Part shown: positions 1-64,000 of the stretch, in pieces | Layout of the letters: each line of letters starts with the position of its first letter | How positions within the stretch are numbered: position 1 is the stretch's first letter | Translations under genes and position numbers: made by a program | The notes under the pieces: generated by a model | Seen by the model: the letters and a program-made list of their open reading frames with translations, nothing else | Database searches by the model: none | Told to the model about the DNA's origin: nothing | Virus record (IMG/VR): IMGVR_UViG_3300017766_003100 | Coordinates: 154,388 to 218,387 of that record | DNA length: 64,000 bases | Strand: one strand, 5' to 3' | Origin: a virus | Taxonomy: Duplodnaviria > Caudoviricetes

Positions 1-180
1 TTGTTGGTCAAAAATTGATGTAGCAGTTCCAGCTGTCATTTCATTGACTTGAAGTGGATTTTTATCATAAACGTGTTTGATATCTAAAAGATTAGTTACT
101 GCTGCAGTTCTTAATCTACCAAACGCATCTAAGTTTGGGCTATCTGAGTATTTTATCGAATTATTAAAAATGTATGCCAT
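1..180 (-). CDS. 5' part of a probable virion structural protein (runs off window start)
   Basis: Manual translation from ATG at 180: MAYIFNNSIKYSDSPNLDAFGRLRTAAVTNLLDIKHVYDKNP..., open to the edge. The DAFGRLR motif is familiar from phage structural proteins. 1 nt from the upstream gene. Confidence 0.7.
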   Translation of the reverse strand, partial: MAYIFNNSIKYSDSPNLDAFGRLRTAAVTNLLDIKHVYDKNPLQVNEMTAGTATSIFDQQ

Positions 181-181
181 A

Positions 182-826
182 TTATATTATCCACCAATTA
201 TTATTTCTTGCCACCAATGTAAGTGACATATAGTTTATGTTCATATCAACGTAGGAATTTCCATCAATTGTACCACTTGTTGGGGTTATTCTTATTCTAT
301 AAGAACCAGAATTACCACCTTCGTCTTTTATAGTTACTTTTAATCCATCCAAAGAATTTGGTGAAAACAGAGTTAAATCGACATCCCCCAAATAACTTAT
401 TCCATTATAACTAAAACCTGATGATAAGGTTACTGCGGAGGTAGTAATACCTGTTGTTGCCTCATAGAATGTGACACCAGTAACCGAATCAATTGTTGCG
501 GTAAATGTTGAACCATCACTTTCACCAATTGTAAATGTGTTATTATTATATGTAAAACTCGTAACACTTGTATCTGTAAATCCAGTAACGAAACCTGAAA
601 CTGTAAAAGTCCCACCCGAAGTATTAGTAAATGTAATAGTACCTGTAGTCGCATCATAAGTCCCACCTGATATGTACACTGATTGTACTAAGTCAGTTAC
701 TTGTTGTATTGTTGCCTTAAATGATGACCCAGCTGGATTTTGTGAAGTGTCATTTGGATTTACAATATGAATTAAATCCGTAAATGTCACAGCTGTTGCA
801 GATGTCCTATCGGTAAGAAATGCCAT
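182..826 (-). CDS. Thr/Gly/Ser-rich virion (tail/fibre-like) protein
   Basis: Repeated beta-strand units (SGGTYDATTGTITFTNTSGGTFTVSG; SFTYNNNTFTIGESDGSTFTAT); late-type motif at 841-848. Confidence 0.6.
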   Translation of the reverse strand: MAFLTDRTSATAVTFTDLIHIVNPNDTSQNPAGSSFKATIQQVTDLVQSVYISGGTYDATTGTITFTNTSGGTFTVSGFVTGFTDTSVTSFTYNNNTFTIGESDGSTFTATIDSVTGVTFYEATTGITTSAVTLSSGFSYNGISYLGDVDLTLFSPNSLDGLKVTIKDEGGNSGSYRIRITPTSGTIDGNSYVDMNINYMSLTLVARNNNWWII

Positions 827-840
827 TTAATATTTTATTT

Positions 841-848
841 ATAAATAG
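841..848 (-). promoter_or_regulatory. putative late promoter
   Basis: CTATTTAT upstream of 826. Confidence 0.6.
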
Positions 849-1148
849 TTAGGACATAAAGAAATAACCAACACCATCCATAAAAAAGAAATCCTCTAAA
901 TCCATAAATTCTTTTATATCTTCACTACAATATAATACCTTAAACTTTTCACAACCATCACTTGTTATAACTTTCACACCAATTGCAGGTGCGGAATCAA
1001 ATTGAGGTGGTAAAACCATTAAATTGGTAATGGGTACTGTTGTTGATATATATGCTAATAAAATACATTGATTACCGAATACATCACAAACGTAAACAGT
1101 GTAAGGTGGATTTAATCCCCATATATTACTAAAGGAAAGTAAGTTCAT
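849..1148 (-). CDS. small Cys-containing protein, paralog of 3213-3428
   Basis: PPYTVYVCDVFGNQC and VKVITSDGCE match PFDIYLCDDPLTTC and LKVVDDNNCE. Confidence 0.7.
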   Translation of the reverse strand: MNLLSFSNIWGLNPPYTVYVCDVFGNQCILLAYISTTVPITNLMVLPPQFDSAPAIGVKVITSDGCEKFKVLYCSEDIKEFMDLEDFFFMDGVGYFFMS

Positions 1149-1167
1149 ATTATAACTTTATGTAGTT

Positions 1168-1175
1168 ATAAATAT
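1168..1175 (-). promoter_or_regulatory. putative late promoter
   Basis: ATATTTAT upstream of 1148. Confidence 0.65.
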
Positions 1176-1181
1176 TACGTA

Positions 1182-3209
1182 TTATAAACTACCCAAACAT
1201 GTGGCACAATTATCAAAGAAAGTATTTCCAGTTGATGGGAAAAAACTTCCTGAGATGTATGTAAATGTTGAACCTAAAGGTAAAGTTGGATAAGTTGATG
1301 AGTAGTACATAAACTCCCAACAATAATCATTGGTGATAGTTTTAAATATTGTTCCTGGTGTAAATGTAGGAATAGCCAAAGTTTGAATAATATATTCTGT
1401 TGGATTTCCACATTGTCTGAAAACATAATAACCTATGGCCATAGATGGTGTTGGTGATGGTGTATTTGTTGGTGTTAATGTTGGTGTAACGGTTGGTGTT
1501 GGAGTAGGTGAAACATCAGGTGTACATAATGAACATTCACCTAAATTTGAATAACCTAAAGGTCCATCAATTAAACTTATTTCATCAATACCAATAACAT
1601 CCAAATTATAACCCAAGAAAGAAATACATTTTGAATTTCCATTAACATTTCCTTTAAAAATCATAAATTGGTCAATAGTACCACCTGAAGGTAATGGTAT
1701 TGAATTGGTTGTATAATACATTTCACCAGTATAACAATCTTGGAATTGTTTACTATTCGGACATTTTATTTCTCCATTTACAGTATTAAATGTTACATTA
1801 CCTAATATGTTTATTGGCCTTGTTACATCAGGTGTTGGTGTAGGTGTTGGTGTTAATGTTGCCGTTGGTGTTGGTGTATATCCAGTTATTGTTACATCTA
1901 TAGCTACATCACCACAAGGATTACTAGGTGTTGGTGTTGGTGTACTTGTTGGAGAAGTTGTTATCGTTGGTGTAGGTGTTGGTGTTGGAATATATTCACA
2001 ATCAAAAACTGCGGTAAAGTCTAATACGGAACAATTCACAGTTGGCGTTGGAGTAGGTGTAGGACAAGCTCCACTAAATACATATTCATCACATAAATCA
2101 GGACAAGTTGAAATACAAGGATAAGGTCCTTCTAATAAACAAGTACCATCCAATACTGATGACATACACCAAGTTCCTCCAGTTGTGAAATAAATAACAT
2201 TACCAGTGTTTACCCCTAACCAATATGGTTGGGAATTATGTATACCAGCGTATTTGTAATTGTCATCATAACCCAATCCTGTATCACTAATACAATAATT
2301 AACAATATCGGTTTTATCTATTAGAATACAATATGGTGTACCACTACAAGTATATAATGAATAACCATCAGGACAAGTATATCCAGTTCCAGTTGTTGCC
2401 CCACTTGAAGATAAAGGAACGTCTTGACCAATAAAACTTAATGTTGTAAACAAAGTATCCGCGCTTAATTGTGAATAACTAGTATAACCACTAAGAGTTG
2501 AAACAGAACCACTATATATTTCAGCAACAAAACTCGCAGGACCTGAATCATTCAGGTTCTCCATTTCAATTATGTTCAAACCTGATGAGAAAGTATATGG
2601 GAAAACACTTAAAAATAGTGTTCCATAACCTTGAGCGATTGATGTACCTGGAAATGTTGATATTGTATCATAAATTAAATTACCATTTATTTTAAATCTA
2701 AAATAGTCATCACCTGAAATCGCGATAAAATATGTACCTGAAACTGGTATGTCTAAACAATAGGAAAATCCCACATATTCATCTTGTGGGTCAGGATTGT
2801 TAGTTGTCCATATACCCGCATTATTTAATCTACCTGTAATTGTAGTTCCAGTACCCCAAAGAGAATTTCTTAAACTAGTCGGACCATAGTATGGTGATGT
2901 AGTAAATCCTTGACCACCTGCTTGAATATTTAAAATTCTTCCACTATTATCTACTAAAAATTGAGTATTAAAAAGTAATGTACCATTCTCAGTGAATGCT
3001 GATGTTGTTGACCCAGTATTTGTTATTGGGAATGAAAGATTTGTAATGTCTTCATAAAAAATAACACCATAAGCATTATATGCTGTATTAACACTACCTG
3101 TTGTTGCAGTATAAAAAAATGAACCACCACTTGTTGCTGCGGTTACAGTATATATACAAGCATCAGAATCGATGGTTGGGGTATAACCCGATGGACAAGG
3201 ACAACTCAT
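1182..3209 (-). CDS. 675-aa Cys-rich, Pro/Thr-repeat virion surface or adhesin-like protein with PA14-like segment
   Basis: ISGDDYFRFKING resembles the PA14 core; four (PT)n linkers separate Cys-rich modules. Confidence 0.6.
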   Translation of the reverse strand: MSCPCPSGYTPTIDSDACIYTVTAATSGGSFFYTATTGSVNTAYNAYGVIFYEDITNLSFPITNTGSTTSAFTENGTLLFNTQFLVDNSGRILNIQAGGQGFTTSPYYGPTSLRNSLWGTGTTITGRLNNAGIWTTNNPDPQDEYVGFSYCLDIPVSGTYFIAISGDDYFRFKINGNLIYDTISTFPGTSIAQGYGTLFLSVFPYTFSSGLNIIEMENLNDSGPASFVAEIYSGSVSTLSGYTSYSQLSADTLFTTLSFIGQDVPLSSSGATTGTGYTCPDGYSLYTCSGTPYCILIDKTDIVNYCISDTGLGYDDNYKYAGIHNSQPYWLGVNTGNVIYFTTGGTWCMSSVLDGTCLLEGPYPCISTCPDLCDEYVFSGACPTPTPTPTVNCSVLDFTAVFDCEYIPTPTPTPTITTSPTSTPTPTPSNPCGDVAIDVTITGYTPTPTATLTPTPTPTPDVTRPINILGNVTFNTVNGEIKCPNSKQFQDCYTGEMYYTTNSIPLPSGGTIDQFMIFKGNVNGNSKCISFLGYNLDVIGIDEISLIDGPLGYSNLGECSLCTPDVSPTPTPTVTPTLTPTNTPSPTPSMAIGYYVFRQCGNPTEYIIQTLAIPTFTPGTIFKTITNDYCWEFMYYSSTYPTLPLGSTFTYISGSFFPSTGNTFFDNCATCLGSL
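1441..2060 (-). repeat. Pro-Thr (PTPT) linker repeats within 675-aa ORF
   Basis: Plus strand shows runs of ggtgttggtgt/ggagtaggtg at about 1441-1512, 1830-1878, 1925-1988 and 2040-2062. Confidence 0.85.
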
Positions 3210-3212
3210 TTC

Positions 3213-3428
3213 TTAAACTACTAAATTAGAGATTATTTCACAATTATTATCATCAACAACTTTTAAATTATAAGATAATTGACCATCCAAAATTGATGGA
3301 ACATCAAATGAATATGTACCACCTGTTATGGTATCTACATATACACAAGTAGTTAAGGGGTCATCACATAGATAAATGTCGAAAGGTGTTGAACCTGAAA
3401 CTCCATTTATAGTTATTGTTGTTGGCAT
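3213..3428 (-). CDS. small Cys-containing protein, paralog of 849-1148
   Basis: Shared P-[YF]-x-[VI]-Y-x-C-D...C motif; late-type motif at 3447-3454. Confidence 0.7.
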   Translation of the reverse strand: MPTTITINGVSGSTPFDIYLCDDPLTTCVYVDTITGGTYSFDVPSILDGQLSYNLKVVDDNNCEIISNLVV

Positions 3429-3446
3429 TTGACAAAATTGTTTTTA

Positions 3447-3454
3447 ATAAATAT
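3447..3454 (-). promoter_or_regulatory. putative late promoter
   Basis: ATATTTAT upstream of 3428. Confidence 0.65.
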
Positions 3455-3472
3455 ATTAGGTAAGAAAACTTT

Positions 3473-4384
3473 GTGAATATTATGTCTGACGATAATGAAA
3501 TAATCGTAGAATTACTACGTGATATATTTGGGGATGAAAAACAACATTATGAATCTAAAGGCCAAATTAGTCATAATTGCCCCCTTTGTGATGAGGGGAG
3601 GAAAAAAGGAAATTTGGAGATAAATTATTTCCAACATCTATTTCATTGTTGGAGCTGTGGTGATACAAATGATATGCACGGCTCACTTCATAAGTTAATT
3701 AAAAAATATGGTAAAAAATCACACCTTAAAACTTATTCTGTACTAGCACCAGAAGAAAACCTACCCAAAGAAAAGAAAAAAGTTAACAAACTTGAACTAC
3801 CGAGTTTTTATCGGAAGTTCAATGAGGTCTCATCAATATACCCAGTAAGAAGACAAGCATATAATTATTTAATGAATAGGGGTATTACCGATGAAATAAT
3901 TGAAAGATATGGAATTGGGTTTTGTGATAATGGTAGTCACGCTGGTAGAATAATAATTCCATCTTATGATAAAAATAACAAATTAAATTACTATATTGCC
4001 AGAAGTTGGGATTTACATACAAAAGCAAAATATAAAAACCCTGAAGCTGAAAAAGATAAGATTATTTTCTTTGAAAGTTTGATTGATTGGAATAAAGATA
4101 TTACTCTAGTTGAAGGAGCATTTGATTCCATATTCATCCCAAATAGTATTCCAATGTTGGGGAAACATATGAGTTCATTATTGTTTGATACCTTATATGA
4201 AAAGGCCAACAACAATATAACAATCGCCTTGGATGGTGATGCTTGGGACAATGCGGTTAAATTGTATCATGAGTTAAATGGTGGGAATTTATATGGAAAA
4301 ATTAAAATAGTAAAACTACCTTTGGATAAGGATATTGCCGATTTGAGGGGACAAATAAATGAATATTATATTGAAATAAAATGA
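3473..4384 (+). CDS. dnaG: DNA primase (Zn finger + TOPRIM); start may be ATG 3482
   Basis: CPLC...HCWSC zinc finger; LVEGAFD and LDGDA TOPRIM motifs. Confidence 0.9.
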   Translation: MNIMSDDNEIIVELLRDIFGDEKQHYESKGQISHNCPLCDEGRKKGNLEINYFQHLFHCWSCGDTNDMHGSLHKLIKKYGKKSHLKTYSVLAPEENLPKEKKKVNKLELPSFYRKFNEVSSIYPVRRQAYNYLMNRGITDEIIERYGIGFCDNGSHAGRIIIPSYDKNNKLNYYIARSWDLHTKAKYKNPEAEKDKIIFFESLIDWNKDITLVEGAFDSIFIPNSIPMLGKHMSSLLFDTLYEKANNNITIALDGDAWDNAVKLYHELNGGNLYGKIKIVKLPLDKDIADLRGQINEYYIEIK

Positions 4385-5229
4385 CAGATTTATATAAAGT
4401 AAGAGATGAAATACTAGAAATAGTTAAAAAAAGACAACAAGAATTACAATTAACTTTTGAAGAAGAAAAACACCAATACACAATGTTGGATAATAATTCT
4501 GTATTGAAAGATGATTGGTATTCTGTATCAAAAATAATAAAAAAGTATTATGATGAATTTCCAGCTGAAGAAGTTGCGTTAAAGAAAGCCAAAGGTGATA
4601 TTGAAGAACAACAAAAATTGTTAAAAGAATGGGCTGGAGCTGGAACATACTCAACTAACTTAGGTAGTAGAACCCACTTTTTATTGGAACAAAAATCCCT
4701 TGATATGTTTAATATTAAGAAAGAGGTTAGACAACCAATTTTTGATTGCGATTTTGAACAAATATTAAAGAGTGATAGAATGGTCAGTGCTGGGATTAAA
4801 TGTTTGGAATTGATGAAAGAACGAGGTGCTGTATTATTAGATACGGAAATGGTATTAGGTGATAATGAATTATGTTATGTAGGACAACCAGATAAAATGT
4901 GGTTAATTGAGAATAAGGAAAAGAGTCAAATTGGGATATTTTGTACAGATTGGAAAACCAATAAGGTTAAGAACTTTGAATCCAATCATTTTACAAAACC
5001 GATGAAATACCCCTTCAATAAATTACCCAATAATGCTTTAGGTCACTATTATGTTCAATTACCATTATATTTAAGATTATTATTTAAAATGTTGGAAGGA
5101 AGTAAGTATGAAAAAATTGGACTTTTTGGAGCAATTATAGTATTGTTGAAAGAAGATGGGACATTTGAAGAGTTTAGAATTCCTATGAATGTAATTACTC
5201 AAGTTTTTAATTTAAAATTAGATTTATGA
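4381..5229 (+). CDS. PD-(D/E)XK exonuclease-like protein
   Basis: GQPDKMW...TDWKTNK catalytic motifs and HYYVQL helix; coupled to primase by an ATGA overlap. Confidence 0.8.
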   Translation: MTDLYKVRDEILEIVKKRQQELQLTFEEEKHQYTMLDNNSVLKDDWYSVSKIIKKYYDEFPAEEVALKKAKGDIEEQQKLLKEWAGAGTYSTNLGSRTHFLLEQKSLDMFNIKKEVRQPIFDCDFEQILKSDRMVSAGIKCLELMKERGAVLLDTEMVLGDNELCYVGQPDKMWLIENKEKSQIGIFCTDWKTNKVKNFESNHFTKPMKYPFNKLPNNALGHYYVQLPLYLRLLFKMLEGSKYEKIGLFGAIIVLLKEDGTFEEFRIPMNVITQVFNLKLDL

Positions 5230-5438
5230 CACCACTACAAGAATTATTAAATTGGGTTGACCAAGAACTAAGATTAGATGGTTATGAACATAAAGAAATT
5301 ATGTTGAAAATACTGGAACTGAAAGAGAAGGAAGAAAGAATGGTTGTTGATGCTTGGCAAGATGGAAAATTATCTGAAATTGGATATTCTGATACATTAA
5401 ACGGAAATGATTTTTATAACAATTTAAATAAAAAATAA
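5226..5438 (+). CDS. small hypothetical protein (family with 7477 and 7882)
   Basis: KEKEERMVVDAWQDG...DFYN aligns with paralogs. Confidence 0.7.
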   Translation: MTPLQELLNWVDQELRLDGYEHKEIMLKILELKEKEERMVVDAWQDGKLSEIGYSDTLNGNDFYNNLNKK

Positions 5439-5630
5439 ATGGACTTAGTAATCACCAAAAACACAAAAACAAATCACAACAAACCTGATACGGATGAGTA
5501 TTTAATAGAAACTTTAAGAACGAGAAAGAAATACTATTTTATTTATGATGGTATAAAGTTCGTATCTGACAAAGAAATAATTGGTGTTGAACCAAAAACA
5601 TACAAATTAATTTATAAAAACAATAACTAA
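5439..5630 (+). CDS. hypothetical protein
   Basis: Abutting ORF in a co-directional run. Confidence 0.55.
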   Translation: MDLVITKNTKTNHNKPDTDEYLIETLRTRKKYYFIYDGIKFVSDKEIIGVEPKTYKLIYKNNN

Positions 5631-5634
5631 AAAA

Positions 5635-5907
5635 ATGGAAAACCAAAAATTAGAATCAGTTGAAGTCTCAGTCTATGAATCTTATACTGCCTACACAAGA
5701 AAAAAACCATTGATAATTAATATCGTGGATTACCCTGAATTAGAAGGAATGAATGAAGATGAAATCCAAGAATACATTCTTGAAAATGGTAATAGTATGA
5801 AACCTATAAACAATGATGTTTATGAAAATTTATTAGATGAACTAACAAACCAAGATATAGATTGGGATAAATATGATAATGAAGATTTTAATATAATTGT
5901 AGAATAA
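5635..5907 (+). CDS. acidic hypothetical protein
   Basis: ORF track; fills gap in operon. Confidence 0.65.
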   Translation: MENQKLESVEVSVYESYTAYTRKKPLIINIVDYPELEGMNEDEIQEYILENGNSMKPINNDVYENLLDELTNQDIDWDKYDNEDFNIIVE

Positions 5908-5908
5908 T

Positions 5909-6154
5909 ATGGATAATTTATTTAATGAAAAACCAAATATTGATTTGAAAAAACAACCTACAGTAAGTTGTGAAAAATGTGGGTCAATATATTTCAAAGA
6001 AGTTACATTGATAAAAAAAGTATCAAAATTGTTACTTGGTACTCCTAATGATACTATGGTACCATTCCCAACATATATGTGTAATGATTGTGGACACGTA
6101 AATGATGACTTTAGATTATTTGATGAAGATAATAAAACAAATTTAATATCGTGA
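5909..6154 (+). CDS. Zn-ribbon protein
   Basis: CEKC and CNDC pairs. Confidence 0.75.
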   Translation: MDNLFNEKPNIDLKKQPTVSCEKCGSIYFKEVTLIKKVSKLLLGTPNDTMVPFPTYMCNDCGHVNDDFRLFDEDNKTNLIS

Positions 6155-6927
6155 TAAAAACTTTAGTACACTTCTCAGATTTACATTTGAGATTAATAAA
6201 AGACCACGATTTATACAAATCAATATTGATTGATATGTTTAATCAATTCAAAGATATTAAACCTGATAGAATTGTCTTCAGCGGGGATTTAGTCCATAGT
6301 AAAAACCAAGTCAGTCCAGAACTTATTGAAATGGTTAGATGGACATTAGATGAATGTTCCAAGATTGCAAAAACAATCATCATTGTTGGAAATCACGATA
6401 TGCTTGAAAACAATTTATCAAGATTGGATACATTAACCCCCATCATTGAATCAATGAATAATGATAACATTGTCTATTATAAAGATAGAGGTGTTTATAC
6501 TGATGAGAATATTGATTGGGTTGTATATTCTTTATTTGAACACAATATTCCCCCAACAATTGAGAAATCTAATAACCTTAAAATTGGATTGTTTCACGGA
6601 CCTATTATAGGGTTATATACAGACATTGGATATAAGTTTGAGACAGGATATGAGGTGAGTAAATTTGAGGGATGTGATATCGTTCTATGCGGAGATATAC
6701 ACAAGCGTCAAATTATTTATTTGGATAAAACTCCAATAATTCAAGTAGGCTCAACAATCCAACAGAACTATGGGGAGTCAATTAAGAAACACGGATTTGG
6801 AATTTATAATGTGGTTAAGGATGAATATTCATTTGTTGATTTGGATAATCCAAAACCTTTTCTTAAATTTGCAATAAATTCATTTGAAGATATAATTGAT
6901 GGAAAAGAAAAACTCACTAACGCTTAA
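6151..6927 (+). CDS. sbcD: SbcD/Mre11/gp47-like metallophosphoesterase nuclease (catalytic domain only)
   Basis: SDLH, SGDLVH, GNHD, FHG and GDIH motifs; QQNYGES. Confidence 0.9.
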   Translation: MIKTLVHFSDLHLRLIKDHDLYKSILIDMFNQFKDIKPDRIVFSGDLVHSKNQVSPELIEMVRWTLDECSKIAKTIIIVGNHDMLENNLSRLDTLTPIIESMNNDNIVYYKDRGVYTDENIDWVVYSLFEHNIPPTIEKSNNLKIGLFHGPIIGLYTDIGYKFETGYEVSKFEGCDIVLCGDIHKRQIIYLDKTPIIQVGSTIQQNYGESIKKHGFGIYNVVKDEYSFVDLDNPKPFLKFAINSFEDIIDGKEKLTNA

Positions 6928-7480
6928 CAAACAAACTCAAAAAGATTTAACTGATTATTGTAAGTTAAACAATATTGAAGATGTTGAGATATTTTTCCAA
7001 CAATGTTTCAAACAAGGATTTGATATAAAAAAATATGGATTAATAGGAGAAAATAATGAGAGAGTTATCGAATACATTGAAAAGGAAGTTCCGATTGAGG
7101 TTATCAAATATGTTGAGAAGGAGATTATCAAGGAAGTCCCCATCGAGATTATTAAAGAGATTGAAAAGGAAGTCATTGTTGAGGTAATAAAAGAAGTCCC
7201 AATTGAGTCGAAAATTTTTGTACCAAATGAGGTTATAGTAGAAAAAATTGTGCAAGTTCCAGTTGAAGTTGAGAAGATAGTGGAAAAAATTGTACAAGTT
7301 GAAAAACCAAATGATAAGATGGGAATGCTACAAGAGACATTGATGAAACTAAGAAAAGAGATTGGGGAGAAAGATAAAACAATAACTGAATTAAATAACA
7401 AGATTGAACAACTTGAAAAATTGTTATCCAATACTGGTGCTGTATTTATGAAGGGTTCAAATTTATTAAATAACTTATGA
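6896..7480 (+). CDS. E/V/I/K-P repeat protein with C-terminal coiled coil
   Basis: Repeats such as KEVPIEVIKYVEKEIIKEVP and EKIVQVPVEVEKIVEK. Confidence 0.75.
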   Translation: MMEKKNSLTLNKQTQKDLTDYCKLNNIEDVEIFFQQCFKQGFDIKKYGLIGENNERVIEYIEKEVPIEVIKYVEKEIIKEVPIEIIKEIEKEVIVEVIKEVPIESKIFVPNEVIVEKIVQVPVEVEKIVEKIVQVEKPNDKMGMLQETLMKLRKEIGEKDKTITELNNKIEQLEKLLSNTGAVFMKGSNLLNNL

Positions 7481-7695
7481 CAGCAGTAGAATGGTTAGCA
7501 AATGAAATTGATGGTTTAGATACAGCCATATCTTATGATTTTTTTCAAAAAAAAGTACAACAAGCCAACGAACTTTTTGAGCACCAGATAAAAGATGCTT
7601 GGAAAGATGGAGCTTATGGTGGTGGACAATTTACAACTACATTTGATAATGCAGAACAATACTACAATGAAACCTATAAAAACGAAACAAAATGA
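7477..7695 (+). CDS. small hypothetical protein, MTAVEW family
   Basis: MTAVEWL...QQANELFEHQIKDAWKDG...EQYYNETYK. Confidence 0.75.
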   Translation: MTAVEWLANEIDGLDTAISYDFFQKKVQQANELFEHQIKDAWKDGAYGGGQFTTTFDNAEQYYNETYKNETK

Positions 7696-7862
7696 CATTG
7701 GAAGAAATAAAAAATAGAATGGAATACTTAGACGATATATTTTCAGATATTGGTAGGTGTGGCTATACTGATGATGAAATTGAAACTCAACAAGCTGAAA
7801 TAGCTGAAGAGTGGTTAAAGTTAAATGAAATGAAAAAGAATCTTGAAAGTCAAATTAAGTAA
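7692..7862 (+). CDS. 56-aa hypothetical protein (not in ORF track)
   Basis: MTLEEIKNRMEYLDD...ESQIK*; ATGA overlap with previous gene. Confidence 0.6.
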   Translation: MTLEEIKNRMEYLDDIFSDIGRCGYTDDEIETQQAEIAEEWLKLNEMKKNLESQIK

Positions 7863-7881
7863 TAATAACATAGAAAATAAA

Positions 7882-8106
7882 ATGACAGCAGTAGAATTTT
7901 TAATTAAGCAGATATTTAGCGAAGAAGATAAATCATTTTTAGAGTTTTACAATGGTGAAATTCAACGAGCTAATAAACTTTTTGAACAACAAATTAATGA
8001 TGCTTTTAATGCAGGAGTAAATAGTGAAGATTATTATTATCCTAATTCAATGTTTACAGAAAGTGAAACCTATTACAATGAAACCTATAAAGAAGATAAC
8101 TTATAA
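7882..8106 (+). CDS. small hypothetical protein, MTAVEF family (start revised)
   Basis: MTAVEFL...QRANKLFEQQINDAFNAG...ETYYNETYK, a paralog of 7477. Confidence 0.75.
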   Translation: MTAVEFLIKQIFSEEDKSFLEFYNGEIQRANKLFEQQINDAFNAGVNSEDYYYPNSMFTESETYYNETYKEDNL

Positions 8107-8113
8107 TATTTAT
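8106..8113 (+). promoter_or_regulatory. putative late promoter
   Basis: ATATTTAT upstream of 8126. Confidence 0.65.
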
Positions 8114-8125
8114 TGAAAAAATATT

Positions 8126-8629
8126 ATGAAAAAAATTGTAAGATTAACTGAATCAAATTTAATTAGATTGATAAAAAGAGTAGTTAATGAAAACGAAGAA
8201 AGTTTAAGAACTAAAATAAGTAAAGAGAGGCAAGGAATTGGTAATTTTGATAAAACTAAGGACTATAAAATTAAAGTTCTAAAAAGATTTCCTAAATATT
8301 TGATTGATATTCATGATACTGCAGTTAATTATTGGGAAGATACTTTAGAGTCTTTTCCGTACACAAAAGAAGAATTAGATAAAGATAAACAGATTTACTC
8401 AACTCAAGAATATGTATCTAAATCTTTTATAGATAGTATTACAGATAAAATATATGAAAAATCAGATATAATATTATGTGAAGATAAACAAGGTAAACTT
8501 TGGTTGTTAGATGGACATCATAGATTAGTTTATGATAGAATGAATAACCGAAATTCTAAAGTTTATATTATACCTTTTGAAGATGTTGTTGAAATACAAG
8601 ACACTTTCTATTCTGGAGGAGATGATTAA
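8126..8629 (+). CDS. ParB/Srx-like domain protein with N-terminal tag
   Basis: LWLLDGHHRL motif; begins MKKIVRLTESNLIRLIKRVVNE. Confidence 0.7.
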   Translation: MKKIVRLTESNLIRLIKRVVNENEESLRTKISKERQGIGNFDKTKDYKIKVLKRFPKYLIDIHDTAVNYWEDTLESFPYTKEELDKDKQIYSTQEYVSKSFIDSITDKIYEKSDIILCEDKQGKLWLLDGHHRLVYDRMNNRNSKVYIIPFEDVVEIQDTFYSGGDD

Positions 8630-8650
8630 AAAACAATAAAAATTAATAAT

Positions 8651-8869
8651 ATGGCAGATAGAAGAAGTACAGAAATATTTGAAAGAATATTCGAAGTGTT
8701 GGCAAACAATCCAGTTCAAGAAAACATTGATATTGCCAATGAAATGTGGTCAATGATTGGTGATTATGATATTCCACTCAGTAATTTGGAATATGAAAAT
8801 CTAATAACACTTGGTTTGGCGAGTGTTGATGAAGATGGTGAAATAAAATATAAAGAAGTTTCATATTAA
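8651..8869 (+). CDS. hypothetical protein
   Basis: ORF track. Confidence 0.6.
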   Translation: MADRRSTEIFERIFEVLANNPVQENIDIANEMWSMIGDYDIPLSNLEYENLITLGLASVDEDGEIKYKEVSY

Positions 8870-8870
8870 C

Positions 8871-8878
8871 ATATTTAT
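8871..8878 (+). promoter_or_regulatory. putative late promoter
   Basis: ATATTTAT upstream of 8891. Confidence 0.65.
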
Positions 8879-8890
8879 AGTTAAAAACAT

Positions 8891-9265
8891 ATGGAAAAGT
8901 TAATAAGAAGAATCTTAAAAGAAATTAGAGAAGAAAATCCCCATCATCAACTTAAAAAGTTTTTGGAAGATAGGATTAGTTTTGAAGGTTATGATTTGGA
9001 TAAAAATCCACGTAACAAAATTAGTCAATTATATGATGTTTTTGAAGATGAATATGGTTGGGCTATCAAAAGAATGGGTGAAAGAAAAGCTATAATTGAA
9101 TGGTTACAAGGATTACCAAGTACAATTGATATTCCTTATTATTATGATGAAATCAGTAATTTATTGTATGCTTTAGGTTTTGATGAGGTCAAAGAAATGG
9201 AAGATGATGAAGTTAGTGAATTTTATTATGATTTAATTGCAAAAACTATTCTAAAAAACAAGTAA
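8891..9265 (+). CDS. tagged hypothetical protein
   Basis: MEKLIRRILKEIREE start; late-type motif at 8871. Confidence 0.7.
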   Translation: MEKLIRRILKEIREENPHHQLKKFLEDRISFEGYDLDKNPRNKISQLYDVFEDEYGWAIKRMGERKAIIEWLQGLPSTIDIPYYYDEISNLLYALGFDEVKEMEDDEVSEFYYDLIAKTILKNK

Positions 9266-9319
9266 ATTAATTAACATTTAACTTTTACAAAGTCCCACTA
9301 TTTTTAACTAAAAAAGATA

Positions 9320-9616
9320 GTGGGATTTGTTTACTTTGTCAAAGACAATTCTGACCAAGTTAAAATAGGGTACACAAAAAGAGATGTACAAAAGAGGGTA
9401 AAAGAGTTGAATTCACCAAATTTAAGTGTTATTCTTGAATTTGAGTCAAAGTACCCCACCCAACTAGAAAAAGCCTTACATTTTAGATTCAAACAACATA
9501 ATATTGAGAGGGAGTGGTTTAATTTAACTGACTTCACTATTGATGATTTGAAAAATATTTGTCATATTTTGGATGAAGGAATTTGTATAATAAATGATAA
9601 AACAAAAATAATTTAA
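9320..9616 (+). CDS. GIY-YIG superfamily (T5orf172/MUG113-like) protein
   Basis: FVYFV...VKIGYTK..V.KRVKELN...LEKALH.RF...NI.REWF. Confidence 0.8.
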   Translation: MGFVYFVKDNSDQVKIGYTKRDVQKRVKELNSPNLSVILEFESKYPTQLEKALHFRFKQHNIEREWFNLTDFTIDDLKNICHILDEGICIINDKTKII

Positions 9617-9618
9617 CA

Positions 9619-10053
9619 ATGGAAAACGAGTTAACAGAAAAATTAATGAACTCCAAAAGAATTATGGATATCGTATCCAAGGGAGATACTATTAAGAAGT
9701 TCCCAATCTCAAGTCAAGGTGGACCATTCTTTTACGTTGACAAATCTGAACCAAACCCAGTGTTAAAAAAATATGAAGTCCCAGTGGGGTTAGTTGAAAA
9801 ATTCAGACAAACATTTGGAGATGAAGATGGTAATGTCGGACTTTATCTAACTGAAGAAGACATAAATAATTTTGTAAAAACAAATGAAATTCCAAAAAGA
9901 ATAGTAGAATGTGTTCAATGTACTCTTAATCGTCTTGGAAACGATTTTACAATAACGCCAAAATTAATTAATCCTAAAGATTTAAGTGTTACTTGGGATA
10001 TATTAGGTGATAATGGTTTAAAATATAAAATTTCAATAAACATACAAAAATAA
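9619..10053 (+). CDS. hypothetical protein
   Basis: ORF track. Confidence 0.65.
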   Translation: MENELTEKLMNSKRIMDIVSKGDTIKKFPISSQGGPFFYVDKSEPNPVLKKYEVPVGLVEKFRQTFGDEDGNVGLYLTEEDINNFVKTNEIPKRIVECVQCTLNRLGNDFTITPKLINPKDLSVTWDILGDNGLKYKISINIQK

Positions 10054-10081
10054 TACTCAATAAACGAAAATAAATTTTAAT

Positions 10082-10687
10082 ATGAAATTAAAAGAATTAA
10101 TTAAGAATGAAATTATCAAAGGAGATGAATTATCAGTAATGATTGATTTATTAAAAGAATGTGAGGAATTGCAAAATTGTGATGAATTAATTATCATAAA
10201 AGAACCAGTGTTTCTTGATGAAAATGGGAAAACAAAGATGGTTCAAACTTTTAAGGTTGACGATAATAACTCTTTTAAAGGTAAATGTTATCTCTATTCA
10301 ATTGGGTTAACACCTGAAATGTTTGACCCAAATAAAATTAATGATTTGGTTAAAGATGGTGCATCAATCACTCCTGCAATAGTTGACCCATCAACATTGA
10401 CATTAAAAAAGAAAATTATCATAGAGTTTGAACCTGAAACATTACAAGACGAAGCAATTTATGGTCTTGGAAGTCCTAGTATGATTGAGGATGCTGAAAA
10501 TGAAAAAAATAAAAGTATAAGAAAAAAATTACATCAAACACTAGATAATATTTTGGATTCACCACAAGATTATCAAATTAAAGGTGAAAGGGGTGTAATG
10601 ATTAGAGGGGTGTTTGAAACCAAAAAAAATGATGAGGTAGAATTAACTCAGATGCCACTTTGTTCAATGTTAATTCCACCTGAATAA
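10082..10687 (+). CDS. hypothetical protein
   Basis: ORF track. Confidence 0.7.
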   Translation: MKLKELIKNEIIKGDELSVMIDLLKECEELQNCDELIIIKEPVFLDENGKTKMVQTFKVDDNNSFKGKCYLYSIGLTPEMFDPNKINDLVKDGASITPAIVDPSTLTLKKKIIIEFEPETLQDEAIYGLGSPSMIEDAENEKNKSIRKKLHQTLDNILDSPQDYQIKGERGVMIRGVFETKKNDEVELTQMPLCSMLIPPE

Positions 10688-10780
10688 GGTAGTAAATATA
10701 TCGAAGAGTTAGGTCATAAAGGAATTAATGTTACAAGACAAGAAATAAATGAATTTTTAAATAAACATAAAAAATAAATT

Positions 10781-11065
10781 ATGATTTGGTTATTTAAAGT
10801 TGATGAAGTTTTTTGGAATGATAAACCAAAAATAAATGACTACTTTACATTTGACACTAATGATAATGAGTTTGATGTAACTAAATATGATATATCACTT
10901 TATTTCCCGACAGCAGATTACTATTTACATAGCGATTCCAACTTGGAAGAAATATATCAGTTGAGATATGTTGGTACTCAAAATCCAATGAGAATATTAG
11001 TACCCAAAGACAACGAAATTTATAATATGATTAGAGAATTTCACATAAACATACAAAAAGATTAA
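10781..11065 (+). CDS. hypothetical protein
   Basis: ORF track. Confidence 0.6.
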   Translation: MIWLFKVDEVFWNDKPKINDYFTFDTNDNEFDVTKYDISLYFPTADYYLHSDSNLEEIYQLRYVGTQNPMRILVPKDNEIYNMIREFHINIQKD

Positions 11066-11069
11066 ACTT

Positions 11070-11234
11070 ATGAAAAACATTTTAGTAAAAATTGGATTTA
11101 GAATAGCAAGTTGGCTATACAAACAAGGAATTATCGCACCACAACTTTTATCCCACGAAGATGGAACTTCTGTTAGAAACATTAAAATTCTTACTCCTGA
11201 AGAGAGTGAACAACTTAAAAACAATTTAGCATGA
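11070..11234 (+). CDS. 54-aa hypothetical protein (not in ORF track)
   Basis: MKNILVKIGFRIASW...KNNLA*; ATGA overlap with next gene. Confidence 0.55.
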   Translation: MKNILVKIGFRIASWLYKQGIIAPQLLSHEDGTSVRNIKILTPEESEQLKNNLA

Positions 11235-11584
11235 TTACAATTCAAATTTTAACTTGGTTTGTTATGGCCTATGGGTTCACAAACATTATGGTTTATGGAA
11301 GTATTTTTCAAGGATTAAGAGATACAATTAAAGGTTTTGGGAATCACCCATATTTTCCACTTAACTTCCTATTCAAATTTATAGATGGTATTTTGTCCTG
11401 TGTAATGTGTTGCTCAACATGGATTGGATTTTTTATTGGATTGGTTATTTGGTCACCAAATTATCATTTATTTGGAATGCCGATTTACACATCTTGGTTT
11501 TTTGATGGATTAATTGCATCAGGAGCAGTATGGGCAATCAATGCCATTGTTGAATATTATGAAGAAAATAGACCATCTAAATGA
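11231..11584 (+). CDS. DUF1360-like membrane protein
   Basis: Three hydrophobic segments and an SCVMCCSTW motif. Confidence 0.6.
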   Translation: MITIQILTWFVMAYGFTNIMVYGSIFQGLRDTIKGFGNHPYFPLNFLFKFIDGILSCVMCCSTWIGFFIGLVIWSPNYHLFGMPIYTSWFFDGLIASGAVWAINAIVEYYEENRPSK

Positions 11585-12204
11585 AAAAAGTATTAGAGTT
11601 ATTTGCTGGTAGTCGTTCTATTGGTAAAGCCGCAGAATCACTTGGAATGGAAGTATTTTCAGTTGATTGGGAACAATATGAGGGGATAAATTTATCAAAA
11701 GATATTGGTGAATTAACAATGGAAGATGTTCCATTCACCCCTGATATTGTTTGGGCTTCACCAGATTGTACAACATATACAATTGCTGCAATATCACACC
11801 ACAGAAACGGAACTGAACCCAAAAGTGAATATGCAAAAAAATGTGATATGGTTAATCAACATTTTATTTCATTGATAAAACAATGGTTAACCATTAATCC
11901 AAATATGGTATTCTTTATTGAAAATCCAAGGGGTATGTTAAGAAAGATGCCTTGGATGTTAGAATTCACAAGACATACAATATGGTATTGCAAATATGGT
12001 GATGAAAGAGCCAAACCAACTGATATATGGACAAATAGTACAACTTGGATAGCAAGACCTGTTTGCAAGAATGGTAATACGGAATGTCATCACCAACCAG
12101 CACCAAGGGGAAGTAAAACTGGAACTCAAGGTAGAAAAGGAAGTTATGAAAGAAGTAAAATACCTGAACAACTTTGCAATGAAATATTAACATCAACATT
12201 ATGA
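11581..12204 (+). CDS. short C5-cytosine methyltransferase-like protein
   Basis: LELFAGS (motif I), ASPDC (IV), IENP (VI). Confidence 0.8.
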   Translation: MKKVLELFAGSRSIGKAAESLGMEVFSVDWEQYEGINLSKDIGELTMEDVPFTPDIVWASPDCTTYTIAAISHHRNGTEPKSEYAKKCDMVNQHFISLIKQWLTINPNMVFFIENPRGMLRKMPWMLEFTRHTIWYCKYGDERAKPTDIWTNSTTWIARPVCKNGNTECHHQPAPRGSKTGTQGRKGSYERSKIPEQLCNEILTSTL

Positions 12205-12833
12205 AAGTATTAAATCTATATGCAGGTATTGGTGGGAATAGAAAATATTGGGAAGATGTTGAAGTAACAGCGGTTGAATATAATGAAGAAATCGCAAATG
12301 TATATCAACATTTTTTCCCCAATGATAATGTTATTGTTGATGATGCCCACGAATATCTTGCAAAGAATTGGAGAAACTTTGATTTTATATGGAGCAGTCC
12401 CCCTTGTCAAAGTCATAGCAAAGTTAGGATGATGGCAAGCAAGGGTGGAAGTTATGATTCAGTAATGCCAGATATGAAATTATGGGCGGAGATAATCTTC
12501 TTACAAAACTTCACAAAGAATACCAATATAAAGTTTGTTGTTGAGAATGTTAAACCCTATTATGAACCATTTGTTAAACCATCATTGAAATTGGGAAGAC
12601 ATTTATTTTGGACAAACTTTGATATTCCAATTATTGATATTAAGGATGGTTTAACCCATAATGAGAGGGGAAGTTCAGAGAAGGGTTATTTTGATTTGAG
12701 GGAGTTTAAATTAAAACATAGGAAAGACCAAATTATTAGAAATTGTGTTGACCCCAATGTTGGAAAATATATATTTGACATTGTTAAAAAAAATAATTAT
12801 GATGGAGAAAAAATTGGTGAGATTTCCCAATGA
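12201..12833 (+). CDS. short C5-cytosine methyltransferase
   Basis: LYAGIGG, SPPCQ, VENV, RH.FW, IRNCV motifs. Confidence 0.85.
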   Translation: MKVLNLYAGIGGNRKYWEDVEVTAVEYNEEIANVYQHFFPNDNVIVDDAHEYLAKNWRNFDFIWSSPPCQSHSKVRMMASKGGSYDSVMPDMKLWAEIIFLQNFTKNTNIKFVVENVKPYYEPFVKPSLKLGRHLFWTNFDIPIIDIKDGLTHNERGSSEKGYFDLREFKLKHRKDQIIRNCVDPNVGKYIFDIVKKNNYDGEKIGEISQ

Positions 12834-12945
12834 AAGTGAGTTCATTGAAATGGAAATCAATATGGATGAATTTGATAATGATAAAACATTTGAACAAGAA
12901 ATGTTTGGATGGTACAAAGGAATTTACATTTCAATTAAATTATAA
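12799..12945 (+). CDS. 48-aa hypothetical protein (start revised)
   Basis: MMEKKLVRFP...; TAATG coupling to next gene. Confidence 0.5.
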   Translation: MMEKKLVRFPNESEFIEMEINMDEFDNDKTFEQEMFGWYKGIYISIKL

Positions 12946-13376
12946 TGGAACTAATAACAACTTATATTTGTAAATTATCTGACACTGGTGTTCACGATAA
13001 TATATTTGGTGGAACAATACTTGGATTGATTGACCAAAGTGCTGGTGCTTATGCCGCACAGATATGTGATACACCAAGAATGGTGACAGTTAAAATTGAT
13101 GAATTGGTTTTTAAGAATCCAGTTAAAGCTGGAACAATTATAAAAATATATGGTAAAGTTTTGGAATTTGGTAATACTTCCATAACTTTATACATTGAAG
13201 TTAGAAAACATAATGTTTACACTGGTAAACAAGAGGTTGTGGTTTCAACTAATATCAAGTTTGTTAGAATTGATGAAGAAGGTTATCCAATTCCAATCTC
13301 GGAAAGAGTTAAGATTAGATACAATGAAAGAATTGAAAAATATGGTAAAGGATTATTAAACCCTGATGAAAGATAA
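12945..13376 (+). CDS. acyl-CoA thioesterase (HotDog, YciA-like)
   Basis: HDNIFGG.ILGLIDQSAG, VTVKID.LVFKNPV..G, SITLYIEV, FVRIDEEG.PIP. Confidence 0.85.
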   Translation: MELITTYICKLSDTGVHDNIFGGTILGLIDQSAGAYAAQICDTPRMVTVKIDELVFKNPVKAGTIIKIYGKVLEFGNTSITLYIEVRKHNVYTGKQEVVVSTNIKFVRIDEEGYPIPISERVKIRYNERIEKYGKGLLNPDER

Positions 13377-13382
13377 ATTAAT

Positions 13383-13853
13383 ATGGAAGATTTTGATTCA
13401 TTAAATGAAAAACAATTGGAATCCCTTGAAAGGGGACTCTCCGATTTAAAAAATAATAGAGTTATGACAAGTGATGAGTTTTGGAAGGAATTGTTATCAA
13501 AAAAAGAACAACAAGTACTAATTGATGAGGCTTATGAGAATTATTGTAAGTCATTTGAAAATCAAACACTAATTGAACAATACTCTTTTGATACAGACCC
13601 AATGACTCAATTTATGTTCATCAACAAATGTAAAACAGATTCTGAGTTCTCTGAGAAATGGGGTCTAACCATTGAAGAACGAGAGTTGAGTTTGGAAGAA
13701 CGATATGATTGGTTTATAAAAACATATAACACAAATTTAACAAGAAGTAGTAATCAATATAATATGGAAGATATATTGAGTAGTAATAATTGTTCAAATA
13801 AACTAATCACAATATCTTATCACGATAAAACAATAGAAAGTTATGAAAGTTAA
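13383..13853 (+). CDS. hypothetical protein sharing motifs with ThyA insertions
   Basis: FINKCKTDSEFSEKWG and RELSLEERYDW (see findings). Confidence 0.7.
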   Translation: MEDFDSLNEKQLESLERGLSDLKNNRVMTSDEFWKELLSKKEQQVLIDEAYENYCKSFENQTLIEQYSFDTDPMTQFMFINKCKTDSEFSEKWGLTIEERELSLEERYDWFIKTYNTNLTRSSNQYNMEDILSSNNCSNKLITISYHDKTIESYES

Positions 13854-14124
13854 AATTAATGAAAAATGGTTTGAGGGAAGATATAATGATGAGCGAAAAT
13901 TTATTATACCCCTATCTGAAGAGCAAGATATTATATTTTTTTATAAATGGCAAAAAAAACATAATAAGTTTGGTATGCCAAAATCAGATTACACAGAAGA
14001 TATTGAATATAAAACAATATGTGAGTCTGGTACTTTAATTAGTTGTTACCCGATACTAAACCTAAATGAAGATGAGGTTTGGTTAAAATTTGATAGTTAT
14101 AAACCAATTGAATCTTATGAATGA
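13843..14124 (+). CDS. hypothetical protein
   Basis: ORF track; overlapping junctions. Confidence 0.6.
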   Translation: MKVKINEKWFEGRYNDERKFIIPLSEEQDIIFFYKWQKKHNKFGMPKSDYTEDIEYKTICESGTLISCYPILNLNEDEVWLKFDSYKPIESYE

Positions 14125-14278
14125 TAAAATTTTAATTGGAAAAAAAGGGAAATCTGATAATGGTTATGTTTTTGCTGCTTACATTAAAATATTAGAACTA
14201 CAACTCCCTATAAAATTCGTCCGACTTGATGAAAAAGGTCAACCAATCTTTATTAAAATAAACAATAACGAATTATGA
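14117..14278 (+). CDS. small hypothetical protein (start revised)
   Basis: MNDKILIGKK...; overlapping junctions. Confidence 0.55.
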   Translation: MNDKILIGKKGKSDNGYVFAAYIKILELQLPIKFVRLDEKGQPIFIKINNNEL

Positions 14279-14484
14279 AAATTAACATTGATGGAAATGA
14301 TTTACTCAAACACTTAACATTTTGGCATAATAAAACCGATGATGAGTGCATTGAGTTGGCAACCAACGAATTTGGATTAGATGCTCAAGAAGCATTAATG
14401 AATATGCTTGAGAGGGATTTCTGTACCCAAGTAAACAATAATATCATTGAAGATTTAAAAAAATGGATTAACGATTATGAATAA
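14275..14484 (+). CDS. small hypothetical protein
   Basis: ATGA overlap. Confidence 0.6.
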   Translation: MKINIDGNDLLKHLTFWHNKTDDECIELATNEFGLDAQEALMNMLERDFCTQVNNNIIEDLKKWINDYE

Positions 14485-14680
14485 AAGAGATATTATAGAA
14501 TCAATGTTGAATATGGAAGACCCAATTACCAAACAACATTGGATGAGTTGGGATAAAGGTGATTGCTCAGAAATAGGATTGTGTGAGATATTATTAGCAC
14601 AACTTATTAGAGAACATAAAGAAGCAAATGAACTATATTATGATACAGACTACGATAAAATAACATTAAGATATGAATAA
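14477..14680 (+). CDS. small hypothetical protein
   Basis: 8-nt overlap with previous gene. Confidence 0.6.
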   Translation: MNKRDIIESMLNMEDPITKQHWMSWDKGDCSEIGLCEILLAQLIREHKEANELYYDTDYDKITLRYE

Positions 14681-14810
14681 AGAACAACAAACACTCTATT
14701 CAGAAATTGAAACACTTATTATTAAGTGGAATATTGATGGAACTAAAACTGCAGGTTCTCTCACTAGAGATATAATGAAACTAATAGAAAGTAAAAATGA
14801 AAATCAATAA
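14673..14810 (+). CDS. 45-aa microprotein (not in track)
   Basis: MNKEQQTLYSEIETLIIKWNIDGTKTAGSLTRDIMKLIESKNENQ*. Confidence 0.6.
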   Translation: MNKEQQTLYSEIETLIIKWNIDGTKTAGSLTRDIMKLIESKNENQ

Positions 14811-14949
14811 AGAAGAACTATATAAACTCTATATGGAGTGGGTAGATGGAGTTGCCGAAGAATGTGATTGGAAAACTTCATTTACACCAGAAGAAATAGT
14901 TGGAGCAATCTCTACCATTTTAGAAAATAATCCACAATTATATGAGTAA
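14797..14949 (+). CDS. 50-aa microprotein (not in track)
   Basis: MKINKEELYKLYMEWVDGVAEECDWKTSFTPEEIVG...YE*. Confidence 0.6.
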   Translation: MKINKEELYKLYMEWVDGVAEECDWKTSFTPEEIVGAISTILENNPQLYE

Positions 14950-15103
14950 AGAAGATACATATTCAATACCTATTTACGAAAACGGAGTGAAGACAGAATG
15001 GAGTGTTGATGGAATAATTGGTGATGAGAAATACTTTAAATTATTAGAGTTGGGTAATGGGAAAGATTTACCTGATATGATTAACACAACAACGAAACAA
15101 TAG
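14942..15103 (+). CDS. 53-aa microprotein (not in track)
   Basis: MSKEDTYSIPIYENGVKTEW...TTKQ*. Confidence 0.55.
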   Translation: MSKEDTYSIPIYENGVKTEWSVDGIIGDEKYFKLLELGNGKDLPDMINTTTKQ

Positions 15104-15109
15104 ATTAGT

Positions 15110-15238
15110 ATGAACAAACTAGATAAACTAATAGAATGGGTTAGTTGGGAAACATCCACACACTACTGCATTTCTCAATGGGATGTAGCCTCTTCAATTA
15201 AAATCAAATGGATTAAAAAAAATGAACAAACTAGATAA
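15110..15238 (+). CDS. 42-aa microprotein starting MNKLDKLIE (not in track)
   Basis: Manual translation; first 29 nt identical to 15222-15250. Confidence 0.5.
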   Translation: MNKLDKLIEWVSWETSTHYCISQWDVASSIKIKWIKKNEQTR

Positions 15239-15437
15239 ACTAATAGAATGCGGTGCTGAACTAGCACGTAAGCATGAAGAAAAGAGTGATGAAATATTAA
15301 ATAATCCTGATGTACCGCAGGAATTAAAAGATATCATTATTGAAAGTAGAATACCTGATGATAAGATAGTTGATTTAACAGGAGGTAAAAGAATAAAATA
15401 TATTAATCCCAACACATTCGAAATTGAATATGAATAA
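15222..15437 (+). CDS. small hypothetical protein starting MNKLDKLIE
   Basis: ORF track; overlaps thyA start. Confidence 0.6.
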   Translation: MNKLDKLIECGAELARKHEEKSDEILNNPDVPQELKDIIIESRIPDDKIVDLTGGKRIKYINPNTFEIEYE

Positions 15438-16734
15438 ACTAGATAAAGATTACACAGCACTCCTACAAGACATACTTGATAATGGAGTTACAAAAAAAGA
15501 CAGAACTGGCACTGGTACTATCTCAGTATTCGGTAGACAAATTCGTCATCGAATGAGTGATGGATTTCCATTATTAACTTCCAAAAAAATGTATTTCAAA
15601 GGTATTGTAACCGAACTTATATGGTTTTTAAGGGGTGATACAAATATCAAATACCTTGTTGATAATAATTGTCATATATGGGATGGGGATGCTTATAAGA
15701 GGTTTTCTCAAATTAGAAAATCCATGTTAATGTTAAAACCACCTGCATCGGAAGATAAATTAAGAGAATATATTGAGTGGTATGAGCAAGTAACAACACA
15801 AGAAGAATTCATTAACAAAATCAAAACAGATGATGAGTTTGCTCAGAAGTGGGGTGAACTCGGCTCCATCTATGGTAAGCAATGGAGAAGTTGGAATAAA
15901 AAGAAAATGTATCTATCGACAGATGGTTCATACGAAAACATTTATGATGAGGCTGACCAAACAGTTATAGACCAAATTGCAAACCTAATCAACGACCTTA
16001 AAACAAATCCAGATTCAAGACGCCTACTTGTGTCAGCTTGGAATGTTGGAGAATTGGATTCAATGACACTTCCACCTTGTCATTATGGATTTCAAGTTTA
16101 TACAAGAGAGTTGAGTAATGAGGAAGTTGCATTTGAAGCAAATAAAAGAGGTTTTAATCTTAAAGGAATGACTGTAATGGGTAAATTATTGATTGACCCT
16201 AAAGAAGTCAAAGAATACAACTTACCAACCAGAGCAATCTCTTTAATGTATAATACCAGAAGCCAAGATTTACCATTAGGTACGCCATTCAATATAGCTT
16301 CTTACGGACTTTTATTAACAATACTTGGTAAGATGGTTAATATGGTTCCAGATGAATTAATTGCTAATATGGGTGATTGTCATATCTACTTAAATCAAGT
16401 TGAGGGTGTGAAAGAACAGATTGGTAGAGCAATGACCACTGAAGAAAGAATGGATTGGTGGTTTAAGAATTGTAAACCGAATAAAGAAGTTTGCGATAGT
16501 GTTGATGAAATGCCTGACTATGGTAAACACACTATTTTTGATTTGTGTTTACCAAGAACACCAACACGAACAAGAGAACCATATCCCCTACCAACATTAA
16601 AGATTAATTCAGGTAATGAGAATTGGCATTTGTTAGAGTTAGATGAAGTATTGAATACAATAGACCCAGACATTACATTCAAGGTTGAAAACTATCAATC
16701 ACATCCAACAATTAAATTTCCATTATCAAATTAA
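15430..16734 (+). CDS. thyA: thymidylate synthase with three large insertions (start revised to ATG 15430)
   Basis: DRTGTGT, ELIWFLRG, YGKQWR, DSRRL, LPPCH, RSQD.PLG.PFNIASY, GDCHIY. Confidence 0.97.
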   Translation: MNKLDKDYTALLQDILDNGVTKKDRTGTGTISVFGRQIRHRMSDGFPLLTSKKMYFKGIVTELIWFLRGDTNIKYLVDNNCHIWDGDAYKRFSQIRKSMLMLKPPASEDKLREYIEWYEQVTTQEEFINKIKTDDEFAQKWGELGSIYGKQWRSWNKKKMYLSTDGSYENIYDEADQTVIDQIANLINDLKTNPDSRRLLVSAWNVGELDSMTLPPCHYGFQVYTRELSNEEVAFEANKRGFNLKGMTVMGKLLIDPKEVKEYNLPTRAISLMYNTRSQDLPLGTPFNIASYGLLLTILGKMVNMVPDELIANMGDCHIYLNQVEGVKEQIGRAMTTEERMDWWFKNCKPNKEVCDSVDEMPDYGKHTIFDLCLPRTPTRTREPYPLPTLKINSGNENWHLLELDEVLNTIDPDITFKVENYQSHPTIKFPLSN

Positions 16735-16738
16735 GAAT

Positions 16739-16981
16739 ATGAAAACAATCAAAATTAGATTTATCTATTATCCAAATCGTGATAGATACACTATCCAAAG
16801 AAAAACTTTATTTGGTTGGAAAGATATTACACGTAGAATAGATTTTGGGTATGGTAGTGGTATTGAGTATTACGCTGGAAGTACAAAAGAAGATTTATTG
16901 AATGTTGTATTGGATGATTATTATATAGTTAATAAAAAACATATTAGAATTGTTGAATATCCCGAATTAAAATTTTATTAA
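16739..16981 (+). CDS. hypothetical protein (start revised)
   Basis: MKTIKIRFIYYP... Confidence 0.6.
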   Translation: MKTIKIRFIYYPNRDRYTIQRKTLFGWKDITRRIDFGYGSGIEYYAGSTKEDLLNVVLDDYYIVNKKHIRIVEYPELKFY

Positions 16982-16982
16982 T

Positions 16983-17246
16983 ATGAAAACAGAAACATTA
17001 AAAAAACTAATACAAAATGTCTTTGATAAAACAGATGACAAAGAAGAAATATATAGTGAAATTATGGCGTTGATTACATTATACGAATTAGATGAACCAG
17101 AACCAAAATTTCTAAACAACGCGTTCCCCTATAAAACATTTGAAAATCCATATTACATTAATTGTATGTGTAATCCATTGAATGGTGGTGATGGAATCTG
17201 TAATTGTACAAAAGGGGGACAGTATTATTCAACAACAACAATATAA
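16983..17246 (+). CDS. hypothetical protein with Cys-rich C-terminus
   Basis: CMCNPLNGGDGICNC. Confidence 0.65.
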   Translation: MKTETLKKLIQNVFDKTDDKEEIYSEIMALITLYELDEPEPKFLNNAFPYKTFENPYYINCMCNPLNGGDGICNCTKGGQYYSTTTI

Positions 17247-17252
17247 AAACAA

Positions 17253-17816
17253 ATGGGAATAGTAGAACATTCAAAATTAGAATTACAAATGGCTGGATAC
17301 TTTGATGAAGATTCAGATTATGGTGGAGCTTTAGGTGATGCCGTTATGGAACTTATTGAAGTATTTGCCAAACAAGGACATTCAGGTATGTCAGCATCAA
17401 TGGTAAGAGCATTATTTGCAAAATTAGGAAATTATGAACCCCTATTACCAATCACAGGGAAAGATGAAGAGTGGGGTGATATAAGAGATTATAGTAATAA
17501 TCCTTATTATCAAAACAAAAGAGAAAGTGCTTTATTCAAGTATAGTGATGGTAGTGTTCATTACATAAAAGCTATTGTTAAAAGAACTCCTGATGGAATT
17601 ACTTGGACTGGTCCATTATATCTTACAAGAGAAGATGCTATTAATTGTGTAGATAGAATTGGTAGTAATTTAGAAATCAAAGGATTTCCATTCATACCAA
17701 AGACATTTTACATTGATGTATTAGAAGAAGAAATTGAAAAGGATGATTGGATTATGTGGTGTAAAGACCCCTCTCAATTAGATGAAGTTTGGGAATACTA
17801 TAAAAAACCTTATTAA
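17253..17816 (+). CDS. conserved-looking phage hypothetical protein
   Basis: AVMELIEVFAKQGHSGMSA...PITG.DEEW pattern. Confidence 0.75.
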   Translation: MGIVEHSKLELQMAGYFDEDSDYGGALGDAVMELIEVFAKQGHSGMSASMVRALFAKLGNYEPLLPITGKDEEWGDIRDYSNNPYYQNKRESALFKYSDGSVHYIKAIVKRTPDGITWTGPLYLTREDAINCVDRIGSNLEIKGFPFIPKTFYIDVLEEEIEKDDWIMWCKDPSQLDEVWEYYKKPY

Positions 17817-18058
17817 TGAATATGAAAAAACTATTATTTTTATTATTAGTCATTTTAATGACATCTTGTGTTGACCAAGTAAATAGACAAAAACATTTGG
17901 AAAAATTATATCCAAATTGTAAAGTTGAACCAGCAACAGGATTAGTTCAACAAAACGGATTTGATTTTATTGTAATTGATTCAACAAACCAAATCATTGC
18001 TGTAAACTTCTATATGTTCAGTGAAACAAAAATATGGTCATTAAGAAATATTAGATAA
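17816..18058 (+). CDS. small lipoprotein
   Basis: Signal peptide with ILMTSC lipobox. Confidence 0.7.
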   Translation: MNMKKLLFLLLVILMTSCVDQVNRQKHLEKLYPNCKVEPATGLVQQNGFDFIVIDSTNQIIAVNFYMFSETKIWSLRNIR

Positions 18059-18070
18059 AATTATTAATCA

Positions 18071-18078
18071 ATATTTAT
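18071..18078 (+). promoter_or_regulatory. putative late promoter
   Basis: ATATTTAT upstream of 18094. Confidence 0.65.
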
Positions 18079-18093
18079 TTGATAAAAATCACA

Positions 18094-18519
18094 ATGAGAA
18101 ATATTATAAAAAAAATATTGAGAGAAGAATCTGAACTAAACGAATTAAAACGTTTAGTTGATTCATATCAACCAAATAATGTACAATTAGCTTTAATAAT
18201 GTCAGAAGGATTTGGACTTAAAAAAGAAGTTTTAGAACTTATTCTTAATCGGATATTAGAAGAAATTAAAACATTAGTTGAAGAAAATCCTGATGAATAT
18301 AGTGATGAAGTTTTAGATTTGATTGAATATGTTAATGAGATTAAAATAAATAAGATAACAGAAAATTTTAGTAAAAGTACTAAATATGTTATATATGTTG
18401 ACGTTTATTACTCTAATTCAACTGAAGAAGATTTTGATTCTTTATTTGGAGAAATTGAGTGGGACTTTCAAAAATTAACTGGAGAACGTCTTATGTTAGA
18501 GTTAACAAAAATAGATTAA
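18094..18519 (+). CDS. tagged hypothetical protein (start revised)
   Basis: MRNIIKKILREESE; late-type motif at 18071. Confidence 0.7.
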   Translation: MRNIIKKILREESELNELKRLVDSYQPNNVQLALIMSEGFGLKKEVLELILNRILEEIKTLVEENPDEYSDEVLDLIEYVNEIKINKITENFSKSTKYVIYVDVYYSNSTEEDFDSLFGEIEWDFQKLTGERLMLELTKID

Positions 18520-18529
18520 AATTGGTAAT

Positions 18530-18652
18530 ATGAATACATTTGTAGTTGTCAAAGAATTGGAAAATGGTTATATTATAATGGCACCAGATGGTGAAACTAG
18601 TTATATAACAGAAGATACTTATCAAAAACTAAAATCCAAAGGTAAAATATAG
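18530..18652 (+). CDS. 40-aa microprotein (not in track)
   Basis: MNTFVVVKELENGYIIMAPDGE...KGKI*. Confidence 0.5.
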   Translation: MNTFVVVKELENGYIIMAPDGETSYITEDTYQKLKSKGKI

Positions 18653-18888
18653 TGAAAACCTACATTCACGTTAATCAACATCACATCCGTTCCAATAAAA
18701 CAAAAGGAACGGATTTACCTGTTATAACAATCAAACAAGGTAAAAAGAACACCTATTGTAATGAGGTTGAAATATTGGGACCCAGTAAGATTATATATGG
18801 TGGTGAGGGTTGTGATGCAAAACCAATCTTATCTTGTGGTGCAAGGGTGGTTATTGTAACTGAATCGGAGATTAATATTATTAAATGA
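18652..18888 (+). CDS. conserved-looking phage hypothetical protein
   Basis: KTYIHVNQH.IRSN...PVITIK...LSCGARV pattern. Confidence 0.75.
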   Translation: MKTYIHVNQHHIRSNKTKGTDLPVITIKQGKKNTYCNEVEILGPSKIIYGGEGCDAKPILSCGARVVIVTESEINIIK

Positions 18889-18890
18889 GA

Positions 18891-18920
18891 TTTGACAATC
18901 CAAGGTTGATTTTCTATATT
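18891..18920 (+). promoter_or_regulatory. sigma70-like promoter
   Basis: TTGACA-N17-TATATT. Confidence 0.65.
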
Positions 18921-18953
18921 ATCTTAAATTAACAATTTAAAATTTACAAGACA

Positions 18954-19214
18954 ATGATAGTTTATGAATACACAATGAAGGGTAATGATAAACCCATCCA
19001 TTATTTAACTCCATTTGAAAATATGGCCGAAACTGATTGTGATGATTGGATAATAATATGGGAAGCTGAAGTTGCCCCTATTGAATTCCAAAATGATGAA
19101 TCAGAGGAAAAAACAAAAGAATGTAAAGATGCTGGATATTCTTATTGTCAAGGTATTGGGTGGGTTAAACTTATTAATCAAATAAACAAAATTAATTTAA
19201 AGAAGGGACTATGA
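18954..19214 (+). CDS. hypothetical protein
   Basis: Follows promoter at 18891-18920. Confidence 0.6.
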   Translation: MIVYEYTMKGNDKPIHYLTPFENMAETDCDDWIIIWEAEVAPIEFQNDESEEKTKECKDAGYSYCQGIGWVKLINQINKINLKKGL

Positions 19215-19429
19215 TGACACTTTTAAAATTCACAATTAATAATGAACCGATTTATATAAATCCAGGAATGATATTATCATTAAGTCCAAGAGAAAATGGA
19301 ACTGAAATAACAACGATGAATCCTAATGAATTCTATCACGTTGACCAAAATATTGAAACAATAATTCAACATTTAAAAGCATATTCAATAACTAAACAAA
19401 TAATTAATATTACAGATGGGAAAGGCTAA
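19211..19429 (+). CDS. small hypothetical protein (FlbD-like pattern, weak)
   Basis: PIYINP.MI.SL...GTEITT...YHVDQ. Confidence 0.55.
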   Translation: MMTLLKFTINNEPIYINPGMILSLSPRENGTEITTMNPNEFYHVDQNIETIIQHLKAYSITKQIINITDGKG

Positions 19430-19676
19430 AAAAGAACACAGAAAAAAAGTTGCAAAAAGAAATGAAAAAATTGCTGCAGAAAAGAAAAAATTCCAAAAAC
19501 AATACACACAATTGTTGGAACAAAAATTGAAAGAATATCAAGCAAAATTAACTGAAAACGAACAATTAGAAAACGAGTTGAAAGTTACTCTAGGTGGACA
19601 AGAACTTGGATTTTCAGTTGTTGACCCAAGTGAATTGGAAAACAATACTGAACCTGAATCACAAAATGAAAATTGA
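19416..19676 (+). CDS. basic N-terminal coiled-coil protein
   Basis: MGKAKKEHRKKVAKRNEK... Confidence 0.7.
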   Translation: MGKAKKEHRKKVAKRNEKIAAEKKKFQKQYTQLLEQKLKEYQAKLTENEQLENELKVTLGGQELGFSVVDPSELENNTEPESQNEN

Positions 19677-19839
19677 ATTTGATAATTGTCCAAAATGTGG
19701 GTCTGAAATAAAACGAGAGGACAATTCTCTTCACGTATGGGAAATGGAGTATCAATGTGGACTTACAATGGTGGGCGCTATTGATACTCAAACCCACGGA
19801 GATGAAATTGAAATAATTTCTGAGTGTTCTAAAAATTAA
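19666..19839 (+). CDS. small Zn-ribbon-like protein (start revised)
   Basis: CPKC...YQCG...C. Confidence 0.6.
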   Translation: MKIEFDNCPKCGSEIKREDNSLHVWEMEYQCGLTMVGAIDTQTHGDEIEIISECSKN

Positions 19840-19844
19840 AACAA

Positions 19845-20108
19845 ATGGTAAATAGAAAACTGAACGGCTTTTTTGTCTATGTGTTGTTAGCAGTAGTGTT
19901 TTCTTCTTGTGATGTAGAAACTAAATTCCCTAATACCCAATCAAAATTTGTAGTAAAAAGAATTCAAACTAACAAAACAAAAGGAACTAATCTTTACTTA
20001 GTCGAGCCTATTGATAAAATGGATTTGAATATGAAAGGAACTTGGTTTGTGGATAGTGTTGGCAGGTTCAATCCAGGTGATACATTGTCTTTTCAACATT
20101 ACCGCTAA
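19845..20108 (+). CDS. small lipoprotein
   Basis: Hydrophobic leader with VFSSC lipobox. Confidence 0.6.
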   Translation: MVNRKLNGFFVYVLLAVVFSSCDVETKFPNTQSKFVVKRIQTNKTKGTNLYLVEPIDKMDLNMKGTWFVDSVGRFNPGDTLSFQHYR

Positions 20109-20154
20109 CAAAAATATATACAACTCACCCCCAAAATCAATTAAAAGATTCACA

Positions 20155-22524
20155 ATGGATTTATTCAATCCACCAATAGAATACAATTACAATTATATGA
20201 TTAAAGATATAGATTTTACCAAGTTTGATAATCCATACATCCAGGTAATATGGGAAGATTATGCTGAAAACTTTACACAAGAAAAAATAAAGAGCATCAA
20301 ACATTACTTCCAAAAAAAATACAATTCAACCAATGTTAATGTAATTACCAAAACAAAAATATCAGAAACAACCAATCACTCGGTTGATGTTTCCTTTAAT
20401 ATCTTGGATAAAAATTATCAATATGAATTGGTAAAATCATATCTTGATTCCAAAAATCAAAATCAATTATCTGATGAAATCTTTAATCTAGATAGAATTG
20501 TTGATAATAGATTATTGACAGATGAAGATATTACCCCATTCAAAAAATGGTATATCAAAAATATTGAATTCTCCAATTTCTTATCTTATGGACAAAATCA
20601 AAAAATAGATTTTGAAAAATGTAATGGAATATCGGTTGTTGAATCTGACCCACCAAATTTTGGTGGAAAGACAGTTTTAACCGTTGACCTATTGTTATTC
20701 CTATTCTTCAATGAAACCACCAAGACAACAAAAGCTGAAGAAATCTTTAATAGATTCTCAACTCAAGATAAAGTCCACGTAAAAGGTGAAATTATCATTG
20801 ATGGGGATGAATATGTAATCATTAGAAACATTGAAAGAAAGAAGAAGAAAGATGATACTTGGAATGTAAAAACCGAATTGGATTTTTATAAGAAATTATC
20901 CGATGGGTCATTACAAAACTTCACTGGTGAACAAAGGAGGGAAACAGAGAATTTCATCAAAACATCAATTGGGACAAAAGATGATTTCTTGATGACAATC
21001 TTAACAACAGCAACAAATCTTGAAGATTTGATTGACTCCAAACCAACAGCAAGAGGTCAAGTATTATCAAAATTTATGGGGTTAGACTTTCTCAAAAAGA
21101 AAGAAGAACTTGCAAAAGAAATATATTCTGACTTCTCAAAATCAATGTTGTCAAATGTATATTCTAGTGATAAATTGAAATCAGATAATGATGGTTATAA
21201 TTCAAGAATACAAGAATTAACCACAGATAATATAACCCAACAAAACAATCTTATTGATGTTCAAAACAGAATAATCAAAGGACAAGAATATAGAGATGGA
21301 TTATTAAAATCCAAACACACGGATATTGATGTTGAAATCTCCAATATTGTTCCTGAACGTATTGAAAGTGAAATTATGGGAATAAAAACCCAAAAACAAA
21401 GTGTTGAAAGACAATTAAAAGAACTCAAGGTAGTTGAACCTACAGAGTTTTACTCGGAACAAGAACACGACTGGATAAAAGATGAACACAAACTATACTA
21501 CAAAAAGATTGTTCAAGTTGAACAAACAATCAATTCGATTGAAGAACTAAAGTCTTCAGTTGATGGGGGAATTAAATGTGAACATTGTGGAATTGAATTA
21601 ATAACCGCATCAATAACTCAAAACAAGATAGCAGAACTTGACTATTATAATATTCAAAAAGTCGAATTTGAGGGGTTAATGTCTAATATAATAGACAGAG
21701 AAGCTAAGTATGTTCTATTGAAAAAAGAATTTGATGAGTATGAGAAAAACAAACTTATCAAAGAAAAATATGAACTTACAATTGAGGGTTATGAGATGAA
21801 AATCAAAGGGTTGGAAGATAAGTTGGAAAAATTCAATTTGTTACAGGATAAAATATCCACCAATAACAAAATTGAAACCCAACTTATCAAAGCCAATCTG
21901 AGAATTGATGAATTGGATAGAGAAAAAGTATCTGTACAAAGAATCATTGATTCTAACAATTATCAAATTGAAAGTTTAAAAGATAAGATTAAAGATAATC
22001 TTCAAAAGATTGAAAAAATAAAGGAAGAATCTGAAAAGGAAAAAATATATAAGTTATATTTGGAAATATTTGGAAAGAATGGAATATCAAAGACAATAAT
22101 GAAAACAATGATTCCAATGTTGAATTCTGAGTTACAGAGGTTATTGGAAGATAGTTGTCATTTTAGATTGGAGATTAATATTAATGATAAGAATGAGGTT
22201 GAATTTTTAATGATTGATAATAATACCCAGGTTGAGAAACTTATGTCATCAGGGTCGGGTTATGAAAGAACTATTGCTTCATTAGCATTGAGAGCGGTGT
22301 TAAGTAAGATTAGTTCACTACCAAAACCCAACTTAGTGGTTTTTGATGAAATCTTTGGTAAAATCTCAAATGATAACTTGGATATGGTTGGAGAATTTTT
22401 TACTAAAATAAAGAACTATTTTGAGAAGATATTCGTTATTACCCATAATCCTTTAGTTAGTAATTGGGCGGATAATATTGTTAAAATCACGAAAGAGAAT
22501 AACATCAGTAGTGTAAAACAATAA
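20155..22524 (+). CDS. sbcC: SbcC/Rad50/gp46-like SMC ATPase with N-terminal extension (start revised)
   Basis: FSNFLSYG, Walker A FGGKT, CEHC zinc hook, SGSGYE signature, VVFDE Walker B, VITH. Confidence 0.93.
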   Translation: MDLFNPPIEYNYNYMIKDIDFTKFDNPYIQVIWEDYAENFTQEKIKSIKHYFQKKYNSTNVNVITKTKISETTNHSVDVSFNILDKNYQYELVKSYLDSKNQNQLSDEIFNLDRIVDNRLLTDEDITPFKKWYIKNIEFSNFLSYGQNQKIDFEKCNGISVVESDPPNFGGKTVLTVDLLLFLFFNETTKTTKAEEIFNRFSTQDKVHVKGEIIIDGDEYVIIRNIERKKKKDDTWNVKTELDFYKKLSDGSLQNFTGEQRRETENFIKTSIGTKDDFLMTILTTATNLEDLIDSKPTARGQVLSKFMGLDFLKKKEELAKEIYSDFSKSMLSNVYSSDKLKSDNDGYNSRIQELTTDNITQQNNLIDVQNRIIKGQEYRDGLLKSKHTDIDVEISNIVPERIESEIMGIKTQKQSVERQLKELKVVEPTEFYSEQEHDWIKDEHKLYYKKIVQVEQTINSIEELKSSVDGGIKCEHCGIELITASITQNKIAELDYYNIQKVEFEGLMSNIIDREAKYVLLKKEFDEYEKNKLIKEKYELTIEGYEMKIKGLEDKLEKFNLLQDKISTNNKIETQLIKANLRIDELDREKVSVQRIIDSNNYQIESLKDKIKDNLQKIEKIKEESEKEKIYKLYLEIFGKNGISKTIMKTMIPMLNSELQRLLEDSCHFRLEININDKNEVEFLMIDNNTQVEKLMSSGSGYERTIASLALRAVLSKISSLPKPNLVVFDEIFGKISNDNLDMVGEFFTKIKNYFEKIFVITHNPLVSNWADNIVKITKENNISSVKQ

Positions 22525-22531
22525 AATGATT

Positions 22532-22562
22532 AAGCCCACCAAAAAAAAGGTGGGTTTTTTTG
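22532..22562 (+). terminator. intrinsic terminator after sbcC
   Basis: AAGCCCACC-A8-GGTGGGTTT followed by T-tract. Confidence 0.85.
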
Positions 22563-22589
22563 TTAGAATCAAAATTTGACTTATCTTTG
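22559..22589 (+). promoter_or_regulatory. Bacteroidota housekeeping-type promoter
   Basis: TTTG-N19-TATCTTTG. Confidence 0.75.
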
Positions 22590-22613
22590 TCTTCACAAAA
22601 AAAATAATAAAAT

Positions 22614-23153
22614 ATGAAGTACTTACTCAACGTTTTTATTCAACACGACAAACAAGAAATGTTCACACATAGTCTTGCAACTGAAATTAGAGATTCAATA
22701 CCTGTGGGTAACTCAATCAAATATTTTTATGGTGAACAAACAATTTTGATTACCTTTGAAACCAAGTTAGGATTTGATAAGGTTAAAAATTTATTTGACG
22801 CAATCTTGGCTGATTTATCCATAACTTTTATCCTCACCCCAATAAAACCTGACAAAATGTCATATTGGTTTCCAAAAGAGTATGAACAACATCTATTTGG
22901 TACGGATTTGTGTAAGACAAATGATGAGTACACAGAGGAAGAACAAAAAATGGTTCAAGATGCAATGTATATGAGTATGGATGAACCCATTGATGAATTA
23001 AAAATGGAAAGAATATCAATTGACATTAAGAAAAAATTATTCGGTGAACCAAAAATACCAACTTTGGATGAACTTTTGGATAAGATTAATGTTAGTGGTA
23101 TGAGTTCACTTACAGCTGATGAAAAAAATTTGTTAACACAATATTCAAAATAA
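22614..23153 (+). CDS. hypothetical protein with DUF6576-like C-terminal helical motif
   Basis: LDELLDKINVSGMSSLT.DEK.LL. Confidence 0.7.
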   Translation: MKYLLNVFIQHDKQEMFTHSLATEIRDSIPVGNSIKYFYGEQTILITFETKLGFDKVKNLFDAILADLSITFILTPIKPDKMSYWFPKEYEQHLFGTDLCKTNDEYTEEEQKMVQDAMYMSMDEPIDELKMERISIDIKKKLFGEPKIPTLDELLDKINVSGMSSLTADEKNLLTQYSK

Positions 23154-23154
23154 A

Positions 23155-23955
23155 ATGAAAGAAAAAAATTCAGGTATTCCAATCAATCAAGAAGAAATCC
23201 AATCTTATCTTAAAGACATAAGAAAGAAAAAGGTAATGACCCCAGAGAGGGAGAAACAACTATCAGAACTAATGAAGTCTGACACCTTGACTCTTGAAGA
23301 AAGGGAAAAAGTAAACAAAGAACTATTGGAGGGTAATCTACGATTTGTAATTACCGTGGCCAAACAATACCAAAATCAAGGATTGGATTTACCTGACCTT
23401 ATCGCTGAAGGTAATCTTGGTCTTATGAAAGCCATCAAAAACTTTGATTGGAACAAAGACCTACGTTTTATATCTTATGCGGTATGGTGGGTTAAACAAT
23501 CAATCCTTCAAAGTTTGAATGATAATGCAAGAACAATTCGACTCCCAGTTAATGTTGTTCAAGATTTACATAGGGCTAAAAAAGAAGTTGATAAAAGAGG
23601 GGGTGAACTAGATGAAAGATTTGTTGGTTTACCATCAATGATTGACCTTGATATGGACATCAATGAAGAAGGTGACACACTATTCGATGTGTTGAAGAAT
23701 GATGATGCGGATATGCCTGATGAATCATTTAATACGAAAGATATCCTTAAAACCAAATTACTTGGATTGTTGACTTGTTTGGATGAACGCGAGAAAACCA
23801 TTATTGAAGATTATTTTGGTCTTACAGGTTCACCAAGAACATTGGAAGATATTGGTGGGGACTTTAATCTTACGAAAGAAAGAGTACGTCAAATAAAAGA
23901 AAAATCATTGAGAAAGTTGAGAAACTTATCTAGTGATTTATTTGAATGGATGTAA
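23155..23955 (+). CDS. rpoD: sigma-70 family RNA polymerase sigma factor (short RpoD/SigA type)
   Basis: YLKDI (1.2); NLRFVITVAKQYQNQGL...DLIAEGNLGL and RFISYAVWW (2); RTIRLP (3); TLEDIG..FNLTKERVRQIKEK (4.2). Confidence 0.95.
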   Translation: MKEKNSGIPINQEEIQSYLKDIRKKKVMTPEREKQLSELMKSDTLTLEEREKVNKELLEGNLRFVITVAKQYQNQGLDLPDLIAEGNLGLMKAIKNFDWNKDLRFISYAVWWVKQSILQSLNDNARTIRLPVNVVQDLHRAKKEVDKRGGELDERFVGLPSMIDLDMDINEEGDTLFDVLKNDDADMPDESFNTKDILKTKLLGLLTCLDEREKTIIEDYFGLTGSPRTLEDIGGDFNLTKERVRQIKEKSLRKLRNLSSDLFEWM

Positions 23956-23989
23956 TGTTCACGGAACGTTAACAATAAAAAAATAAACA

Positions 23990-23997
23990 ATATTTAT
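23990..23997 (+). promoter_or_regulatory. putative late promoter
   Basis: ATATTTAT upstream of 24011. Confidence 0.65.
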
Positions 23998-24010
23998 TAA
24001 ATAAAAAAAT

Positions 24011-24304
24011 ATGAAAAAAGTAATAGATTTTATTGAAAAATATGGATTAATAATTTTGGTTGTCTTAATCGTAACCAGCACTTGTTCTAGTAATATGAGT
24101 AAACGAAGAAGTGAGAAAAAAATAAGTGACCAATTTGATAGTTTGAAAACTGAAATAAAAACTTTGAAGAATGAGTTGAAAAAAGAAATCAAAGTTGAAG
24201 GATTGAAAGCTGAAAAAAGAATGATTCAAGCGAGTGATAGAAAGATTATGGACTTGCAAAGACAAATTGAAATTGATAAAGAACTGAAGACACTAGATAA
24301 ATGA
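24011..24304 (+). CDS. membrane-anchored coiled-coil protein (spanin-like candidate)
   Basis: Single N-terminal TM segment followed by coiled coil; late-type motif at 23990. Confidence 0.55.
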   Translation: MKKVIDFIEKYGLIILVVLIVTSTCSSNMSKRRSEKKISDQFDSLKTEIKTLKNELKKEIKVEGLKAEKRMIQASDRKIMDLQRQIEIDKELKTLDK

Positions 24305-25134
24305 ATAACCTATTAACCTGGATTAAAGAAAACCCCATTCGTTCAATGTTTCTTGTACCCATATTTTTGGTTGCGGGAATATCAATATCTCACGTTGTTG
24401 CGTGGTATGATATAACAAACCCATTCAGTTGGGCAATTTATCTATCAGTAGCAATTGAGATTGGTGCCATAACAGCACTGATTGCCGCCACACAGAAGAT
24501 TAAAGGTGGGGTGTGGTTTATGTTCGGATTGGTAACATTCGTTCAAATGGTGGGAAATATATTCTATTCATATAAAGAGATTGACCCAACTGGAGATTTG
24601 TTTAAAGCGTGGGTTGAACTTACATCTCCAATCTTTGAATTGTTTGGAACAGAACCAACGGATATAATATCACATAAAAGATGGTTGGCAATATTGGGTG
24701 GAGGATTACTTCCAATTATATCTTTGACTTCATTACACTTCTTTGTAAAATATGAAAAACCACAAGAAGAGATTATTGAAAACGATAGAGATTTGGAAAT
24801 TGTTTCATTAATGGATTTGGAGACTTTAGAGAAAGAAGAACAAAAAGAAGTTGAAAAACCAAAAACTAAAAAAGGTAGAAAGAAAAAAGAAGTTGTTGAA
24901 GAACCTCAATTATTAAATGAAGAAAAAGAAGTTAAAATGATTGATGATTGGTTAGACCAATATGGTAACCCAGCAATTACTGAGAAAGTATTAAAAGAGT
25001 CGGAAAAAATTGAAAATGAAAAAGTTGAAGAAGAAATAGTCCCAATACCTCTTGAACCAAAAATAGAACAACCACCTATACGTCCATCAAAATTGACATA
25101 CACCAAACCAAATGTTTCAATAGATAGATTATGA
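24301..25134 (+). CDS. multi-pass membrane protein with charged C-terminal tail
   Basis: About 4 hydrophobic helices, then an E/K/P-rich tail. Confidence 0.7.
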   Translation: MNNLLTWIKENPIRSMFLVPIFLVAGISISHVVAWYDITNPFSWAIYLSVAIEIGAITALIAATQKIKGGVWFMFGLVTFVQMVGNIFYSYKEIDPTGDLFKAWVELTSPIFELFGTEPTDIISHKRWLAILGGGLLPIISLTSLHFFVKYEKPQEEIIENDRDLEIVSLMDLETLEKEEQKEVEKPKTKKGRKKKEVVEEPQLLNEEKEVKMIDDWLDQYGNPAITEKVLKESEKIENEKVEEEIVPIPLEPKIEQPPIRPSKLTYTKPNVSIDRL

Positions 25135-25727
25135 TTGACATAATCAAATATGGGGACTTTAAACCTTTGGGGAAACAAAAGAAGAAACACCAAATAATTC
25201 TCACACATACAGGAAGAAATGTGGAGAATTATTTGGCTTCTTTACGTTATAGGTACAATGGAAAATATGATAGAATTCCAAATTATGTAATTAAAAAAGA
25301 TGGAACAATAATTAAACTTCTTGAGAATATTGAACACACAAATTATTACAAAAAGATTAATGTAAATCGAAATGGTATTTTTATATGTTTGGAAAATTTA
25401 GGATGGCTTGAAAAACAACCATTAAAAGACTATTACATTAATTGGATAGGAGATATTTATAAGGGTGAGGTATTTGAGAGGAAATGGAGAGATTATTTCT
25501 TTTGGGATAAATACACTAACGAACAGATTGATAGTTTAACAATACTTTGTAAAACTATAATCAAGGAAAAAAGAATGAGTAAAGACATAATAGGTCATAA
25601 TACAAAGGTTAGAAATGTTGAATTGTTTGAAGGAATAGTAACTAGAAGTAATTTTGATTCAAACATAACTGATGTAAGTCCCGCCTTTGATTTTGAAAAA
25701 TTTAGAAAAAAAATAGAAAATGAGTAA
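25131..25727 (+). CDS. N-acetylmuramoyl-L-alanine amidase (Amidase_2-like)
   Basis: ILTHT, NYVIKKDGTI, GIFICLEN.G, YT.EQIDSL, IIGHN, TDVSPAF. Confidence 0.75.
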   Translation: MIDIIKYGDFKPLGKQKKKHQIILTHTGRNVENYLASLRYRYNGKYDRIPNYVIKKDGTIIKLLENIEHTNYYKKINVNRNGIFICLENLGWLEKQPLKDYYINWIGDIYKGEVFERKWRDYFFWDKYTNEQIDSLTILCKTIIKEKRMSKDIIGHNTKVRNVELFEGIVTRSNFDSNITDVSPAFDFEKFRKKIENE

Positions 25728-26331
25728 CAAACACGATGAAATAAAAAATTTAATAAAGGCATCAAGAAATATGTTGTCTAATAAAAATACAATTTCTGAA
25801 AACTTAGAAATTAAAAAACAATATAATATTATATCAGAACAAGGTGTTGTTCCAACATCAGGTAATATAACTAAAAAAATTAATGTTGGTCAAGCAATAG
25901 AAGATGAAATTGAAACTGATGAAGAAGGTACAAAAAAATCATCAAGAGATAAAAAACAATCTTTTAGAATATCTGGTGGTATTTTAGTTCTTCATGGTAA
26001 AAAACAATCCGAACTAGAATTAACTACTGATGAAAAAATTGCATTCCAAGAAACTATGAATGAATTTGTATCTGAGGTATCTGATTTAGCTGAGTTTAAT
26101 CAGTTGAATGTATATCCAAATACTGTTGAATGGTCAGGTAAAATTTTGGAATTCAATGTTGATTTTATTTTTATGATTGGTGAAGAAAATGGAATTTACA
26201 TGAAAGGTGATATGATAAATACTGATGATGATTTCTTAGAGTTTGTACAAAAGTTAAAATCCTATTATGAGAAATTCAAATCAAAATGGGCTAAAGTTTT
26301 AGGAAGTCGTAAATTAACAAAAGTATCTTAA
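25720..26331 (+). CDS. hypothetical, probable virion/internal protein
   Basis: In late-type operon; I-x-E sites near the N-terminus. Confidence 0.65.
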   Translation: MSNKHDEIKNLIKASRNMLSNKNTISENLEIKKQYNIISEQGVVPTSGNITKKINVGQAIEDEIETDEEGTKKSSRDKKQSFRISGGILVLHGKKQSELELTTDEKIAFQETMNEFVSEVSDLAEFNQLNVYPNTVEWSGKILEFNVDFIFMIGEENGIYMKGDMINTDDDFLEFVQKLKSYYEKFKSKWAKVLGSRKLTKVS

Positions 26332-26332
26332 T

Positions 26333-27088
26333 ATGAATTTAAACGTTGATTTAGCTAAAAAAATAAATAATATGATTGGTACTGAAATCGGCAATACTGC
26401 GGATTCGGGAGAATTTTTGAAATCAATGAATAATATTTCATCAAGTCTTGAACAAAAGGAAGAAACTATTATAAAGAAAAAAATAAAAAAATCAGACATC
26501 ATAAATCAATTATCTAATACTAAAACTAAAATGGATAAACCAATTGGTAAACTATTTTCAATGGGAAAGAAAGGTGAAACTAAGGAAGCAACTGGCGCTG
26601 GAAGTGCTGGTGGATTCGCGCCCTCTTTGTCAGGTGAAATGAAAGAGAAATGGTCTCAGAAATATAAAGATTCAATCAATTGTGATAACCCAAAAGGTTT
26701 CAGTCAGAGAGCTCATTGTGCTGGAAAGAAAAAGAAATTGAAAGAGGATGAAACATTGGAGAAAGAAAAAAGTGATAAAAAAGAATTCAAAGAGGCTACA
26801 GGTTCAGGTTCAGCTGGAGCTTATGTAACTCCTGCAGCTTGGGCTAAATCAACTAGTAAAAAAGATTGGAGAGGTAAGAGTAAAACTTTATTTCCTGGTG
26901 GAAAATTTGTCCAAGTAAAAAGTAAATGTAAAAAATTCCCATATTGTAATCAAGGTGATATAAAGGCACTTAAGTTAACAAATGAAGAATCTATGAATAA
27001 AATTGTCAAAGATTTAAGTAAAAAACATAACGTTAGCGAAGAAACAATTAAAGGTATTTTGAGAAAAGATTATTTCAAACACAAATAA
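26333..27088 (+). CDS. probable internal head protein with repeated motifs
   Basis: KEATGAGSAG and KEATGSGSAG repeats; WSQKYKDSINCDNPKGFSQRAHC module. Confidence 0.6.
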   Translation: MNLNVDLAKKINNMIGTEIGNTADSGEFLKSMNNISSSLEQKEETIIKKKIKKSDIINQLSNTKTKMDKPIGKLFSMGKKGETKEATGAGSAGGFAPSLSGEMKEKWSQKYKDSINCDNPKGFSQRAHCAGKKKKLKEDETLEKEKSDKKEFKEATGSGSAGAYVTPAAWAKSTSKKDWRGKSKTLFPGGKFVQVKSKCKKFPYCNQGDIKALKLTNEESMNKIVKDLSKKHNVSEETIKGILRKDYFKHK

Positions 27089-27090
27089 AG

Positions 27091-27098
27091 ATATTTAT
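27091..27098 (+). promoter_or_regulatory. putative late promoter
   Basis: ATATTTAT upstream of 27113. Confidence 0.65.
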
Positions 27099-27112
27099 AT
27101 TAAAAACTTAAA

Positions 27113-28765
27113 ATGAAAAATTCAGAACAATACTTAAAAAGATTATTAAGAAAATCTATCAATGAAACTTTGGAAGAAAAAGCTGATAAATTGATGGGTA
27201 AAATAAAAGGATATGAAATGGGTGAAGGTTTTGATTCACCTGAAATAAAATCAATGAGAGGTGGTAAAGATTTCAATCCTGATGAATTTAAAAAAATTAG
27301 ATTTCCTCGTGAAAAGTTCAAAGGATTTGATGACGATTCAATGACTCAAGATGAATTTGATTATAGAGAATCAATGAGAGATTTTGAAGATGAATATGAC
27401 CAAGAACAAATGCGAAAAGAATTGTCCCCTGAAGAAGAACCATATATCAAAGATGATGAAGAAGTTGAGGATGATTTAAGTTGGTTAGATGATGATGATG
27501 ATGATGATGAAGACGATGACGATGATATGGATACTGAATTTGGAGGTGGTGATATGGAAACTATCATGGAAGGTGAAATGTGTGAACAATGTGGTTCAGG
27601 TAGTATAAGAGAAGGAGAGTGTAATGAATGTGGTTATAGAAGAATGGATGAAGACATATATGATGAATCTGAAGATTGGGGCAAAGGTACTCAAGACTTT
27701 GACTATGTTCAAGCTGAAGATGAAGAAAGAACGGAAGAAAATGATGATATTCTTGAGGGATATTGTAGTAAAAGTAGTCATAAATATGACGCACGTAGAT
27801 GTCAAATACATAAAGAAATGATGAAAGAAGAAATCAATGAAAAATTACATGGAAAACAACATAAATTAGATAAAAATAAAAATGGTAAAATTGATTCAGG
27901 AGATTTCAAACTTTTACGTAAGAAAAAACAAAAATCTGAAGTTGATGAGGAAGAGATGGAAGAAGGTAATAAATTTACTGGTATGTTAGCCAAAGCTCGT
28001 AAAGGTGATAAATTTACATTAGATGGTAAAACTTATACTGATACCTCTGATTATGATATTAACGAAAGTATTGAATATCGTATAAAAGATAGTTCAGGTG
28101 ATTTTATTAGACTTAATGAGAGTGAAATGGTTGATTTTATTGAAAACATTGTTAATGAACAGAAAACGAGATTAAAAGTTATGGGTAAACCAAAAGGATT
28201 AACAACATACGAAAAAGCTCATAAAGAATCTGGTAAAGAAAATGAAGAATATTTCAAGTCATTAAATAAGAAGATGAAAGACTATCTTAAAGATGGGTCA
28301 AAGGGTAAATATGAAATGGAACCAAAACATTTCCCTAAAGGTAATGGTGAATTGGCCAAAATGGATAAGAAAGCCTATAAAATGACTGATGACCTTGAAG
28401 ACTTCAACTACGAAATTGCTGGACAAAACTTCCCCATTCCTGATGCTATAGATTATAATGAAGAATGGATGGATAAATTGTTCCAAGGTGATTCTATGAC
28501 AGGTAATGCACCAGGTGGTAATGCTTTAGATTCTGAAACTAATAAGAGATTCAATAAGATGAGAAAGAAAAACACTCTTAAGAAAATCAAAGACCAATCA
28601 TACAAAAGAGTACCACAACCAGTCTTCAATGAAAAACCAGGTAATGATACTGGAAAAGGTTTAGGTTTAAAACTTGAAACTGTTGAAACTAAAAAAGTTA
28701 TTAAATTGAATGAAGAGTTTGATAGAATTAAAAATTTATTTTCATACGATAGAAAAACTCAATAA
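27113..28765 (+). CDS. 550-aa acidic scaffold/core-like protein with EF-hand-like motif
   Basis: Poly-Asp tract; LHGKQHKLDKNKNGKIDSGDF; several [IL]-x-E sites; late-type motif at 27091. Confidence 0.6.
   Translation: MKNSEQYLKRLLRKSINETLEEKADKLMGKIKGYEMGEGFDSPEIKSMRGGKDFNPDEFKKIRFPREKFKGFDDDSMTQDEFDYRESMRDFEDEYDQEQMRKELSPEEEPYIKDDEEVEDDLSWLDDDDDDDEDDDDDMDTEFGGGDMETIMEGEMCEQCGSGSIREGECNECGYRRMDEDIYDESEDWGKGTQDFDYVQAEDEERTEENDDILEGYCSKSSHKYDARRCQIHKEMMKEEINEKLHGKQHKLDKNKNGKIDSGDFKLLRKKKQKSEVDEEEMEEGNKFTGMLAKARKGDKFTLDGKTYTDTSDYDINESIEYRIKDSSGDFIRLNESEMVDFIENIVNEQKTRLKVMGKPKGLTTYEKAHKESGKENEEYFKSLNKKMKDYLKDGSKGKYEMEPKHFPKGNGELAKMDKKAYKMTDDLEDFNYEIAGQNFPIPDAIDYNEEWMDKLFQGDSMTGNAPGGNALDSETNKRFNKMRKKNTLKKIKDQSYKRVPQPVFNEKPGNDTGKGLGLKLETVETKKVIKLNEEFDRIKNLFSYDRKTQ
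27488..27530 (+). repeat. (GAT)n poly-Asp tract
   Basis: gatgatgatgatgatgatgatgaagacgatgacgatgatatg. Confidence 0.9.
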
Positions 28766-28813
28766 TATACATTCTGAATTTTATTATTATCATTTCTCCA
28801 TAAGTTTATTCTT

Positions 28814-29281
28814 ATGGAGAATTTTTTTAATTATATATCAAAACCTATTCCTTCTGAGGATTTGGAAATATGGTTCAGGGTAAATAACATTATTCCTGAA
28901 AAAATGGATTTGTTTTCTGATTTTTGTCAGTCACTAACTATGTTAATTCTTGAAACTTATTTAGGTGAACAAAAAGATAGAAATGAAACCAAAATACATC
29001 TATCATCTGAAGACAATTCAAAACATTTAGAATGGTGTTTAAATAAAACAATAGATAATTTCCAAAAAGAGGGTATAAAATTTAACAAAAAAGGTGAACA
29101 CATAGATTACTTCAAAAGTTTTTATAATGATGTCTTCTATAATCAGAAAGAAGAAAAAGTAAAAAACTCAATTAAAACATTTTTTAAACAAATATTTGAC
29201 ATAGATACACCATTTTCAAAATCTGATTTGGATATAGTATTATTATTATACAAAAAATTGGATAAGAATATGTCAATTTAA
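28814..29281 (+). CDS. hypothetical protein
   Basis: ORF track. Confidence 0.7.
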   Translation: MENFFNYISKPIPSEDLEIWFRVNNIIPEKMDLFSDFCQSLTMLILETYLGEQKDRNETKIHLSSEDNSKHLEWCLNKTIDNFQKEGIKFNKKGEHIDYFKSFYNDVFYNQKEEKVKNSIKTFFKQIFDIDTPFSKSDLDIVLLLYKKLDKNMSI

Positions 29282-29338
29282 CGTTTTTGTATTTACAAAC
29301 AAAAAAAATAAAATTAAACTTATAAAAAAAATAAACAA

Positions 29339-29521
29339 ATGGATACACTAGAAAAAATCAAAATCTTAACTGAAGAACTATCAGTAGACACTACAAAATT
29401 TTTCAAAGGGAATAATAGTGCTGGAACTAGAGCAAGAAAATTGGCTCAAGAATTAAAAAATGAGTTACAAAACCTTAGAAATGAAATTTTGAAAGAAAGA
29501 AACAAACCAGAAAATGTTTAG
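29339..29521 (+). CDS. Hc1/histone H1-like small nucleoid protein
   Basis: KFFKGNNSAGTRARK..QELK...LR matches the Hc1-family core. Confidence 0.8.
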   Translation: MDTLEKIKILTEELSVDTTKFFKGNNSAGTRARKLAQELKNELQNLRNEILKERNKPENV

Positions 29522-29702
29522 TTTAGATAGTTTATTTTTGTTCGTTTTTATCTTCTCAATTCTAACAATAGTTAGAACTTGTGTAAGGTTTATTAGCTCT
29601 CTATTCCAAAATCCACCACAAAGGTTCATTTTAAACAATAGAGAGCTATTATTTTTGGGGTTTGCCATATCATACATTATAACATATCTAATAAAATTAT
29701 GA
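29514..29702 (+). CDS. small two-TM membrane protein
   Basis: Two hydrophobic helices. Confidence 0.65.
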   Translation: MFSLDSLFLFVFIFSILTIVRTCVRFISSLFQNPPQRFILNNRELLFLGFAISYIITYLIKL

Positions 29703-30127
29703 GTTTATATAAAGAATTTTCAACATTATTCCCTTATTTACAATCCGTAAGAAAAATTGAAAACTATCTATCATTTGATATTAGTTTCCCTAACACTTGG
29801 AAATTACCCAAAAAATATGTGGATGAGAACAGGATTATGGAACAACAAAGTAATATACAAGATGAAAGATTGTTCTCATATGTGAGTGAAATAACTGAAA
29901 GTGAAATTGAACGTGTTTACCATAATCTATGTGGTATCATAAAATACAATAAAGAAAGAGAAGAAAAAGATAAATTGTTTGAAAGTAAAGTTGAAGAACT
30001 TAAAAAACTTTTTGAGAAACAAAATTTGGAAAAACTTAAAAGTCTATATTTTGATATAAATGAACCAAAACAGAAAGTAACACTTGAAGATGATGAAGAA
30101 CCAATCGACACAGACAAAATGGCTTGA
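29699..30127 (+). CDS. hypothetical protein
   Basis: ORF track. Confidence 0.7.
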   Translation: MSLYKEFSTLFPYLQSVRKIENYLSFDISFPNTWKLPKKYVDENRIMEQQSNIQDERLFSYVSEITESEIERVYHNLCGIIKYNKEREEKDKLFESKVEELKKLFEKQNLEKLKSLYFDINEPKQKVTLEDDEEPIDTDKMA

Positions 30128-30278
30128 GAAAGAAATACTCAAGGATGAAGTTGAATTAATAAAAGAAAAGAATGACTTTATTAATGAAATTAGAAAATTT
30201 AATAAAGAAGATATTGTACCTAAAAAACCGAAAAAACTAACACTATGGCAACGAATAAAGAAAGTATTAATGGGATAA
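30084..30278 (+). CDS. small hypothetical protein (true start probably a downstream ATG)
   Basis: ORF track; overlapping junctions. Confidence 0.5.
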   Translation: MKMMKNQSTQTKWLEKEILKDEVELIKEKNDFINEIRKFNKEDIVPKKPKKLTLWQRIKKVLMG

Positions 30279-30493
30279 TCGAAAAATTGGCATTAATATC
30301 TGAAGGTTTGGGTGATATATTACCCAACGCCAAAGTTGCCGTGGTATATTCACTTAGTAATTATGATTTTACTTTTATGAAAGCACAAGTGAATGATTTT
30401 ACAGATAATGATAAATTTAAAATAGACATTTCTGGTACTGAATTCATCTTTTTGAAAGATGAGCTGTTGAATACCTCTGAAGGTAATCAATAG
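30245..30493 (+). CDS. hypothetical protein
   Basis: ORF track. Confidence 0.6.
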   Translation: MATNKESINGIIEKLALISEGLGDILPNAKVAVVYSLSNYDFTFMKAQVNDFTDNDKFKIDISGTEFIFLKDELLNTSEGNQ

Positions 30494-31085
30494 GAAAACC
30501 CTCCTCAACTAATAATTTATAAAGATATTTTCTATGGATTGTTGAGTAATCATTAACAATAATACAATCCTTTTTTCCTTGTTTAGTAAGTTCCTGATGT
30601 AAGCTTTCAGTAAACCTAAGACCATCTAATTCTGATTTAAATGTAAATAAATTAATTACATCATCATTTTGAACTATAATTTTATTATTCAATTTAGATA
30701 CTTGTTTTAAACCAGGACCTTTAAGATATTTGGTTATGAAATATTTTGTATTAATTTTCTGTTTTGTTCTATAATCCAAAAATAACTCCTCCAACTTGTA
30801 TTCTTGAATTTTTAATATATTGAAGTTTTCATCATCAATTTCCACTTTAATATTTCTACCAAGATTATCTTTGATATAAATTTGGTTATTGTTTTTTTTA
30901 CCAAATTCTAACAAACCTAGTTCAAAAATACATTCTTTACCATTCTCAGTCCTTTTTTCAAAAATTACTTCAGAACTTTCTTTTATCAAAGAATCGTATT
31001 TCTTTTTGGCCTTATCCAAGGTCAAAAATTTCTTGATTATTCTTTGTTTTTCTTTATTTTTGAAAAGTACTATTTGATAATTCAT
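30444..31085 (-). CDS. hypothetical protein
   Basis: 213-aa ORF with no competing long plus-strand ORF. Confidence 0.75.
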   Translation of the reverse strand: MNYQIVLFKNKEKQRIIKKFLTLDKAKKKYDSLIKESSEVIFEKRTENGKECIFELGLLEFGKKNNNQIYIKDNLGRNIKVEIDDENFNILKIQEYKLEELFLDYRTKQKINTKYFITKYLKGPGLKQVSKLNNKIIVQNDDVINLFTFKSELDGLRFTESLHQELTKQGKKDCIIVNDYSTIHRKYLYKLLVEEGFPIDYLQRYSTAHLSKR

Positions 31086-31123
31086 AATTCTTAAAATAAA
31101 TAATATTAATATCTAAGTAAAGT

Positions 31124-32058
31124 ATGGAAAACTTATATGAAGTTTTGGGTGTGAATGAAACTTCCACTTCCGATGAAATAAAGAAAGCTTATAGAAAATT
31201 GGCAATGGAACATCATCCTGATAAAGGAGGAGATGAAGAAAAATTTAAAAAAATTTCAGAAGCTTATGATACTTTGGGTGATGAAAATAAAGAACTCAAT
31301 ATGATAACCAAAGAAAAAATCCATTTGGTAATATGGGTGGAGTGGGTAGTATGTTTGAAGAATTCTTTAATGGTGGATTCCATCACCAAAGAAAAACTAA
31401 TGCCCCTGAAAAAGTAATTAATTTGGAAATTGGTGCTATTGAATCATACTTGGGTGTGGAAAAAATAATTAATTTTGATAGAAAAATTAAATGTGAACCT
31501 TGTAATGGTAGAGGTGGTGAAAAAGTTAAATGTCATGGTTGTAATGGAACAGGATTTAGTGTTATAACTATGGGGTCTGGTTTATTTAAACAAATAATGA
31601 GACAAGCCTGTAATGTCTGTAGAGGAAGTGGTGAGTTATTTAAGAAAGTTTGTAACACTTGTGGTGGGTCAACAACCAATACAATAAAAGAATCTGTTAA
31701 AGTTAAAATACCACACGGAATTGGTGATGGACAATTTATGAGATTACATAACTATGGTGACTTCTACAATAATAGTTATGGTAATTTGGTTATAAGATTG
31801 TTTGTTGTCCCTGAAAACAATTTTGAGAAGAGAGAAAACGATTTAGTTTATCACGCATATATGAATTTGGAACAAATCCAAATGGATAGTTTGGATATAC
31901 CTCACCCAAATGGAACAATATCAATTAAACTACCAAATGAAATTGATACAACAAAACCTTTAAGAGTTAGATACAAGGGATATAAATCAACTGAACAACA
32001 TTCAAATGATAAGGGGGATTTAATTATCAGTTTACACGTAAAGTTTACAAGAAAATAG
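31124..32058 (+). pseudogene. dnaJ: DnaJ chaperone split by a 1-nt deletion near 31290 (error or real)
   Basis: J domain with HPD in 31124-31417; four CxxCxGx[G/T] repeats and C-terminal domain in 31333-32058. One extra A in aataaagaact gives [21 protein letters not shown]. Confidence 0.85.
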
Positions 32059-32191
32059 AAATCAAATTCTGTATCAGAATTATAGTACCATAAATTGAAG
32101 TACCCAAAATAAATAAGGATAATACACCTAAACCAATTTGGGTATTACTCAAACCTTTTTTACAAGAATTACAACTTTTTTCTTTTTTCAT
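32045..32191 (-). CDS. 48-aa CxxC + single TM protein (not in track)
   Basis: MKKEKSCNSCKKGLSNTQIGLGVLSLFILGTSIYGTIILIQNLISIFL*. Confidence 0.6.
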   Translation of the reverse strand: MKKEKSCNSCKKGLSNTQIGLGVLSLFILGTSIYGTIILIQNLISIFL

Positions 32192-32253
32192 ATTAGTTTT
32201 TAAGGTAAAAATATTATCTTTGTTTAAATAATCAACAATTTAATTTAATTCTG

Positions 32254-32261
32254 ATATTTAT
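32254..32261 (+). promoter_or_regulatory. putative late promoter
   Basis: ATATTTAT upstream of 32277. Confidence 0.65.
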
Positions 32262-32276
32262 ATAAAAAAAATTGAA

Positions 32277-33650
32277 ATGAAATTTAATTCCGTTCTAAAA
32301 AAACTAATACTTGAAAACTCAAGATTTAAGGTATTATATGATAAAATGGTTATTCCATCTCAAAAGGCTTTAGAAAAAAATCCAAATGCAAAAGGATTGA
32401 TGGCCTTTGATGTATTAAAACAAATTATATTTGCCGACCCAGATACTAAAGCTCCTGAAAATTTTGATATTGAAGGTGCTAACATTGATGAAATGGACAC
32501 TGTTAAAGTTGGTAAATATTCACAATGGATATTGAAACAATTTGTTATTCCTAATTTACCTGAAGAAGAAAAAAATTTAGACCCACAATCCAAAGAATAT
32601 AAAGAAGCTATAAAAAGATATAGAGCATTATTTTTGGAAGATTTGTTCAAAATCAAAGAACGATTGGAATTTTACGAAAAAGTAAAACAATATTTACCTC
32701 AAGAACAAAGAGATATTAATAAATTGACTTCAGACCAATTGAAGTATATTTTTGCTAATTTTAAACTTCCTGAGAAGAAACAAAAAGAAATTGAAAAGAA
32801 ACAAGCAAGACAAACAAGAGAAGGTTTCAAACATGCTGGTGGTAAAATTATCTTTGAGGGGAATGATTGGGTTCTAATCAAAATAGAAGGTAATAATCCA
32901 ACTAGTAAAGATGCAGCCATTTATTATGGTGGATTTAAAGATTATAGAAATGGTGAATCTGATTGGTGTACTTCAGGACCTGGATTAAGTTTTTTTGAGG
33001 GATATATTAAAAACGGACCTCTCTATGTTATTTTTCCACAAAATGATAATGGTGAAGTTGGGTCAAGAACAGGATTACCAAAAGAAAGATATCAGTTCCA
33101 TTTCCCATCAAATCAATTTATGGATAGACATGACAAACAAATTGATTTAGTTTCATTTTTAAGTCAAAAAGCACCAGAACTAAAAGAACAATTCAAGAGT
33201 GAATTTGCGAGAGGTTTATTTACTGATGGTGGAAAAAAAGTTGAAATTTCATATCCTAATAGTTCTGCAGGTAAATATGTTGCAATATATGGTTTTGATG
33301 ACTTGTTTGAGAATTTACCAGCAGATATTGAAACATTGAAAATTATCAATACAAGTAATTCATCAATTTCATTAGAGTTGCCAAAATCAATTGGGCGATT
33401 CAATAAATTAACAGCATTGGTTTTACAAAATATGGTTAAGAGTATTCCGAATGAAGTTGGGAATATATCAACATTAGAATTTTTATCTTTACCTGATAAT
33501 AAAAATCTTGTATCTTTACCTGAGAATTTAGCCGATTTAGAGTATCTATCATTTATCAATATTAAAGGAACTAGTCCAAATCTTGAAATACCTGAAAGAT
33601 TAAAAGAAAAAATGGTAGACCAAAAAGATGGATTTTATTATGTAATGTAA
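32277..33650 (+). CDS. tagged protein with WCT-motif domain and C-terminal LRRs
   Basis: MKFNSVLKKLILE; SDWCTSG...GPLYVI...YQFHF; LPKSIGRFNKLTAL and LPENLADLEYL repeats. Confidence 0.7.
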   Translation: MKFNSVLKKLILENSRFKVLYDKMVIPSQKALEKNPNAKGLMAFDVLKQIIFADPDTKAPENFDIEGANIDEMDTVKVGKYSQWILKQFVIPNLPEEEKNLDPQSKEYKEAIKRYRALFLEDLFKIKERLEFYEKVKQYLPQEQRDINKLTSDQLKYIFANFKLPEKKQKEIEKKQARQTREGFKHAGGKIIFEGNDWVLIKIEGNNPTSKDAAIYYGGFKDYRNGESDWCTSGPGLSFFEGYIKNGPLYVIFPQNDNGEVGSRTGLPKERYQFHFPSNQFMDRHDKQIDLVSFLSQKAPELKEQFKSEFARGLFTDGGKKVEISYPNSSAGKYVAIYGFDDLFENLPADIETLKIINTSNSSISLELPKSIGRFNKLTALVLQNMVKSIPNEVGNISTLEFLSLPDNKNLVSLPENLADLEYLSFINIKGTSPNLEIPERLKEKMVDQKDGFYYVM

Positions 33651-33668
33651 CCCCCAAAATTTACAATT

Positions 33669-33953
33669 ATGAACATCGATGTTGAAATATACATTAAGAA
33701 TTTTATAAACTTCTTTGAGAATAATCCAAATGAACTACTTGAGTTAATTGGTGACACACTCAAAGAAGTTTTTTATGATAAAGTAAAAGAACAATGTTAT
33801 AAAAACCATGATAATGGTGATGAGATAACATTAACACAAAAACAACTGATTGACATTGTTGTTAAAATTAAGAAAGGAAAACCTAATATAAATGTACTCC
33901 TTACCAATGGGGTTTTCCAACAAACAAAATTCGGATTAATTTCTTTGAATTAA
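33669..33953 (+). CDS. hypothetical protein
   Basis: ORF track. Confidence 0.7.
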   Translation: MNIDVEIYIKNFINFFENNPNELLELIGDTLKEVFYDKVKEQCYKNHDNGDEITLTQKQLIDIVVKIKKGKPNINVLLTNGVFQQTKFGLISLN

Positions 33954-33954
33954 A

Positions 33955-33986
33955 TTTGGAAATTATAAAATGAGTTTGTAATTTTG
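33955..33986 (+). promoter_or_regulatory. Bacteroidota-type promoter, cassette 1
   Basis: TTTG-N20-TAATTTTG. Confidence 0.85.
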
Positions 33987-34016
33987 ACCCATCGTTAACA
34001 AATAAGAATACAAGCT

Positions 34017-34232
34017 ATGACAAAAGGACAAAAATTTGAAGCGGTAAGAGATACTGATTTTTTGTATACTCGTAAATTAGGTGGAGGTCTTTTGGGCAGA
34101 AAAGTCAAAAAAGGTGATGTTGTTACTTTTTTGACCGAAGAAATGAGTTTTGGCACTCGTATGGTTAGTTGTTATGAATTACTATTATGTATGACCAAAA
34201 ATGAGTTCATAAGTAATTTTAAGGCAATCTAA
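34017..34232 (+). CDS. small early hypothetical protein
   Basis: Follows promoter cassette 1. Confidence 0.65.
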   Translation: MTKGQKFEAVRDTDFLYTRKLGGGLLGRKVKKGDVVTFLTEEMSFGTRMVSCYELLLCMTKNEFISNFKAI

Positions 34233-34248
34233 AAAATCTCATCCAAAC

Positions 34249-34280
34249 TTTGGAAATTAGAAAAGTAGTTTGTAATTTTG
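34249..34280 (+). promoter_or_regulatory. Bacteroidota-type promoter, cassette 2
   Basis: TTTG-N20-TAATTTTG. Confidence 0.85.
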
Positions 34281-34318
34281 ACCCATCGTTAACCAATAAA
34301 AATATAACAATATTAAAT

Positions 34319-34489
34319 ATGGGAAATAAAAAATTAACAACAGAAGAAGCAACAAAAATGTTGTTGGAAGTAAATTTGAGTAATAAGTATGACAGATTGA
34401 AAACTCTCTATCAATATGTGAAAGGTGGTTGGATAGACCAACAACAATTTTGTGTATTAATTGAAGATGTATTTGGTTTAAAAATTTAA
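34319..34489 (+). CDS. 56-aa early hypothetical protein (start revised)
   Basis: The track start lies inside promoter cassette 2; ATG 34319 follows it. Confidence 0.6.
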   Translation: MGNKKLTTEEATKMLLEVNLSNKYDRLKTLYQYVKGGWIDQQQFCVLIEDVFGLKI

Positions 34490-34517
34490 TTACCTCTAAA
34501 AAAAATCTCATCCAAAG

Positions 34518-34549
34518 TTTGGAAATTAGAAATTTAATCCGTAATTTTG
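34518..34549 (+). promoter_or_regulatory. Bacteroidota-type promoter, cassette 3
   Basis: TTTG-N20-TAATTTTG. Confidence 0.85.
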
Positions 34550-34585
34550 TACCTATCAATTATTCACCAATAAAAATATAACAAT

Positions 34586-35335
34586 ATGACAATCCAAGAA
34601 ATTAAGTCTATCGCCCCAGCAGTATTCACAACTTCAGCTGACCCTAAGATGTCTAAAAGATATTCATTCGTACCAACGATTGATATTATGGAGAAATTCA
34701 CCAACGAGGGTTGGGAGCTTAAATCCGTAAAACAAAATGGTACTGGTCTTTATGGTGTGCACGAATTGAGATTTAGAAATGGTGAACTACCTGCGGTTGG
34801 AGACACCTTGGTTGAAGCCATTGTTAGAAACTCACATAATGGTATGACCACTCTATCTGTAAGTGCTGGACTACACCGATTAGTTTGTTCTAATGGTTTG
34901 ACTGTACCCACTTCTACAGCTGAACAATTCAATGTGAGACATATGGGATTTGACTCAGAAGAAGTCAAAAGATTGACCGAGAGTTTTGCAACGAAACTCC
35001 CCATCATACAAAACTCAGTTGATAAGATGATGGATAGAATGTTGACCGAAGGTGAGAAAATCGACTTTGCAAAAAGTGCTTCAATCATCAAGTGGGGAAT
35101 GGGTTCAGTACCATACCTTGATTATGAGGAATTGATTACTCCTCAAAGACTTGGAGACAACAACGATGACCTTTGGACAACATTCAATATCCTTCAGGAG
35201 AGATTTGTTAGAGGTGGTCTTGAGTACAGAAGTCAAACTGGTCGTAAGACATCCCTAAAAGGTTTGAAAAACATTATGGCGACAAACCAAATGAACACCA
35301 AACTTTGGGAATTGGCCGAAACATTTGTCTACTAA
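34586..35335 (+). CDS. DUF932 family protein
   Basis: SKRYSFVPT.DI..., RNSHNG, AGLHRLVCSNGL, RLGD...DLWTTFN.LQE, N..LW.LAE. Confidence 0.85.
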   Translation: MTIQEIKSIAPAVFTTSADPKMSKRYSFVPTIDIMEKFTNEGWELKSVKQNGTGLYGVHELRFRNGELPAVGDTLVEAIVRNSHNGMTTLSVSAGLHRLVCSNGLTVPTSTAEQFNVRHMGFDSEEVKRLTESFATKLPIIQNSVDKMMDRMLTEGEKIDFAKSASIIKWGMGSVPYLDYEELITPQRLGDNNDDLWTTFNILQERFVRGGLEYRSQTGRKTSLKGLKNIMATNQMNTKLWELAETFVY

Positions 35336-35344
35336 AATTAAAAT

Positions 35345-35372
35345 TGGGGAGTTTACACTCCCCATTTTTTTT
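35345..35372 (+). terminator. intrinsic terminator after DUF932
   Basis: TGGGGAG/CTCCCCA stem plus T-tract. Confidence 0.85.
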
Positions 35373-35394
35373 ATTATAGTTAGGAAAAAAATAT

Positions 35395-37125
35395 ATGGAA
35401 ACTTTATTTGATTTTATAAAGATAAGCAAAGGTGTTGTAATACACAAAGATGTGTGTGAGTTAAGTGAAGAAGAAATTCTAGGTCATCATAGTTCAGATG
35501 ACTCTGATTTGGGTTTCTATCTATATAAAAACCGAAATATGTTTAGACACGAATATGATGTCTCAAGTAGAAGTTTTGGTGATGAAACTTATAGTGAAAA
35601 CAAAAAAAACATTTTAGCTAGAGTTAGTTTTGATAAGATACGTTTGATGGTCACAAAAACTGATGAAAAAGTTTCATTGAAATATTTTACATATAACTTA
35701 AATAAAAATGTTGGGGTTAAGTTTTTCACAAAAAACACAACCTGTCAATTCATTACGTTTAATTTTAAAACCAACACAAAATATACTGGTACTATAATAA
35801 ATCATCATAAGAAAAGATGTGGAAAAAGTTTCTCAAAAAACAAATGGAATCATAAAAGTTTAAAAAATTTTTCCGTACTTATATCTTCAGCATTAAGACA
35901 ATTAAAGTCGGATAATTTTGATGATTTACATAATTGGCAACTTGAAATTAATAGAGCTTTTGAAATATTCTTTAACAATATACCAGGATTAGATAATTCC
36001 ATAAAAGACCCAGACGATAGATTATATAAAAAATATTTGGATGGACATAACATTAAAACACCAAACAATTGGATGTGTTTTGAGAGAACTTATCCCCAGA
36101 TTACATTAAAGGACTTTAGAAAGCACAAAAACAAGTTTGTAGACACTTATATGGCATTCAATGAACTAAGTGGTGATAAGATAAAAAGAGTTCTCCATAT
36201 GGTCAATTCAACGTCAGGTGTTCTTATGTTTAGATTTGCTTTAAGACTATTTGGGAATGATTTTATATTATCACAAAATGATGAAATAATTAAAAACATT
36301 ATTGAATCAAATTGTAATTCCAATTTACAAGGATGGAATATACTTTGGCATCTTAAAAATTTTACCAAGAGAGAAATCAAAAATTGTTTTGAGGTTTTTA
36401 AGATGGTTTTGATTGGTGAAATAAATTTTAGCACATTTATAGACCACGTAATGACCAAGAATAGATTACATAATTTAGAACCAGTAAGTTGGCAATCAAA
36501 CACATATGAAAAATTTATGGAAGAACATTTTGAATGGTCAGAGAAATTTGGTTCATATCAAACCGCAACATATAATAGATATTACAATGAAGAATTCAAA
36601 AAAATTATAGAAGAACCAATATTAGGATATCACCCAGTCATACTAGTTAATAATAAAGAATATAACGTTGAAAGTTTTATCCAATCAAACTGTGTTAGAA
36701 CTTATGCAAGTAGACCAGAATCAATTATAATATCAATAATAAGAATGGAAGATAAAGAACGAGCATCAGTTGAATATAGAATAACTGGGGACAATGATGA
36801 TATTAATTTAATCAGAGTTCAATCACTAGGCAGATTCAATAAAGTTTTGGATGTTAGTTGGGATGAAATATTAAAAGTATTGGATAATAGAGTTGAATAT
36901 TGTTTAATAAATGATATTTTTAAATTACCCACCTTTGAAGTTAATTTCGGTAAAAAAACATTGTATAGTGAATTGGAGTTTAGAGATAGTCTTGAATATG
37001 CAATGAGACCAGGACAGAGGGGAATAAAAACAATTAATAAAGCCTTATATTTTTCTAATAGAGAAATTTATGATATTAAAGGAACAAAATTACCAACATT
37101 AGAAATTGATGAAACACCATTCTAA
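35395..37125 (+). CDS. PcfJ-like domain protein
   Basis: C-terminal ESFIQSNCV.TY...IISI...RASVEY...QSLGRFN. Confidence 0.7.
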   Translation: METLFDFIKISKGVVIHKDVCELSEEEILGHHSSDDSDLGFYLYKNRNMFRHEYDVSSRSFGDETYSENKKNILARVSFDKIRLMVTKTDEKVSLKYFTYNLNKNVGVKFFTKNTTCQFITFNFKTNTKYTGTIINHHKKRCGKSFSKNKWNHKSLKNFSVLISSALRQLKSDNFDDLHNWQLEINRAFEIFFNNIPGLDNSIKDPDDRLYKKYLDGHNIKTPNNWMCFERTYPQITLKDFRKHKNKFVDTYMAFNELSGDKIKRVLHMVNSTSGVLMFRFALRLFGNDFILSQNDEIIKNIIESNCNSNLQGWNILWHLKNFTKREIKNCFEVFKMVLIGEINFSTFIDHVMTKNRLHNLEPVSWQSNTYEKFMEEHFEWSEKFGSYQTATYNRYYNEEFKKIIEEPILGYHPVILVNNKEYNVESFIQSNCVRTYASRPESIIISIIRMEDKERASVEYRITGDNDDINLIRVQSLGRFNKVLDVSWDEILKVLDNRVEYCLINDIFKLPTFEVNFGKKTLYSELEFRDSLEYAMRPGQRGIKTINKALYFSNREIYDIKGTKLPTLEIDETPF

Positions 37126-37420
37126 AATACAAGATATTTTTAAAGAAAGATACAAACAAATACCATCTTCTTTATATATAAAAAATGAAAAAATATCCAA
37201 AGAAAACTTGGATAAATTTTTAAGTAAATCTCATTTAATATTTACCAATAAGAAAGTTATTGATAACAAAATAGTTGAATTTGAAAAATTGGTTGAATAT
37301 GACCCAAGTGGAATTCTTATTTACATAGAAGAAGGTATTGATATATTTATTTTTACCACAACAGATAGATTGAATGTTGCGGAGTTTACATTACATAATT
37401 TAATAAAACTTAACAAATAA
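37106..37420 (+). CDS. hypothetical protein
   Basis: ORF track. Confidence 0.6.
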   Translation: MMKHHSKIQDIFKERYKQIPSSLYIKNEKISKENLDKFLSKSHLIFTNKKVIDNKIVEFEKLVEYDPSGILIYIEEGIDIFIFTTTDRLNVAEFTLHNLIKLNK

Positions 37421-37444
37421 AATGGTTTTTTATACTACTTGGTG

Positions 37445-37452
37445 ATATTTAT
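37445..37452 (+). promoter_or_regulatory. putative late promoter
   Basis: ATATTTAT upstream of 37470. Confidence 0.65.
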
Positions 37453-37469
37453 AATAAACACTATGTCGT

Positions 37470-38126
37470 ATGGAAAATGGAAAAATTTATAAGATAACAA
37501 ATACCGAAAATAATAGTTTGTATATTGGTTGTACGATAAACACCCTAAAACATAGATTTGAAGAACATTGTTATCGTTGTTTAAAAACAAATATTAATAC
37601 TAAATTATGTAATAGTATTAGGAAGTATGGTGTTGAGAAGTTTACTATTGAATTGATTGATGAATGTTCTTTGGAAAAAATTTATGAGAGGGAAGTAGAA
37701 CTGATTAAAGAATACAATTCATTTGAAAATGGATTAAACTCTACACTTGGTGGTGAAGGTTGTTTGGGTTATAAACATTCACCAGAAATTAGAGTGAAAA
37801 TCTCTGAAGCAGTTAAAAATGGAAAGTCTCATAAAGGAAAAACTTATGATGAAATTTATGGGGATAGAGTTGAAGAAGAAAAAATTAAAAGAAAAGAAAA
37901 AGTTAAAAATTATTGGGATAATATCTCAGAAGAGGATAAAAAACAAAGATTGTTAAGTCTAAAAAATTCTGTTAGAAAAAATGCTAAATATAGTATAGAA
38001 ACTATACAAAGTATAAAAAAACTTATCAGTGAGAATGTTAAATCAAGTGAAATACATAAACAACACCCCAATGTAAATATAAAAGTTATTTATAGTATTA
38101 AATCGGGGAAAAGATGGAAAGATTAA
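37470..38126 (+). mobile_element. free-standing GIY-YIG homing endonuclease (NUMOD3-type)
   Basis: GKIYKITN...LYIG.T...RFEEH; GLNSTLGGEG..GYKHS.E.R.KIS. Confidence 0.9.
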
Positions 38127-38138
38127 AAATTAAAAAAA

Positions 38139-38447
38139 ATGGAAATTACAGGAGAAGAATTAAAAACTAAAATTGAGGCTGGAGAACAAGTTATTGTTGA
38201 CTTTTTCGCTAATTTTTGCGGCCCGTGTAAGATATATAAACCTACCTTTGAGAAAGTTGCGGAATCTTCAAGTATTCAAATGTACACAATGAATGTGGAA
38301 GAGAACCCAGAATATGCAGTTCAATTGGGTATTAGGGCAGTACCAACAACTAAACTTTTCAGTAATGGTGTAGAAATGTTTTCAAAACCAGGTATGTTAT
38401 CTGAGAATGAATTAAAATCAATAATCAACAATGTCATCAATGGATAA
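38139..38447 (+). CDS. trxA: thioredoxin
   Basis: VDFFANFCGPCK; GIRAVPT. Confidence 0.92.
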   Translation: MEITGEELKTKIEAGEQVIVDFFANFCGPCKIYKPTFEKVAESSSIQMYTMNVEENPEYAVQLGIRAVPTTKLFSNGVEMFSKPGMLSENELKSIINNVING

Positions 38448-38727
38448 TAAGTTAGTCATATTATATACGATGAAGGGATGTCCCCATTGTACAGACTTCA
38501 AAGATATGTTAAAAGAAAATAACATTGAATTCTATGATAGGGATATAAATGAATACTCGGATGAATTTGATATGTTTGTTGAAATAACAGGAAAAGATTA
38601 TGTTCCATCATTTATGTTGGTGGATGAGAGTGAAAGTGATGAACCAATACCAATGTTATTTGCGCCGGAAGTTGATTTCAATGAATTGAATGAAGGATTG
38701 GAAATAATCAAAAAATTTATTTTGTAA
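38431..38727 (+). CDS. glutaredoxin-like protein
   Basis: YT..GCPHC; YVPSF. Confidence 0.88.
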   Translation: MSSMDNKLVILYTMKGCPHCTDFKDMLKENNIEFYDRDINEYSDEFDMFVEITGKDYVPSFMLVDESESDEPIPMLFAPEVDFNELNEGLEIIKKFIL

Positions 38728-38730
38728 TAA

Positions 38731-38759
38731 AAAATGTCCCCAAATATAGGGGACATTTT
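38731..38759. terminator. bidirectional terminator
   Basis: AAAATGTCCCC/GGGGACATTTT between convergent genes. Confidence 0.85.
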
Positions 38760-38762
38760 CAT

Positions 38763-39587
38763 TTAAAATAATATCAAATCTTTTATTCTATCTTTAACCA
38801 ACCAAGGTTTTGAATCTAGTTGGTTTTTTATATCACTATCAATATTAAATTCATTTAAGTATTCGTTTGAGAATTTATTTAAATTAAAATCGAATACATC
38901 CAACACCAACGATTTAATATCTTTATTTGAATAAATTGAATCGCAAATAATATCAATATTTAAATCATCTTCAACCACATCGGTTGTATATTTGAATAAT
39001 ATCTCATCTGTGACCAAAATATCAAAAAGATGATTACAGACATACTCACCATAATAAAACTCTCTCCTACCAAGATTTAGACTATAACCATAAGGGAATG
39101 ATGAAGAGACAGACATAAAGTTTGTTGAATTAAAGATATTCAACTTGTCAGGTAAGAATGGAGAATAGAATTCAAGTTCAAGTTTGTTTGTATAATTGAT
39201 GTTATTTAAAAATTCTTTGTTATATTCACTTGTTTGTCTATTAACTTCTTTAATGACTTCTTTGTGGTATATTGGTCTATCACTTTTATAATATGTGAAA
39301 TAATATTGATTTGGACTAATTGGCTCTCGATAATCAATTAAGTCAATAATACTGAGACTTTTTAGATTAAGAAAATCAAATAGTTTTTTGTTTTCTTCAA
39401 TGAATTCATCTCTGAGTTTATTTAAGTCTATAACAACATCGGATGATGTTGAACCATAAACAACCAAAAAGGATTTAAAATCAATAACTTGGAAACGTGA
39501 TTTATGGATTGGGTTAATGTTTTTTATTATATAATCCGCAAAGAGATTAACCAATCCCTCTTTTGATAATGTGTTAATGTATTTCAT
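38763..39587 (-). CDS. hypothetical protein, possibly a degenerate MetK-fold protein
   Basis: 274-aa ORF; weak MetK-like patterns at both ends, catalytic motifs absent. Confidence 0.6.
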   Translation of the reverse strand: MKYINTLSKEGLVNLFADYIIKNINPIHKSRFQVIDFKSFLVVYGSTSSDVVIDLNKLRDEFIEENKKLFDFLNLKSLSIIDLIDYREPISPNQYYFTYYKSDRPIYHKEVIKEVNRQTSEYNKEFLNNINYTNKLELEFYSPFLPDKLNIFNSTNFMSVSSSFPYGYSLNLGRREFYYGEYVCNHLFDILVTDEILFKYTTDVVEDDLNIDIICDSIYSNKDIKSLVLDVFDFNLNKFSNEYLNEFNIDSDIKNQLDSKPWLVKDRIKDLILF

Positions 39588-39664
39588 AATTTTTTATTCA
39601 ATTTATATGTAAAAAAAATCATACATTAAATAGTTAAATGAAAAAAGGAATACGGATAATCTGT

Positions 39665-39672
39665 CTATTTAT
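39665..39672 (+). promoter_or_regulatory. putative late promoter
   Basis: CTATTTAT upstream of 39699. Confidence 0.6.
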
Positions 39673-39698
39673 GTGTAAACAAATTTTTTATAAAAATT

Positions 39699-40319
39699 AT
39701 GAAAAAAATTATTTTAACTGAATCACAAATCAAAAGTATGATTCGAATGATATTGGAAAATATTGAAGGAGATAATGATATTGATGAATTAAAACGTATT
39801 GCAATAGAACACACGTATAATTCAACACCAGTTAATGAATATGGTTCATTAGAGGATTATATGGATTATGTGAACAATTATTATGAAGATTATTATCTTA
39901 CAAAACATTCAAGTCCAAGTGATGATATTTTAACAACTGATATTAAAACCCCAGAACAAATGGGACAAAAGAAATACAATAGTGTAGATGGTTTTTTTGT
40001 TACAAAAGATTTGAATCTATACTCACATTCATCTTGGGGTAAACAAGGAAAGTCAAATAACTATTATGTTATGATACCCAAAAACCTAAATTTCCTTGAA
40101 ACCGATTATAATTTTAGTAATATCCCTAATTTTTATGATGACTTTAAATTTGAAGGAGTTATGAGTTTGTTTAAATACAATGGGGATAAAGTTAGAGAAT
40201 TGGGTTATGATGTAATTGTTCCTGATGGTGGAAAGAATGAATTGATTGTGGTTAATCCTGAAGATTTAATTGTTTTAGGTTCAACCAAAGATATTGAACA
40301 ATGGTTAAGTAACAAATAA
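39699..40319 (+). CDS. tagged ADP-ribosyltransferase-like protein
   Basis: MKKIILTESQIKSMIRMILE; KHSS, GFFVT, LGYDVI, NELIVVNP pattern. Confidence 0.55.
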   Translation: MKKIILTESQIKSMIRMILENIEGDNDIDELKRIAIEHTYNSTPVNEYGSLEDYMDYVNNYYEDYYLTKHSSPSDDILTTDIKTPEQMGQKKYNSVDGFFVTKDLNLYSHSSWGKQGKSNNYYVMIPKNLNFLETDYNFSNIPNFYDDFKFEGVMSLFKYNGDKVRELGYDVIVPDGGKNELIVVNPEDLIVLGSTKDIEQWLSNK

Positions 40320-40320
40320 A

Positions 40321-40340
40321 AAAGGGACATACAATGTCCC
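40321..40340. terminator. hairpin between convergent genes
   Basis: GGGACAT-ACA-ATGTCCC. Confidence 0.65.
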
Positions 40341-40370
40341 CTCCAAAATCGTACCTACCCTTCAGTGGAT

Positions 40371-40520
40371 TTATTTCTTTTTATAGTACTTCTCAACAAC
40401 TTTCTTGATTGATTCTTGAATGTTGTTATTAGTCACCTGTCTTGGACCTGGTGTATTAGGTGCAGGTGTAGTTGAAGGGGCTGGTTGACTTTGTGGTTTG
40501 TTTTTGCATCCGCACGACAT
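40371..40520 (-). CDS. 49-aa protein starting MSCGCK (start revised)
   Basis: MSCGCKNKPQSQPAP...IQESIKKVVEKYYKKK. Confidence 0.65.
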   Translation of the reverse strand: MSCGCKNKPQSQPAPSTTPAPNTPGPRQVTNNNIQESIKKVVEKYYKKK

Positions 40521-40531
40521 AGTAATGTGTT

Positions 40532-41128
40532 TTAATTGTTTATGATTCCGAATCCGTGTTTGTAACAAGTTTTTCTTAATGTGTCCTTTAATTTGTTACC
40601 ATTATCGACCATTTTATTTCTTAGACAAACTGAAAGTTTAGCTCTAACATTTCTTTCACTTCCAGTTGTAAATCCATTTTCTAATAAATATTTAGCACCA
40701 TCTTTTAAGTTATCAAATATTCTTCGTTCCCCATTTTCTAAGTTAATAAGAAAAAAACTTTTGAAGTTACCATTTTTTTCTTGATTGTACTTTGATAATT
40801 TAAGTTTAACCTTTTCAGTTAAAACATTTCTTCTAGAATCACTAACCAATGCTAAATTGTAACCAAAATCCATTTCGTAGGATTTATATTCATTAATATA
40901 ATGATTTTCTCTTGAAATTAAATCTTTTTCTTCACAATACTCCAATATTTCAAATGTGAAATTATCATCTCCATTTTTATTAAATGATTTTTGTAGATAA
41001 ATGTTATCGTGAATACCTTTTTTTAACATCCAAAAATGTTTATATTGTCGGTTAGAAAGGTTTATTGAACTTCCGATATAAACTTTATTATTTGTTTTGT
41101 TTAATATTTTGTATATACCACAATTCAT
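40532..41128 (-). mobile_element. free-standing GIY-YIG homing endonuclease
   Basis: CGIYKILN...KVYIGSS..L..R...H; H.N..LQ..FNK.G; FGYNL. Confidence 0.9.
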
Positions 41129-41142
41129 AAAAATCTATATAT

Positions 41143-41150
41143 ATAAATAT
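41143..41150 (-). promoter_or_regulatory. putative late promoter
   Basis: ATATTTAT upstream of 41128. Confidence 0.65.
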
Positions 41151-41180
41151 CAAATAACAACTTAATAGTGTATTCTTGGA

Positions 41181-41188
41181 CTATTTAT
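41181..41188 (+). promoter_or_regulatory. putative late promoter
   Basis: CTATTTAT upstream of 41219. Confidence 0.6.
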
Positions 41189-41218
41189 TATATGTAAATA
41201 AAAATATATTTTAATTAT

Positions 41219-42649
41219 ATGAAAAAAATTATCATAGATAGTAAACAATTTGAGAAATTGGTAAAGGTTCTTAAAGAACAAGATGAAGAATATTACAAAA
41301 TATCACCACAAGATTATTTGGATTTATTAAAATACGCATCATATAATCCCAAGGTTACTGGTATTAAAAAGTTTAAAGGTAAACCATTATACATTACAGG
41401 TAATTTGAAATTAATTGGGTCAGATAACACTATGACTAATTTGGGTAATGTTGCAATTGTTGATGGTGATTTGGATGTATCAGGTGTTCCACTTCAAACA
41501 TTGGGAAATGTAAAAGTTATGGGTAGTTTGAACATAAGTAATACCAAAATATCAAGATTGGATGGTGTTTATGTTAAAGGATGGGTTCATGACTATGGAA
41601 CACCAATTGCTGCGATGAGAATGAGAAGAGAAGAATTAAAGAAAATGGGAGAAGCTGAATCAAGGAGAGAAGATAATGATTGGGGATTAGATAATCCTGA
41701 TATTGATGAAGAGGGATTGGCAGCAAATGCTTTATTTAACCATTTAGTTAGAGAGGGTAAATTAGATGAAATAGATGAAGAAACCATTACTGAAATTAAA
41801 TCTAAAATGGAGGAATATGAAGATATTCAATACAGATATAAATCAATAAAAGACACAGCAACCAAAGAAGAATTAGAAAGTTTAGAAGATAAGAGTATTG
41901 ATTTACTTAATGAAATTGAAGAACTAAAATCACAAGGTGCTGATGTATATTATATAATCCCAACAAATTATAAACCTTATGGAACATTATATAGTTTTGA
42001 GGTTACTGGATTGAGGGGTAAAGAATATATGGTTGGAACATATGACGATATGTATGATGCTGCAGTTGACTATCAAGAACAATTATTAGATGAAATTGGA
42101 TTAAATGGGTTGTCTAATTATTTATTAATGGATAATATTGATAAAGAATCTATCAGAGAGTATATTGAGGAGTTTTATGAAAGGGATATAAGGGATTATC
42201 CTGAAGGATATTTTAGAAAACAAGATTTTGAACTAACTGATGAACAAGAGGAAAGAAAAGAACAATTGGAGAATCAGATAAGTGATTTGAAAGAACAATT
42301 GGAAAATACACAAGAGGAAGATGAAATTAATGATTTGGAACAACAAATAGATGAACTTCAAGATGAATTAGATAGTATTGTACCTGATGATGAACCAACA
42401 GAAGAAATGATTGAAGAAAAAGTAAGTAATTATGTTAGAAAAGCTATGGATAATCCAGTTCGTTGGTTAAAAGGTATGGATATGGAAGATAGTATTCATA
42501 GTTATGTTAATGTAAAAGGTGTTGCTGAAGATATTGTTGATAGTGATGGTATTGGAGTAATATCAAGTTATGATGGAACATATGATGATGTCTTTATTTC
42601 AGGACCTGATGGTACTAGATACAATTTTGTTGTTGTAAGAACAAATTAA
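41219..42649 (+). CDS. tagged acidic protein with beta-solenoid/LRR-like repeats and coiled coil
   Basis: MKKIIIDSKQFEKLVKVLKEQ; LGNV..V.G.LD.S repeats. Confidence 0.7.
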   Translation: MKKIIIDSKQFEKLVKVLKEQDEEYYKISPQDYLDLLKYASYNPKVTGIKKFKGKPLYITGNLKLIGSDNTMTNLGNVAIVDGDLDVSGVPLQTLGNVKVMGSLNISNTKISRLDGVYVKGWVHDYGTPIAAMRMRREELKKMGEAESRREDNDWGLDNPDIDEEGLAANALFNHLVREGKLDEIDEETITEIKSKMEEYEDIQYRYKSIKDTATKEELESLEDKSIDLLNEIEELKSQGADVYYIIPTNYKPYGTLYSFEVTGLRGKEYMVGTYDDMYDAAVDYQEQLLDEIGLNGLSNYLLMDNIDKESIREYIEEFYERDIRDYPEGYFRKQDFELTDEQEERKEQLENQISDLKEQLENTQEEDEINDLEQQIDELQDELDSIVPDDEPTEEMIEEKVSNYVRKAMDNPVRWLKGMDMEDSIHSYVNVKGVAEDIVDSDGIGVISSYDGTYDDVFISGPDGTRYNFVVVRTN

Positions 42650-42674
42650 TTTATTTTTTAAAAAACTTTAGTTA

Positions 42675-42682
42675 TATTTTTG
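42675..42682 (+). promoter_or_regulatory. -7 element TAnnTTTG
   Basis: TATTTTTG just upstream of 42685. Confidence 0.5.
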
Positions 42683-42684
42683 AT

Positions 42685-43386
42685 ATGGGAAAAAATAAAT
42701 TAAAGTTTGTGATGGACACAGATTGGATATTTGATGGAGTCATAGACGCAGAACAGAAACAATATGTTTTATTAGGTTATTTCCAAAAATTGAATAAACA
42801 ATTGGAAGAAATGAAAGTCTATCCTATGTTTACTGAAATAACACTACATCTTGCTAATGTCCAAAACATCATCAAAAATAATAAAATATTATATACAGAT
42901 AAGAAACTCACCAGTTATGATGATGAGTTAACTTTTATTGATTTAAAAACAAAAGATTTACCTCCACTCAAAGTCACCGAATTAAACGAACTCAAAACTA
43001 TATTACAATATAGTTTATCCAAACTCCAAGATTACTTTGATATTATTAAATCAATATGGACAGTTGTTTATGATTCAATAGAAATAGTATCGATATATAA
43101 TGAAGATAACATTGGTTCTAAGAAAGGTTATTTCTATACCAAATCTAGTCAAATAATAAAGATTTGGGAGTACAATATCAGAAAGTACAAGGGCTATGAT
43201 AAGTTCAATATTGTAGAAAAATTTGGGGATGATTTATTAAAACATATACACTCATCCGATAATACACTACCAGCATTTTATCTTCATTGTGAAAAAGACA
43301 TACCAATGGAAGAAACTTTAATTCCATTATTCAAGAGAAAGGTTATGTCATATGTATTACAGACAAAAAACTTAACAATAAGGTAA
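42685..43386 (+). CDS. hypothetical protein
   Basis: 233-aa ORF behind a TATTTTTG element. Confidence 0.75.
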   Translation: MGKNKLKFVMDTDWIFDGVIDAEQKQYVLLGYFQKLNKQLEEMKVYPMFTEITLHLANVQNIIKNNKILYTDKKLTSYDDELTFIDLKTKDLPPLKVTELNELKTILQYSLSKLQDYFDIIKSIWTVVYDSIEIVSIYNEDNIGSKKGYFYTKSSQIIKIWEYNIRKYKGYDKFNIVEKFGDDLLKHIHSSDNTLPAFYLHCEKDIPMEETLIPLFKRKVMSYVLQTKNLTIR

Positions 43387-43388
43387 TA
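43370..43388 (+). promoter_or_regulatory. shared operator-like box, copy 1
   Basis: ACTTAACAATAAGGTAATA; TATAAT at 43424. Confidence 0.7.
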
Positions 43389-43456
43389 TTGAAATTTGGT
43401 TTTATTAACAAACTAAGATTATATATAATCAGTTAATAAACCAAAAAAATTATTTT

Positions 43457-44719
43457 ATGAAAAAAGTTTTATTTTTATTCATTGTATTAGCAACAATTTT
43501 AACATCTTGTGGAACAAAAGATAAATGTGTTGATACAATATGTCCAAATGGACAAATTTGTGTTGATGGCACTTGTCAAGGTATATCAACAAATGTTATT
43601 ATCACATCAAACATTACAACAAACACAACTTGGACATCCGACAACATCTATGAATTGGCTGGAAGAATTACCATCACAAATGGTGCAACACTCACAATTG
43701 AACCAGGAACGATTATTAAAGGACAAGCTGGTACAGGTTCAAATGCAACTGCCTTATTAGTATCAAGAGGTTCTAAATTAATCGCAGAAGGAACATCAAA
43801 CCTACCAATCATCTTTACATCTGTTGCGGATGAAATCACATTGGAACAAGTAAGAAATGGTAACTTCGTAAGTCCAAATTTAGACCCAACTTCACAAGGT
43901 TTATGGGGAGGTGTGATTATTCTAGGTTATGCTCCAATATCAGCCTCAGCATCTGAAGTTCAAATTGAGGGAATACCAACGACTGATTTAAATGGTTTAT
44001 ATGGTGGTAATAATCCAAATGACAATTCTGGTGTATTAAAATATGTTTCGATTAGACACGGAGGTGCAAATATTGGAAATGGAAATGAAATCAATGGTTT
44101 AACATTGGGCGGTGTTGGTTCATCAACAATAGTTGAAAATATTGAAATTGTTGGAAACCAAGATGATGGTATTGAATTCTTTGGTGGTAATGTAAATGTT
44201 ACTAATCTTATTGTTTGGTATTCAGGTGATGATGCAATTGATACTGACCAATCTTGGGGTGGAACATTAAATAATTTCATTGTAATATGTGGGAATGCCA
44301 CAGACCACGCATTAGAAATTGATGGTCCTGAAGGTACTTATTTAGCTTCAAATACAATTAAAAATGGTTCAGTTAAAGGTAGTAGTGAAGCTGAATTGGG
44401 TGATTTTAGAGCTTGTCCAAGAGGAAGTTTTGAAAATATTTTCTTCTTTGATTTTCCAGACCCATCAATTAGTGGAAGAGGTGATTTATCAATATCAAAT
44501 CCAACAAATTCTACATGTTCTATAGATAATTTAACTAACGGAGTTTTGACTTTTTCTAATTTACAAGTTATACTTCCTACAAATGTCTTATTGAGTAACG
44601 TGTTCAAAAATGGAACAAGTTCATATGCAACCAATGTAACTAATAGAAGTATTGGTGCAAACAAAACAATATTCAATTGGACTTGGTCGGAACAAGCAAA
44701 TCAGTTATTAGAGTTTTAA
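43457..44719 (+). CDS. Bacteroidota-type surface lipoprotein (Cys-rich EGF-like N-terminus, Gly-rich beta-helix)
   Basis: ILTSC lipobox; CVDTICPNGQICVDGTC; WGGVIILG, DNSGVLKYVSIRHGG, EINGLTLGGVG, QDDGIEFFGG. Confidence 0.85.
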   Translation: MKKVLFLFIVLATILTSCGTKDKCVDTICPNGQICVDGTCQGISTNVIITSNITTNTTWTSDNIYELAGRITITNGATLTIEPGTIIKGQAGTGSNATALLVSRGSKLIAEGTSNLPIIFTSVADEITLEQVRNGNFVSPNLDPTSQGLWGGVIILGYAPISASASEVQIEGIPTTDLNGLYGGNNPNDNSGVLKYVSIRHGGANIGNGNEINGLTLGGVGSSTIVENIEIVGNQDDGIEFFGGNVNVTNLIVWYSGDDAIDTDQSWGGTLNNFIVICGNATDHALEIDGPEGTYLASNTIKNGSVKGSSEAELGDFRACPRGSFENIFFFDFPDPSISGRGDLSISNPTNSTCSIDNLTNGVLTFSNLQVILPTNVLLSNVFKNGTSSYATNVTNRSIGANKTIFNWTWSEQANQLLEF

Positions 44720-44739
44720 TCTAAACACAAACTTATTTA

Positions 44740-44770
44740 AAGGTTCTGACAAAAGTTAGAACCTTTTTTT
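44740..44770 (+). terminator. intrinsic terminator after lipoprotein
   Basis: AAGGTTCTGAC/GTTAGAACCTT plus T-tract. Confidence 0.85.
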
Positions 44771-44793
44771 ATTTACTAAAATCTAATAATCAT

Positions 44794-45000
44794 ATGGAAA
44801 ACCTTAAACTAAGAATGACTCTAACCGATGGAAAAGGTTGGAAAGAAACAAAAATTATTCAATTATCACACTACCTTTTAGAAAAAGAAAAGGGAAATAG
44901 TTTACTTGATGAAACCTTGGAAAAATTAATTGATAGTCAAAAGAATGTTGAAGATAATATTGAACAAAATAAAACAACTTATCAAAAATGGAGACCTTAA
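44794..45000 (+). CDS. hypothetical protein
   Basis: ORF track. Confidence 0.6.
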   Translation: MENLKLRMTLTDGKGWKETKIIQLSHYLLEKEKGNSLLDETLEKLIDSQKNVEDNIEQNKTTYQKWRP

Positions 45001-45236
45001 TGAAAACTTGGGAAAATAAAGAAATGGTTAACCACCCCAGTCATTATGGGGGAGAACAAGACCCATATGAAGTCGTAAAAGTATGTGAGGCTTGGGGACT
45101 TGACAAAGATGCGTATCTATTCAATGTAGTTAAATATGTTGGAAGAGCTGGTAAAAAAGATAAAAATAAAGAAGTTGAAGACCTTAAAAAAGCTCTTTGG
45201 TATCTTAATAGAAAAATTGAAAACCTACAGAAGTAA
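44988..45236 (+). CDS. DUF3310 (SaV-like) protein
   Basis: VNHPSHYGG; NVVKYVGRAGKK; EDLKKALWYL. Confidence 0.9.
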   Translation: METLMKTWENKEMVNHPSHYGGEQDPYEVVKVCEAWGLDKDAYLFNVVKYVGRAGKKDKNKEVEDLKKALWYLNRKIENLQK

Positions 45237-46307
45237 ATGAACGTACTGAGTCTTTTTGATGGGATGAGTTGTGGACAAATCGCATTGAATCGTGTTGGGA
45301 TTAAATATGAAAATTATTATGCTTCTGAGGTAGATAAACATAGTATCAAAGTAACCCAACACAACTATCCTAACACGATTCAATTGGGAGATATTACACA
45401 AATAAATGGAAGTGATTTACCAACAATTACATTGATGTGTGGTGGGTCACCCTGTCAAAATCTTTCATTTGCTGGTAAAATGAAAGGGATGTCAACAAAA
45501 GAAGATATTGAAATATTAACATTAGAACAGTATCTTAAATTAAAAGATGAAGGTTTTGAATTTCAAGGACAATCATATTTGTTTTGGGAATATGTAAGGC
45601 TATTAAAAGAAGTTAAACCAAAATATTTTTTATTGGAGAATGTTAAAATGTTAAAAAAATGGGAAACCATAATAAGTAATGTCTTGGGATTAGAACCGAT
45701 TGAAATAAATTCAACCTTGGTTTCAGCCCAAAACAGAAGAAGATTATATTGGACAAACATTCCAAATATTAATCAACCAATTGACAAAGGAATTACTTTA
45801 AAAGATATCATTGTTGATGACTCTTGTAATATGACTATTGATGAAAAAATAGATTCATTAACTAAGTCTTATGGTAACCCTATAACCATTAATGAAGATG
45901 GTATTGTAACACTATATGCGAATAATGGAAAAAGAGTTAATATAGATTTATCCAACGAAGTACCATTTTCATTTTATGAAACTAGAACTAAGGAGGGTAA
46001 AGAAATGAGGAGAAAAATAAGAATTGAAACTGGTAGAGATTCAACTCCAAGGAGTAAAGAATTTAAGATGTATGCACCAAATAAAAATAACAAAGGTAAT
46101 TGTTTAGTAACTGTTGAAAGTCCTTTAGATTTTATTGTTGACTCAACTTGGAAATACAGAAAACTTTACCGAATTGAAATGGAAAGACTACAAACAATAC
46201 CTAATGGATATACTAATGTTGTAAGTGATAGTCAAGCAAGAAAGATGTTAGGTAACGGATGGACAGTTGATGTAATAACACATATATTTAAAAACATAGA
46301 ATTATGA
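45237..46307 (+). CDS. dcm: C5-cytosine DNA methyltransferase
   Basis: SLFDGMSCG, GGSPCQ, LENV, QNRRRLYW, LGNGW. Confidence 0.95.
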   Translation: MNVLSLFDGMSCGQIALNRVGIKYENYYASEVDKHSIKVTQHNYPNTIQLGDITQINGSDLPTITLMCGGSPCQNLSFAGKMKGMSTKEDIEILTLEQYLKLKDEGFEFQGQSYLFWEYVRLLKEVKPKYFLLENVKMLKKWETIISNVLGLEPIEINSTLVSAQNRRRLYWTNIPNINQPIDKGITLKDIIVDDSCNMTIDEKIDSLTKSYGNPITINEDGIVTLYANNGKRVNIDLSNEVPFSFYETRTKEGKEMRRKIRIETGRDSTPRSKEFKMYAPNKNNKGNCLVTVESPLDFIVDSTWKYRKLYRIEMERLQTIPNGYTNVVSDSQARKMLGNGWTVDVITHIFKNIEL

Positions 46308-46666
46308 ATAAGATTTTTTTGATTGATATTGATGGAACAATATGCGAAGATATTAACAATGAAGATTCCCATTTATTTCCATTTGCATTACACTTTGAAG
46401 ATAGTAGATTACTATTAAATAAGTGGTATGATGAAGGAAACATTATAACTTTTTTTACCGCAAGAGAGTCAAAAGATAGACATATTACGGAAGATTGGTT
46501 AAGATTGAAAGGATTCAAATTCCACGGACTAATAATGGATAAACCAAGATGTAAGGATGGTCAAGAATATCATTGGATTGATAATAGACCAGTCAAAGCA
46601 ACAACTTACAAAGGTACTTGGAGTGAATTAATAAAAACAGAAACAAAAATAGAAGTGTTTAAATGA
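46304..46666 (+). CDS. small HAD-family phosphatase
   Basis: DIDGT motif I, FFTAR motif II, IMDKPR, WIDN. Confidence 0.85.
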   Translation: MNKIFLIDIDGTICEDINNEDSHLFPFALHFEDSRLLLNKWYDEGNIITFFTARESKDRHITEDWLRLKGFKFHGLIMDKPRCKDGQEYHWIDNRPVKATTYKGTWSELIKTETKIEVFK

Positions 46667-47496
46667 ATGTATTAAGTTTGTTTGATGGGTTAAGTTGTGG
46701 TCAAATTGCCCTAAATAGAATTGGCATAAAATATGATAAGTATTTTGCATCCGAGATTGATAAAAGTTCAATTAAGGTTACACAACAAAATTATCCCAAC
46801 ACAATTCAATTGGGGGATATAACGGAAATTAAAGGAAGTGATTTACCACCAATCGACCTTCTTATAGGTGGGTCACCTTGCCAAGGATTCTCAAAGGTAG
46901 GGAAACAATTGAATTTCGATGACCCAAGGAGTAAATTATTCTTTGAGTATGTTAGACTATTAAAAGAAACAAATCCAAAGTATTTTTTATTGGAGAATGT
47001 TGTAATGAGAGAAGAATGGAAAGATGTAATCACTGAACATCTTGGTGTGAAACCAATTAAGATTAATAGTAGATTAGTTTCAGCACAAAATAGACCAAGG
47101 TTGTATTGGACAAATATTCCAAATATAACACAACCAAAAGATTTGGGATTAAATATTTGTGATGTTATCACTCCAGACTTTAAGGACAAATATCCAAACT
47201 ATTTAGATTTACCATTCTATGGTAGGGGAACAAGAAAGGATGTTGTTAAGTCATATAGAGACAAGGCATCTTGTTTAACGGCATCAATGTATAAAGGACA
47301 GGTTTCATCTTTTTGTAAAAATGAATTGGGTCAGATATACAAATATACACCACAAGATTGTGAACTATTACAAACAGTACCATTAAATTATACAAGGGGA
47401 GTCTCAAACACCGAAAGGTTTAAATTACTTGGGAATGGATGGACTGTAGATGTGATATCACATATTTTTAAAAATATGAAAGAAGGGTCAAATTAG
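46663..47496 (+). CDS. dcm: C5-cytosine DNA methyltransferase, paralog of 45237
   Basis: SLFDGLSCG, GGSPCQ, LENV, QNRPRLYW, LGNGW. Confidence 0.95.
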   Translation: MNVLSLFDGLSCGQIALNRIGIKYDKYFASEIDKSSIKVTQQNYPNTIQLGDITEIKGSDLPPIDLLIGGSPCQGFSKVGKQLNFDDPRSKLFFEYVRLLKETNPKYFLLENVVMREEWKDVITEHLGVKPIKINSRLVSAQNRPRLYWTNIPNITQPKDLGLNICDVITPDFKDKYPNYLDLPFYGRGTRKDVVKSYRDKASCLTASMYKGQVSSFCKNELGQIYKYTPQDCELLQTVPLNYTRGVSNTERFKLLGNGWTVDVISHIFKNMKEGSN

Positions 47497-47507
47497 ACCC
47501 TTTTTTT
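47483..47507 (+). terminator. intrinsic terminator after second dcm
   Basis: AAGGGTC/GACCCTT plus T-tract. Confidence 0.8.
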
Positions 47508-47517
47508 ATTTATGTTA

Positions 47518-47525
47518 ATATTTAT
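47518..47525 (+). promoter_or_regulatory. putative late promoter
   Basis: ATATTTAT upstream of 47538. Confidence 0.65.
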
Positions 47526-47537
47526 AAATAAAAAAAT

Positions 47538-48461
47538 ATGGAAATCTTAACTGAAAAAGAGTTTAGGACAAAAATCAACATAATTTATCAACAAGAAAGA
47601 ATAAAAATTCTTAATGAAAAATGGGATAGATTATCCAAAGATGACAAGTTGATAATAATTGAAATGTTTAAATTATTAAATCCTAATGTGAAAATTCCAA
47701 TAAACGAAGCTAAATGGTATAACACTGTTTTGGATTGGGCTGGATTAATACCTGGTATTGGTTCGGCGATTGATTTGGTTAATGGATTTGATTATTGGAG
47801 ACAAGGTGATAAATTATATGCTATTTTATCTTGGATTGGAGCATTACCTATTTTTGGTGATTTAATTGCAGCACCAGTTGTTTCTGTTTTAAAACTTGGT
47901 GGGAAAGGAGCTGAATTATTTAAAGGAGCTGTTTTGGCTAAAGATGCCGTTAAGATAGCTGAAGCAGCAAAAAATCTTGGAGGTCCTGTTGCTAAAATGA
48001 TTGAAAAGGCACCATCATGGGGAGTAAAACTAATTGAGGTATTAGAAAAAAGTGTTGGTAAGTTTCCTTGGTTAGGTAAAGGTTTAGTTGAAACTGTAAA
48101 GACATGGGTTGATTTATTTGTAAAAGCAGGTAAAGGTGGTTTAATATTTAAACCATTAGGTAGACAAGCTGTTAGAAAGTTAACAAATAATACAAAATTT
48201 TATTTAGGATTATTAGATTCACTAGGTTTGGGTAATTTTTCTGGACCACCAGAAGAATTAATCAAAAAAGTTCCTGACTTAGCTGATAAAATGGCCGAAT
48301 TTGAATCAACACCCCAAGGACAACAATTAAGTTCTATGGGTAGTGAATTACCAATGAAATCTGAACTACCAACATTTACTCCACCTCAAACATCATCACC
48401 TCTATCATCAATGGTTAAATCAGTTGACCCAATTGACGCTTTGAAATTATTGGTGATGTAA
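47538..48461 (+). CDS. tagged protein with pre-toxin TG-like helical domain
   Basis: VLDWAGLIPGIG.AIDLVNG..YW.QGD...A.LS..GALP..GD. Confidence 0.65.
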   Translation: MEILTEKEFRTKINIIYQQERIKILNEKWDRLSKDDKLIIIEMFKLLNPNVKIPINEAKWYNTVLDWAGLIPGIGSAIDLVNGFDYWRQGDKLYAILSWIGALPIFGDLIAAPVVSVLKLGGKGAELFKGAVLAKDAVKIAEAAKNLGGPVAKMIEKAPSWGVKLIEVLEKSVGKFPWLGKGLVETVKTWVDLFVKAGKGGLIFKPLGRQAVRKLTNNTKFYLGLLDSLGLGNFSGPPEELIKKVPDLADKMAEFESTPQGQQLSSMGSELPMKSELPTFTPPQTSSPLSSMVKSVDPIDALKLLVM

Positions 48462-48504
48462 ATTAAAAATAATTAACCCAACATTTTATATTATAAAAAA
48501 CTCA

Positions 48505-48512
48505 ATATTTAT
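48505..48512 (+). promoter_or_regulatory. putative late promoter
   Basis: ATATTTAT upstream of 48530; supports that start over 48665. Confidence 0.65.
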
Positions 48513-48529
48513 TAATAAAAAAACAATAA

Positions 48530-50035
48530 ATGAAAAAATCACACAAAATGGTCCTGATTGAAAGTGGAATAAGAGATATTAATTCTCTTGCTCTTCGCTA
48601 CAAAAAAGCGAAGGTCTACTTTCATCAGGACCTTTGACTGGATGGAGTTACATCTGCATTAGGAATGAAAAAATACTTGGAAGATAATGGTATCAAAGTA
48701 GTTGATGCTGAAGTCATCCAATATGGTGACCAAGAATGGGCAATAAAGAAACCCGAAGCAAGTGGTGGAGTTATGCCTGTGTTGGTTGACTTTGCTCACG
48801 GAAAACCAATGTTTTTGATTCACACAGACCACCACGATTCACAATCAGGTGTTGAGGGTGATACGTCAACAAGTTTCAAAAGTGCGAGGTCTAATGTTGA
48901 AACAATATCAGGTATATTATCACCAAAAGATTTGTTTCCATCAGGAGATATTAAATTAATTTCAACTGTGGATTCGGCCAACTTTAGGGTTATGGGAATT
49001 TCAATTGATGATGTTAACAATTATATCTTTAATCTTGATAAAGGTTTACCTGTAGAAAAAAATAAAATGTTGATGGGATTAGTTACCAACAAATTATTAT
49101 TAGCATTTAAGAACAAAAAAGGATTTTTAGAAAGATTAGTTTTAGAGTGTGAGCCTTCATTGATTAGTATTCTCAACAAGATAAAACAAATTATGAAAGA
49201 AGAAGGTTGGTCAGGTGTTGAAGATTTACAGATGAATAGGGAGAAGTATATTGAACAGATGAGAGGTTATGGTAAACAATCATATGAAGATGGCATCATT
49301 ATTAAAGATGGTGGTGGAAGTATGATAAAACCTGGTTCATATGATAGATATGTGAGTTTTAAATTATATCCTGATGCTGATTTTCAAGTTATTACTTGGG
49401 GTTCTGTTGGACTTTTACAAGTTTCTTGTAATCCTTTTAAGGAACAACGAGGACTAAAAGGAATTGATTTGGGGGAAATAAATAGAGGCATTCTTGAAGG
49501 AAGAAAGAGTGAATTGGAACAAATTAAAATTACTGCAAATAGATTAAAAAAAGTTGCTGAGACTAGTAAAAAATTCGTACCTGGTGAGAGTGTTGGATTT
49601 ACGGCAAAAGACCTAGTAGCATTTTATGGTAATAGTATAAAAGGGTATAATGAAATACCAAGAAAGTTTGAAAACTTTTTATCAAAGAAATATCCTGATT
49701 ATGAAAGAGGATTAGAAGAATGGAAAAAAATTGTTAGTAAAACAATGAGTAAACCTTATGTTGAATTAAGTGAATTTGAATTGGCTGTATTAGATTCTAT
49801 TTATACAACTGCTTATGATGTAATCAAGAACAATAGTGGCGGACACAAATGTATTACTAATTTCCAAACATCAGCATTAGGTGGTGGTTTTGGTCCTTAC
49901 AAAACAACTGATTTTATTAAAGAAATAAAAGATGAGTTTGTTCAAATTCTAAAAGACAGAATTAATGCCGAGAAAGGGGACAATGTAAACGAAAACTATT
50001 TTAGGGGTATTATTAAAAAAGTAATGAAAGGTTAA
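48530..50035 (+). CDS. DHH-family phosphoesterase with an in-frame TGA at 48635-48637
   Basis: ATG 48530 is in frame with the track ORF at 48665 and reads YFHQDL*LDGVTSALGMK; VLVDFAH, TDHHD (DHH) and TVDSA follow. Confidence 0.8.
48550..48632 (+). promoter_or_regulatory. three-way-junction RNA structure inside the DHH coding region
   Basis: P1 48550-48568 pairs with 48615-48632 (18 bp, 1 bulge); P2 AAGAGA/TCTCTT; P3 CTTCGCT/AGCGAAG. Confidence 0.75.
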
Positions 50036-50037
50036 GA

Positions 50038-50385
50038 TTAAAGGGGGAATAATACATTATCCCCCTTTTTTATTCCTAATTTTTTACAAGTTCCACCTTT
50101 TACTTCAAGTATAAAGTTTCCTTCACCACAATAATTTTTATGTGATTCATCAGTCATTGGTTGACAATTGTGATATATTTTGGTTATGACATCATTATCA
50201 ATAAAGATTATATCTAAAGGGATAATACAATTTTTCATCCAAAAACAATGTTCTTGGTTTCTCATTACAAATAACATTCCATTGAATGTTTTGTCAAAGG
50301 TTTTGTTCATCATACCTTCTTGAGTTTCTTCAGGTGATGTTTGAATTTTTACCTTGAAAATGTTGTCATTTATACTTAACTTCAT
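50038..50385 (-). CDS. DUF192 (UPF0127) protein
   Basis: EGMM...GMLFV...FWMKNC.IPLDIIFI; ILEVKGG; GIKKGD. Confidence 0.9.
   Translation of the reverse strand: MKLSINDNIFKVKIQTSPEETQEGMMNKTFDKTFNGMLFVMRNQEHCFWMKNCIIPLDIIFIDNDVITKIYHNCQPMTDESHKNYCGEGNFILEVKGGTCKKLGIKKGDNVLFPL
50041..50072. terminator. bidirectional terminator
   Basis: AAGGGGG...CCCCCTT between convergent genes. Confidence 0.8.
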
Positions 50386-50389
50386 ATAT

Positions 50390-50397
50390 ATAAATAT
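50390..50397 (-). promoter_or_regulatory. putative late promoter (only 4 nt from ATG)
   Basis: ATATTTAT upstream of 50385. Confidence 0.5.
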
Positions 50398-50411
50398 AAT
50401 AATAATTCATT

Positions 50412-50798
50412 ATGGGAAATTGTGCAGGTATTTTATTAAAATATAAAAATCATTGTTTATTATGTAAAAGAAGTCAAAAAGGGAGTTTACCAGGTATTTG
50501 GTCAGTTCCTGGAGGACATTTGGAGAAAGGTGAAAGTATTCAAGATGGTGCTGTAAGGGAGTTTAGGGAAGAGACAGGATATCAGATTGTTGATAACTTG
50601 GATTATGTGGCAACATTGAATGGTGGGTCAAAAATGAAATTCTATTTGTTCTTATATGAGATTGATAAAAAGATAAATATTGATTTGGATGAAGCAATTG
50701 ATGGTAGTGAACACGATGAATGTGGTTGGTATACCAAAAAAACTTTACCTAAAAAGGTAGAAAATCAACTTTTTTTTATAATAAATAAGATTTTTTGA
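50412..50798 (+). CDS. NUDIX hydrolase
   Basis: WSVPGGHLEKGESIQDGAVREFREETG Nudix box; EHDECGW. Confidence 0.95.
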   Translation: MGNCAGILLKYKNHCLLCKRSQKGSLPGIWSVPGGHLEKGESIQDGAVREFREETGYQIVDNLDYVATLNGGSKMKFYLFLYEIDKKINIDLDEAIDGSEHDECGWYTKKTLPKKVENQLFFIINKIF

Positions 50799-50905
50799 AA
50801 ATTTGATATATTTATATTTCACAAATCCCCAACTTCCCTTTCTTATGTTGGTCAATATATAGAACTCCGATAATTGTAAAAAATTATTGGAGTTTTTTTA
50901 TTTGG

Positions 50906-50936
50906 TTGGAACTTTATGGTTGTTTGATTGGTTATA
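50906..50936 (+). repeat. 31-bp promoter-like repeat, copy 1
   Basis: ttggaactttatggttgtttgattggttata, exact copy at 51749. Confidence 0.9.
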
Positions 50937-50966
50937 CTATTATTAACATCACAAATAATATCAAAT

Positions 50967-51386
50967 ATGAAACACGTAATTCCATCAACAAGTCTTACTT
51001 CGGTTATCAAAGCTGAGAAAAACAATAATGGTGCTTCTTTTGTGATTAAATCACTCAAAACTGGTAAGGAGTACACTTACACAATCACAAAATCCCTTTT
51101 CAATGGTAAGTGGTACACTCACATTAGTGTGGAGATGGAATATATGAATTTCAAACGCATTGGAACTTATTTCAGTGGTAAAATATACAATAAAGGAAAT
51201 GTGGTTAACATTCCTACTGCCACAGCGATTGCTTGGGTTTTATCCAAAGTTGAAGAGGGAAAATTTGACTTATTGAATGAAAATGTTGAAATTTCCCATA
51301 CTGGTAGTTGTTTACGTTGTGGGAGAGTATTGACTGATGGTCAAAGTATTGAAAGAGGTTTGGGACCTACCTGTTCAAGTAAATAA
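50967..51386 (+). CDS. DUF6011-like Zn-finger protein (start revised)
   Basis: CLRCGRVLTD..SIERGLGPTC. Confidence 0.8.
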   Translation: MKHVIPSTSLTSVIKAEKNNNGASFVIKSLKTGKEYTYTITKSLFNGKWYTHISVEMEYMNFKRIGTYFSGKIYNKGNVVNIPTATAIAWVLSKVEEGKFDLLNENVEISHTGSCLRCGRVLTDGQSIERGLGPTCSSK

Positions 51387-51425
51387 AAAATTATTGGAGT
51401 TTTCTTTTTATTAAAAATCTTTTCT

Positions 51426-51433
51426 TATTTTTG
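51426..51433 (+). promoter_or_regulatory. -7 element TAnnTTTG
   Basis: TATTTTTG in intergenic region. Confidence 0.5.
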
Positions 51434-51492
51434 TGTTCACAACAATAAAACTTACACATATTTGCTGTTATAAGTATGTAAAAATTACGATT

Positions 51493-51666
51493 ATGGAAAA
51501 TATTAATTTGAAAAGAGGTGATATGGTTAGGGTTTTTGATTACGGAAACGAAATTTTTGATGAAATTGTTACAATCATCCTTAATGATGTTATTTCAGGA
51601 GAAATTGTTTATAAACGTAATGATGGTGAAAAAATTTTGTTTTCTGGACAAGGGTATTTTGAGTAA
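51493..51666 (+). CDS. small hypothetical protein (start revised)
   Basis: MENINLKRGDMVRV... Confidence 0.55.
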   Translation: MENINLKRGDMVRVFDYGNEIFDEIVTIILNDVISGEIVYKRNDGEKILFSGQGYFE

Positions 51667-51748
51667 TTTTTATTACTTATAACATAAATATATACACACT
51701 TTTGACTATGTGGTGGAATTGATAAACACTAAAAAAAAATAATCAAAC

Positions 51749-51779
51749 TTGGAACTTTATGGTTGTTTGATTGGTTATA
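51749..51779 (+). repeat. 31-bp promoter-like repeat, copy 2
   Basis: Exact copy of 50906-50936. Confidence 0.9.
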
Positions 51780-51814
51780 ATAGTATTGAATCACTTAATA
51801 AAAAACACAATCAT

Positions 51815-52051
51815 ATGACTACTGAAAAAACATTGGGACAGATTTTATTAGGTAAAAGCAATGGTTTATTAGTTAATAACAATGGTGAATATATCTATGT
51901 CATTAGATACTACAACAAAAACACATTGAAGTATCAGGTCATCTTTTCTAAAGGTTTGACTGAGATGGCAAGAAAACCAGCATTGAACACCACTGTTGAG
52001 AAGAAAGTATTGAAATTAATTAACGATGAAAATTATCAATTGGTAAAATAA
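51815..52051 (+). CDS. small hypothetical protein (start revised)
   Basis: The track start lies within the 31-bp repeat; ATG 51815 follows it. Confidence 0.6.
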   Translation: MTTEKTLGQILLGKSNGLLVNNNGEYIYVIRYYNKNTLKYQVIFSKGLTEMARKPALNTTVEKKVLKLINDENYQLVK

Positions 52052-52067
52052 TTTAAAAAAATAAAAT

Positions 52068-52292
52068 ATGAACTTATTAAAATTGTTTCTCCCTAAAGAG
52101 AAAATACAAATAGTTACAGAAGTTGAAAGTTGGACTGTAACTTGGTATGTAAAAACGGGATGGTCAGATGATACACGAAGACAAGCAAAGGTTTTCATTA
52201 AAAATGAAGATGCGAAAGAATTTGAAAAACAATTACTTGAACAAGCTAAATTCATAGGGTGTTGGATAAAAACCAATTTAACTAAGAATTAA
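52068..52292 (+). CDS. hypothetical protein
   Basis: ORF track. Confidence 0.6.
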   Translation: MNLLKLFLPKEKIQIVTEVESWTVTWYVKTGWSDDTRRQAKVFIKNEDAKEFEKQLLEQAKFIGCWIKTNLTKN

Positions 52293-52306
52293 AAAATAAA
52301 ATTATT

Positions 52307-52543
52307 ATGAAAGCAGAAGAAGCTGAAAACTGGAATAATGTTCATTATAGAATGAATCAAGAAGGATTCCACTATTGTTTCAAACACTACTCCTCGTTCA
52401 AAGAAATAGAGGATGAAAAATTCCACGAGTTAAGAAAAAAATACTTGGAAGTCGCCAAAGAATTGGAGGAATATGTCAAAAACAAAGTTAATGAAGCAAA
52501 TTGGGAATTAGAATATGATGATGAAGACGAAGATGAATATTGA
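52307..52543 (+). CDS. hypothetical protein
   Basis: ORF track. Confidence 0.65.
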   Translation: MKAEEAENWNNVHYRMNQEGFHYCFKHYSSFKEIEDEKFHELRKKYLEVAKELEEYVKNKVNEANWELEYDDEDEDEY

Positions 52544-52949
52544 AAATAGAAAAACCAAATTTGAATATACATTCCTTGAAACTTATCAAGCTGGAATTGT
52601 ATTGACAGGAATGGAAGTTAAATCCATCCGTAATGGAAATGCGAATTTAACTGACACTTATTGTTATTTTAAAGACCAAGAATTGTTTGTTAAAAATATT
52701 TCAATATCTTTACCAAATGGAGAACCAAAAAGGGAAAGAAAGTTGTTATTAAAGAAATCTGAGCTTAATAAATTGAAATCAAAACTTATTAATGGTTTAA
52801 CAATTGTCCCAACCAAAATTTATGTTAATGATAGGGGACTGGTTAAAGTTGAAATAGTCTTGGCACAAGGGAACAAACTTCACGATAAAAGAAATTTGAT
52901 TAAAGAAAGAGATATTCAAAGAGAACTTCAAAATAAATCAAAATGGTAA
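52533..52949 (+). CDS. smpB: SsrA-binding protein SmpB (start revised)
   Basis: NRK.KFEY..LETYQAGIVLTG.EVKSIR.G, R.RKLLL.K.E, GLTIVP, KVEI.LA.G.K..DKR. Confidence 0.93.
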   Translation: MNIENRKTKFEYTFLETYQAGIVLTGMEVKSIRNGNANLTDTYCYFKDQELFVKNISISLPNGEPKRERKLLLKKSELNKLKSKLINGLTIVPTKIYVNDRGLVKVEIVLAQGNKLHDKRNLIKERDIQRELQNKSKW

Positions 52950-53215
52950 CTAAGAAGGTAGTAAACAAAACCACATTCATTCAAAAAGTTGAAAATCGTA
53001 CATTGAGTTGGAATTGTAGAAAAAACAATTTTCACATACAAATTGAAAGACACAATTTATCTTGGTATATTTTAGCTCACAGAAAAAAAGATGATGTTTA
53101 TTGGAACTCTTTATGGACTGAAATGTGTTGGAATAATTTAGAAGATGCAATGGAATTCGCAAGTAATTTTAATTACAATAAAATAACTCAGACAAATGAA
53201 CACGACAATGTATAA
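52943..53215 (+). CDS. hypothetical protein
   Basis: ORF track. Confidence 0.6.
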   Translation: MVTKKVVNKTTFIQKVENRTLSWNCRKNNFHIQIERHNLSWYILAHRKKDDVYWNSLWTEMCWNNLEDAMEFASNFNYNKITQTNEHDNV

Positions 53216-53471
53216 CATCAAGATTGTTAATGAAAAATTTGGAACAATCCTTAACGAGAATTTCATTAACGATGTTCAATTCAAGTTGTTTCTTAAAATG
53301 ATTCAAGGTTCTTTGGAACTTAAAAATGCGTTAACATTTTTCAATGGAGTTGACTTTTTGGTACATATTCCTTATGATAAACTTGTTGATTCAATAATTA
53401 CAACCAATGTAAATACTTATGATATGACAGAGATTGTCAAATCAAAGATTGAAGCTCTAGTCACAAAATAA
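53196..53471 (+). CDS. hypothetical protein
   Basis: ORF track. Confidence 0.65.
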   Translation: MNTTMYNIKIVNEKFGTILNENFINDVQFKLFLKMIQGSLELKNALTFFNGVDFLVHIPYDKLVDSIITTNVNTYDMTEIVKSKIEALVTK

Positions 53472-53489
53472 ACTTTAAATTACTTGGAT

Positions 53490-53621
53490 ATGAAATTGTT
53501 TTTATTTGGTATGTTTGTAGTTCTTATGGTAGCTTGTTGTCCAGCAAAGAAAGCTTGTTGCGCTAAAGTTGAGAAAACCTGTCACAAGGTTGAAAAAGAT
53601 AGTTCTTGCCATAAGAAGTAG
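53490..53621 (+). CDS. 43-aa Cys/His-rich mini-lipoprotein (not in track)
   Basis: MKLFLFGMFVVLMVACCPAKKACCAKVEKTCHKVEKDSSCHKK*. Confidence 0.7.
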   Translation: MKLFLFGMFVVLMVACCPAKKACCAKVEKTCHKVEKDSSCHKK

Positions 53622-53672
53622 TTTCCTTATTTAGAAAAATGAGGTGGTGGAGTCCGATTCTATCGGTCCTAT

Positions 53673-53700
53673 AAAAGGAGACGTAATTGTCTCCTTTTTT
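53673..53700 (+). terminator. intrinsic terminator
   Basis: AAAAGGAGAC/GTCTCCTTTT. Confidence 0.85.
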
Positions 53701-53712
53701 CATTTTATTGTT

Positions 53713-53720
53713 ATATTTAT
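53713..53720 (+). promoter_or_regulatory. putative late promoter
   Basis: ATATTTAT upstream of 53733. Confidence 0.65.
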
Positions 53721-53732
53721 AAATAAAAAAAT

Positions 53733-54173
53733 ATGGAAGATAAAATTAAAAAAACAGTAATGGAAGAAGCTAAGAAAAGAGGTTTAATCCTAGAACAAGA
53801 ATCAGATAAAGGTGATTTTGTTGAAATGATATCATTGTTATTTCATTCAAGAACTCAAGCACACACATTTCACCTTCAAACTGAATCATTTGCCGAACAT
53901 AAGGCATTAGAAGGTTATTATGATGGAATTGTTGGTCTCATAGATAGTATTACAGAATCGTATCAAGGTAAATATGGTATTGTTAAAGGTTATAAAAACT
54001 ATCCTTTAGTTGAATATAAAGGTAATGAATCAACTGTATCTTTCTTTCATAATGTTTGTGATAAAGTAACCAAACTTAGGGATTGTTGTAAAGATAGTTG
54101 GTTACAGAATGAAATTGATAATGTCTGTACACTTTTGAATCAAACAATATATAAACTAAAATACTTAAAATAA
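53733..54173 (+). CDS. tagged ferritin-like (DUF5856/Dps-like) protein
   Basis: LFHSRTQAH.FHLQT.SFAEHKAL..YY...ID...ESYQG.YG; LQNEID. Confidence 0.8.
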   Translation: MEDKIKKTVMEEAKKRGLILEQESDKGDFVEMISLLFHSRTQAHTFHLQTESFAEHKALEGYYDGIVGLIDSITESYQGKYGIVKGYKNYPLVEYKGNESTVSFFHNVCDKVTKLRDCCKDSWLQNEIDNVCTLLNQTIYKLKYLK

Positions 54174-54177
54174 AAAA

Positions 54178-54210
54178 AATCCCCACCATAAAAAGTGGGG
54201 TTTTATTTTT
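54178..54210 (+). terminator. intrinsic terminator
   Basis: CCCCAC/GTGGGG plus T-tract. Confidence 0.75.
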
Positions 54211-54242
54211 GTGGGTTAATAGGTATAAAGACAGAATCTTTA

Positions 54243-54250
54243 ATATTTAT
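54243..54250 (+). promoter_or_regulatory. putative late promoter
   Basis: ATATTTAT upstream of 54270. Confidence 0.65.
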
Positions 54251-54269
54251 AGTTTATAGAAAAAATATT

Positions 54270-55997
54270 ATGTCATTAATTAATCAAAAGAAAATAATAC
54301 AATTATTAAAAGAGTATAACTCCAAACATAGTGATATTCTTACTGAATCCAAACTTAAAGTATTGATAGATAAGATTGGAATGTCGGAAGAAAATGCAAA
54401 AATACTTGATGATAAGTTCGGTCCTTTATCAGTATGGATGGCTAAAAAAATAGGTGAATATTATTCCAAAAATTTTCCAAATGATTATCGTACACCTCAA
54501 GAAGCATTAAAAGGATTGTTTTTTAGAACCAATTATTGGATAACTCAATTTTCATCAATCAAAGATTACATTGTTGTTGGATTAAATGGAAATAAGTCAT
54601 CTTTGGATAATTTGAATTATTCGGAAATTTATAACAAATCCAAAGAATGGCACGATAGTTTGAATGTTGGTGATAGTAAAATAAATTATATTGAAAACAA
54701 TCCAATCCTAATTGATTTTAGGAATGAAAATGGTACAGGGTATTATTGGGCTGACCTACAAACGAATAATTCCACTGAAGAGTGTGAAAGGATGGGACAT
54801 TGTGGAAGAAGTTCTTCTGGGTCATTATATTCATTAAGGAGCTATAGATTTACACCAGATGGAAAGTATAAGGTTAATGATAGTCATTTAACAGCATCAA
54901 TAAGTAATGATGGGATAATATACCAATTAAAAGGTCCTAAGAACTCAAAACCAAAAGAAGAATATCATAAATTCATTTTACCTTTATTTGATTTACAAGA
55001 TGAAGATGATGATTATTTCATCAAAGGATTTGGAACTGAATATGCTTCACAACAAGATTTCAAATTAGAAGATTTACCAATACAAACACTCAAAGATTTG
55101 TATGAAATTAGACCTGAAATATTCAAATCAAGAGGGTTAAAAAGTAAAATGGCTGAATTGGGAATTGAAATAGAAGTTGAACCATTACCAACAGATTTTT
55201 ATGTGGAAATAGAGTTTGATTCTATACATTATTATATTGATAATGATGAAGTAATTTACACCACAAAAAACCAAAGTAGTAATCCTTATAGTTCAAGGCA
55301 TGTGGTGAATAAAACATACTTATCACAAGCTCTTTTAGACCGCAACAAATTTGATGAATTATATGAATGGATTAGTGAAGAATATTCATTACCTAGTTAT
55401 AAAGAACCATCATTAGAAAAAGTTTTAAAAGAAAATGTTTATGGTGGATTAAGGTCACATATGATAAGATTATTAAAAATGATGAAACCAACTGAAGAAC
55501 AATTAAAACAATTGGAAGAAGTTGAAAAGATTACAGAATGGAGTTTACAAATATCAAGACTGGCTAATTTAATAAGAGAAATTGATACCAGAAATTTAAT
55601 TATTAATTATATTTACGAAGTTTATCACAATTGTTATCGTGATAGTATAGCTGATTCGGCAATTGGAAAATTAAAAGAATCTTTATTAACTACACTTGAA
55701 GGTTATGGTTCAGTTATTTGGAATGATTATGGAGTTGATATTAGTATTGATATTGAAGGTGATATTGGAGAACTTGTTGATATTGATGACCCAGAAGTTA
55801 TTGAAGTATATGATAGAATAGAAGAAGATTATGGTGACTTTTCTACCTCCGATGTATTTAAAGAGTTAGTTGGTAGAGACATTATATCAAAACCTTATTG
55901 GGGAAGACCTGATATAGATGAAGTTGATATTGACAATGATTACTTCAATGAACAACTAAATGACAGCTTAAATTATATTGAAAGATACCATTTATGA
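54270..55997 (+). CDS. tagged protein with PcfJ-like domain, paralog A (start revised)
   Basis: EECERMGHCG...YSLR...QLKGPKNSKP; late-type motif at 54243. Confidence 0.75.
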   Translation: MSLINQKKIIQLLKEYNSKHSDILTESKLKVLIDKIGMSEENAKILDDKFGPLSVWMAKKIGEYYSKNFPNDYRTPQEALKGLFFRTNYWITQFSSIKDYIVVGLNGNKSSLDNLNYSEIYNKSKEWHDSLNVGDSKINYIENNPILIDFRNENGTGYYWADLQTNNSTEECERMGHCGRSSSGSLYSLRSYRFTPDGKYKVNDSHLTASISNDGIIYQLKGPKNSKPKEEYHKFILPLFDLQDEDDDYFIKGFGTEYASQQDFKLEDLPIQTLKDLYEIRPEIFKSRGLKSKMAELGIEIEVEPLPTDFYVEIEFDSIHYYIDNDEVIYTTKNQSSNPYSSRHVVNKTYLSQALLDRNKFDELYEWISEEYSLPSYKEPSLEKVLKENVYGGLRSHMIRLLKMMKPTEEQLKQLEEVEKITEWSLQISRLANLIREIDTRNLIINYIYEVYHNCYRDSIADSAIGKLKESLLTTLEGYGSVIWNDYGVDISIDIEGDIGELVDIDDPEVIEVYDRIEEDYGDFSTSDVFKELVGRDIISKPYWGRPDIDEVDIDNDYFNEQLNDSLNYIERYHL

Positions 55998-57634
55998 AAT
56001 TAAAAGAAAAATATTACCATAAAAAAATCCTAAATTTATTAAAGGAATATAATGATAATTTTGGATTGTTGAATGAATCCAAAAAAGAAATCCTAATGGA
56101 TAAGTTGGGATTAAGTCCAAATATAGCTGAAGTATTCGATGAAGTTTGTGGAAAATTAGCAATATGGTTGGCTAACAAATATCTAAAATATTATTATGAA
56201 GATAATAAAACTAAGTCAAACCCTGGTGTTGCACATAAAGATATGTTAAAATGGGCACAGCATCGTATAAATTCAATGACCACATCTACACTCAGAAGAG
56301 TATTACCTGGAATAATGGATTATATCCGAGTAGGATTAAATGGTAACAAAAGTAGTTTGGATGATTTATCAATAGTACAAATTGCTTCACTATCAACTCA
56401 ATGGCACGACCAACTAAATGTTGGTCAAGGTAAGATAAATTATATTGAAAATGCTCCAATCCTAATTGATTTTAGAAATGAAGATGGTGAAGGATATTAT
56501 TGGGCTGACCTAAATGTTAAAAACTCACCTGAAGAATGTGAGAGAATGGGACATTGTGGAAGAAGTTCTTATGGTTATCTATATTCATTAAGAAGTGATA
56601 GAGTTTTACCAGGAGGAAAATATAAGTTAAATAGAAGTCATTTAACTGCTGCAATTGGAAGTAATGGGATATTATATCAATTAAAAGGTCCTAAGAACTC
56701 AAAACCAAAAGAAGAATATCATCAATATATCGAACCTTTATTCTATACTTTAGGTGGTGGAGGAGAAGAAGAGGATTATTTAATCCAAGGTTTTGGAACT
56801 GAATATGGTGCTGACCAAGATTTCAAGTTATCTGATTTACCTGATGTAACAATTAGAAAAATATATAACGATAGACCTAAATTATTTAATACAAGAGGTT
56901 TAAAAAGAAAGTTGGGTAAGATGGGTATTATTGATTTTGAACCTACCCAAACAAAATTTGTTTTGGAACTATCAGCAAATGAGCTTGGAACATATTTACA
57001 GGGTGATACTTATTCAACTCGTAGATATAAAAATAGTGAGGGTAAAGAGATGGTTAAAAGAGAAAGTTGGTATGAACAAATAATGTCCGATTCAATTTGG
57101 GATGATGTTTGGCATATGGATTGGGGAAGTGATTGGAAATCAGCACTTGATTACTATGTAAACCCTGAAAATGAAAAATTAATTGAGTCAATCATTAACG
57201 AATGGATTAGTAAAAGTGGTGATGAAGTTGATGAAGATATATCTTTGGAGGAAAAAATAGAACAATATGATAATAATGACGATATCCGTAACGCTTTGAG
57301 TTCAACAGAAAACGATATTGCTGGTAATGAATATGTTGATTATTTAAGAGACACCTTAAAATCAGCTTTAGAAGAATATGGTAGTGTATTTGAATTCAGT
57401 GATGAGACAATTAAGATACAAATTGATTTGAAAGATTATACTAATAATATTGATGAGGACACTCTTGATGAATACTATGAGAATTGTTATGATAATCCTA
57501 GTTGTGTATTTAATGAATTATTAAGTGAAGGAAGTATTGATTTTCCAAAACCTAGTTTCAATGACAATTGGTATCCTGATATAGATAGACATATATATAA
57601 TCAATATTTAACAGATAGATTAAACGAAATATAA
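55994..57634 (+). CDS. tagged protein with PcfJ-like domain, paralog B
   Basis: Same YYWADL...EECERMGHCGRSS...YSLR...QLKGPKNSKPKEEYH block. Confidence 0.75.
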   Translation: MKLKEKYYHKKILNLLKEYNDNFGLLNESKKEILMDKLGLSPNIAEVFDEVCGKLAIWLANKYLKYYYEDNKTKSNPGVAHKDMLKWAQHRINSMTTSTLRRVLPGIMDYIRVGLNGNKSSLDDLSIVQIASLSTQWHDQLNVGQGKINYIENAPILIDFRNEDGEGYYWADLNVKNSPEECERMGHCGRSSYGYLYSLRSDRVLPGGKYKLNRSHLTAAIGSNGILYQLKGPKNSKPKEEYHQYIEPLFYTLGGGGEEEDYLIQGFGTEYGADQDFKLSDLPDVTIRKIYNDRPKLFNTRGLKRKLGKMGIIDFEPTQTKFVLELSANELGTYLQGDTYSTRRYKNSEGKEMVKRESWYEQIMSDSIWDDVWHMDWGSDWKSALDYYVNPENEKLIESIINEWISKSGDEVDEDISLEEKIEQYDNNDDIRNALSSTENDIAGNEYVDYLRDTLKSALEEYGSVFEFSDETIKIQIDLKDYTNNIDEDTLDEYYENCYDNPSCVFNELLSEGSIDFPKPSFNDNWYPDIDRHIYNQYLTDRLNEI

Positions 57635-57635
57635 A

Positions 57636-58229
57636 ATGAAAATAATAATAACAGAAAGTCAGTATAAACTAATATTGGAGAATGAGGAATATCTCGGACA
57701 GATTATGGAATTAATTGAAACATTTGATGAAACAAATATTGATATTGCATTCCAGATTGCAAAAGGTTTGAAGATAAAACCGAGCACAATATTGGAACAT
57801 TACAAAGAGTTATTTGAAGTTTTTAATTATAAACCAAGAATAGGAAATTTAAAAAAAATAACAAAAAAGACTATTTTAGATGTTAAGATTAGTTTATCCA
57901 AAAAAACAATTGACTTAATATTCAAATTACCAAAATTACAAATAATTACATTTTACACATTAAATGATGGTGATTTGGATGAGTTAGTAAGTACAAATAA
58001 ACAATTATTTTTTTCATCTAACTGTAAAATAACCTCATTACCTAAATTAAAAGAAGTTGGTACTCTTGAGTTAGAGGGTACAAAAATTGAATCATTACCT
58101 AATTTAATTTCAGTTGGGCGTACTTTAGGTTTAGAAAAAACCCCACTTGGAAAAGAATTAAAAGATAGTGGAATGAGTAAAGATGAAATAAAAAATAAAT
58201 TTGGAGTTAAAGGTACGTTATTTATATGA
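57636..58229 (+). CDS. tagged LRR-like protein, paralog 1
   Basis: MKIIITESQYKLILE; ITSLPKLKEVG and IESLPNLISVG repeats. Confidence 0.8.
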   Translation: MKIIITESQYKLILENEEYLGQIMELIETFDETNIDIAFQIAKGLKIKPSTILEHYKELFEVFNYKPRIGNLKKITKKTILDVKISLSKKTIDLIFKLPKLQIITFYTLNDGDLDELVSTNKQLFFSSNCKITSLPKLKEVGTLELEGTKIESLPNLISVGRTLGLEKTPLGKELKDSGMSKDEIKNKFGVKGTLFI

Positions 58230-58876
58230 AAATAATAATAACAGAAAGTCAGTATAAACTAATATTGGAAAACGAGGAATATCTCGGACAGATTATGGAA
58301 TTAATTGAAACATTTGATGAAACAAATATTGATATTGCATTCCAGATTGCAAAAGGTTTAAAGATAAAACAGAGTACAATATTGGGACATTATGAAGAAT
58401 TATTCAAACTTTTTAAATATAAACCATCAGTAATAAATTTGAAAAAAATAATAAAAAAGACTAATTTAGATGTGGATATTAACTTATCTAAAACGACAAT
58501 TGACTTAATATTCAATTTACCAAATTTGAAAACAATAAATTTTTTCAGATTAAATAGTGATTTGGATGATTTGGTTAGTACTAATAAACAATTATATATT
58601 ACAAATCGTTGTAAAATTACCTCACTACCTAATTTAATGTCAGTTGGGGATTTATATTATGCTCATTCAAAAATCACCTCCCTACCTAAATTAAAAGAAG
58701 TTGAATATGATTTAGGTTTGGATAATACAGACATTGAATCATTACCTAATTTAATTTCAGTTGGTGGTGATTTGATGTTAACTAATACACCCCTTGGAAA
58801 AGAATTAAAAGATAGTGGAATGAGTGAAGATGAAATTAAAAATAAATTTGGAGTAAAAGGTGAGTTATTTATATGA
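58226..58876 (+). CDS. tagged LRR-like protein, paralog 2 (one extra repeat)
   Basis: First 145 nt differ from paralog 1 at 3 synonymous positions. Confidence 0.8.
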   Translation: MKIIITESQYKLILENEEYLGQIMELIETFDETNIDIAFQIAKGLKIKQSTILGHYEELFKLFKYKPSVINLKKIIKKTNLDVDINLSKTTIDLIFNLPNLKTINFFRLNSDLDDLVSTNKQLYITNRCKITSLPNLMSVGDLYYAHSKITSLPKLKEVEYDLGLDNTDIESLPNLISVGGDLMLTNTPLGKELKDSGMSEDEIKNKFGVKGELFI

Positions 58877-59514
58877 AAATAATAATTAGTGAAAGTCAAC
58901 TTCGTTCAATTATCAATGAGTCAAGAATTGAAAGGAATGTTGTTAGAAAAGTAGTTAGAGATTTAACGGACATAATTAAAAGAAAAGAAGAAGGTGAATT
59001 TTATTTACCTGAAGATATTTCTTCTGAAGAAGAAATGGATTCTTATCGATTCGATGATTATGAGGTCGAATTTACAATAGAATTTAAAATTATCTACGAT
59101 GATAATTTGGACAGATTTCTTCTTAATGGAGCTTATTCAACTGATGATGATGTTGTTGAAATAATCCTTAAAGTTAATCCTGATAACTTGAAGAAACAAA
59201 TGTATGATATCATTGGTGAATTAAATATAATTATTGCTCACGAATTGGAACACGGATTACAACAATACTACGATGAATTTAATTTAAACAAGAAAAGTCC
59301 TAAAATTTCAAAGAAATATTATCAACAAGCTCACGAAATTCCAGCACAAATACAAGGATTCAAAAGACTTGCAAAATTAAAGAGACTCCCATTTGAAGAG
59401 GTGGTAAGAACTTGGTTTGAAGAAAATAAACCAATTCACAATATGAAATCAAAAGACCAAGAAGAAGTCATACAAACAATATTGAAAGCACACAAAGAAA
59501 AATATGGTAAATAA
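58873..59514 (+). CDS. tagged zincin-like metallopeptidase
   Basis: IIAHELEHGLQ (HExxH) and downstream HEIPA. Confidence 0.7.
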   Translation: MKIIISESQLRSIINESRIERNVVRKVVRDLTDIIKRKEEGEFYLPEDISSEEEMDSYRFDDYEVEFTIEFKIIYDDNLDRFLLNGAYSTDDDVVEIILKVNPDNLKKQMYDIIGELNIIIAHELEHGLQQYYDEFNLNKKSPKISKKYYQQAHEIPAQIQGFKRLAKLKRLPFEEVVRTWFEENKPIHNMKSKDQEEVIQTILKAHKEKYGK

Positions 59515-60355
59515 AAACATTATAAGAAAAATCTTGAATGAGTTCGTAAGTGAACAATTTGATGATTATGGTGATATTAAAAACGTTAAGAAATTAAAAA
59601 AAGACTGGAGAAAAGATGTTATTTCAGGTACTGAAAGAGGTATTACCAAAATCAAAACAGGATTATCAGGAAATAGTATTAACGATATTGTTAATGATTT
59701 GGTTGATAAGTTTGGTATTAAAAAAATCAAATATGCTGGAAGAGGTTATTATGGAATGGCCTTTTTAGTTGATAACAATAAGATATTGAAACTAACCCAA
59801 GACCAAGATGAAATCAAAGGGATTGAAAAAATAGTAGGGAAAGAAATACCAGGTATTGTTAATTATTATGGATACGAATTTTATCCCAAATATAACATTT
59901 ATGGTATTTTAATGGATAAAGCCAACCCAATTCCAAAAACAGAAAAAGATATTTACACAACGATGTTTTATATGGGTGCAAACTATTCTGATTCTGATTT
60001 TTGGGATGATTATGATGATGAGTTTTTGGATAATTTGGTTGATAGATTGGAAAGTCCTGAACCTGAAGATGAACTCCCACCAATTGGTATCAGTGGTTAT
60101 TATAGTAATGACGAAGATGATGAGGAAGATGAGGAGTTTGATGATGACGATGAAGACAATTATTACATACCAAAAAGAGAAAAACCAACTCCAAGTGTAA
60201 GTATAACATTTGATGAACTAATAGACTATATTGAAAAATACAGAGAGTTATTATTGAAGTTGGAAGAAAACAATATATCAACAAAAGATTTACACGGAGA
60301 AAACATTGGACAAATAAATGGAGAATTAGTCCATTTTGATGTGATGGCATTTTAA
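59504..60355 (+). CDS. tagged protein kinase-like enzyme with acidic insertion
   Basis: GRGYYG Gly loop, ILKLT, ILMDK hinge, DLHGEN catalytic loop, HFD. Confidence 0.8.
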   Translation: MVNKNIIRKILNEFVSEQFDDYGDIKNVKKLKKDWRKDVISGTERGITKIKTGLSGNSINDIVNDLVDKFGIKKIKYAGRGYYGMAFLVDNNKILKLTQDQDEIKGIEKIVGKEIPGIVNYYGYEFYPKYNIYGILMDKANPIPKTEKDIYTTMFYMGANYSDSDFWDDYDDEFLDNLVDRLESPEPEDELPPIGISGYYSNDEDDEEDEEFDDDDEDNYYIPKREKPTPSVSITFDELIDYIEKYRELLLKLEENNISTKDLHGENIGQINGELVHFDVMAF

Positions 60356-60357
60356 TA

Positions 60358-60376
60358 ACTTAACAATAAGTTAATA
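60358..60376 (+). promoter_or_regulatory. shared operator-like box, copy 2
   Basis: ACTTAACAATAAGTTAATA; TATGAT at 60412. Confidence 0.7.
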
Positions 60377-60434
60377 CAAAAGAATTTACTATATCAACTA
60401 TTTTTCCTATTTATGATTTGTCAAAACCATAAGT

Positions 60435-63263
60435 ATGAAAAATATCTTTCTAGTCCTATTACTCCTATTATCATTTAAATCCTTTTCACAATTTACAATC
60501 ATTGGTAAAGTTGTTGATGAAAATACAAAAGAACCTCTAATTGGTGTTACAGTTATAATCAAAGAAACTTCAGTTGGTACAACAACAGACATTGAAGGTA
60601 TATTCACAATAGACTCAGACAAAGACACTGTTACATTAGAGTTCTCATATGTCTCATATAAAAAAGAAATCCAAGAAAATATTGTATTGGTTGGTGAATT
60701 AACAACCATCCCTGATATTATTCTTAAAGAAGATGTATTAGAAACTGGTGAAGTTGTTATTACCGCAGACAGAATTGTTAAAAATGAAATTGGTCTGATT
60801 GATATGAAAATGAAATCAGTCACAATGGTTGATGGTATTAGTTCTGAGAAAATGAAATCAACTGGTGATGGTAATGCCGTTGAAGCAAGTAAACGAGTCA
60901 CTGGTGTATCAATAGATAATGGAAAATATGTTTATGTTAGAGGATTGGGTGATAGATACTCAAAGACAATAATGAATGGTGTTGAAATACCTGGGTTAGA
61001 CCCCGACAGAAACTCACTTCAAATGGATATATTCCCCACCAATTTATTAAATAATATTGTCGTATCAAAAAGTTTCTCAGCTGAATTACCAGCAGATTTT
61101 ACAGGTGGATTAATAAATATTGAAACAAAAGATATACCTGAAACACCACAAGGTTCATTTTCAATAACCACAGGATTTAATAATCAAACCCACTTCAATA
61201 ATAATTTCTTTAGTGAGAAAGGAAGTATGACTGACATATTAGGATTTGATGGTGGAATAAGAAGATTACCAAATGAACTAAGAAGTAGTTATATCCCAAC
61301 CCCATATAACAAACCATCAAGTATAAGTTCAGCACAACATCAACAGAATATTATTAATACTTTAAGAAGTTTGAATCCTGAATTGGGTGGTGTTAATGGT
61401 ATGCCATTCTTGGATTTTGGCGGTGGATTTTCTTATGGAAGAACAAATAAAAAGTTTGGTTATATTGTATCATTAAATCAAAAAACAGATTATAGATTTT
61501 ATACTAATGTAAAGTATGGTGAATACCAAAGGGTAACTGATAACTCACAATATGATTTGATTTATGCAACAAAACAATCAGGACAATTAACTGAAATTAA
61601 TAATCTATTGGGAGGTTTAGTTGGATTCAATTTTGTTAAAGGTAAGAGTAAATACAAATTAAATCTAATTCATTTACAGAGTGGTGAAAGTAGAGCTGGT
61701 AAGTTCAACATATCAAACAATTCATCAGCTGTTGGACAATCAGGTTATGATGCAACATCATATAATCTTGAATACAATCAAAGAGGATTAACCAATTTAC
61801 TATTAAGTGGAAAACACAAGATAAACAATTGGAATATTGATTGGAAATTATCCCCAACTTATTCATCATCAATTGACCCTGACATTAGAAAGACACCATT
61901 TAGTTATGATGGTTCATATTCATTCTCATCAGGTGAAGCGGGAAATCCATCAAGGATATGGAGAAACTTGGGTGAATTTAATAACCAATCAAAGATTGAT
62001 ATAAATAAAGAATATGAAAACTTCAAATTGAACTTTGGTTTATCTCACGTATATAAATTGAGAAACTATGAAATCAAGTTATTTGAATTGATGTTTTCAA
62101 AACCACAATCTTGGGCATCACCAGACCCCAATCTTGTTATGAATAGTGATAACTTATATCCATCTGATGTCAATGGAACTTATATTCAATCTGGTAATGT
62201 GAATCCAAATCCAAATCAATATTCATCAAATGTTAATAATCTTGGTGTATATGTTTCAGGTGATTATAATATCAAAAACAAGTTAAAGATTAATTTGGGG
62301 TTAAGAACTGAATACTTTATTCAAAGACATACAGGAAGAGATATAAGATATGCCAATGGTGATGTGAATGGAAACAATTTGGTTAATGATAAAGTTATGG
62401 AAACGATAAATCTATTCCCATCAACAAATATCATATATTCAATAACACCAAAACAAAATCTAAGAACATCATATTCAAGAACGATTGCGAGACCATCATT
62501 CAAGGAATTATCTTATGCTCAGATATTAGACCCAATCACAAATAGAATATTCAATGGTGGTTTATTCACATATAATGGAACTTGGGATGGAAATTTGAAA
62601 TCAACAAATATTGATAACTTGGATTTAAGATGGGAGTTATCCAATAAAAATGATTTATATTCAATATCTGGGTTTTATAAACATTTCAATAATCCAATTG
62701 AACTTGTTAGAATACCTGAACAACAAACATCAACTGAATATCAACCAAGGAATGTTGGTAATGGTGATGTGTATGGATTGGAATTTGAGTTAAGAAAATC
62801 GTTTCTAAAGAACTTTTATTTCAATACCAATGTCACACTCGTTAAGTCACAAATAACGATGACAGAGACAGAATATCAAGCAAGAAAACAATATGAAAGG
62901 TTAAATGAAAACATAGACAATACAAGAGTTATGGCAGGACAATCACCATTTGTAATCAATACTGGATTATCTTATAAGAACGATAAAATTGGGTTGAATG
63001 TTGGGTTGTTTTATAATGTTAAAGGACAAACATTATCCATTGTTGGAACTGGATTATCTCCTGATGTTTATGATGAATCATTCCATTCATTGAATCTTTC
63101 TGTAAGTCAAAAGATTAAGAATACATCAATTGATTTTAGAGTTCAAAATATTCTTAATGATAGAGTTGAGAGTTTTTATCACTCCTATAAAGCTGAGAAA
63201 CAAGTATTCAATAGTGTTAATCCTGGTGTGACTTTAACATTGGGTGTTAGTCATAAGTTCTAA
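60435..63263 (+). CDS. TonB-dependent outer membrane receptor (Bacteroidota type)
   Basis: Signal peptide; GKVVD..T.EPLIGVTV domain; plug KRVTGVSI...VRGLGDRY...NG...D.FP; RPSFKEL; C-terminal F. Confidence 0.95.
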   Translation: MKNIFLVLLLLLSFKSFSQFTIIGKVVDENTKEPLIGVTVIIKETSVGTTTDIEGIFTIDSDKDTVTLEFSYVSYKKEIQENIVLVGELTTIPDIILKEDVLETGEVVITADRIVKNEIGLIDMKMKSVTMVDGISSEKMKSTGDGNAVEASKRVTGVSIDNGKYVYVRGLGDRYSKTIMNGVEIPGLDPDRNSLQMDIFPTNLLNNIVVSKSFSAELPADFTGGLINIETKDIPETPQGSFSITTGFNNQTHFNNNFFSEKGSMTDILGFDGGIRRLPNELRSSYIPTPYNKPSSISSAQHQQNIINTLRSLNPELGGVNGMPFLDFGGGFSYGRTNKKFGYIVSLNQKTDYRFYTNVKYGEYQRVTDNSQYDLIYATKQSGQLTEINNLLGGLVGFNFVKGKSKYKLNLIHLQSGESRAGKFNISNNSSAVGQSGYDATSYNLEYNQRGLTNLLLSGKHKINNWNIDWKLSPTYSSSIDPDIRKTPFSYDGSYSFSSGEAGNPSRIWRNLGEFNNQSKIDINKEYENFKLNFGLSHVYKLRNYEIKLFELMFSKPQSWASPDPNLVMNSDNLYPSDVNGTYIQSGNVNPNPNQYSSNVNNLGVYVSGDYNIKNKLKINLGLRTEYFIQRHTGRDIRYANGDVNGNNLVNDKVMETINLFPSTNIIYSITPKQNLRTSYSRTIARPSFKELSYAQILDPITNRIFNGGLFTYNGTWDGNLKSTNIDNLDLRWELSNKNDLYSISGFYKHFNNPIELVRIPEQQTSTEYQPRNVGNGDVYGLEFELRKSFLKNFYFNTNVTLVKSQITMTETEYQARKQYERLNENIDNTRVMAGQSPFVINTGLSYKNDKIGLNVGLFYNVKGQTLSIVGTGLSPDVYDESFHSLNLSVSQKIKNTSIDFRVQNILNDRVESFYHSYKAEKQVFNSVNPGVTLTLGVSHKF

Positions 63264-63265
63264 TA

Positions 63266-63299
63266 AAAAACCCCACCTGATTTAGATGGGGTTTATTTT
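63266..63299. terminator. bidirectional terminator after TonB receptor
   Basis: AAACCCCA/TGGGGTTT between convergent genes. Confidence 0.8.
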
Positions 63300-63554
63300 T
63301 TATCGTCTTTTCTTTGGTTTACACCTAATATATAATTCATCAACATAATCTTGTAAATTATCCTTTTCATCATCGTCTAAATTATCATCATTATCAATAA
63401 TTTGAGTTAGTCCCTCAAGTCTTTCCTGAATCATATCCAAATTAGATTCTAGTTCTTCTAATTCCTCATTATAATCCTTCCAATACTCTTCATTGATTAC
63501 TCTTTTAACCAATCTAGTTAAATCTGTTTCTGTAAGTTTTACTATCTTTTTCAT
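63300..63554 (-). CDS. small tagged acidic protein
   Basis: MKKIVKLTETDLTRLVKRVINEE; late-type motif at 63583-63590. Confidence 0.75.
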   Translation of the reverse strand: MKKIVKLTETDLTRLVKRVINEEYWKDYNEELEELESNLDMIQERLEGLTQIIDNDDNLDDDEKDNLQDYVDELYIRCKPKKRR

Positions 63555-63582
63555 TGTGTTTTTTTTGTATTTTTATTTAAAT

Positions 63583-63590
63583 ATAAATAT
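63583..63590 (-). promoter_or_regulatory. putative late promoter
   Basis: ATATTTAT upstream of 63554. Confidence 0.65.
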
Positions 63591-63637
63591 TTTAAAATAA
63601 CAAAAACATCTATAACCAAAATATTTTTTGATTATTG

Positions 63638-63669
63638 TTTGGAAATGTCAATTGGTGTGTCTATTTTTG
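63638..63669 (+). promoter_or_regulatory. Bacteroidota-type promoter for the tRNA-like RNA
   Basis: TTTG-N20-TATTTTTG ending 9 nt before the acceptor stem. Confidence 0.85.
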
Positions 63670-63678
63670 TAAAAAATT

Positions 63679-63791
63679 AGTCCTGTGGCGGAATTGGTAG
63701 ACGCACATCGGCAGGTGATTTAGTTTGAGGATACAGCGGCAGTCGAGGTCACAAACATATACAAATACAGGTTCGAATCCTGTCAGGACTA
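63679..63791 (+). tRNA. atypical 113-nt tRNA-Leu-like RNA with non-canonical enlarged central region
   Basis: Acceptor AGTCCTG/CAGGACT, Leu-type D arm GCGGAATTGGTAGACGC, T arm ACAGG-TTCGAAT-CCTGT, discriminator A; 62 nt between D and T arms without a canonical anticodon arm; no encoded CCA. Confidence 0.8.
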
Positions 63792-63808
63792 CAAAAAATT
63801 AATAGACT

Positions 63809-64000
63809 ATGAGACACAACATAATTAAAACAGACAACTATCTACTTGTTGTCGATGATAGTAAGATTACGGAAGGTGATTGGCATATTAAGATTAACAA
63901 AAATAAAGTTGGCAATTATCCTTTAGATTCGGTAAATCCTAATAAAGGTAGATATAAAAAAATCATAGCACATTTACCTTTAAATGGAGCTTCCATTCTC
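63809..64000 (+). CDS. 5' part of hypothetical protein (runs off window end)
   Basis: MRHNIIKTDNYLLVVDDS...KKIIAHLPLNG, open to the edge. Confidence 0.65.
   Translation, partial: MRHNIIKTDNYLLVVDDSKITEGDWHIKINKNKVGNYPLDSVNPNKGRYKKIIAHLPLNGASIL

Follow-up and report, generated by a model that had tools for sequence, protein, structure and literature searches.

A lake-phage gene for a DHH/DHHA1-type phosphoesterase carries an in-frame stop codon inside its first catalytic motif, and its product is probably made as one full-length enzyme through programmed translational bypassing (a stop-hop), driven by the re-zipping of an RNA helix upstream of the stop. The gene lies in a 64,000-nt stretch of viral DNA (IMG/VR record IMGVR_UViG_3300017766_003100, positions 154,388 to 218,387; Caudoviricetes), referred to here as the window. 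With somewhat less assurance, we also favor the wider view that it belongs to the first natural family of programmed stop-hops. In this family, a portable module consisting of a three-way-junction RNA with a 17-bp closing helix would sit at CUN-stop-(0-5 nt)-CUN, re-zipping of the helix would slide the mRNA by 6-11 nt, and the whole would form a regulatory device setting the level of the DHH phosphoesterase.

The interrupted gene

A sequence-only reading of this DNA had described a frame from ATG 48530 that runs through YFHQDL*LDG into a 456-aa ORF containing TDHHD, and these coordinates were confirmed. The 35-codon frame from this ATG ends ...TAC TTT CAT CAG GAC CTT and is closed by TGA, after which CTG GAT GGA is in frame with a 456-codon ORF (ATG 48665 to 50035) that encodes both IHTDHHD and NSGGHKC. 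The features of the locus, all on the plus strand, are as follows.

48506-48523, plus strand: A/T-rich TATTTAT-type motif, putatively promoter-like, just 5' of the start codon, in the 5' module of interrupted alleles
48530-48634, plus strand: coding part 1, 35 codons, MKKSHKMVLIESGIRDINSLALRYKKAKVYFHQDL; its last codon is the take-off codon
48551-48568, plus strand: 5' strand of the long helix, GUCCUGAU-U-GAAAGUGGA, pairing with 48615-48631
48570-48590, plus strand: inner hairpin 1 of the three-way junction (MFE structure)
48592-48614, plus strand: inner hairpin 2, CUUCGC...GCGAAG in the window (MFE structure)
48615-48631, plus strand: 3' strand of the long helix, UCUACUUUCAUCAGGAC, immediately 5' of the take-off codon, with the Shine-Dalgarno-like AGGA (48627-48630) inside it
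48632-48634, plus strand: take-off codon CTT (Leu of the D-L-D motif)
48635-48637, plus strand: in-frame stop TGA, the A-site codon at take-off
48638-48640, plus strand: landing codon CTG (Leu), which would not be translated a second time if the hop occurs
48641-50035, plus strand: coding part 2, DGVTSALGMKKYLE..., with its stop at 50033-50035, DHH motifs II-IV and a DHHA1-type GGH motif

Relative to uninterrupted homologs, the window carries exactly 6 additional nt, inside the invariant H-x-D-x-D-G motif. The uninterrupted set comprises two megaphage homologs, the closest of the relatives compared, ~65 IMG/VR loci and the 97%-identical allele L007, and at the cassette point its members, near-identical ones included, read HQDLDG (or HKDLDG). 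This bears out the earlier prediction that removal of the 6 nt restores HQDLDG, and it goes against the possibility, raised in the same reading, that homologs naturally have HxDLxLDG spacing.

The insert is real DNA. The identical cassette occurs in independent IMG/VR and metagenome assemblies and in contigs of several public runs, and the cassette as such in dozens of independent assemblies, which rules out a sequencing or assembly error. Its origin by chance is likewise excluded, given the HQDLDG/HKDLDG of the uninterrupted homologs and the 104 loci that share the cassette point. At the RNA level, where the question had been whether the 6 nt are retained or missing, contigs from two RNA libraries of different studies span the cassette without a gap and keep all 6 nt, although these are assembled contigs in which DNA carry-over is possible and rare variants may be hidden; in two other RNA runs (X23 and X17) the cassette was without coverage. 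TGA is an ordinary stop in this phage window, because it terminates 11 of the 45 long ORFs there. The landing codon CTG, which is also present in the helix, makes up 0.6% of the Leu codons of the window.

Natural variants of the cassette

An interruption at the same spot was found in 104 related viral and metagenomic loci, in ~20 variants with inserts of 6, 8, 9 or 11 nt. In every cassette allele the next codon after take-off is a stop, and it is kept as a stop while its identity switches among TGA, TAA and TAG. The near-universal form is CUN-stop-(0-5 nt)-CUN, then GAY GGN, and includes CTT TGA CTG/CTT, CTG TGA CTT, CTT TAA CTT and CTT TAG CTT as well as the longer CTT TGA CG CTA/CTG, CTC TGA/TAA GGG CTT and CTT TGA N5 CTT/CTA. 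For take-off, all interrupted alleles have CTT, CTG or CTC, whereas uninterrupted homologs mostly have TTG or TTA there. For landing, every cassette variant has CTT, CTG or CTA except two, with GTT in L195 and ATA in L197, which count against a hop. After the landing codon, the stretch DGVT(S/T)A(L/I)(G/A) is conserved in all interrupted alleles. Inserts of 8 and 11 nt shift the reading frame and therefore read-through cannot restore the protein in these alleles; a CUN-to-CUN hop of peptidyl-tRNA-Leu would be the only reading that gives HQDLDG in every variant.

On a tree of the gene body, the cassette switches between present and absent at least nine times; the 5' module is exchanged by recombination with clear breakpoints near the cassette, and the region directly upstream is hypervariable. 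An (a)tatttat..aaaaa motif lies 10-25 nt before the ATG in nearly all cassette loci and is absent from most uninterrupted alleles with a short N-terminus. A window-wide scan for other junctions of a stop with matched codons gave many chance matches in this A/T-rich DNA, none of them with strong upstream structure; one such junction, TTA TAG TTA at 35374, sits in an intergenic overlap. A scan of genome contigs gave a single chance match, in a Caldilineaceae MAG, and no clue to the host.

An RNA structure confined to interrupted alleles

Immediately 5' of the take-off codon lies a very stable structure of 81 nt that is found in interrupted alleles alone. Among 18 distinct cassette alleles, 17 have a folding energy of -31 to -37 kcal/mol (z -6 to -9), whereas the same region of 38 uninterrupted homologs averages -10.9 (z -0.9) and forms the structure in none. 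The 17-bp helix that closes the junction has 98.6% of its cells paired in 21 sequences, compared with 32-47% in slid controls, and its 5' strand, which lies outside every search pattern, is paired at 93-100% per position in 46 distinct sequences. Full covariation was observed at two pairs, namely 48551/48631 (G-C to A-U) and 48557/48625 (A-U to G-C). The two inner hairpins are present in 44 of 46 distinct cassette alleles, with stem sequences and register that vary by clade (for inner hairpin 2, e.g., UUGGCU/AGCCAA or UCGCU/AGCGA in other clades). In L104, the sole lineage whose helix is broken, the gene body contains a TAA nonsense codon as well. The AGGA within the 3' strand is 1 nt from CUU and 7 nt before the landing codon. 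An Rfam search of 48350-48850 returned noise only, with no match at E<=10 beyond it. The 81-nt structure linked to the site is a putative cis-acting stimulator of the hop.

Selection on both coding parts

Coding parts 1 and 2 alike evolve under purifying selection. In clades in which all members have the cassette, the body of the gene shows an omega of 0.08-0.13 over a dS of 1.0-1.5. Part 1 has a dN/dS below 1, its frame of 34-43 codons is open in all 104 loci, and at the protein level it is conserved whether or not the homolog is interrupted. Among complete cassette loci, 68 of 74 have an open body; decay does occur in some interrupted alleles, because L104 and L187 have further stops in the body.

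Synonymous change is suppressed upstream of take-off in interrupted alleles. Over the 25 codons before the take-off codon, synonymous differences amount to 0.32 in cassette pairs (0-0.26 within clades) vs. 0.78 in cassette-free pairs, although part of this low diversity could reflect recent spread and not constraint, because the cassette switches so often on the tree and its 5' module recombines. Right after the landing codon the value is back to 0.66. The proposal of a stop-hop, which began as a candidate at a single site, thus gains support from variants of four lengths with Leu on both sides, a cassette-specific helix and purifying selection on both coding parts.

The encoded protein

The assignment as a DHH phosphoesterase was at first a guess from motifs, with which both the invariant residues and the predicted fold agree. 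In 46 homologs, down to 25% identity, H32, D34, D36, G37, D85, D98, H99, H100, D146, G435, G436 and H437 (numbering of L007) are invariant. AlphaFold2 modeled L007, an uninterrupted allele 97% identical in the body, from an alignment of 46 sequences with a pLDDT of 91.5 and a pTM of 0.89; an earlier model from 14 sequences had a poor DHH domain, which the larger alignment cured. Foldseek gave 67 matches in the PDB at E<=1e-3, the best 50 of which are all DHH/DHHA1 proteins. Membership of the DHH/DHHA1 superfamily is thus supported by the invariant motifs together with the modeled fold.

The family shares H-x-D-x-D-G, D, DHH, D and GGH motifs with known DHH/DHHA1 phosphoesterases (NrnA, GdpP, PggH, DhhP, RecJ and family II pyrophosphatase), but differs from them in a long, helical domain linker, the lack of a PHROGs family, and a sub-threshold Pfam score in close relatives of the window. 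Against Pfam DHH (PF01368), the window read-through scores 14 bits with a cut-off of 28.1 and all 14 close homologs fall below threshold (best E 6e-5), while the distant member P0108 passes with 29.7 bits. A PDB sequence search with the family profile gave no DHH match at E<=1. In some members, peptidoglycan-binding and lysozyme-like domains follow at the C-terminus. The start of public gene calls for the family is often placed at the internal Met (the equivalent of ATG 48665), and if the stop-hop reading is true, gene callers and databases currently mis-annotate the interrupted genes as N-terminally truncated.

Proposed mechanism

The ribosome would translate 35 codons and unwind the 81-nt three-way junction on its way, arriving with peptidyl-tRNA-Leu paired to CUU (48632-48634) in the P site while UGA occupies the A site, where termination would be slow. 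The free 5' strand of the helix would then re-pair behind the ribosome with the 3' strand, the 17 nt that adjoin the take-off codon on its 5' side and are still within the mRNA exit path. Zippering of the helix would pull mRNA from the ribosome, codon-anticodon pairing would break and the mRNA would slide, by 6 nt in the window and by 8, 9 or 11 nt in other alleles. The same tRNA-Leu would re-pair with the next CUN codon (CUG, 48638-48640) and decoding would resume at GAU to give ...YFHQDLDGVTS..., with the metal-binding D-x-D intact; the junction of the hop product would read ...YFHQDLDGVTSALGMK / ...VYFHQDLDGVTSALGMK.

At take-off the 3' strand lies inside the ribosome, which counts against the pulling role proposed for the helix, a role drawn from geometry in the literature. 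The AGGA at 48627-48630 may contribute to where landing occurs, via the anti-Shine-Dalgarno sequence. Re-pairing of one tRNA from CUU to CUG needs a tRNA-Leu(UAG)-type reader, the presumed identity of the hopping tRNA; a tRNA search of the 64-kb window found no tRNA, so neither such a reader nor a suppressor tRNA is present in it. With regard to a nascent-peptide signal such as that of gene 60, a basic RY(K/P)KA(K/E) stretch is found 8-13 residues ahead of the P site, but it is present in uninterrupted homologs too. A trans-acting, tRNA-Leu-like RNA (63680-63795) pairing with the cassette was also considered and was put down to chance, as homologs in two relatives with other cassette types have no matching complementarity.

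Alternative explanations

Termination at the stop followed by re-initiation, which we consider very unlikely, would give a split protein, restarting at the CUN codon 7 nt after AGGA or at the conserved Met of ATG 48665 and producing a truncated enzyme possibly complemented by the 35-residue peptide. The distance from AGGA to the landing codon is a normal Shine-Dalgarno spacing, ATG 48665 begins 27 nt past the stop, and it is at this Met that public gene calls often start. However, the landing codon in ~100 loci is CUU, CUG or CUA and not AUG, GUG or UUG, and CUU and CUA are very poor start codons. A restart at the Met (Met46) would leave the conserved DGVT(S/T)A(L/I)(G/A) untranslated, and L108 and L120 carry Ile at that position. 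As the sequence-only reading had argued for 48665, re-initiation loses the metal-binding Asp residues: motif I is deprived of its invariant His and its two Asp or, at best, the D-x-D is split between two chains. It also offers no reason for a helix ending exactly at the take-off codon.

Alternatively, the interrupted alleles may be inactivated genes, in which an insertion scar in a recombination-prone 5' patch spreads among co-infecting phages and no full-length protein is made. We give this the same small probability. The nine or more gains and losses on the body tree with recombination breakpoints nearby, the hypervariable region directly upstream and the additional stops in L104 and L187 would all fit such a history, but the low omega in clades made up entirely of cassette alleles and a part 1 that is open and conserved in 104 of 104 loci would not. 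Neither would a scar retain a stop while its identity changes, keep flanking Leu codons across four insert lengths, or be linked to a covarying 17-bp helix, and a homing endonuclease was not found nearby. The ten upstream neighbors contain no HNH or GIY-YIG domain by Pfam, which sets aside an association of the kind seen with T4 MobA and gene 60; what these neighbors encode is an unknown protein of ~300 aa, a C5 methyltransferase and an endolysin-like protein.

Removal or skipping of the insert at the RNA level is less probable still. Here, a tiny segment would be spliced or edited out, or RNA polymerase would realign CUU on the downstream repeat after a hairpin, leaving an uninterrupted mRNA. 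The retention of all 6 nt in contigs of the two RNA libraries argues against this, although a minority RNA species is compatible with those data. A strong hairpin followed by CUUU does resemble an intrinsic terminator in part, in which the transcript is pulled as the hairpin forms, and a 3-nt direct repeat could in principle guide realignment; however, 3 nt are too few for an RNA-DNA hybrid to re-anneal, while they suit codon-anticodon re-pairing. A stop codon right after the first repeat would have no role, and there is no match to an Rfam family, intron or ribozyme.

The least probable of the four is read-through in the 6- and 9-nt alleles combined with -1 frameshifting in the 8- and 11-nt alleles, which would add 2-4 residues inside motif I. 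A UGA with C after it makes for a leaky stop, and prfB shifts frame at CUU UGA C; the window has both, with AGGA just upstream. Nonetheless, two mechanisms would be needed for one allele family, along with suppression of all three stops, and the added residues, which vary by allele, would part the two invariant Asp of D-x-D. A prfB-type +1 shift in the window hits a stop after eight further codons (DWMELHLH*), TGA is a normal terminator there with no suppressor tRNA found, and the matched landing Leu codon would stay unexplained.

A change of genetic code (TGA as sense, as in code 4/25 or selenocysteine) is rejected, as TGA ends 11 of the 45 long ORFs, TAA and TAG occupy the same site elsewhere and some gaps are not multiples of three. 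A group I intron or ribozyme, or the intron scar that the earlier reading had offered on the ground that the 6 nt follow a U and end in G, is not supported either: the Rfam search found no match, the insert is only 6-11 nt, that boundary occurs only in the window's own variant, and the RNA-library contigs keep the 6 nt.

Significance

With ~20 natural variants of one site, differing in stop, gap and take-off and landing codons around a single covarying helix, evolution has in effect provided a mutagenesis series. An element of ~120 nt makes it possible to test directly a long-debated idea, namely that forward sliding is powered by pairing of the mRNA behind the ribosome. If the stop-hop reading is true, the element would be a minimal natural test bed for the model of exiting-mRNA pairing as the driver of bypassing. 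It would further serve as a regulatory device that tunes the level of the phage DHH phosphoesterase and responds to, e.g., release-factor level, ribosome spacing or temperature. Stop-interrupted phage genes with matched flanking codons should not be dismissed as pseudogenes or re-annotated from an internal Met.

Comparison with known recoding systems

To our knowledge, programmed bypassing is among the rarest of recoding events, the known cases being T4 gene 60 and its relatives, the byps of yeast mitochondria and a few candidates. Short stop-hops between matched codons around a stop are established for synthetic constructs, but no natural in-frame stop-hop is known according to the main review of the field (PMC5009743). 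In the synthetic stop-hops of Weiss, Atkins, Gesteland and colleagues in E. coli, matched codons flank the stop, 9 nt specify one amino acid, and the P-site peptidyl-tRNA detaches and re-pairs downstream, for which a slow A-site stop is needed (PMC5009743). CTT TGA CTG in the window is exactly that arrangement. The synthetic sites were engineered without stimulatory signals, and unstimulated hops are described only as low-level, whereas the site described here is natural, occurs in ~100 loci with gaps of 6-11 nt, and has an upstream RNA structure.

T4 gene 60 likewise has a Shine-Dalgarno-like element near its landing site, and wobble-mismatched take-off and landing pairs occur among its relatives (bioRxiv 10.1101/2022.08.31.505936). 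Its gap is 50 nt between Gly GGA codons, compared with 6-11 nt between Leu CUN codons here. This is too short for a take-off stem-loop, and the putative stimulator is instead the 17-bp helix closing the three-way junction, wholly upstream. There is no adjacent MobA-type homing endonuclease, and the host genes, a topoisomerase subunit in T4 and a DHH-like phosphoesterase here, have no sequence homology.

The +1 site of prfB (RF2), SD-N3-CUU UGA C, shares with the window CUU UGA C, a P-site peptidyl-tRNA-Leu, a poor stop context and an upstream Shine-Dalgarno-like element. However, this element is 3 nt from CUU in prfB and AGGA is 1 nt from it here, a +1 shift in the window meets its stop (TAG) after eight codons without restoring the frame, such a shift cannot serve the 8-, 9- and 11-nt alleles, and the protein needs a jump of 6-11 nt. 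The mitochondrial byps of Magnusiomyces capitatus are 27-55 nt long. Like the Streptomyces phage candidates, they are short non-coding inserts that are skipped between matched or nearly matched codons (PMC5009743; PMC10732093). The mitochondrial byps are scattered over many genes, require an unused A-site codon and are described as needing little from the mRNA context, whereas the hop proposed here would take place at one site in one gene family, with standard stops and a conserved upstream structure.

The interrupted gene and its homologs

In the A/T-rich window (about 30% G+C), a phosphoesterase gene is interrupted by a stop codon flanked by two leucine codons. On re-reading the sequence, the coordinates and translation that the sequence-only reading gave for this frame proved exact:

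48530-48634, plus strand: part 1, 35 codons from ATG 48530, ending ...TAC TTT CAT CAG GAC CTT
48635-48637, plus strand: in-frame stop TGA, then CTG GAT GGA GTT... in the frame of the downstream ORF
48665-50035, plus strand: downstream ORF from ATG 48665 (boundaries from an ORF finder); the gene body is counted from 48641

TGA terminates 11 of the 45 long ORFs and is thus an ordinary terminator in this DNA. The cassette stretch is present in public runs from several studies, and contigs from six different metagenomes (loci L009-L014) carry CTT TGA CTG, as the window does, or CTT TGA CTT. Two distant homologs from 630-640 kb uncultured phages are uninterrupted (YFHKDLDGVTSAL and WFHKDLDGVASAL), and so is the nearest relative found (IYFHQDLDGVTTAL), a viral contig of 64.5 kb that shares about 71% DNA identity with the window across this gene. 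Scanning IMG/VR with the protein as guide gave 80 loci, about 65 with HQDLDG, the spacing that removal of 6 nt had been said to restore; among them is L007, whose uninterrupted body is 97% identical to that of the window. Since the homologs are uninterrupted at HQDLDG, the window carries 6 additional nt between the Leu and second Asp codons of H-x-D-L-D-G, and by this comparison the insert is real DNA of exactly two codons.

The extra bases might be removed from the RNA. However, contigs from two metatranscriptome libraries of different studies bridge the cassette, neither with a gap or joint (48545-48695, 6 differences; 48580-48780, 19 differences); as assembled contigs, they may include DNA carried over into the libraries. 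They speak against wholesale loss of the 6 nt from RNA, though a minority species may exist, and in both the bases whose loss or retention had been put forward as a check are retained. The cassette also requires a stop, and removal at the RNA level is therefore disfavoured. A group I intron scar, the alternative in the sequence-only reading, finds no support, the cassette region matching no Rfam family.

A DHH/DHHA1-type protein

Pfam DHH matches the read-through product of the window weakly and 14/14 close uninterrupted homologs below threshold; one distant family member exceeds it. No PHROG family covers the protein, and a profile search gave 452 family representatives. Residues invariant in 46 homologs, at identities down to 25% (L007 numbering: H32, D34, D36, G37, D85, D98-H99-H100, D146, and G435-G436-H437), are the counterparts of DHH motifs I-IV and of the GGH motif of DHHA1. 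An AlphaFold2 model of the L007 protein (pLDDT 91.5, pTM 0.89) matched DHH/DHHA1 structures exclusively among its best 50 PDB matches, including DhhP, PggH, GdpP, NrnA, RecJ, RecJ-Cdc45, PAP phosphatase, and family II pyrophosphatase. Motif residues and fold together place the cassette between two invariant metal-binding Asp residues. Public gene calls often begin at an internal Met (MKxYLE...; P0008, P0055, P0081, P0148, P0149), so databases probably list interrupted alleles as proteins with a shortened N-terminus and no motif I. Some family members (P0002, P0008) have C-terminal PG_binding_1 and glycoside hydrolase 19-like domains, and in L110 an endolysin-like gene (9209-10207) adjoins the DHH gene, which hints at an enzyme tied to cell-wall lysis or a virion-borne function.

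The cassette family

Three pattern scans, two on viral contigs and one on metagenome contigs, brought the total to 104 cassette loci, one of them on a Tara Oceans scaffold; together they have 46 different upstream sequences.

Cassette variants by length of insert
6 nt: CTT TGA CTG; CTT TGA CTT; CTG TGA CTT; CTT TAA CTT; CTT TAG CTT
8 nt: CTT TGA CG CTA/CTG
9 nt: CTC TGA GGG CTT; CTC TAA GGG/AGG CTT
11 nt: CTT TGA + CGGGT/GGGAA/CGAAA/CGGCA/CGAGT + CTT/CTA

The layout is invariable: a CUN Leu codon, an immediate stop (any of the three), 0-5 bases, a second CUN, and GAY GGN; two loci have odd landing codons (L195, GTT; L197, ATA). Already in the protein-guided set, L027, whose body is only about 52% identical to that of the window, has CTT TAA CTT, and L053-L055 carry an 11-nt, frame-changing insert (CTT TGA GGGAA CTT). 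A jump between the two CUN codons yields HQDLDG in every variant. The string CUU UGA C, known from prfB, is a classic shifty stop. Read-through or a shift by one frame could not, on these sequences, serve all variants with their mixed gap lengths and stops; either would insert 2-4 varying residues between the two motif Asp residues, and both are disfavoured. Re-initiation downstream of the stop is likewise disfavoured, as the landing codons are CUN, the stretch from landing codon to Met46 is conserved, and some alleles lack Met46.

A structure that accompanies the cassette

Of 18 distinct cassette alleles, which were retrieved via protein rather than nucleotide pattern, 17 have a folding energy of -31 to -37 kcal/mol (z -6 to -9 relative to dinucleotide shuffles) over the 81 nt directly before the take-off codon; the equivalent 81 nt of 38 uninterrupted homologs average -10.9 kcal/mol (z -0.9). 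Window 48545-48660 folds as a three-way junction:

48551-48568, plus strand: long helix, 5' strand, GUCCUGAU-U-GAAAGUGGA, pairing with 48615-48631
48570-48590 and 48592-48614, plus strand: two hairpins enclosed by the long helix
48615-48631, plus strand: long helix, 3' strand, UCUACUUUCAUCAGGAC, ending one base short of the take-off codon

When 21 cassette alleles were aligned, 98.6% of cells in the 17-bp helix proved paired; shifting the partner by 1-3 columns lowered this to 32-47%. Two pairs covary fully (G-C to A-U, 17:3; A-U to G-C, 13:7). In the 46 distinct sequences only the 5' strand is a test, because the search pattern fixed the 3' strand; it is 93-100% paired per position. The inner hairpins are kept in 44/46, with stems whose sequence and register vary from clade to clade. 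The helix overlies codons for V-L-I-E-S-G and (V/I)-Y-F-H-Q-D and uses CTG, only 0.6% of the window's Leu codons.

Selection and decay

In clades that are entirely cassette-bearing, the body has a dS of 1.0-1.5 and an omega of 0.08-0.13, and it is open (434-775 codons) in 68/74 complete loci. Both coding parts evolve under purifying selection rather than by the neutral decay that would have spoken against the sequence-only reading. Part 1 is open in all 104 loci (34-43 codons). When cassette pairs were compared with cassette-free pairs of equal body divergence, the proportion of synonymous differences in the 25 codons before take-off was 0.32 (0-0.26 within clades) against 0.78, and over the 30 codons that follow landing it was 0.66, resembling the rest of the gene, against 0.61 (96/155). 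This low value before take-off and normal value after landing indicate a nucleotide-level constraint confined to the structured stretch and ending at the cassette. A pseudogene scar is disfavoured by this selection and by the conserved cassette grammar.

The exceptions to an open body are L187 (helix intact, premature stop at codon 199) and the L104 lineage, in which five contigs (L104, L115, L125, L141, L178) share a TCA-to-TAA nonsense change at body codon 76. L104 is also the sole allele with a broken helix (TTACTA in place of GTCCTG, MFE -8.4), which fits a copy no longer functional. The uninterrupted allele L076 has a stop within part 1, and together these stops reflect occasional decay or assembly errors in both allele classes.

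Exchange of the 5' module

On the body tree, cassette presence or absence needs at least nine changes, and near-identical bodies differ in the cassette (L012/L007, L014/L008, L027/L028, L053/L047, L103/L003). Between L103 and L003, dense differences run up to the cassette and then cease for about 190 nt; between L012 and L007 they extend from -200 to +158, with none thereafter. These difference maps show recombination near the cassette. The 5' module common to interrupted alleles consists of a motif of TATTTAT type, an extended N-terminus containing VL(I/V)ESG, the helix, and the cassette. Strong structure accompanies the cassette in all six independent tree contrasts; given their physical linkage, the pattern shows that they are inherited together, not that they arose repeatedly. 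The DNA immediately upstream is hypervariable. Directly upstream of the DHH gene, a 307-aa ORF (47538-48461; no Pfam or PHROG match) comes and goes among otherwise near-identical strains, occurring in the window, L007, and L009 and missing from L012 and L103, and its site is an insertion/deletion hotspot.

Other elements

No tRNA genes were found within the window. A tRNA-like RNA at 63680-63795, not called by ARAGORN, has a tRNA-Leu-type D-arm, T-arm, and acceptor with a long aberrant middle. Its acceptor stem (GUCCUGU/ACAGGAC) shares hexamers with the ends of the hop helix; its homologs in two related phages have no complementarity to their own cassettes, and pairing in trans with the cassette was rejected as chance. 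Large cassette-bearing relatives carry tRNA-Leu genes (L208 210-409; L209 197-283; L211 197-283; L215 1161-1247 and 2477-2556), with tRNA-Leu UAG and UAA in a 318-kb contig with an 11-nt cassette and tRNA-Leu AAG in three contigs whose cassettes are of the CTC/CTT type; a further, unusual tRNA in L215 has an anticodon of 4 bases (actt). The DHH gene and minus-strand ORF 50038-50385 converge, and between them stands a G/C-rich hairpin (50037-50075, GGGGGAATAAT...ATTATCCCCC) with a T run behind it, probably an intrinsic terminator that acts in both directions. TTA TAG TTA at 35374-35382, in frame with a 576-aa ORF starting at 35395, was rejected as a stop-hop site: the open stretch ahead of it overlaps the preceding gene's end and lacks strong structure, so it most likely arose by chance.

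A probable natural stop-hop

The stop-hop proposed in the sequence-only reading is supported by the cassette variants, the cassette-specific helix, and selection, with a product that we infer; a natural, structured stop-hop element is the most likely explanation, and we hold it with good though not full confidence. Beyond the observed anatomy and conservation, the steps are inferred. When CUU occupies the P site, the 17-nt 3' strand of the helix would be within or at the exit path; the partner strand and the two hairpins would by then be outside the ribosome. Zippering of the helix could then draw the mRNA forward by 6-11 nt, up to the next CUN, with which the retained peptidyl-tRNA-Leu would re-pair. 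In 6-nt alleles, a Shine-Dalgarno-like AGGA (48627-48630 in the window) may assist from 7 nt ahead of the landing codon; longer gaps often have a G-rich run of their own.

Synthetic matched codons around a stop yield stop-hops, 9 nt encoding one residue, and no natural case is known according to the review PMC5009743. For T4 gene 60, pairing of exiting mRNA as a driver of forward movement has been argued by Wills, Parsawar and Atkins. Unlike in T4 gene 60, no homing endonuclease was found adjoining the cassette here (Pfam, ten upstream neighbours), and the stop-hop element would add a further form to programmed translational bypassing.

Follow-up and report, generated by a model that had tools for sequence, protein, structure and literature searches.

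A candidate stop-hop site with a conserved 5' RNA three-way junction in DHH-like genes of freshwater jumbo phages

Efficient programmed translational bypassing has essentially one studied model, gene 60 of phage T4, and the many overlapping signals of that gene are hard to separate. Pairing of the exiting mRNA was proposed to drive forward bypassing in this system (bioRxiv 10.1101/2024.12.09.627546). A simpler arrangement was made in E. coli. In synthetic stop-hops, matched codons flank a stop codon, and nine nucleotides give one amino acid (cited from Weiss et al. 1987 and O'Connor et al. 1989 by PMC5009743 and bioRxiv 10.1101/2024.12.09.627546). No natural in-frame stop-hop was known as of a 2016 review, and short-distance counterparts of gene 60 were long expected (PMC5009743).

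Here we describe a site in a phage gene at which CUU UGA CUG has the same arrangement as the synthetic stop-hops, with one leucine expected. It lies in the window, by which we mean the whole 64,000-nt stretch of phage DNA that was analysed. The reading that we prefer, with a probability of roughly 0.7, is a programmed translational stop-hop, that is, short-range bypassing, which would be driven by refolding of an RNA three-way junction as the mRNA exits the ribosome. If true, the site would join the few natural examples of translational bypassing.

The interrupted gene and its relatives

The reading frame was interrupted shortly after its start codon. The following features were assigned.

48530 to 48637, plus strand: ORF1, from ATG through 35 codons to the take-off CUU and then an in-frame UGA (from the translation)
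48632 to 48634, plus strand: putative take-off codon CUU (Leu), whose first base C is the last base of helix 1 of the junction
48635 to 48637, plus strand: in-frame stop UGA, which would fill the A site at take-off
48638 to 48640, plus strand: putative landing codon CUG (Leu), directly 5' of the DG codons
48641 to 50035, plus strand: resumed coding, DGVTSAL... up to a TAA stop, the body of a DHH/DHHA1-like protein

The UGA was in frame with both the ATG at 48530 and the following 465 codons, and CUU-UGA-CUG interrupted catalytic motif I (D-x-D-G) of the DHH-type phosphoesterase gene. The N-terminus of ORF1 matched stop-free relatives residue for residue. The 35-residue nascent chain, including its RYKKAK patch, was similar in stop-free homologs, and no specific nascent-peptide signal stood out in it. 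Only a weak 5-bp hairpin was predicted downstream of the hop site. By sequence and modelled fold, the gene can be assigned as a distant member of the DHH/DHHA1 phosphoesterase superfamily. Pfam DHH was matched by 16/16 members, none of which reached the curated cut-off (best E 6e-5), and D34-L-D36-G, VDFAHG, TDHHD, DSA and SGGH were invariant in the 16-sequence alignment. A family-profile sequence search of the PDB gave nothing meaningful. The AF2 model had a pLDDT of 70.5, and its best PDB matches were almost all of DHH/DHHA1 type with modest scores; PggH, GdpP, RecJ, NrnA and family II pyrophosphatase were the top fold matches. The neighbouring genes were two C5 methylases, a 307-aa ORF without a family, DUF192, NUDIX and DUF6011.

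The site was compared in about 70 related genes, among which at least 30 distinct stop-bearing genes came from independent metagenomes. Stop-free relatives carried HQDLDG, which is two codons shorter than the window. FH(Q/K)DLDG was present in the stop-free gene L003, 97% identical past the site, and in two huge-phage genes. When the gap was removed from the stop-bearing genes, as a hop would do, HQDL-DGVT was obtained, which is the HQDLDGVT of 43 stop-free genes, and this was also the case for the frame-changing types. All 30 stop-bearing genes listed showed one pattern: CTT, then TGA or TAA, then 0, 2 or 5 bases, then CTN and GAY-GGN. The shifts were 6, 8 or 11 nt (3, 5 or 8 bases between the codons), with 10 gap types among the matches listed. 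The 8- and 11-nt shifts change the frame, and the protein of these variants can be restored only if the ribosome hops from CUU to CUN.

The codons on both sides of the stop were also constrained. The take-off codon was CTT in 30/30 distinct stop-bearing genes listed. The landing codon, adjoining GAY-GGN, was CTN in 30/30 listed and in all 10 gap types. The corresponding leucine in the 43 stop-free genes was TTG in 20, TTA in 17, CTT in 4 and CTC in 2 (TTR in 37/43), and CTN made up about 22-24% of the Leu codons in these genomes. Among the matches listed, the stop was TGA in 29 distinct elements and TAA in 1 (L022/L133); the base after it was C in 27/30 and G in 3/30 distinct elements listed. 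The in-frame arrangement occurred as CUU UGA CUG in the window and as CUU UGA CUU and CUU UAA CUU in relatives.

These data bear on stop readthrough by a near-cognate or suppressor tRNA, selenocysteine or a variant code, which would give D-L-X-L-D-G. The window site is in frame, so a full-length protein would result from readthrough there as well. In E. coli, a UGA with C as the next base is leaky, which was counted for readthrough. However, readthrough cannot serve the relative with UAA or the frame-changing variants, and it would add two residues between the aspartates of D-x-D, a motif invariant in 16/16 aligned homologs. TGA was also a regular stop in the window, where it closed 21 of the 87 stop-to-stop frames that span at least 100 codons. 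The UGA at 48635 was the sole in-frame stop that split a real gene in the window, and ARAGORN found no tRNA genes in the window. Moreover, the structure described below lies 5' of the stop, whereas a bacterial SECIS lies 3'. We regard readthrough as highly improbable. Global recoding of TGA, or a variant code, was rejected since many ORFs of the window end in TGA, ATGA overlaps included, and no other gene is interrupted. Frameshifting by -1 was rejected as an explanation for all types. The 6-nt types are in frame without it, in the 8- and 11-nt types it would put 3-4 additional residues into the motif, and the CTN landing codon would be unexplained.

The part of the gene past the stop was under purifying selection. 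It was open for 436-765 codons past the landing codon in every long hop-bearing contig listed, and dN/dS against the window was 0.08-0.40, with dS > 1, in many stop-bearing lineages. A split or dead gene, in which translation terminates at UGA and the downstream part is either absent or made separately from ATG 48665 or by re-initiation, with a structure unrelated to decoding, is hard to reconcile with these values, and we consider it very unlikely. ATG 48665, 9 codons past the landing codon, does open an ORF listed under table 11, and the L100 family resembles a decaying gene. However, a split would cut motif I between its two aspartates and would leave the invariant CTT/CTN flanks unexplained. 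The DGVTSALG codons from the landing codon to ATG 48665 were conserved, with synonymous changes only between the window and L005/L007. Re-initiation was rejected for the 11-nt types, which have no start codon in the DG frame at the junction.

The RNA three-way junction and its cassette

The earlier note had described a three-way junction at 48550-48632, with 18 bp, one bulge, one G-U pair and two hairpins, and the same fold was obtained with RNAfold. The following parts were assigned.

48550 to 48632, plus strand: three-way junction of 83 nt, proposed to stimulate or drive the hop from the 5' side
48550 to 48568, plus strand: helix 1, 5' arm, partner of 48615-48632, with a bulged U at 48559
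48570 to 48590, plus strand: inner hairpin 1, arms 48570-48576 and 48584-48590 (RNAfold)
48592 to 48614, plus strand: inner hairpin 2, arms 48592-48599 and 48607-48614 (RNAfold)
48615 to 48632, plus strand: helix 1, 3' arm, which codes for V-Y-F-H-Q-D and supplies the C of CUU

Helix 1 consisted of 9 bp, the bulged U and another 9 bp, and the minimum free energy of 48550-48632 was -40.7 kcal/mol (RNAfold). As the earlier note had stated, the stem covered the first base of the CUU codon, since 48632 is the C of 48632-48634. Stability was compared with shuffled backgrounds and lay far outside them, with z of about -10 in both the dinucleotide and the synonymous controls. Dinucleotide shuffles (n=200) gave -14.5 ± 2.6 kcal/mol, so that the junction had z = -10.2, and 0 shuffles were equally stable. 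Synonymous-codon resampling with the protein fixed (n=2000), weighted by the codon usage of the window itself, gave -10.1 ± 3.0 with a best value of -24.4, and z was -10.1. When only the codons actually present were permuted, z was -3.4 and the native value was reached by 0.1%. The scarcity of the GC-rich junction codons in the window, which had been pointed out before, was borne out. GTC (5%), CTG (1%), CGC (1%), GCG (6%) and CAG (9%) were rare in their synonymous sets, and the DNA of the window has 29% GC.

A search of Rfam 15 over 48300-48900 with E up to 10 gave no relevant match, only noise with E > 6. A covariance model scored the window junction at 100 bits. It found no further copy elsewhere in the window, and outside the DHH 5' end it found none in 525 kb of related loci. 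Two other readings of the segment were rejected. The bases of a hammerhead-like CUGAU...GAAA are fully paired in helix 1 (by eye). The 83 nt are not an insertion or intron, as they encode the homologous N-terminus codon for codon and their removal breaks the frame. In a consensus scan, hairpin 2 scored as weakly terminator-like, and a U-rich tract follows it.

The junction was found exclusively with the stop. It folded in 29/30 distinct stop-bearing elements listed, at -28.8 to -40.7 kcal/mol, with 15-18 outer pairs and two inner hairpins. In contrast, 40 stop-free segments had a mean of -11.3 ± 4.1 and a best value of -20 kcal/mol, and the structure occurred in 0/40. The two conditions named in the earlier note as refuting the element, stability within the shuffled background and the same structure in stop-free homologs with no effect on bypass, were not borne out. 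Covariance-model scores were 81-102 bits for hop-bearing loci vs at most 57 bits for stop-free loci. In each of the 29 folded variants listed, the stem had its 3' end on base 1 of the take-off codon. The hairpin-1 segment had 16 different sequences among the relatives, and two inner hairpins still folded in 29/30 listed; hairpin 2 was likewise kept as a hairpin with differing sequences. The sole lineage without the outer stem, the L100 family, carries TAA at a position where Ser is otherwise invariant.

Across 26 relatives, 95% of the helix 1 cells were paired. Covariation, proposed earlier as a check, gave a divided result. Compensatory changes were found at pair 2-82 (GC to AU, 4 sequences) and pair 8-76 (AU to GC, 10 sequences), but the number of covarying pairs in helix 1 was not significant in shuffle controls. 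Only two pairs of helix 1 have double changes because the conserved YFHQD codons constrain the 3' arm and E-S-G constrains part of the 5' arm. The earlier note had proposed a cis-element for recoding like the stem-loops of gene 60. The presence of the junction in stop-bearing genes and not in stop-free ones, the fixed spacing and the compensatory changes supported this proposal; they suggested that the RNA structure is under selection and may act as such an element.

The junction and the hop site belonged to a cassette, a ~140-nt island of 95-97% identity that was common to divergent genes and had a mosaic distribution. At its 5' edge was one further feature.

48505 to 48523, plus strand: AT-rich box, 5' edge of the cassette, a possible promoter element

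The identity island started at about 48505 in comparison with L135/L099. The box was common to the hop-bearing L005, L008 and L099 and absent from the 97%-identical stop-free L003, and a promoter consensus scan at the box gave nothing above chance. The identity of the cassette could reflect recent transfer instead of selection, which would weaken the independence of the at least 30 sequences; independent cassette lineages perhaps number 5-7.

Contigs around the site were also inspected. Those of two metatranscriptome runs were identical to 48300-48542 and 48692-48995, and no metatranscriptome contig of these two runs spanned the junction. The DNA contigs of one of the runs broke at 48613/48617, probably due to the inverted repeat. 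DNA run X8, from a separate study, spanned 48529-48643 with substitutions and no indel.

Proposed mechanism of the stop-hop

We infer the following course of events. The ribosome would read 35 codons and come to hold peptidyl-tRNA-Leu on CUU 48632-48634, with UGA in the A site. Termination would not follow. Instead, the peptidyl-tRNA would release CUU, the mRNA would move by 6 nt, and the same tRNA would re-pair with CUG 48638-48640. Decoding would restart at GAU and give ...YFHQDLDGVTSAL..., with an intact D-x-D-G as in the stop-free relatives. The junction peptide ...YFHQDLDGVTSALGMK would contain one Leu after a hop and L-X-L after readthrough. The efficiency of the hop may be low. The hopping tRNA-Leu plausibly has a UAG anticodon that reads all CUN codons, and a tRNA-Leu(UAG) was encoded in a 96%-complete hop-bearing genome.

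The position of the junction suggests how the message could be moved. At take-off, the inner hairpins and the 5' arm would already be outside the ribosome, and the 18-nt 3' arm would still be within it. Zipping of helix 1 at the mRNA exit would pull the message 5'-ward and bias sliding in the forward direction, each base being energetically downhill. With the exit boundary set 12-14 nt 5' of the P site, the folding energy was about -17 to -21 kcal/mol at the start, -26.6 after 6 nt and -33 to -37 after 11 nt. The model thus predicts that about 6-9 kcal/mol are gained over 6 nt and 13-18 over 11 nt. In the relatives, the same device would carry ribosomes across 8 or 11 nt.

This ladder fits the observed 6-11 nt range, which argues for the junction as the driver. 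If the hop were real and the junction were not its stimulator, the structure might serve mRNA stability, initiation control, transcription attenuation or DNA-level transfer of the cassette. The junction lies 20 nt downstream of the start codon, where initiation control is conceivable, and the terminator-like score of hairpin 2 with its U-rich tract would suit attenuation. In addition, synthetic constructs show low-level stop-hops without stimulators (bioRxiv 10.1101/2024.12.09.627546), and the 5' stem-loop is not conserved among gene 60 relatives. Structure and hop site travel as one patch, and their association could be linkage. However, the stem end was fixed on the take-off codon even though the inner hairpins differed completely between lineages, and the only lineage missing the outer stem also has a nonsense codon. 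A hop with the junction as a bystander is thus unlikely in our judgement.

The earlier note had also seen single-stranded UUUGACUG as a toehold for a tRNA-like guide. A tRNA-Leu-like RNA (window 63679-63791) would pair with it in trans and guide recoding. The middle part of this RNA has 11 bases of complementarity to the hop site with one bulge (by eye), and expanded-anticodon tRNAs enhance hopping in E. coli, according to work cited in bioRxiv 10.1101/2024.12.09.627546. This claim was not upheld. The hop site differs among relatives, with UGA or UAA and with 3, 5 or 8 bases between the codons. In the 96%-complete hop-bearing genome G002, the only antisense match to its own site was a single hit with 3 mismatches, no better than the reversed-pattern control. 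The stop-free phage G006 has tRNA-like RNAs of the same family, which share the acceptor, D and T arms but have unrelated middle parts. The chance that such a guide acts here is close to negligible.

Comparison with known bypass and hopping systems

The proposed stop-hop would be a minimal natural system, with a short gap, no take-off stem-loop, one dominant 5' structure and a fixed spacing. About 10 natural gap variants and several hairpin variants are ready-made mutants. If the reading is true, they would isolate the exiting-mRNA driver from the other signals of gene 60, and the sliding proposal would become directly testable. There is also a consequence for annotation, as these genes come out of gene callers split or truncated. 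Other Leu-stop-Leu or frame-breaking sites of this sort may be hidden among the apparent pseudogenes of phage metagenomes.

Upstream refolding hairpins attenuate -1 and enhance +1 frameshifts, and here too a structure at the exit site would push the ribosome forward. Those 5' hairpins modulate single-nucleotide shifts between overlapping codons, unlike the hop of 6-11 nt. Compared with the synthetic stop-hops, which are artificial, of low efficiency and without stimulators, the window site is natural and conserved, and it comes with frame-changing variants and a dedicated structure. The byps of Magnusiomyces capitatus mitochondria are likewise short inserts within coding sequence that are skipped by the ribosome and behave as mobile DNA (PMC5009743). 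However, they involve an unused A-site codon, relaxed mitochondrial decoding and often imperfectly matched codons (PMC5009743). They are spread over 81 sites in many genes and do not depend on the mRNA around them, whereas the present hop is confined to one site in one gene and has a fixed 5' structure. A candidate bypass at UUA in Streptomyces phage terminase genes also has a short gap and a slow-to-decode codon at the take-off site (PMC10732093; PMC5009743). It differs in that this codon is a rare sense codon and not a stop, and the bypass is putative and proposed to be regulatory; no three-way junction was described for it (PMC10732093; PMC5009743).

T4 gene 60 was among the closest systems. 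Both are phage genes in which the stop is directly 3' of the take-off codon in a conserved region, and in both the cassette is a mosaic among close relatives. The patchy distribution here parallels that of the mobile element in gene 60, and one may ask how such a cassette benefits. In contrast, the codons are separated by 3-8 nt here and by 47 nt in gene 60 (50-nt gap), the matched codons are Leu CUU/CUN and not Gly GGA, and the host gene encodes a DHH phosphoesterase and not a topoisomerase. The gap is too short for the take-off or A-site stem-loop of the gene 60 type. The 5' structure here is strictly conserved and much stronger than the 5' stem-loop of gene 60, which is weak and not conserved among relatives. 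No sequence homology to the gene 60/MobA cassette was found, and no homing endonuclease gene adjoined the gene in the window. The hop element would work like gene 60 without belonging to that cassette family. Taken together, we think it fairly probable that these sites are the first natural stop-hop family, both in and out of frame. It would be a mobile 5' cassette in the DHH genes of freshwater jumbo phages, in which re-zipping of the junction drags the message by 6, 8 or 11 nt from CUU to CUN, possibly gated by a phage tRNA-Leu(UAG), and with T4 gene 60 as the first, it would be the second phage bypass system, evolved independently.

A stop codon inside a DHH-type gene

The window was phage-like, with a GC content of 29% and the bacterial standard code in use. 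TGA terminated 21 of its 87 stop-to-stop frames of at least 100 codons, several of them within ATGA overlaps. The following features were considered.

45237-46307 and 46663-47496 (+), two C5 cytosine DNA methyltransferase genes, either side of a 120-aa ORF
48505-48523, AT-rich box
48530 (ATG) to 50033-50035 (TAA), interrupted DHH gene
48550-48632, three-way-junction RNA: helix 1 (48550-48568 with 48615-48632) and inner hairpins (48570-48590 and 48592-48614)
48632-48634, CUU, proposed take-off codon
48635-48637, UGA stop
48638-48640, CUG, proposed landing codon
52515-52949 (+), phage-encoded SmpB gene (Pfam PF01668, E 5e-46), 2.5 kb downstream of the interrupted DHH gene
63679-63791 (+), tRNA-Leu-like RNA

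The interrupted gene ran for 35 codons to the TGA and then continued in the same frame for 465 codons. Its hop site read cag gac CTT TGA CTG gat gga, that is, H Q D L stop L D G. The window was scanned for other genes broken by a stop in this way, and none was found. SmpB is the partner of tmRNA in the rescue of stalled ribosomes. The two methyltransferase genes were partly alike in DNA, and their region was highly mosaic among relatives.

The alignment motifs, the Pfam match and the predicted fold indicated that the gene product is a distant DHH/DHHA1-type phosphoesterase. D-L-D-G, VDFAHG, TDHHD, DSA and SGGH were invariant across 16 aligned homologs, and all 16 matched Pfam DHH, each under the family cut-off. 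An AlphaFold model made for L003, a stop-free relative, had a pLDDT of 70.5. Its top-ranked PDB fold matches scored modestly and were nearly all DHH/DHHA1-type (PggH, GdpP, RecJ, NrnA and family II pyrophosphatase). With such a product and an invariant D-L-D-G, the stop therefore separates the two aspartates of motif I, the catalytic motif. Seven homologs (L030, L034, L037, L044, L071, L101 and L126) carried C-terminal extensions, with 691-765 residues versus about 470.

An IMG/VR scan gave 396 relatives, and 80 of these were fetched for comparison. Most of the fetched relatives read YFHQDLDGVT, including L003, which was 97% identical to the window downstream of the hop site. Thus, the window has exactly two added codons, TGA CTG. 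Two huge-phage homologs read FHKDLDGV with no stop. Downstream of the stop, the DHH gene is apparently alive. The frame past the landing codon was open for 436-765 codons in every stop-bearing contig of sufficient length, and dN/dS against the window was 0.08 for closer relatives (dS above 1) and 0.12-0.40 for distant ones. The eight codons from the landing codon to the next ATG differed only synonymously between the window and the relatives L005 and L007.

Pattern scans of viral and metagenome contigs from many samples gave a stop-bearing set of at least 30 distinct 5' ends, of which 30 were analysed.

Table. The ten gap types among the 30 distinct stop-bearing 5' ends listed.
Take-off; gap; landing; n; shift
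CTT; TGA; CTT; 14; 6 nt
CTT; TGA; CTG; 7; 6 nt
CTT; TAA; CTT; 1; 6 nt
CTT; TGACG; CTA or CTG; 1 each; 8 nt
CTT; TGA + 5 bases; CTT or CTA; 6 (5 types); 11 nt

Take-off was CTT and landing was CTN in all 30 genes listed, with GAY GGN (the D-G motif) directly after the landing codon in every case. Stop-free genes had a single Leu at the same place, encoded by TTG or TTA in 37 of 43, and only 22-24% of the Leu codons of these genomes were CTN. The base after the stop was C in 27 of the 30 distinct elements listed. In E. coli, termination is weakest when C follows the stop. Shifts of 8 and 11 nt placed the downstream ORF in a different frame, and the TAA variant shows that it does not matter which stop is used. 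The frame-changing types and the TAA variant therefore excluded readthrough, selenocysteine or a variant code as a common mechanism. A move of peptidyl-tRNA-Leu from CUU to the next CUN would explain all ten types, each giving an HQDL-DG protein.

A three-way-junction RNA before the stop

The earlier note had drawn a three-way junction ending just before the UGA, and RNAfold gave exactly the same structure. Helix 1 was made up of two 9-bp runs, with a single bulged U and a single G-U pair. It enclosed two hairpins and terminated 2 nt 5' of the UGA, at the first base (C) of CUU, with an MFE of -40.7 kcal/mol for 48550-48632. The stability was far outside the shuffled background. Dinucleotide shuffles gave -14.5 ± 2.6 (z = -10.2), and none of 200 folded as well as the native sequence. 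Synonymous resampling with the protein fixed and the window's own codon usage gave -10.1 ± 3.0, with a best of -24.4 among 2000 (z = -10.1). The junction was still formed in 131- and 201-nt contexts. The GC-rich codons claimed to be rare, from which the arms were built, were indeed so, with GTC at 5%, CTG at 1%, CGC at 1%, GCG at 6% and CAG at 9% of their synonymous sets in the window.

The common architecture of 15-18 outer pairs and two inner hairpins was found in 29 of the 30 stop-bearing elements listed (-28.8 to -40.7 kcal/mol). The earlier note had also asked about stop-free homologs, and there the structure was absent: in 40 distinct stop-free genes, the homologous 83 nt had a mean of -11.3 ± 4.1 and a best of -20. 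Neither of the two findings that the earlier note had named as refuting its reading was thus seen. The same segment of the two huge-phage genes had a fold z of about -1.1. A covariance model of helix 1 scored 81-102 bits at stop-bearing loci and at most 57 at stop-free loci, with no further match in 525 kb of related DNA plus the window. In helix 1, 95% of cells were paired, and two of its pairs showed double compensatory changes (one GC to AU, in 4 sequences, the other AU to GC, in 10). Much of helix 1 is invariable because its 3' arm codes for the conserved YFHQD; accordingly, pair-count controls were weak. The hairpin-1 segment had 16 different sequences among relatives, and the inner hairpins nonetheless folded. 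In several lineages, the protein sequence was altered so as to form the inner hairpin.

The exception was the L100 family, which retained CTT TGA CTT but was missing the outer half of the 5' arm (MFE -8.4). In L100, L111 and L121, a TAA replaced the invariant Ser of R-S-N-V about 250 nt past the hop site, and the remaining frame was open for 434 codons. Stem loss and nonsense codon together look like gene decay after loss of the putative stimulator, or the same events in reverse order. This lineage is probably a recent pseudogene.

Two side observations were made in stop-free genes. L069 (2007-2089) resembled the hop cassette in its N-terminus (MRVLVESG...) and in its score of 57 bits, the top stop-free value; possibly it is a revertant in which the 6 nt are gone and the stem is eroding. 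An alternative 12-bp hairpin (MFE to -20) was present in the 83 nt before the D-L-D codons of L039, L047, L034, L062, L068 and L080.

Movement of the cassette among DHH genes

In the protein-body tree (65 rows), the hop state changed at least 8 times, with 7 changes forced by well-supported branches. The window was sister to stop-free L003, L059 was sister to stop-free L035, and L022 was nested in a stop-free clade. Over the stretch of about 120 nt that leads up to the take-off codon, the window was 87-97% identical to the relatives L135 and L099. Identity was about 40% upstream of this stretch and mostly 40-60% at more than about 300 nt downstream. The AT-rich box lay inside this identity island, and L003 was without it. 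The island and the tree pattern suggested that gene start, junction and hop site move as one unit among divergent DHH genes. Because of this transfer, the 30 stop-bearing sequences were not 30 independent trials; the cassette lineages numbered roughly five to seven.

Proposed hop and comparison with gene 60

When CUU is the P-site codon, the 3' arm (18 nt) would occupy the path from the P site to the mRNA exit, and the 5' arm and both hairpins would already be outside. With an exit boundary set 12-14 nt to the 5' side of the P site, the folding energy of the emerged RNA was -17 to -21 kcal/mol; it was -26.6 with the boundary shifted by 6 nt and -33 to -37 with a shift of 11 nt. The stop in the A site would halt decoding and the codon-anticodon pairs would open. 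Since the folding energy drops as the boundary shifts, forward sliding would then be downhill over about the observed 6-11 nt. A tRNA-Leu(UAG), which could read both take-off and landing codons, was encoded in the nearly complete hop-bearing genome G002 (318 kb). Its genes (L258 210-286 and L263 2841-2917) lay within tRNA clusters and were only 77 nt long, short for a Leu tRNA. The RNA contigs did not span the hop site.

The earlier note had also proposed a tRNA-like guide. The tRNA-Leu-like RNA of the window was partly complementary to the hop site. However, the stop-free phage G006 also had RNAs that shared these acceptor, D and T arms, the middle parts were unrelated to one another, and the G002 genome, whose hop site differs from that of the window, had no match antisense to it. 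These results argued against a guide. The family, found in the window, G006 and G002 (loci outside the window, L257 1310-1532 and L258 1115-1532), had good acceptor, D and T arms and no anticodon arm callable by ARAGORN.

We found no description of a hop in a DHH gene in the literature searched. On stop-hopping in frame in nature, a 2016 review stated that 'no occurrences are known'; it added that counterparts of gene 60 acting over short distances had been presumed for a long time (PMC5009743). On comparative sequence grounds, we class the putative DHH-gene hop as programmed translational bypassing and place it outside the gene 60 cassette family. Unlike the gene 60 cassette, it had no endonuclease gene nearby in the window, and, compared with the 5' stem-loop of gene 60, its junction was of much greater strength and was conserved more strictly. 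In both cases the cassette moves, among topoisomerase genes for gene 60 and among DHH genes here. In addition, pairing of the exiting mRNA was proposed as the driver of forward bypassing in gene 60 (bioRxiv 10.1101/2024.12.09.627546), and the downhill sliding suggested here would fit that proposal.

Follow-up and report, generated by a model that had tools for sequence, protein, structure and literature searches.

A large freshwater phage carries a TonB-dependent transporter and its beta-helix lipoprotein partner, a candidate PhoB-controlled phosphorus-scavenging module from Bacteroidota

We analysed a 64-kb stretch of phage DNA (the window), which has a GC content of ~29% and ORFs lying nearly all on one strand. 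PHROG matches in the window include a primase, an exonuclease, an SbcCD-like protein, ThyX, several DNA methyltransferases and a phage sigma factor. The features discussed here are a TonB-dependent transporter (TBDT) gene, a surface lipoprotein gene, and the repeats and hairpins which flank them (Table 1).

Table 1 Features of the transporter and lipoprotein loci, with positions given in the window.
Feature	Position	Strand	Remarks
TBDT gene, 942 aa	60435..63263	+	ATG to TAA, open
TBDT signal peptide	aa 1-19
TBDT N-terminal domain	aa 20-100		CarboxypepD_reg-like
TBDT linker with TonB box	aa 106-111 (nt 60750-60767)		EVVITA
TBDT plug	aa 127-238
TBDT barrel	aa 239-942		22-strand; C-terminal Phe
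Bidirectional intrinsic-terminator hairpin	63268..63294	.	AAACCCCACCTGATTTAGATGGGGTTT; T-runs on both strands
Pho-box-like direct repeat, TBDT side	60359..60376	+	CTTAACAATAAGTTAATA (TTAACA-N5-TTAATA); 59-76 nt before TBDT start codon
Pho-box-like direct repeat, lipoprotein side	43371..43388	+	CTTAACAATAAGGTAATA; 69-86 nt before lipoprotein start codon
Surface lipoprotein partner gene, 420 aa	43457..44719	+	Lipobox LTSC (Cys18)
Lipoprotein domains			Short Cys-rich module, then right-handed parallel beta-helix (PF28492 Beta_helix_4)
Terminator-like hairpin	44742..44774	+	GGTTCT...AGAACC, then T-run; 22 nt past lipoprotein stop; read from sequence

The ORF at 60435-63263 is an intact member of the TBDT superfamily, and we found every part of the receptor which an earlier note on this DNA had listed (signal peptide, N-terminal extension, plug, barrel, terminal Phe and a terminator of its own). 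Pfam matches were CarbopepD_reg_2 (aa 23-109), Plug (PF07715, aa 127-225; 39.1 bits, cut-off 23.9), the TonB_dep_Rec barrel (PF00593, aa 430-906; 101.6 bits, cut-off 27) and OMP_b-brl_3. The N-terminus, MKNIFLVLLLLLSFKSFSQ, is signal-peptide-like and the C-terminus reads ...SHKF; the signal peptide and the C-terminal aromatic residue, a feature of outer-membrane insertion, were judged by eye. The AF2 model (mean pLDDT 86.2) consists of a beta-sandwich, a disordered linker (aa 101-114), the plug and the barrel. The predicted TonB box before the plug lies inside this linker, which is the sole low-confidence one, and corresponds in the alignment to the EVVV(T/V)A motif of the homologues. Foldseek matched the model to PfeA, PhuR, FoxA and FecA (E ~1e-24), with all solved TBDTs matched at 10-13% identity, which gives the fold class only and no clue to the substrate. 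The protein is a relative and not a member of TIGR01782 TonB-Xanth-Caul (179.7 bits, below the curated cut-off of 310), and its match to the SusC/RagA model TIGR04056 (63.6 bits vs a cut-off of 368) is limited to the N-terminal domain (aa 21-118). The terminator hairpin starts 5 nt past the TBDT stop and is common to a convergent ORF at 63300-63554.

The TBDT gene was found at the same syntenic place in 7 IMG/VR contigs from 7 metagenomes (79-99% aa identity), with conserved synteny upstream. Because the same locus was assembled in all of these, the TBDT is truly phage-borne and not part of a chimera. The nearest record is an IMG/VR contig with a CheckV completeness of 22%, and the long contigs G405-G407, which carry the lipoprotein, end 16-18 kb downstream of it. 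The flanking genes had been described as late-type, which was not borne out, as the ORFs at 54195-60355 match nothing in Pfam or PHROG. Searches of the relatives' fragments with T4 Gp23 and portal models gave nothing convincing; no capsid, portal or terminase genes were found in the window or in these fragments, and no ExbB/ExbD homologue was found in the window. The earlier note had also called a TBDT an unusual cargo for a phage: its presence in a phage stands, but two 2026 preprints already report phage TBDTs and the claim that it is unusual is accordingly weaker.

The lipoprotein was assigned to PF28492 from precomputed Pfam and Atlas results, and its beta-helix carries an invariant acidic ladder of DDGxE, DDxxDxD and ExDGxE motifs. 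Its lipobox cysteine is followed by K/D residues which may constitute a Bacteroidota-like surface export signal. A fold search returned many beta-helix enzymes, NosD and phage tailspikes at Z ~21, none of which stands out. The possibility that the protein is a tailspike-like depolymerase was ruled out by its lipobox and its orthology to the cellular TBDT partner. The lipoprotein and TBDT genes lie ~16 kb apart in the phage.

The phage carries both genes of a Bacteroidota TBDT and beta-helix lipoprotein pair, although they are not adjacent. The earlier note placed this TBDT subfamily next to lipoproteins like the one at 43457 in Bacteroidota, and this proved correct: a lipoprotein adjoins the orthologous TBDT in 34/34 Bacteroidota loci which were fetched wide and annotated, namely 14/14 in the two groups of higher identity (37-52%) and 20/20 in the 31-35% group, and these cellular TBDT-adjacent lipoproteins are 44-63% identical to the phage protein. 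For most of the other loci fetched, tblastn likewise placed the lipoprotein in the short flanking sequence. The closest cellular relatives of the phage genes have the order lipoprotein then TBDT, and loci with the reverse order (F. johnsoniae type) encode TBDTs which are 31-35% identical to that of the phage. The family was found in 71 of 401 sampled genomes. A pattern scan of genome contigs recovered homologues at 27-42% identity only and missed the closest cellular group. The neighbours of most cellular pairs are housekeeping genes (ExbB-ExbD-ExbD-ThiL-FtsH-pair-QueD-FolE2), and a neighbourhood analysis for catabolic genes found no phosphatase near most pairs. Possession of this gene pair narrows the phage host to Bacteroidota.

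A phylogeny against host copies and dN/dS estimates, both proposed in the earlier note, were carried out. The phage TBDTs are monophyletic (support 100) and nested among cellular sequences, and the phage lipoproteins fall in a clade (support 98) with lipoproteins from the same contigs as the sister TBDTs; the nearest relatives of both genes thus lie in the same lineage. The only named relatives in the sister group are Aureispira MAGs. The TBDT stem is long (0.41) and the lipoprotein stem is short, and therefore the histories of the two genes after transfer differ. Among phage copies dN/dS was 0.05-0.20 for the TBDT and 0.10-0.18 for the lipoprotein, which shows that both are under purifying selection; within a given pair of phages the dN and dS values of the two genes are almost alike (dS up to 0.9). 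All copies seen of the two genes are intact. In one close relative, G001, the lipoprotein has been cleanly deleted and the TBDT kept, so the two need not be carried together. As host-derived, intact genes which are under purifying selection across the lineage and occur in at least 7 samples, the two are candidate auxiliary metabolic genes.

The 18-bp repeat TTAACA-N5-KTAATA occurs exactly twice in the window, each time with 0 mismatches and at equivalent positions before the two genes, and an additional in-phase TTAACA is present at 43405-43410, near the lipoprotein-side repeat. In a window this AT-rich the loose form is at background (11 found vs 10.96 expected), which leaves the strict form and the 18-mer as the informative ones. 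On the TBDT side the repeat is unchanged in L002, L003 and L007, and TTAACCAAAACTTAATG occupies this position in the L004 group. On the lipoprotein side it is kept in phage relatives (79-83% aa identity) with diverged flanks, and it has decayed to TTTAGCGATAAGATAATTT in G001, where the lipoprotein gene is deleted. Upstream of the cellular pairs, the same repeat with its 11-bp period was found in 28/36 promoters (10/14 and 18/22), against an expectation of 0.0165 per 220 nt.

The context of this repeat in cells links it to phosphate. In the 4.4-Mb G389 genome, which has the gene order RR-HK-TBDT-lipoprotein-M28-PstS-PstS-PstC-PstA-PstB (phoBR-like genes, the pair, then pstSCAB), exact triple repeats are found before the TBDT and before pstS2 and nowhere else, and in G028 the pair is flanked by pstS on one side and an RR/HK pair on the other. 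PstS was found in 3/10 genomes searched, and the pstS promoters of two other genomes have degenerate versions of the repeat only. PhoX was found in 1/5 genomes searched, with no box in its promoter, and in a phylum-wide search for the PhoB family all OmpR-family regulators scored alike, with none at the cut-off, although it was this search which brought the G028 arrangement to light. The B. subtilis PhoP consensus is composed of TT(A/T/C)ACA repeats. From the presence of the repeat in the pstS promoter of one genome and its resemblance to Pho boxes, we infer that the 11-bp-period direct repeat before both phage genes is a putative PhoB-type site.

We interpret the two genes as a host-derived, PhoB-controlled phosphorus-scavenging module which encodes the halves of a Bacteroidota outer-membrane uptake unit, and give this reading a probability of roughly 0.6. 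Each gene retains upstream what looks like the host's operator for phosphate starvation, so under phosphorus scarcity an infected cell probably gathers this element on behalf of the virus. Conjectural parts of this model are the binding of PhoB, expression, assembly at the surface, formation of a complex and the substrate. The TBDT and beta-helix lipoprotein would represent a transporter and a surface “lid” or capture lipoprotein, which in cells would be a unit of the Pho response. An ancestor of the jumbo-phage lineage would have acquired the two-gene operon from a Bacteroidota host, after which the genes would have become separated by ~16 kb, each with its own copy of the host-type PhoB-like site. 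In a phosphorus-starved infected cell the host PhoB response regulator would turn on both phage genes and the products would be exported via the host Sec, Lol and BAM machinery. The lipoprotein would then capture a phosphorus-containing substrate at the cell surface, the TBDT would import it using the host TonB-ExbBD motor, and the extra phosphorus would feed replication of the ~290 kb genome.

It is possible, though unlikely, that the same uptake pair is under another OmpR-family regulator which the repeat serves, and that its cargo is not phosphorus but, for example, a metal. The invariant Asp/Glu clusters on the lipoprotein would suit such a cargo, FolE2 and QueD lie directly downstream in many cellular loci, most neighbourhoods lack a phosphatase, and the PhoX promoter lacks the box. 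However, the exact triple repeat precedes pstS, the pair is found between phoBR-like and pstSCAB genes in G389 and beside pstS in G028, and a related pair in F. johnsoniae answers to Pi limitation but shows no response when Fe or N is limiting (PMC8115612).

The earlier note had offered two roles, nutrient uptake (with organic phosphorus as an example) and receptor mimicry or superinfection exclusion; the former fits the phosphate-regulon evidence and the latter we consider improbable. Under exclusion, the phage TBDT, with or without the lipoprotein, would replace or mask the host copy and so keep competitors, or the phage's own offspring, from adsorbing to infected cells. Phages often use TBDTs as receptors and the host copy may be one, a long branch separates the phage TBDT from its cellular orthologues, and a 2026 preprint on the outer-membrane proteins of huge phages makes the case for such a role with reference to lambda Lom. 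A mask would need no working transport core, however, and the TonB box, the plug and ~100 invariant columns have been retained in the phage TBDT. Its extracellular loops are conserved to the same extent as its strands within the phage clade (0.88 vs 0.89), its phage-specific deletions fall in periplasmic turns and not in loops, and a nutrient-type control site has been kept on both genes.

We strongly disfavour the idea that the genes are a neutral passenger, or host DNA in decay, without any part in infection: the clean loss of the lipoprotein in G001 would agree with this, but both genes are intact in all copies with low dN/dS at dS up to 0.9, and the box upstream has been preserved within a spacer which otherwise diverges. 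An assembly chimera, or a cellular or mobile-element contig mistaken for phage, is barely credible despite the missing capsid, portal and terminase genes, given identical junctions assembled independently in 7 metagenomes, GC which is uniform across the TBDT gene, phage-type replication genes and a phage sigma factor in the surroundings, and contigs classed in IMG/VR with CheckV estimates.

A more specific form of the phosphorus-scavenging reading can be put forward, although we regard it as doubtful. The host operon may have been split into two units, each of which can be lost independently of the other and carries a phosphate-starvation operator copied from the host, and a TBDT without a phage lipoprotein, as in G001, may pair with the host lid; the transporter would be built to plug into host partners (TonB, lid and BAM), and under phosphorus starvation its expression could also conditionally change the receptor surface. 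Were this true, a virus-run, outer-membrane TonB-powered Pho-regulon module would have been demonstrated in Bacteroidota for the first time, and it would provide a handle on the substrate of a very widespread Bacteroidota TBDT/lid family. The split operon, the duplicated operator and the loss of one half in a sister phage amount to a natural experiment on which partner is needed. Phosphorus is often limiting for freshwater bacteria, and a ~290 kb genome is phosphorus-expensive for a very large freshwater phage. The phage genes also highlight a very common, uncharacterised family of Bacteroidota TBDTs and beta-helix lipoproteins with a control site of TTAACA repeats at 11-bp spacing.

The most similar cellular systems, likened to the phage pair by Pfam sets, fold class, gene order and Pho context, are Fjoh_0545/0546 and BT4055/4056. 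In F. johnsoniae, Fjoh_0545 (TBDT) and Fjoh_0546 (lipoprotein FII, with a pectin-lyase fold) belong to cluster PUSIV in the phoBR operon and rise by log2 8-10 upon Pi depletion (Lidbury et al. 2021, PMC8115612). BT4056 of B. thetaiotaomicron is 40% identical to Fjoh_0546 and is the predicted lid of the TBDT BT4055 (Price et al. 2023, bioRxiv 10.1101/2023.03.17.533168). These systems share with the phage the TBDT Pfam set (Plug, CarbopepD_reg_2 and OMP_b-brl_3), a neighbouring non-SusD pectin-lyase/beta-helix lipoprotein which is surface-exposed or released, and a link to phoBR and phosphate starvation. The phage pair differs in being phage-borne and 16 kb apart with a control site for each gene, and the F. 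johnsoniae type has the TBDT before the lipoprotein whereas the closest cellular relatives of the phage genes have the lipoprotein first.

SusC/SusD and PusC/PusD likewise combine a TBDT which has an N-terminal CarboxypepD_reg-like domain with a surface lipoprotein encoded beside it, but the phage TBDT fails the SusC/RagA model and its partner is a beta-helix instead of the SusD TPR fold. ElpS of Caulobacter crescentus is a phosphate-starvation-induced surface lipoprotein linked to raised alkaline phosphatase activity (PMC2996285) and is reported to be related to FI-FIII/BT4056 (Lidbury et al., PMC8115612; Price et al., bioRxiv 10.1101/2023.03.17.533168); the ElpS report describes no TBDT pairing.

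Among phages, two preprints describe beta-barrel outer-membrane proteins of huge phages, among them 22-stranded TonB-dependent receptors of Lak phages with detected transcription (bioRxiv 10.64898/2026.10.24.761521), and TBDTs in phages of ammonia oxidisers (bioRxiv 10.64898/2026.05.02.722434). As here, an intact TBDT with Bacteroidota-type homologues is carried by a large phage, but the text available gives no partner lipoprotein, Pho-type site or cellular origin operon, and favours receptor interference or the import of iron or haem.

The use of the host Pho signal by phages has so far been documented mainly in cyanophages (pstS and phoA). Zeng and Chisholm reportedly described host PhoBR control of cyanophage pstS and phoA in 2012. 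These auxiliary genes are placed under host PhoBR by Pho boxes (PMC10976474). As in the present phage, where the box is putative, a host-derived phosphorus-acquisition gene taps the starvation signal through a host-type Pho box. The present case, whose regulation is predicted from sequence, differs in belonging to Bacteroidota, in concerning two genes of one operon which were split with a duplicated box, and in acting at the outer membrane instead of through a periplasmic binding protein or phosphatase. The same logic may extend to another phylum and to another step, TonB-powered outer-membrane import with a matching surface lipoprotein.

The TonB-dependent transporter (TBDT) gene is uninterrupted and encodes a protein with a signal-peptide-like N-terminus (MKNIFLVLLLLLSFKSFSQ), a C-terminal Phe and the Pfam domains CarbopepD_reg_2 (aa 23-109), Plug (aa 127-225) and TonB-dependent receptor barrel (aa 430-906). 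Its AlphaFold2 model (56 homologues, mean pLDDT 86.2) comprises a beta-sandwich, a disordered linker (aa 101-114) with EVVITA, a plug and a large barrel, and Foldseek matched it to the solved TBDTs PfeA, PhuR, FoxA and FecA at E ~1e-24 with an identity of only 10-13%. With the terminator hairpin behind the gene, this bears out the receptor anatomy claimed in the earlier note. The protein comes near the NCBIfam model TIGR01782 but scores below its cut-off (180 bits, cut-off 310), and the SusC/RagA model aligns to its N-terminal domain only. Among ~5.8 billion proteins searched we found a close group of 942-aa proteins at 77-100% identity, beyond which identity falls to ≤ 60% with Bacteroidota proteins of 955-990 aa; an identical protein is present on a 295-kb contig.

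Coordinates of the features discussed (in the window unless another contig is named)
Feature	Position	Remarks
Small ORF, 80 aa	17816-18058	Lipoprotein signal peptide, lipobox
Small ORF, 87 aa	19845-20108	Lipoprotein signal peptide, lipobox
Phage-type RNA polymerase sigma factor	23155-23955	phrog_351, E 3e-51
Segment replaced in G001, the nearest phage relative	43329-44793	~100 bp at G001 C1:40000-40100
Box, first copy	43371-43388	69-86 nt before lipoprotein ATG
Lipoprotein ORF	43457-44719	420 aa; PF28492
Two DNA cytosine-methyltransferase-like genes around a small HAD-like ORF	45237-47496	Near-identical N-termini (MNVLSLFDG.SCGQIALNR.GIKY)
DHH phosphoesterase	48665-50035	
NUDIX-like ORF	50412-50798	
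Two tandem paralogue families, 600/546 aa and 197/216/213 aa	54195-59514	No Pfam or PHROG match
ORFs flanking the TBDT gene	54195-60355	
Box, second copy	60359-60376	59-76 nt before TBDT ATG
TBDT ORF (+)	60435-63263	942 aa, ATG to TAA
Hairpin with T-runs on both sides	63268-63294	5 nt past TBDT stop; common to small convergent ORF
Small convergent ORF	63300-63554	
tRNA-like element	63679-63791	Type-II tRNA acceptor, D and T arms; long insert replaces anticodon arm
Four-unit repeat arrays, Bacteroidota genome G389	C1:2887150-2887187, 3566421-3566458, 3034853-3034890	

One strong TBDT match each was found in 71 of 401 sampled Bacteroidota genomes, and these matches fell into three identity groups (45-54%, ~40% and 31-35%). 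From the two closer groups we took 14 loci with 20 kb around each; a lipoprotein of 410-580 aa lies directly upstream of the TBDT on the same strand in 14/14, and tblastn of these cellular lipoproteins against the window identified the lipoprotein ORF at 44-63% identity (E down to 1e-112). In the 31-35% group a homologous lipoprotein lies directly downstream of the TBDT in 20/20 loci, as it likewise does in Prevotella and Bacteroidales MAG loci. The adjacency proposed in the earlier note therefore holds, and the TBDT family is paired with a beta-helix lipoprotein family across the whole phylum. The order of the two genes is inverted between cellular lineages, and two loci (L121, L122) carry two tandem pairs. 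The pair is often embedded in a block of ExbB, a small ORF, ExbD, ExbD, ThiL-like, FtsH, the pair, QueD and FolE2 (L104-L122, L058-L061), found in 13/20 loci of the 31-35% group and 4/14 of the closer groups. The phage lipoprotein combines a lipobox (LTSC) and a short Cys-rich module with a right-handed parallel beta-helix (model pLDDT 86.8). Its structural matches (Z ~21) are spread evenly over AlgG, PL6 lyases, NosD and phage tailspikes, so that only the fold class is established. An acidic ladder (DDGxE, DDxxDxD, ExDGxE) is invariant and is likely a ligand or metal site.

The two phage genes share a putative control site. The 18-mer CTTAACAATAAGKTAATA, a Pho-box-like direct repeat, occurs in exactly two copies in the 64-kb window with 0 mismatches, one before each gene, and no further match was found in the window at up to 3 mismatches. 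Relatives with 79-83% protein identity retain the copy upstream of the lipoprotein in a spacer that has otherwise diverged; in one group of related contigs (L004), TTAACCAAAACTTAATG stands in place of the TBDT box at the same position. In cells, whichever gene of the pair comes first has a direct repeat [TG]TAA[CT]-N6-[TG]TAA[CT] within the 220 nt before it in 10/14 and 18/22 cases (background 0.0165 per 220 nt), with up to four in-phase units. We take the cellular and phage repeat to resemble the B. subtilis PhoP consensus. As the lipoprotein-TBDT spacer lacked the repeat in all 14 operons, the phage TBDT gained its own box after the genes separated. The phage also encodes a sigma factor, which suggests a promoter specificity of its own beside the host-type boxes of the two envelope genes.

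The cellular neighbourhoods link the pair to phosphate. In G389 the gene order is OmpR-family regulator, histidine kinase, TBDT, lipoprotein, M28 peptidase-like, PstS, PstS, PstC, PstA and PstB, and exact triple repeats are found in this 4.4 Mb genome only before the TBDT and before pstS2 (TTAACAATTATTTAACAATAAATTAACA). Arrays of four TTAACA-type units, matched at one mismatch, also stand upstream of two more TBDTs of the CarbopepD-Plug-barrel type (911 and 928 aa) and of a 692-aa protein with a T9SS tail; these genes are candidates for the same regulon, and the set resembles the published F. johnsoniae Pho regulon. Another Bacteroidota genome (G028) has the pair flanked by pstS on one side and by a regulator/kinase pair on the other. 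The F. johnsoniae TBDT Fjoh_0545 and lipoprotein Fjoh_0546 (FII, pectin-lyase fold) lie within the phoBR cluster and rise by log2 8-10 on phosphate depletion, with no response to N or Fe limitation (Lidbury et al., PMC8115612); Fjoh_0545 has the same Pfam set as the phage TBDT, a likeness in domain content. BT4056, 40% identical to Fjoh_0546, is the putative lid of TBDT BT4055 (Price et al., bioRxiv 10.1101/2023.03.17.533168).

We therefore favour, with a probability of about 0.6, the reading that TBDT and lipoprotein are a host-derived phosphorus-scavenging module switched on by host PhoB in starved infected cells. Host PhoB would activate both genes in the phosphorus-starved, infected cell, the lipoprotein would bind a phosphorus-containing substrate and the TBDT would take it in using host TonB-ExbBD; no ExbBD homologue was found in the window. 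It should be noted, as a caveat to the Pho link, that most cellular pairs lie within the conserved housekeeping block (ExbB-ExbD-ExbD-ThiL-FtsH-pair-QueD-FolE2). The box was absent upstream of PhoX (one promoter examined), and at two other pstS promoters the repeat is present in degenerate form only. The same pair acting under another regulator, or on a non-phosphorus cargo, is unlikely in our judgement.

When the alignment was mapped onto the TBDT model, the plug was the best-conserved part and the TonB box was retained. Within the phage clade the extracellular loops match the strands in conservation, and of the ~30 residues absent from phage TBDTs most are at periplasmic turns, including all longer gaps except one. 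On the model, this pattern is that of a working transporter and not of a surface decoy, so surface remodelling or superinfection exclusion appears somewhat less probable again. Within the phage lineage dN/dS ranges from 0.05 to 0.20 in the TBDT and from 0.10 to 0.18 in the lipoprotein, and when the same two phages are compared, both genes give near-identical dN and dS (e.g. 0.138/0.78 vs 0.139/0.79); that the genes are neutral passengers is very improbable.

The phage TBDTs form a single clade (support 100; 18 rows, 5 of them confirmed on viral contigs) with a long stem (0.41), nested within cellular sequences including Aureispira MAG proteins. In the lipoprotein tree, the phage sequences group (support 98) with the lipoproteins P0259, P0263, P0279 and L131, the last from a locus with both genes adjacent. 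The first three are very probably on the same contigs as the sister TBDTs, given matching contig sizes, which points to one lineage as the source of both phage genes; most simply, they would have been taken up as one operon. Compared with the TBDT, the lipoprotein has a much shorter stem, so either the TBDT evolved faster or intermediates on its branch are missing from the sampled sequences. More distant phages (IMG/VR contigs L095/L096 and L098-L100) carry beta-helix lipoproteins of the same family as separate acquisitions, those of L095/L096 branching beside a cellular locus (L057); no TBDT was seen on these fragments. G001, collinear with the window, encodes a TBDT of 98% identity behind an intact box but no lipoprotein; the DNA that takes the place of the cassette still contains a decayed box (TTTAGCGATAAGATAATTT). 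The lipoprotein cassette was thus ancestral at this site and lost in one lineage. The TBDT can therefore persist alone, perhaps working with the host's lipoprotein.

GC is ~29% across the whole window, TBDT gene included, nearly all ORFs are on one strand, and PHROG matches include a primase (nearest to Flavobacterium myophage 'immuto' and T4-like cyanophages), an exonuclease, SbcD- and SbcC-like nuclease subunits, ThyX, several DNA methyltransferases and the sigma factor. The methyltransferases, HAD-like, DHH and NUDIX-like genes form a nucleotide/phosphoester cluster that lies between the lipoprotein gene and the TBDT gene. The two small lipoprotein ORFs could be spanin-like or other envelope proteins. 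G001 is a 64.5-kb IMG/VR contig with a CheckV completeness of 22%, which implies a genome size of about 290 kb; the available fragments yielded neither a capsid nor a portal gene. The ORFs flanking the TBDT gene have no family match (Pfam, PHROG), so their description in the earlier note as late-type lacks support. Many of the paralogues, and the small convergent ORF, open with a similar short helix (MKIIITESQ..., MKKIVKLTETDL...). ARAGORN called zero tRNAs in the entire window. The TBDT is on 7 IMG/VR contigs from 7 different metagenomes (79-99% aa identity), and the DNA upstream of it is collinear between the window and relatives except for the paralogous ORFs at 54-59 kb, which vary in copy number and near which several contigs stop. 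The same junctions in independent assemblies rule out a chimera and confirm a phage-borne gene, leaving artefact as the least probable explanation of all.

Phage-encoded TBDTs are no longer new as such: 22-stranded TonB-dependent receptors are reported from Lak phages (bioRxiv 10.64898/2026.10.24.761521) and six TBDTs from phages of ammonia oxidisers (bioRxiv 10.64898/2026.05.02.722434), and phage use of host Pho control has a precedent in cyanophage pstS/phoA (PMC10976474). To the published work we found, our analysis adds a Bacteroidota jumbo phage that carries the transporter as well as the lipoprotein of a non-SusCD TBDT/lid unit, a split operon in which the host operator has been duplicated, the definition of this operator in cells at genome level and a sister phage which has dropped one half.
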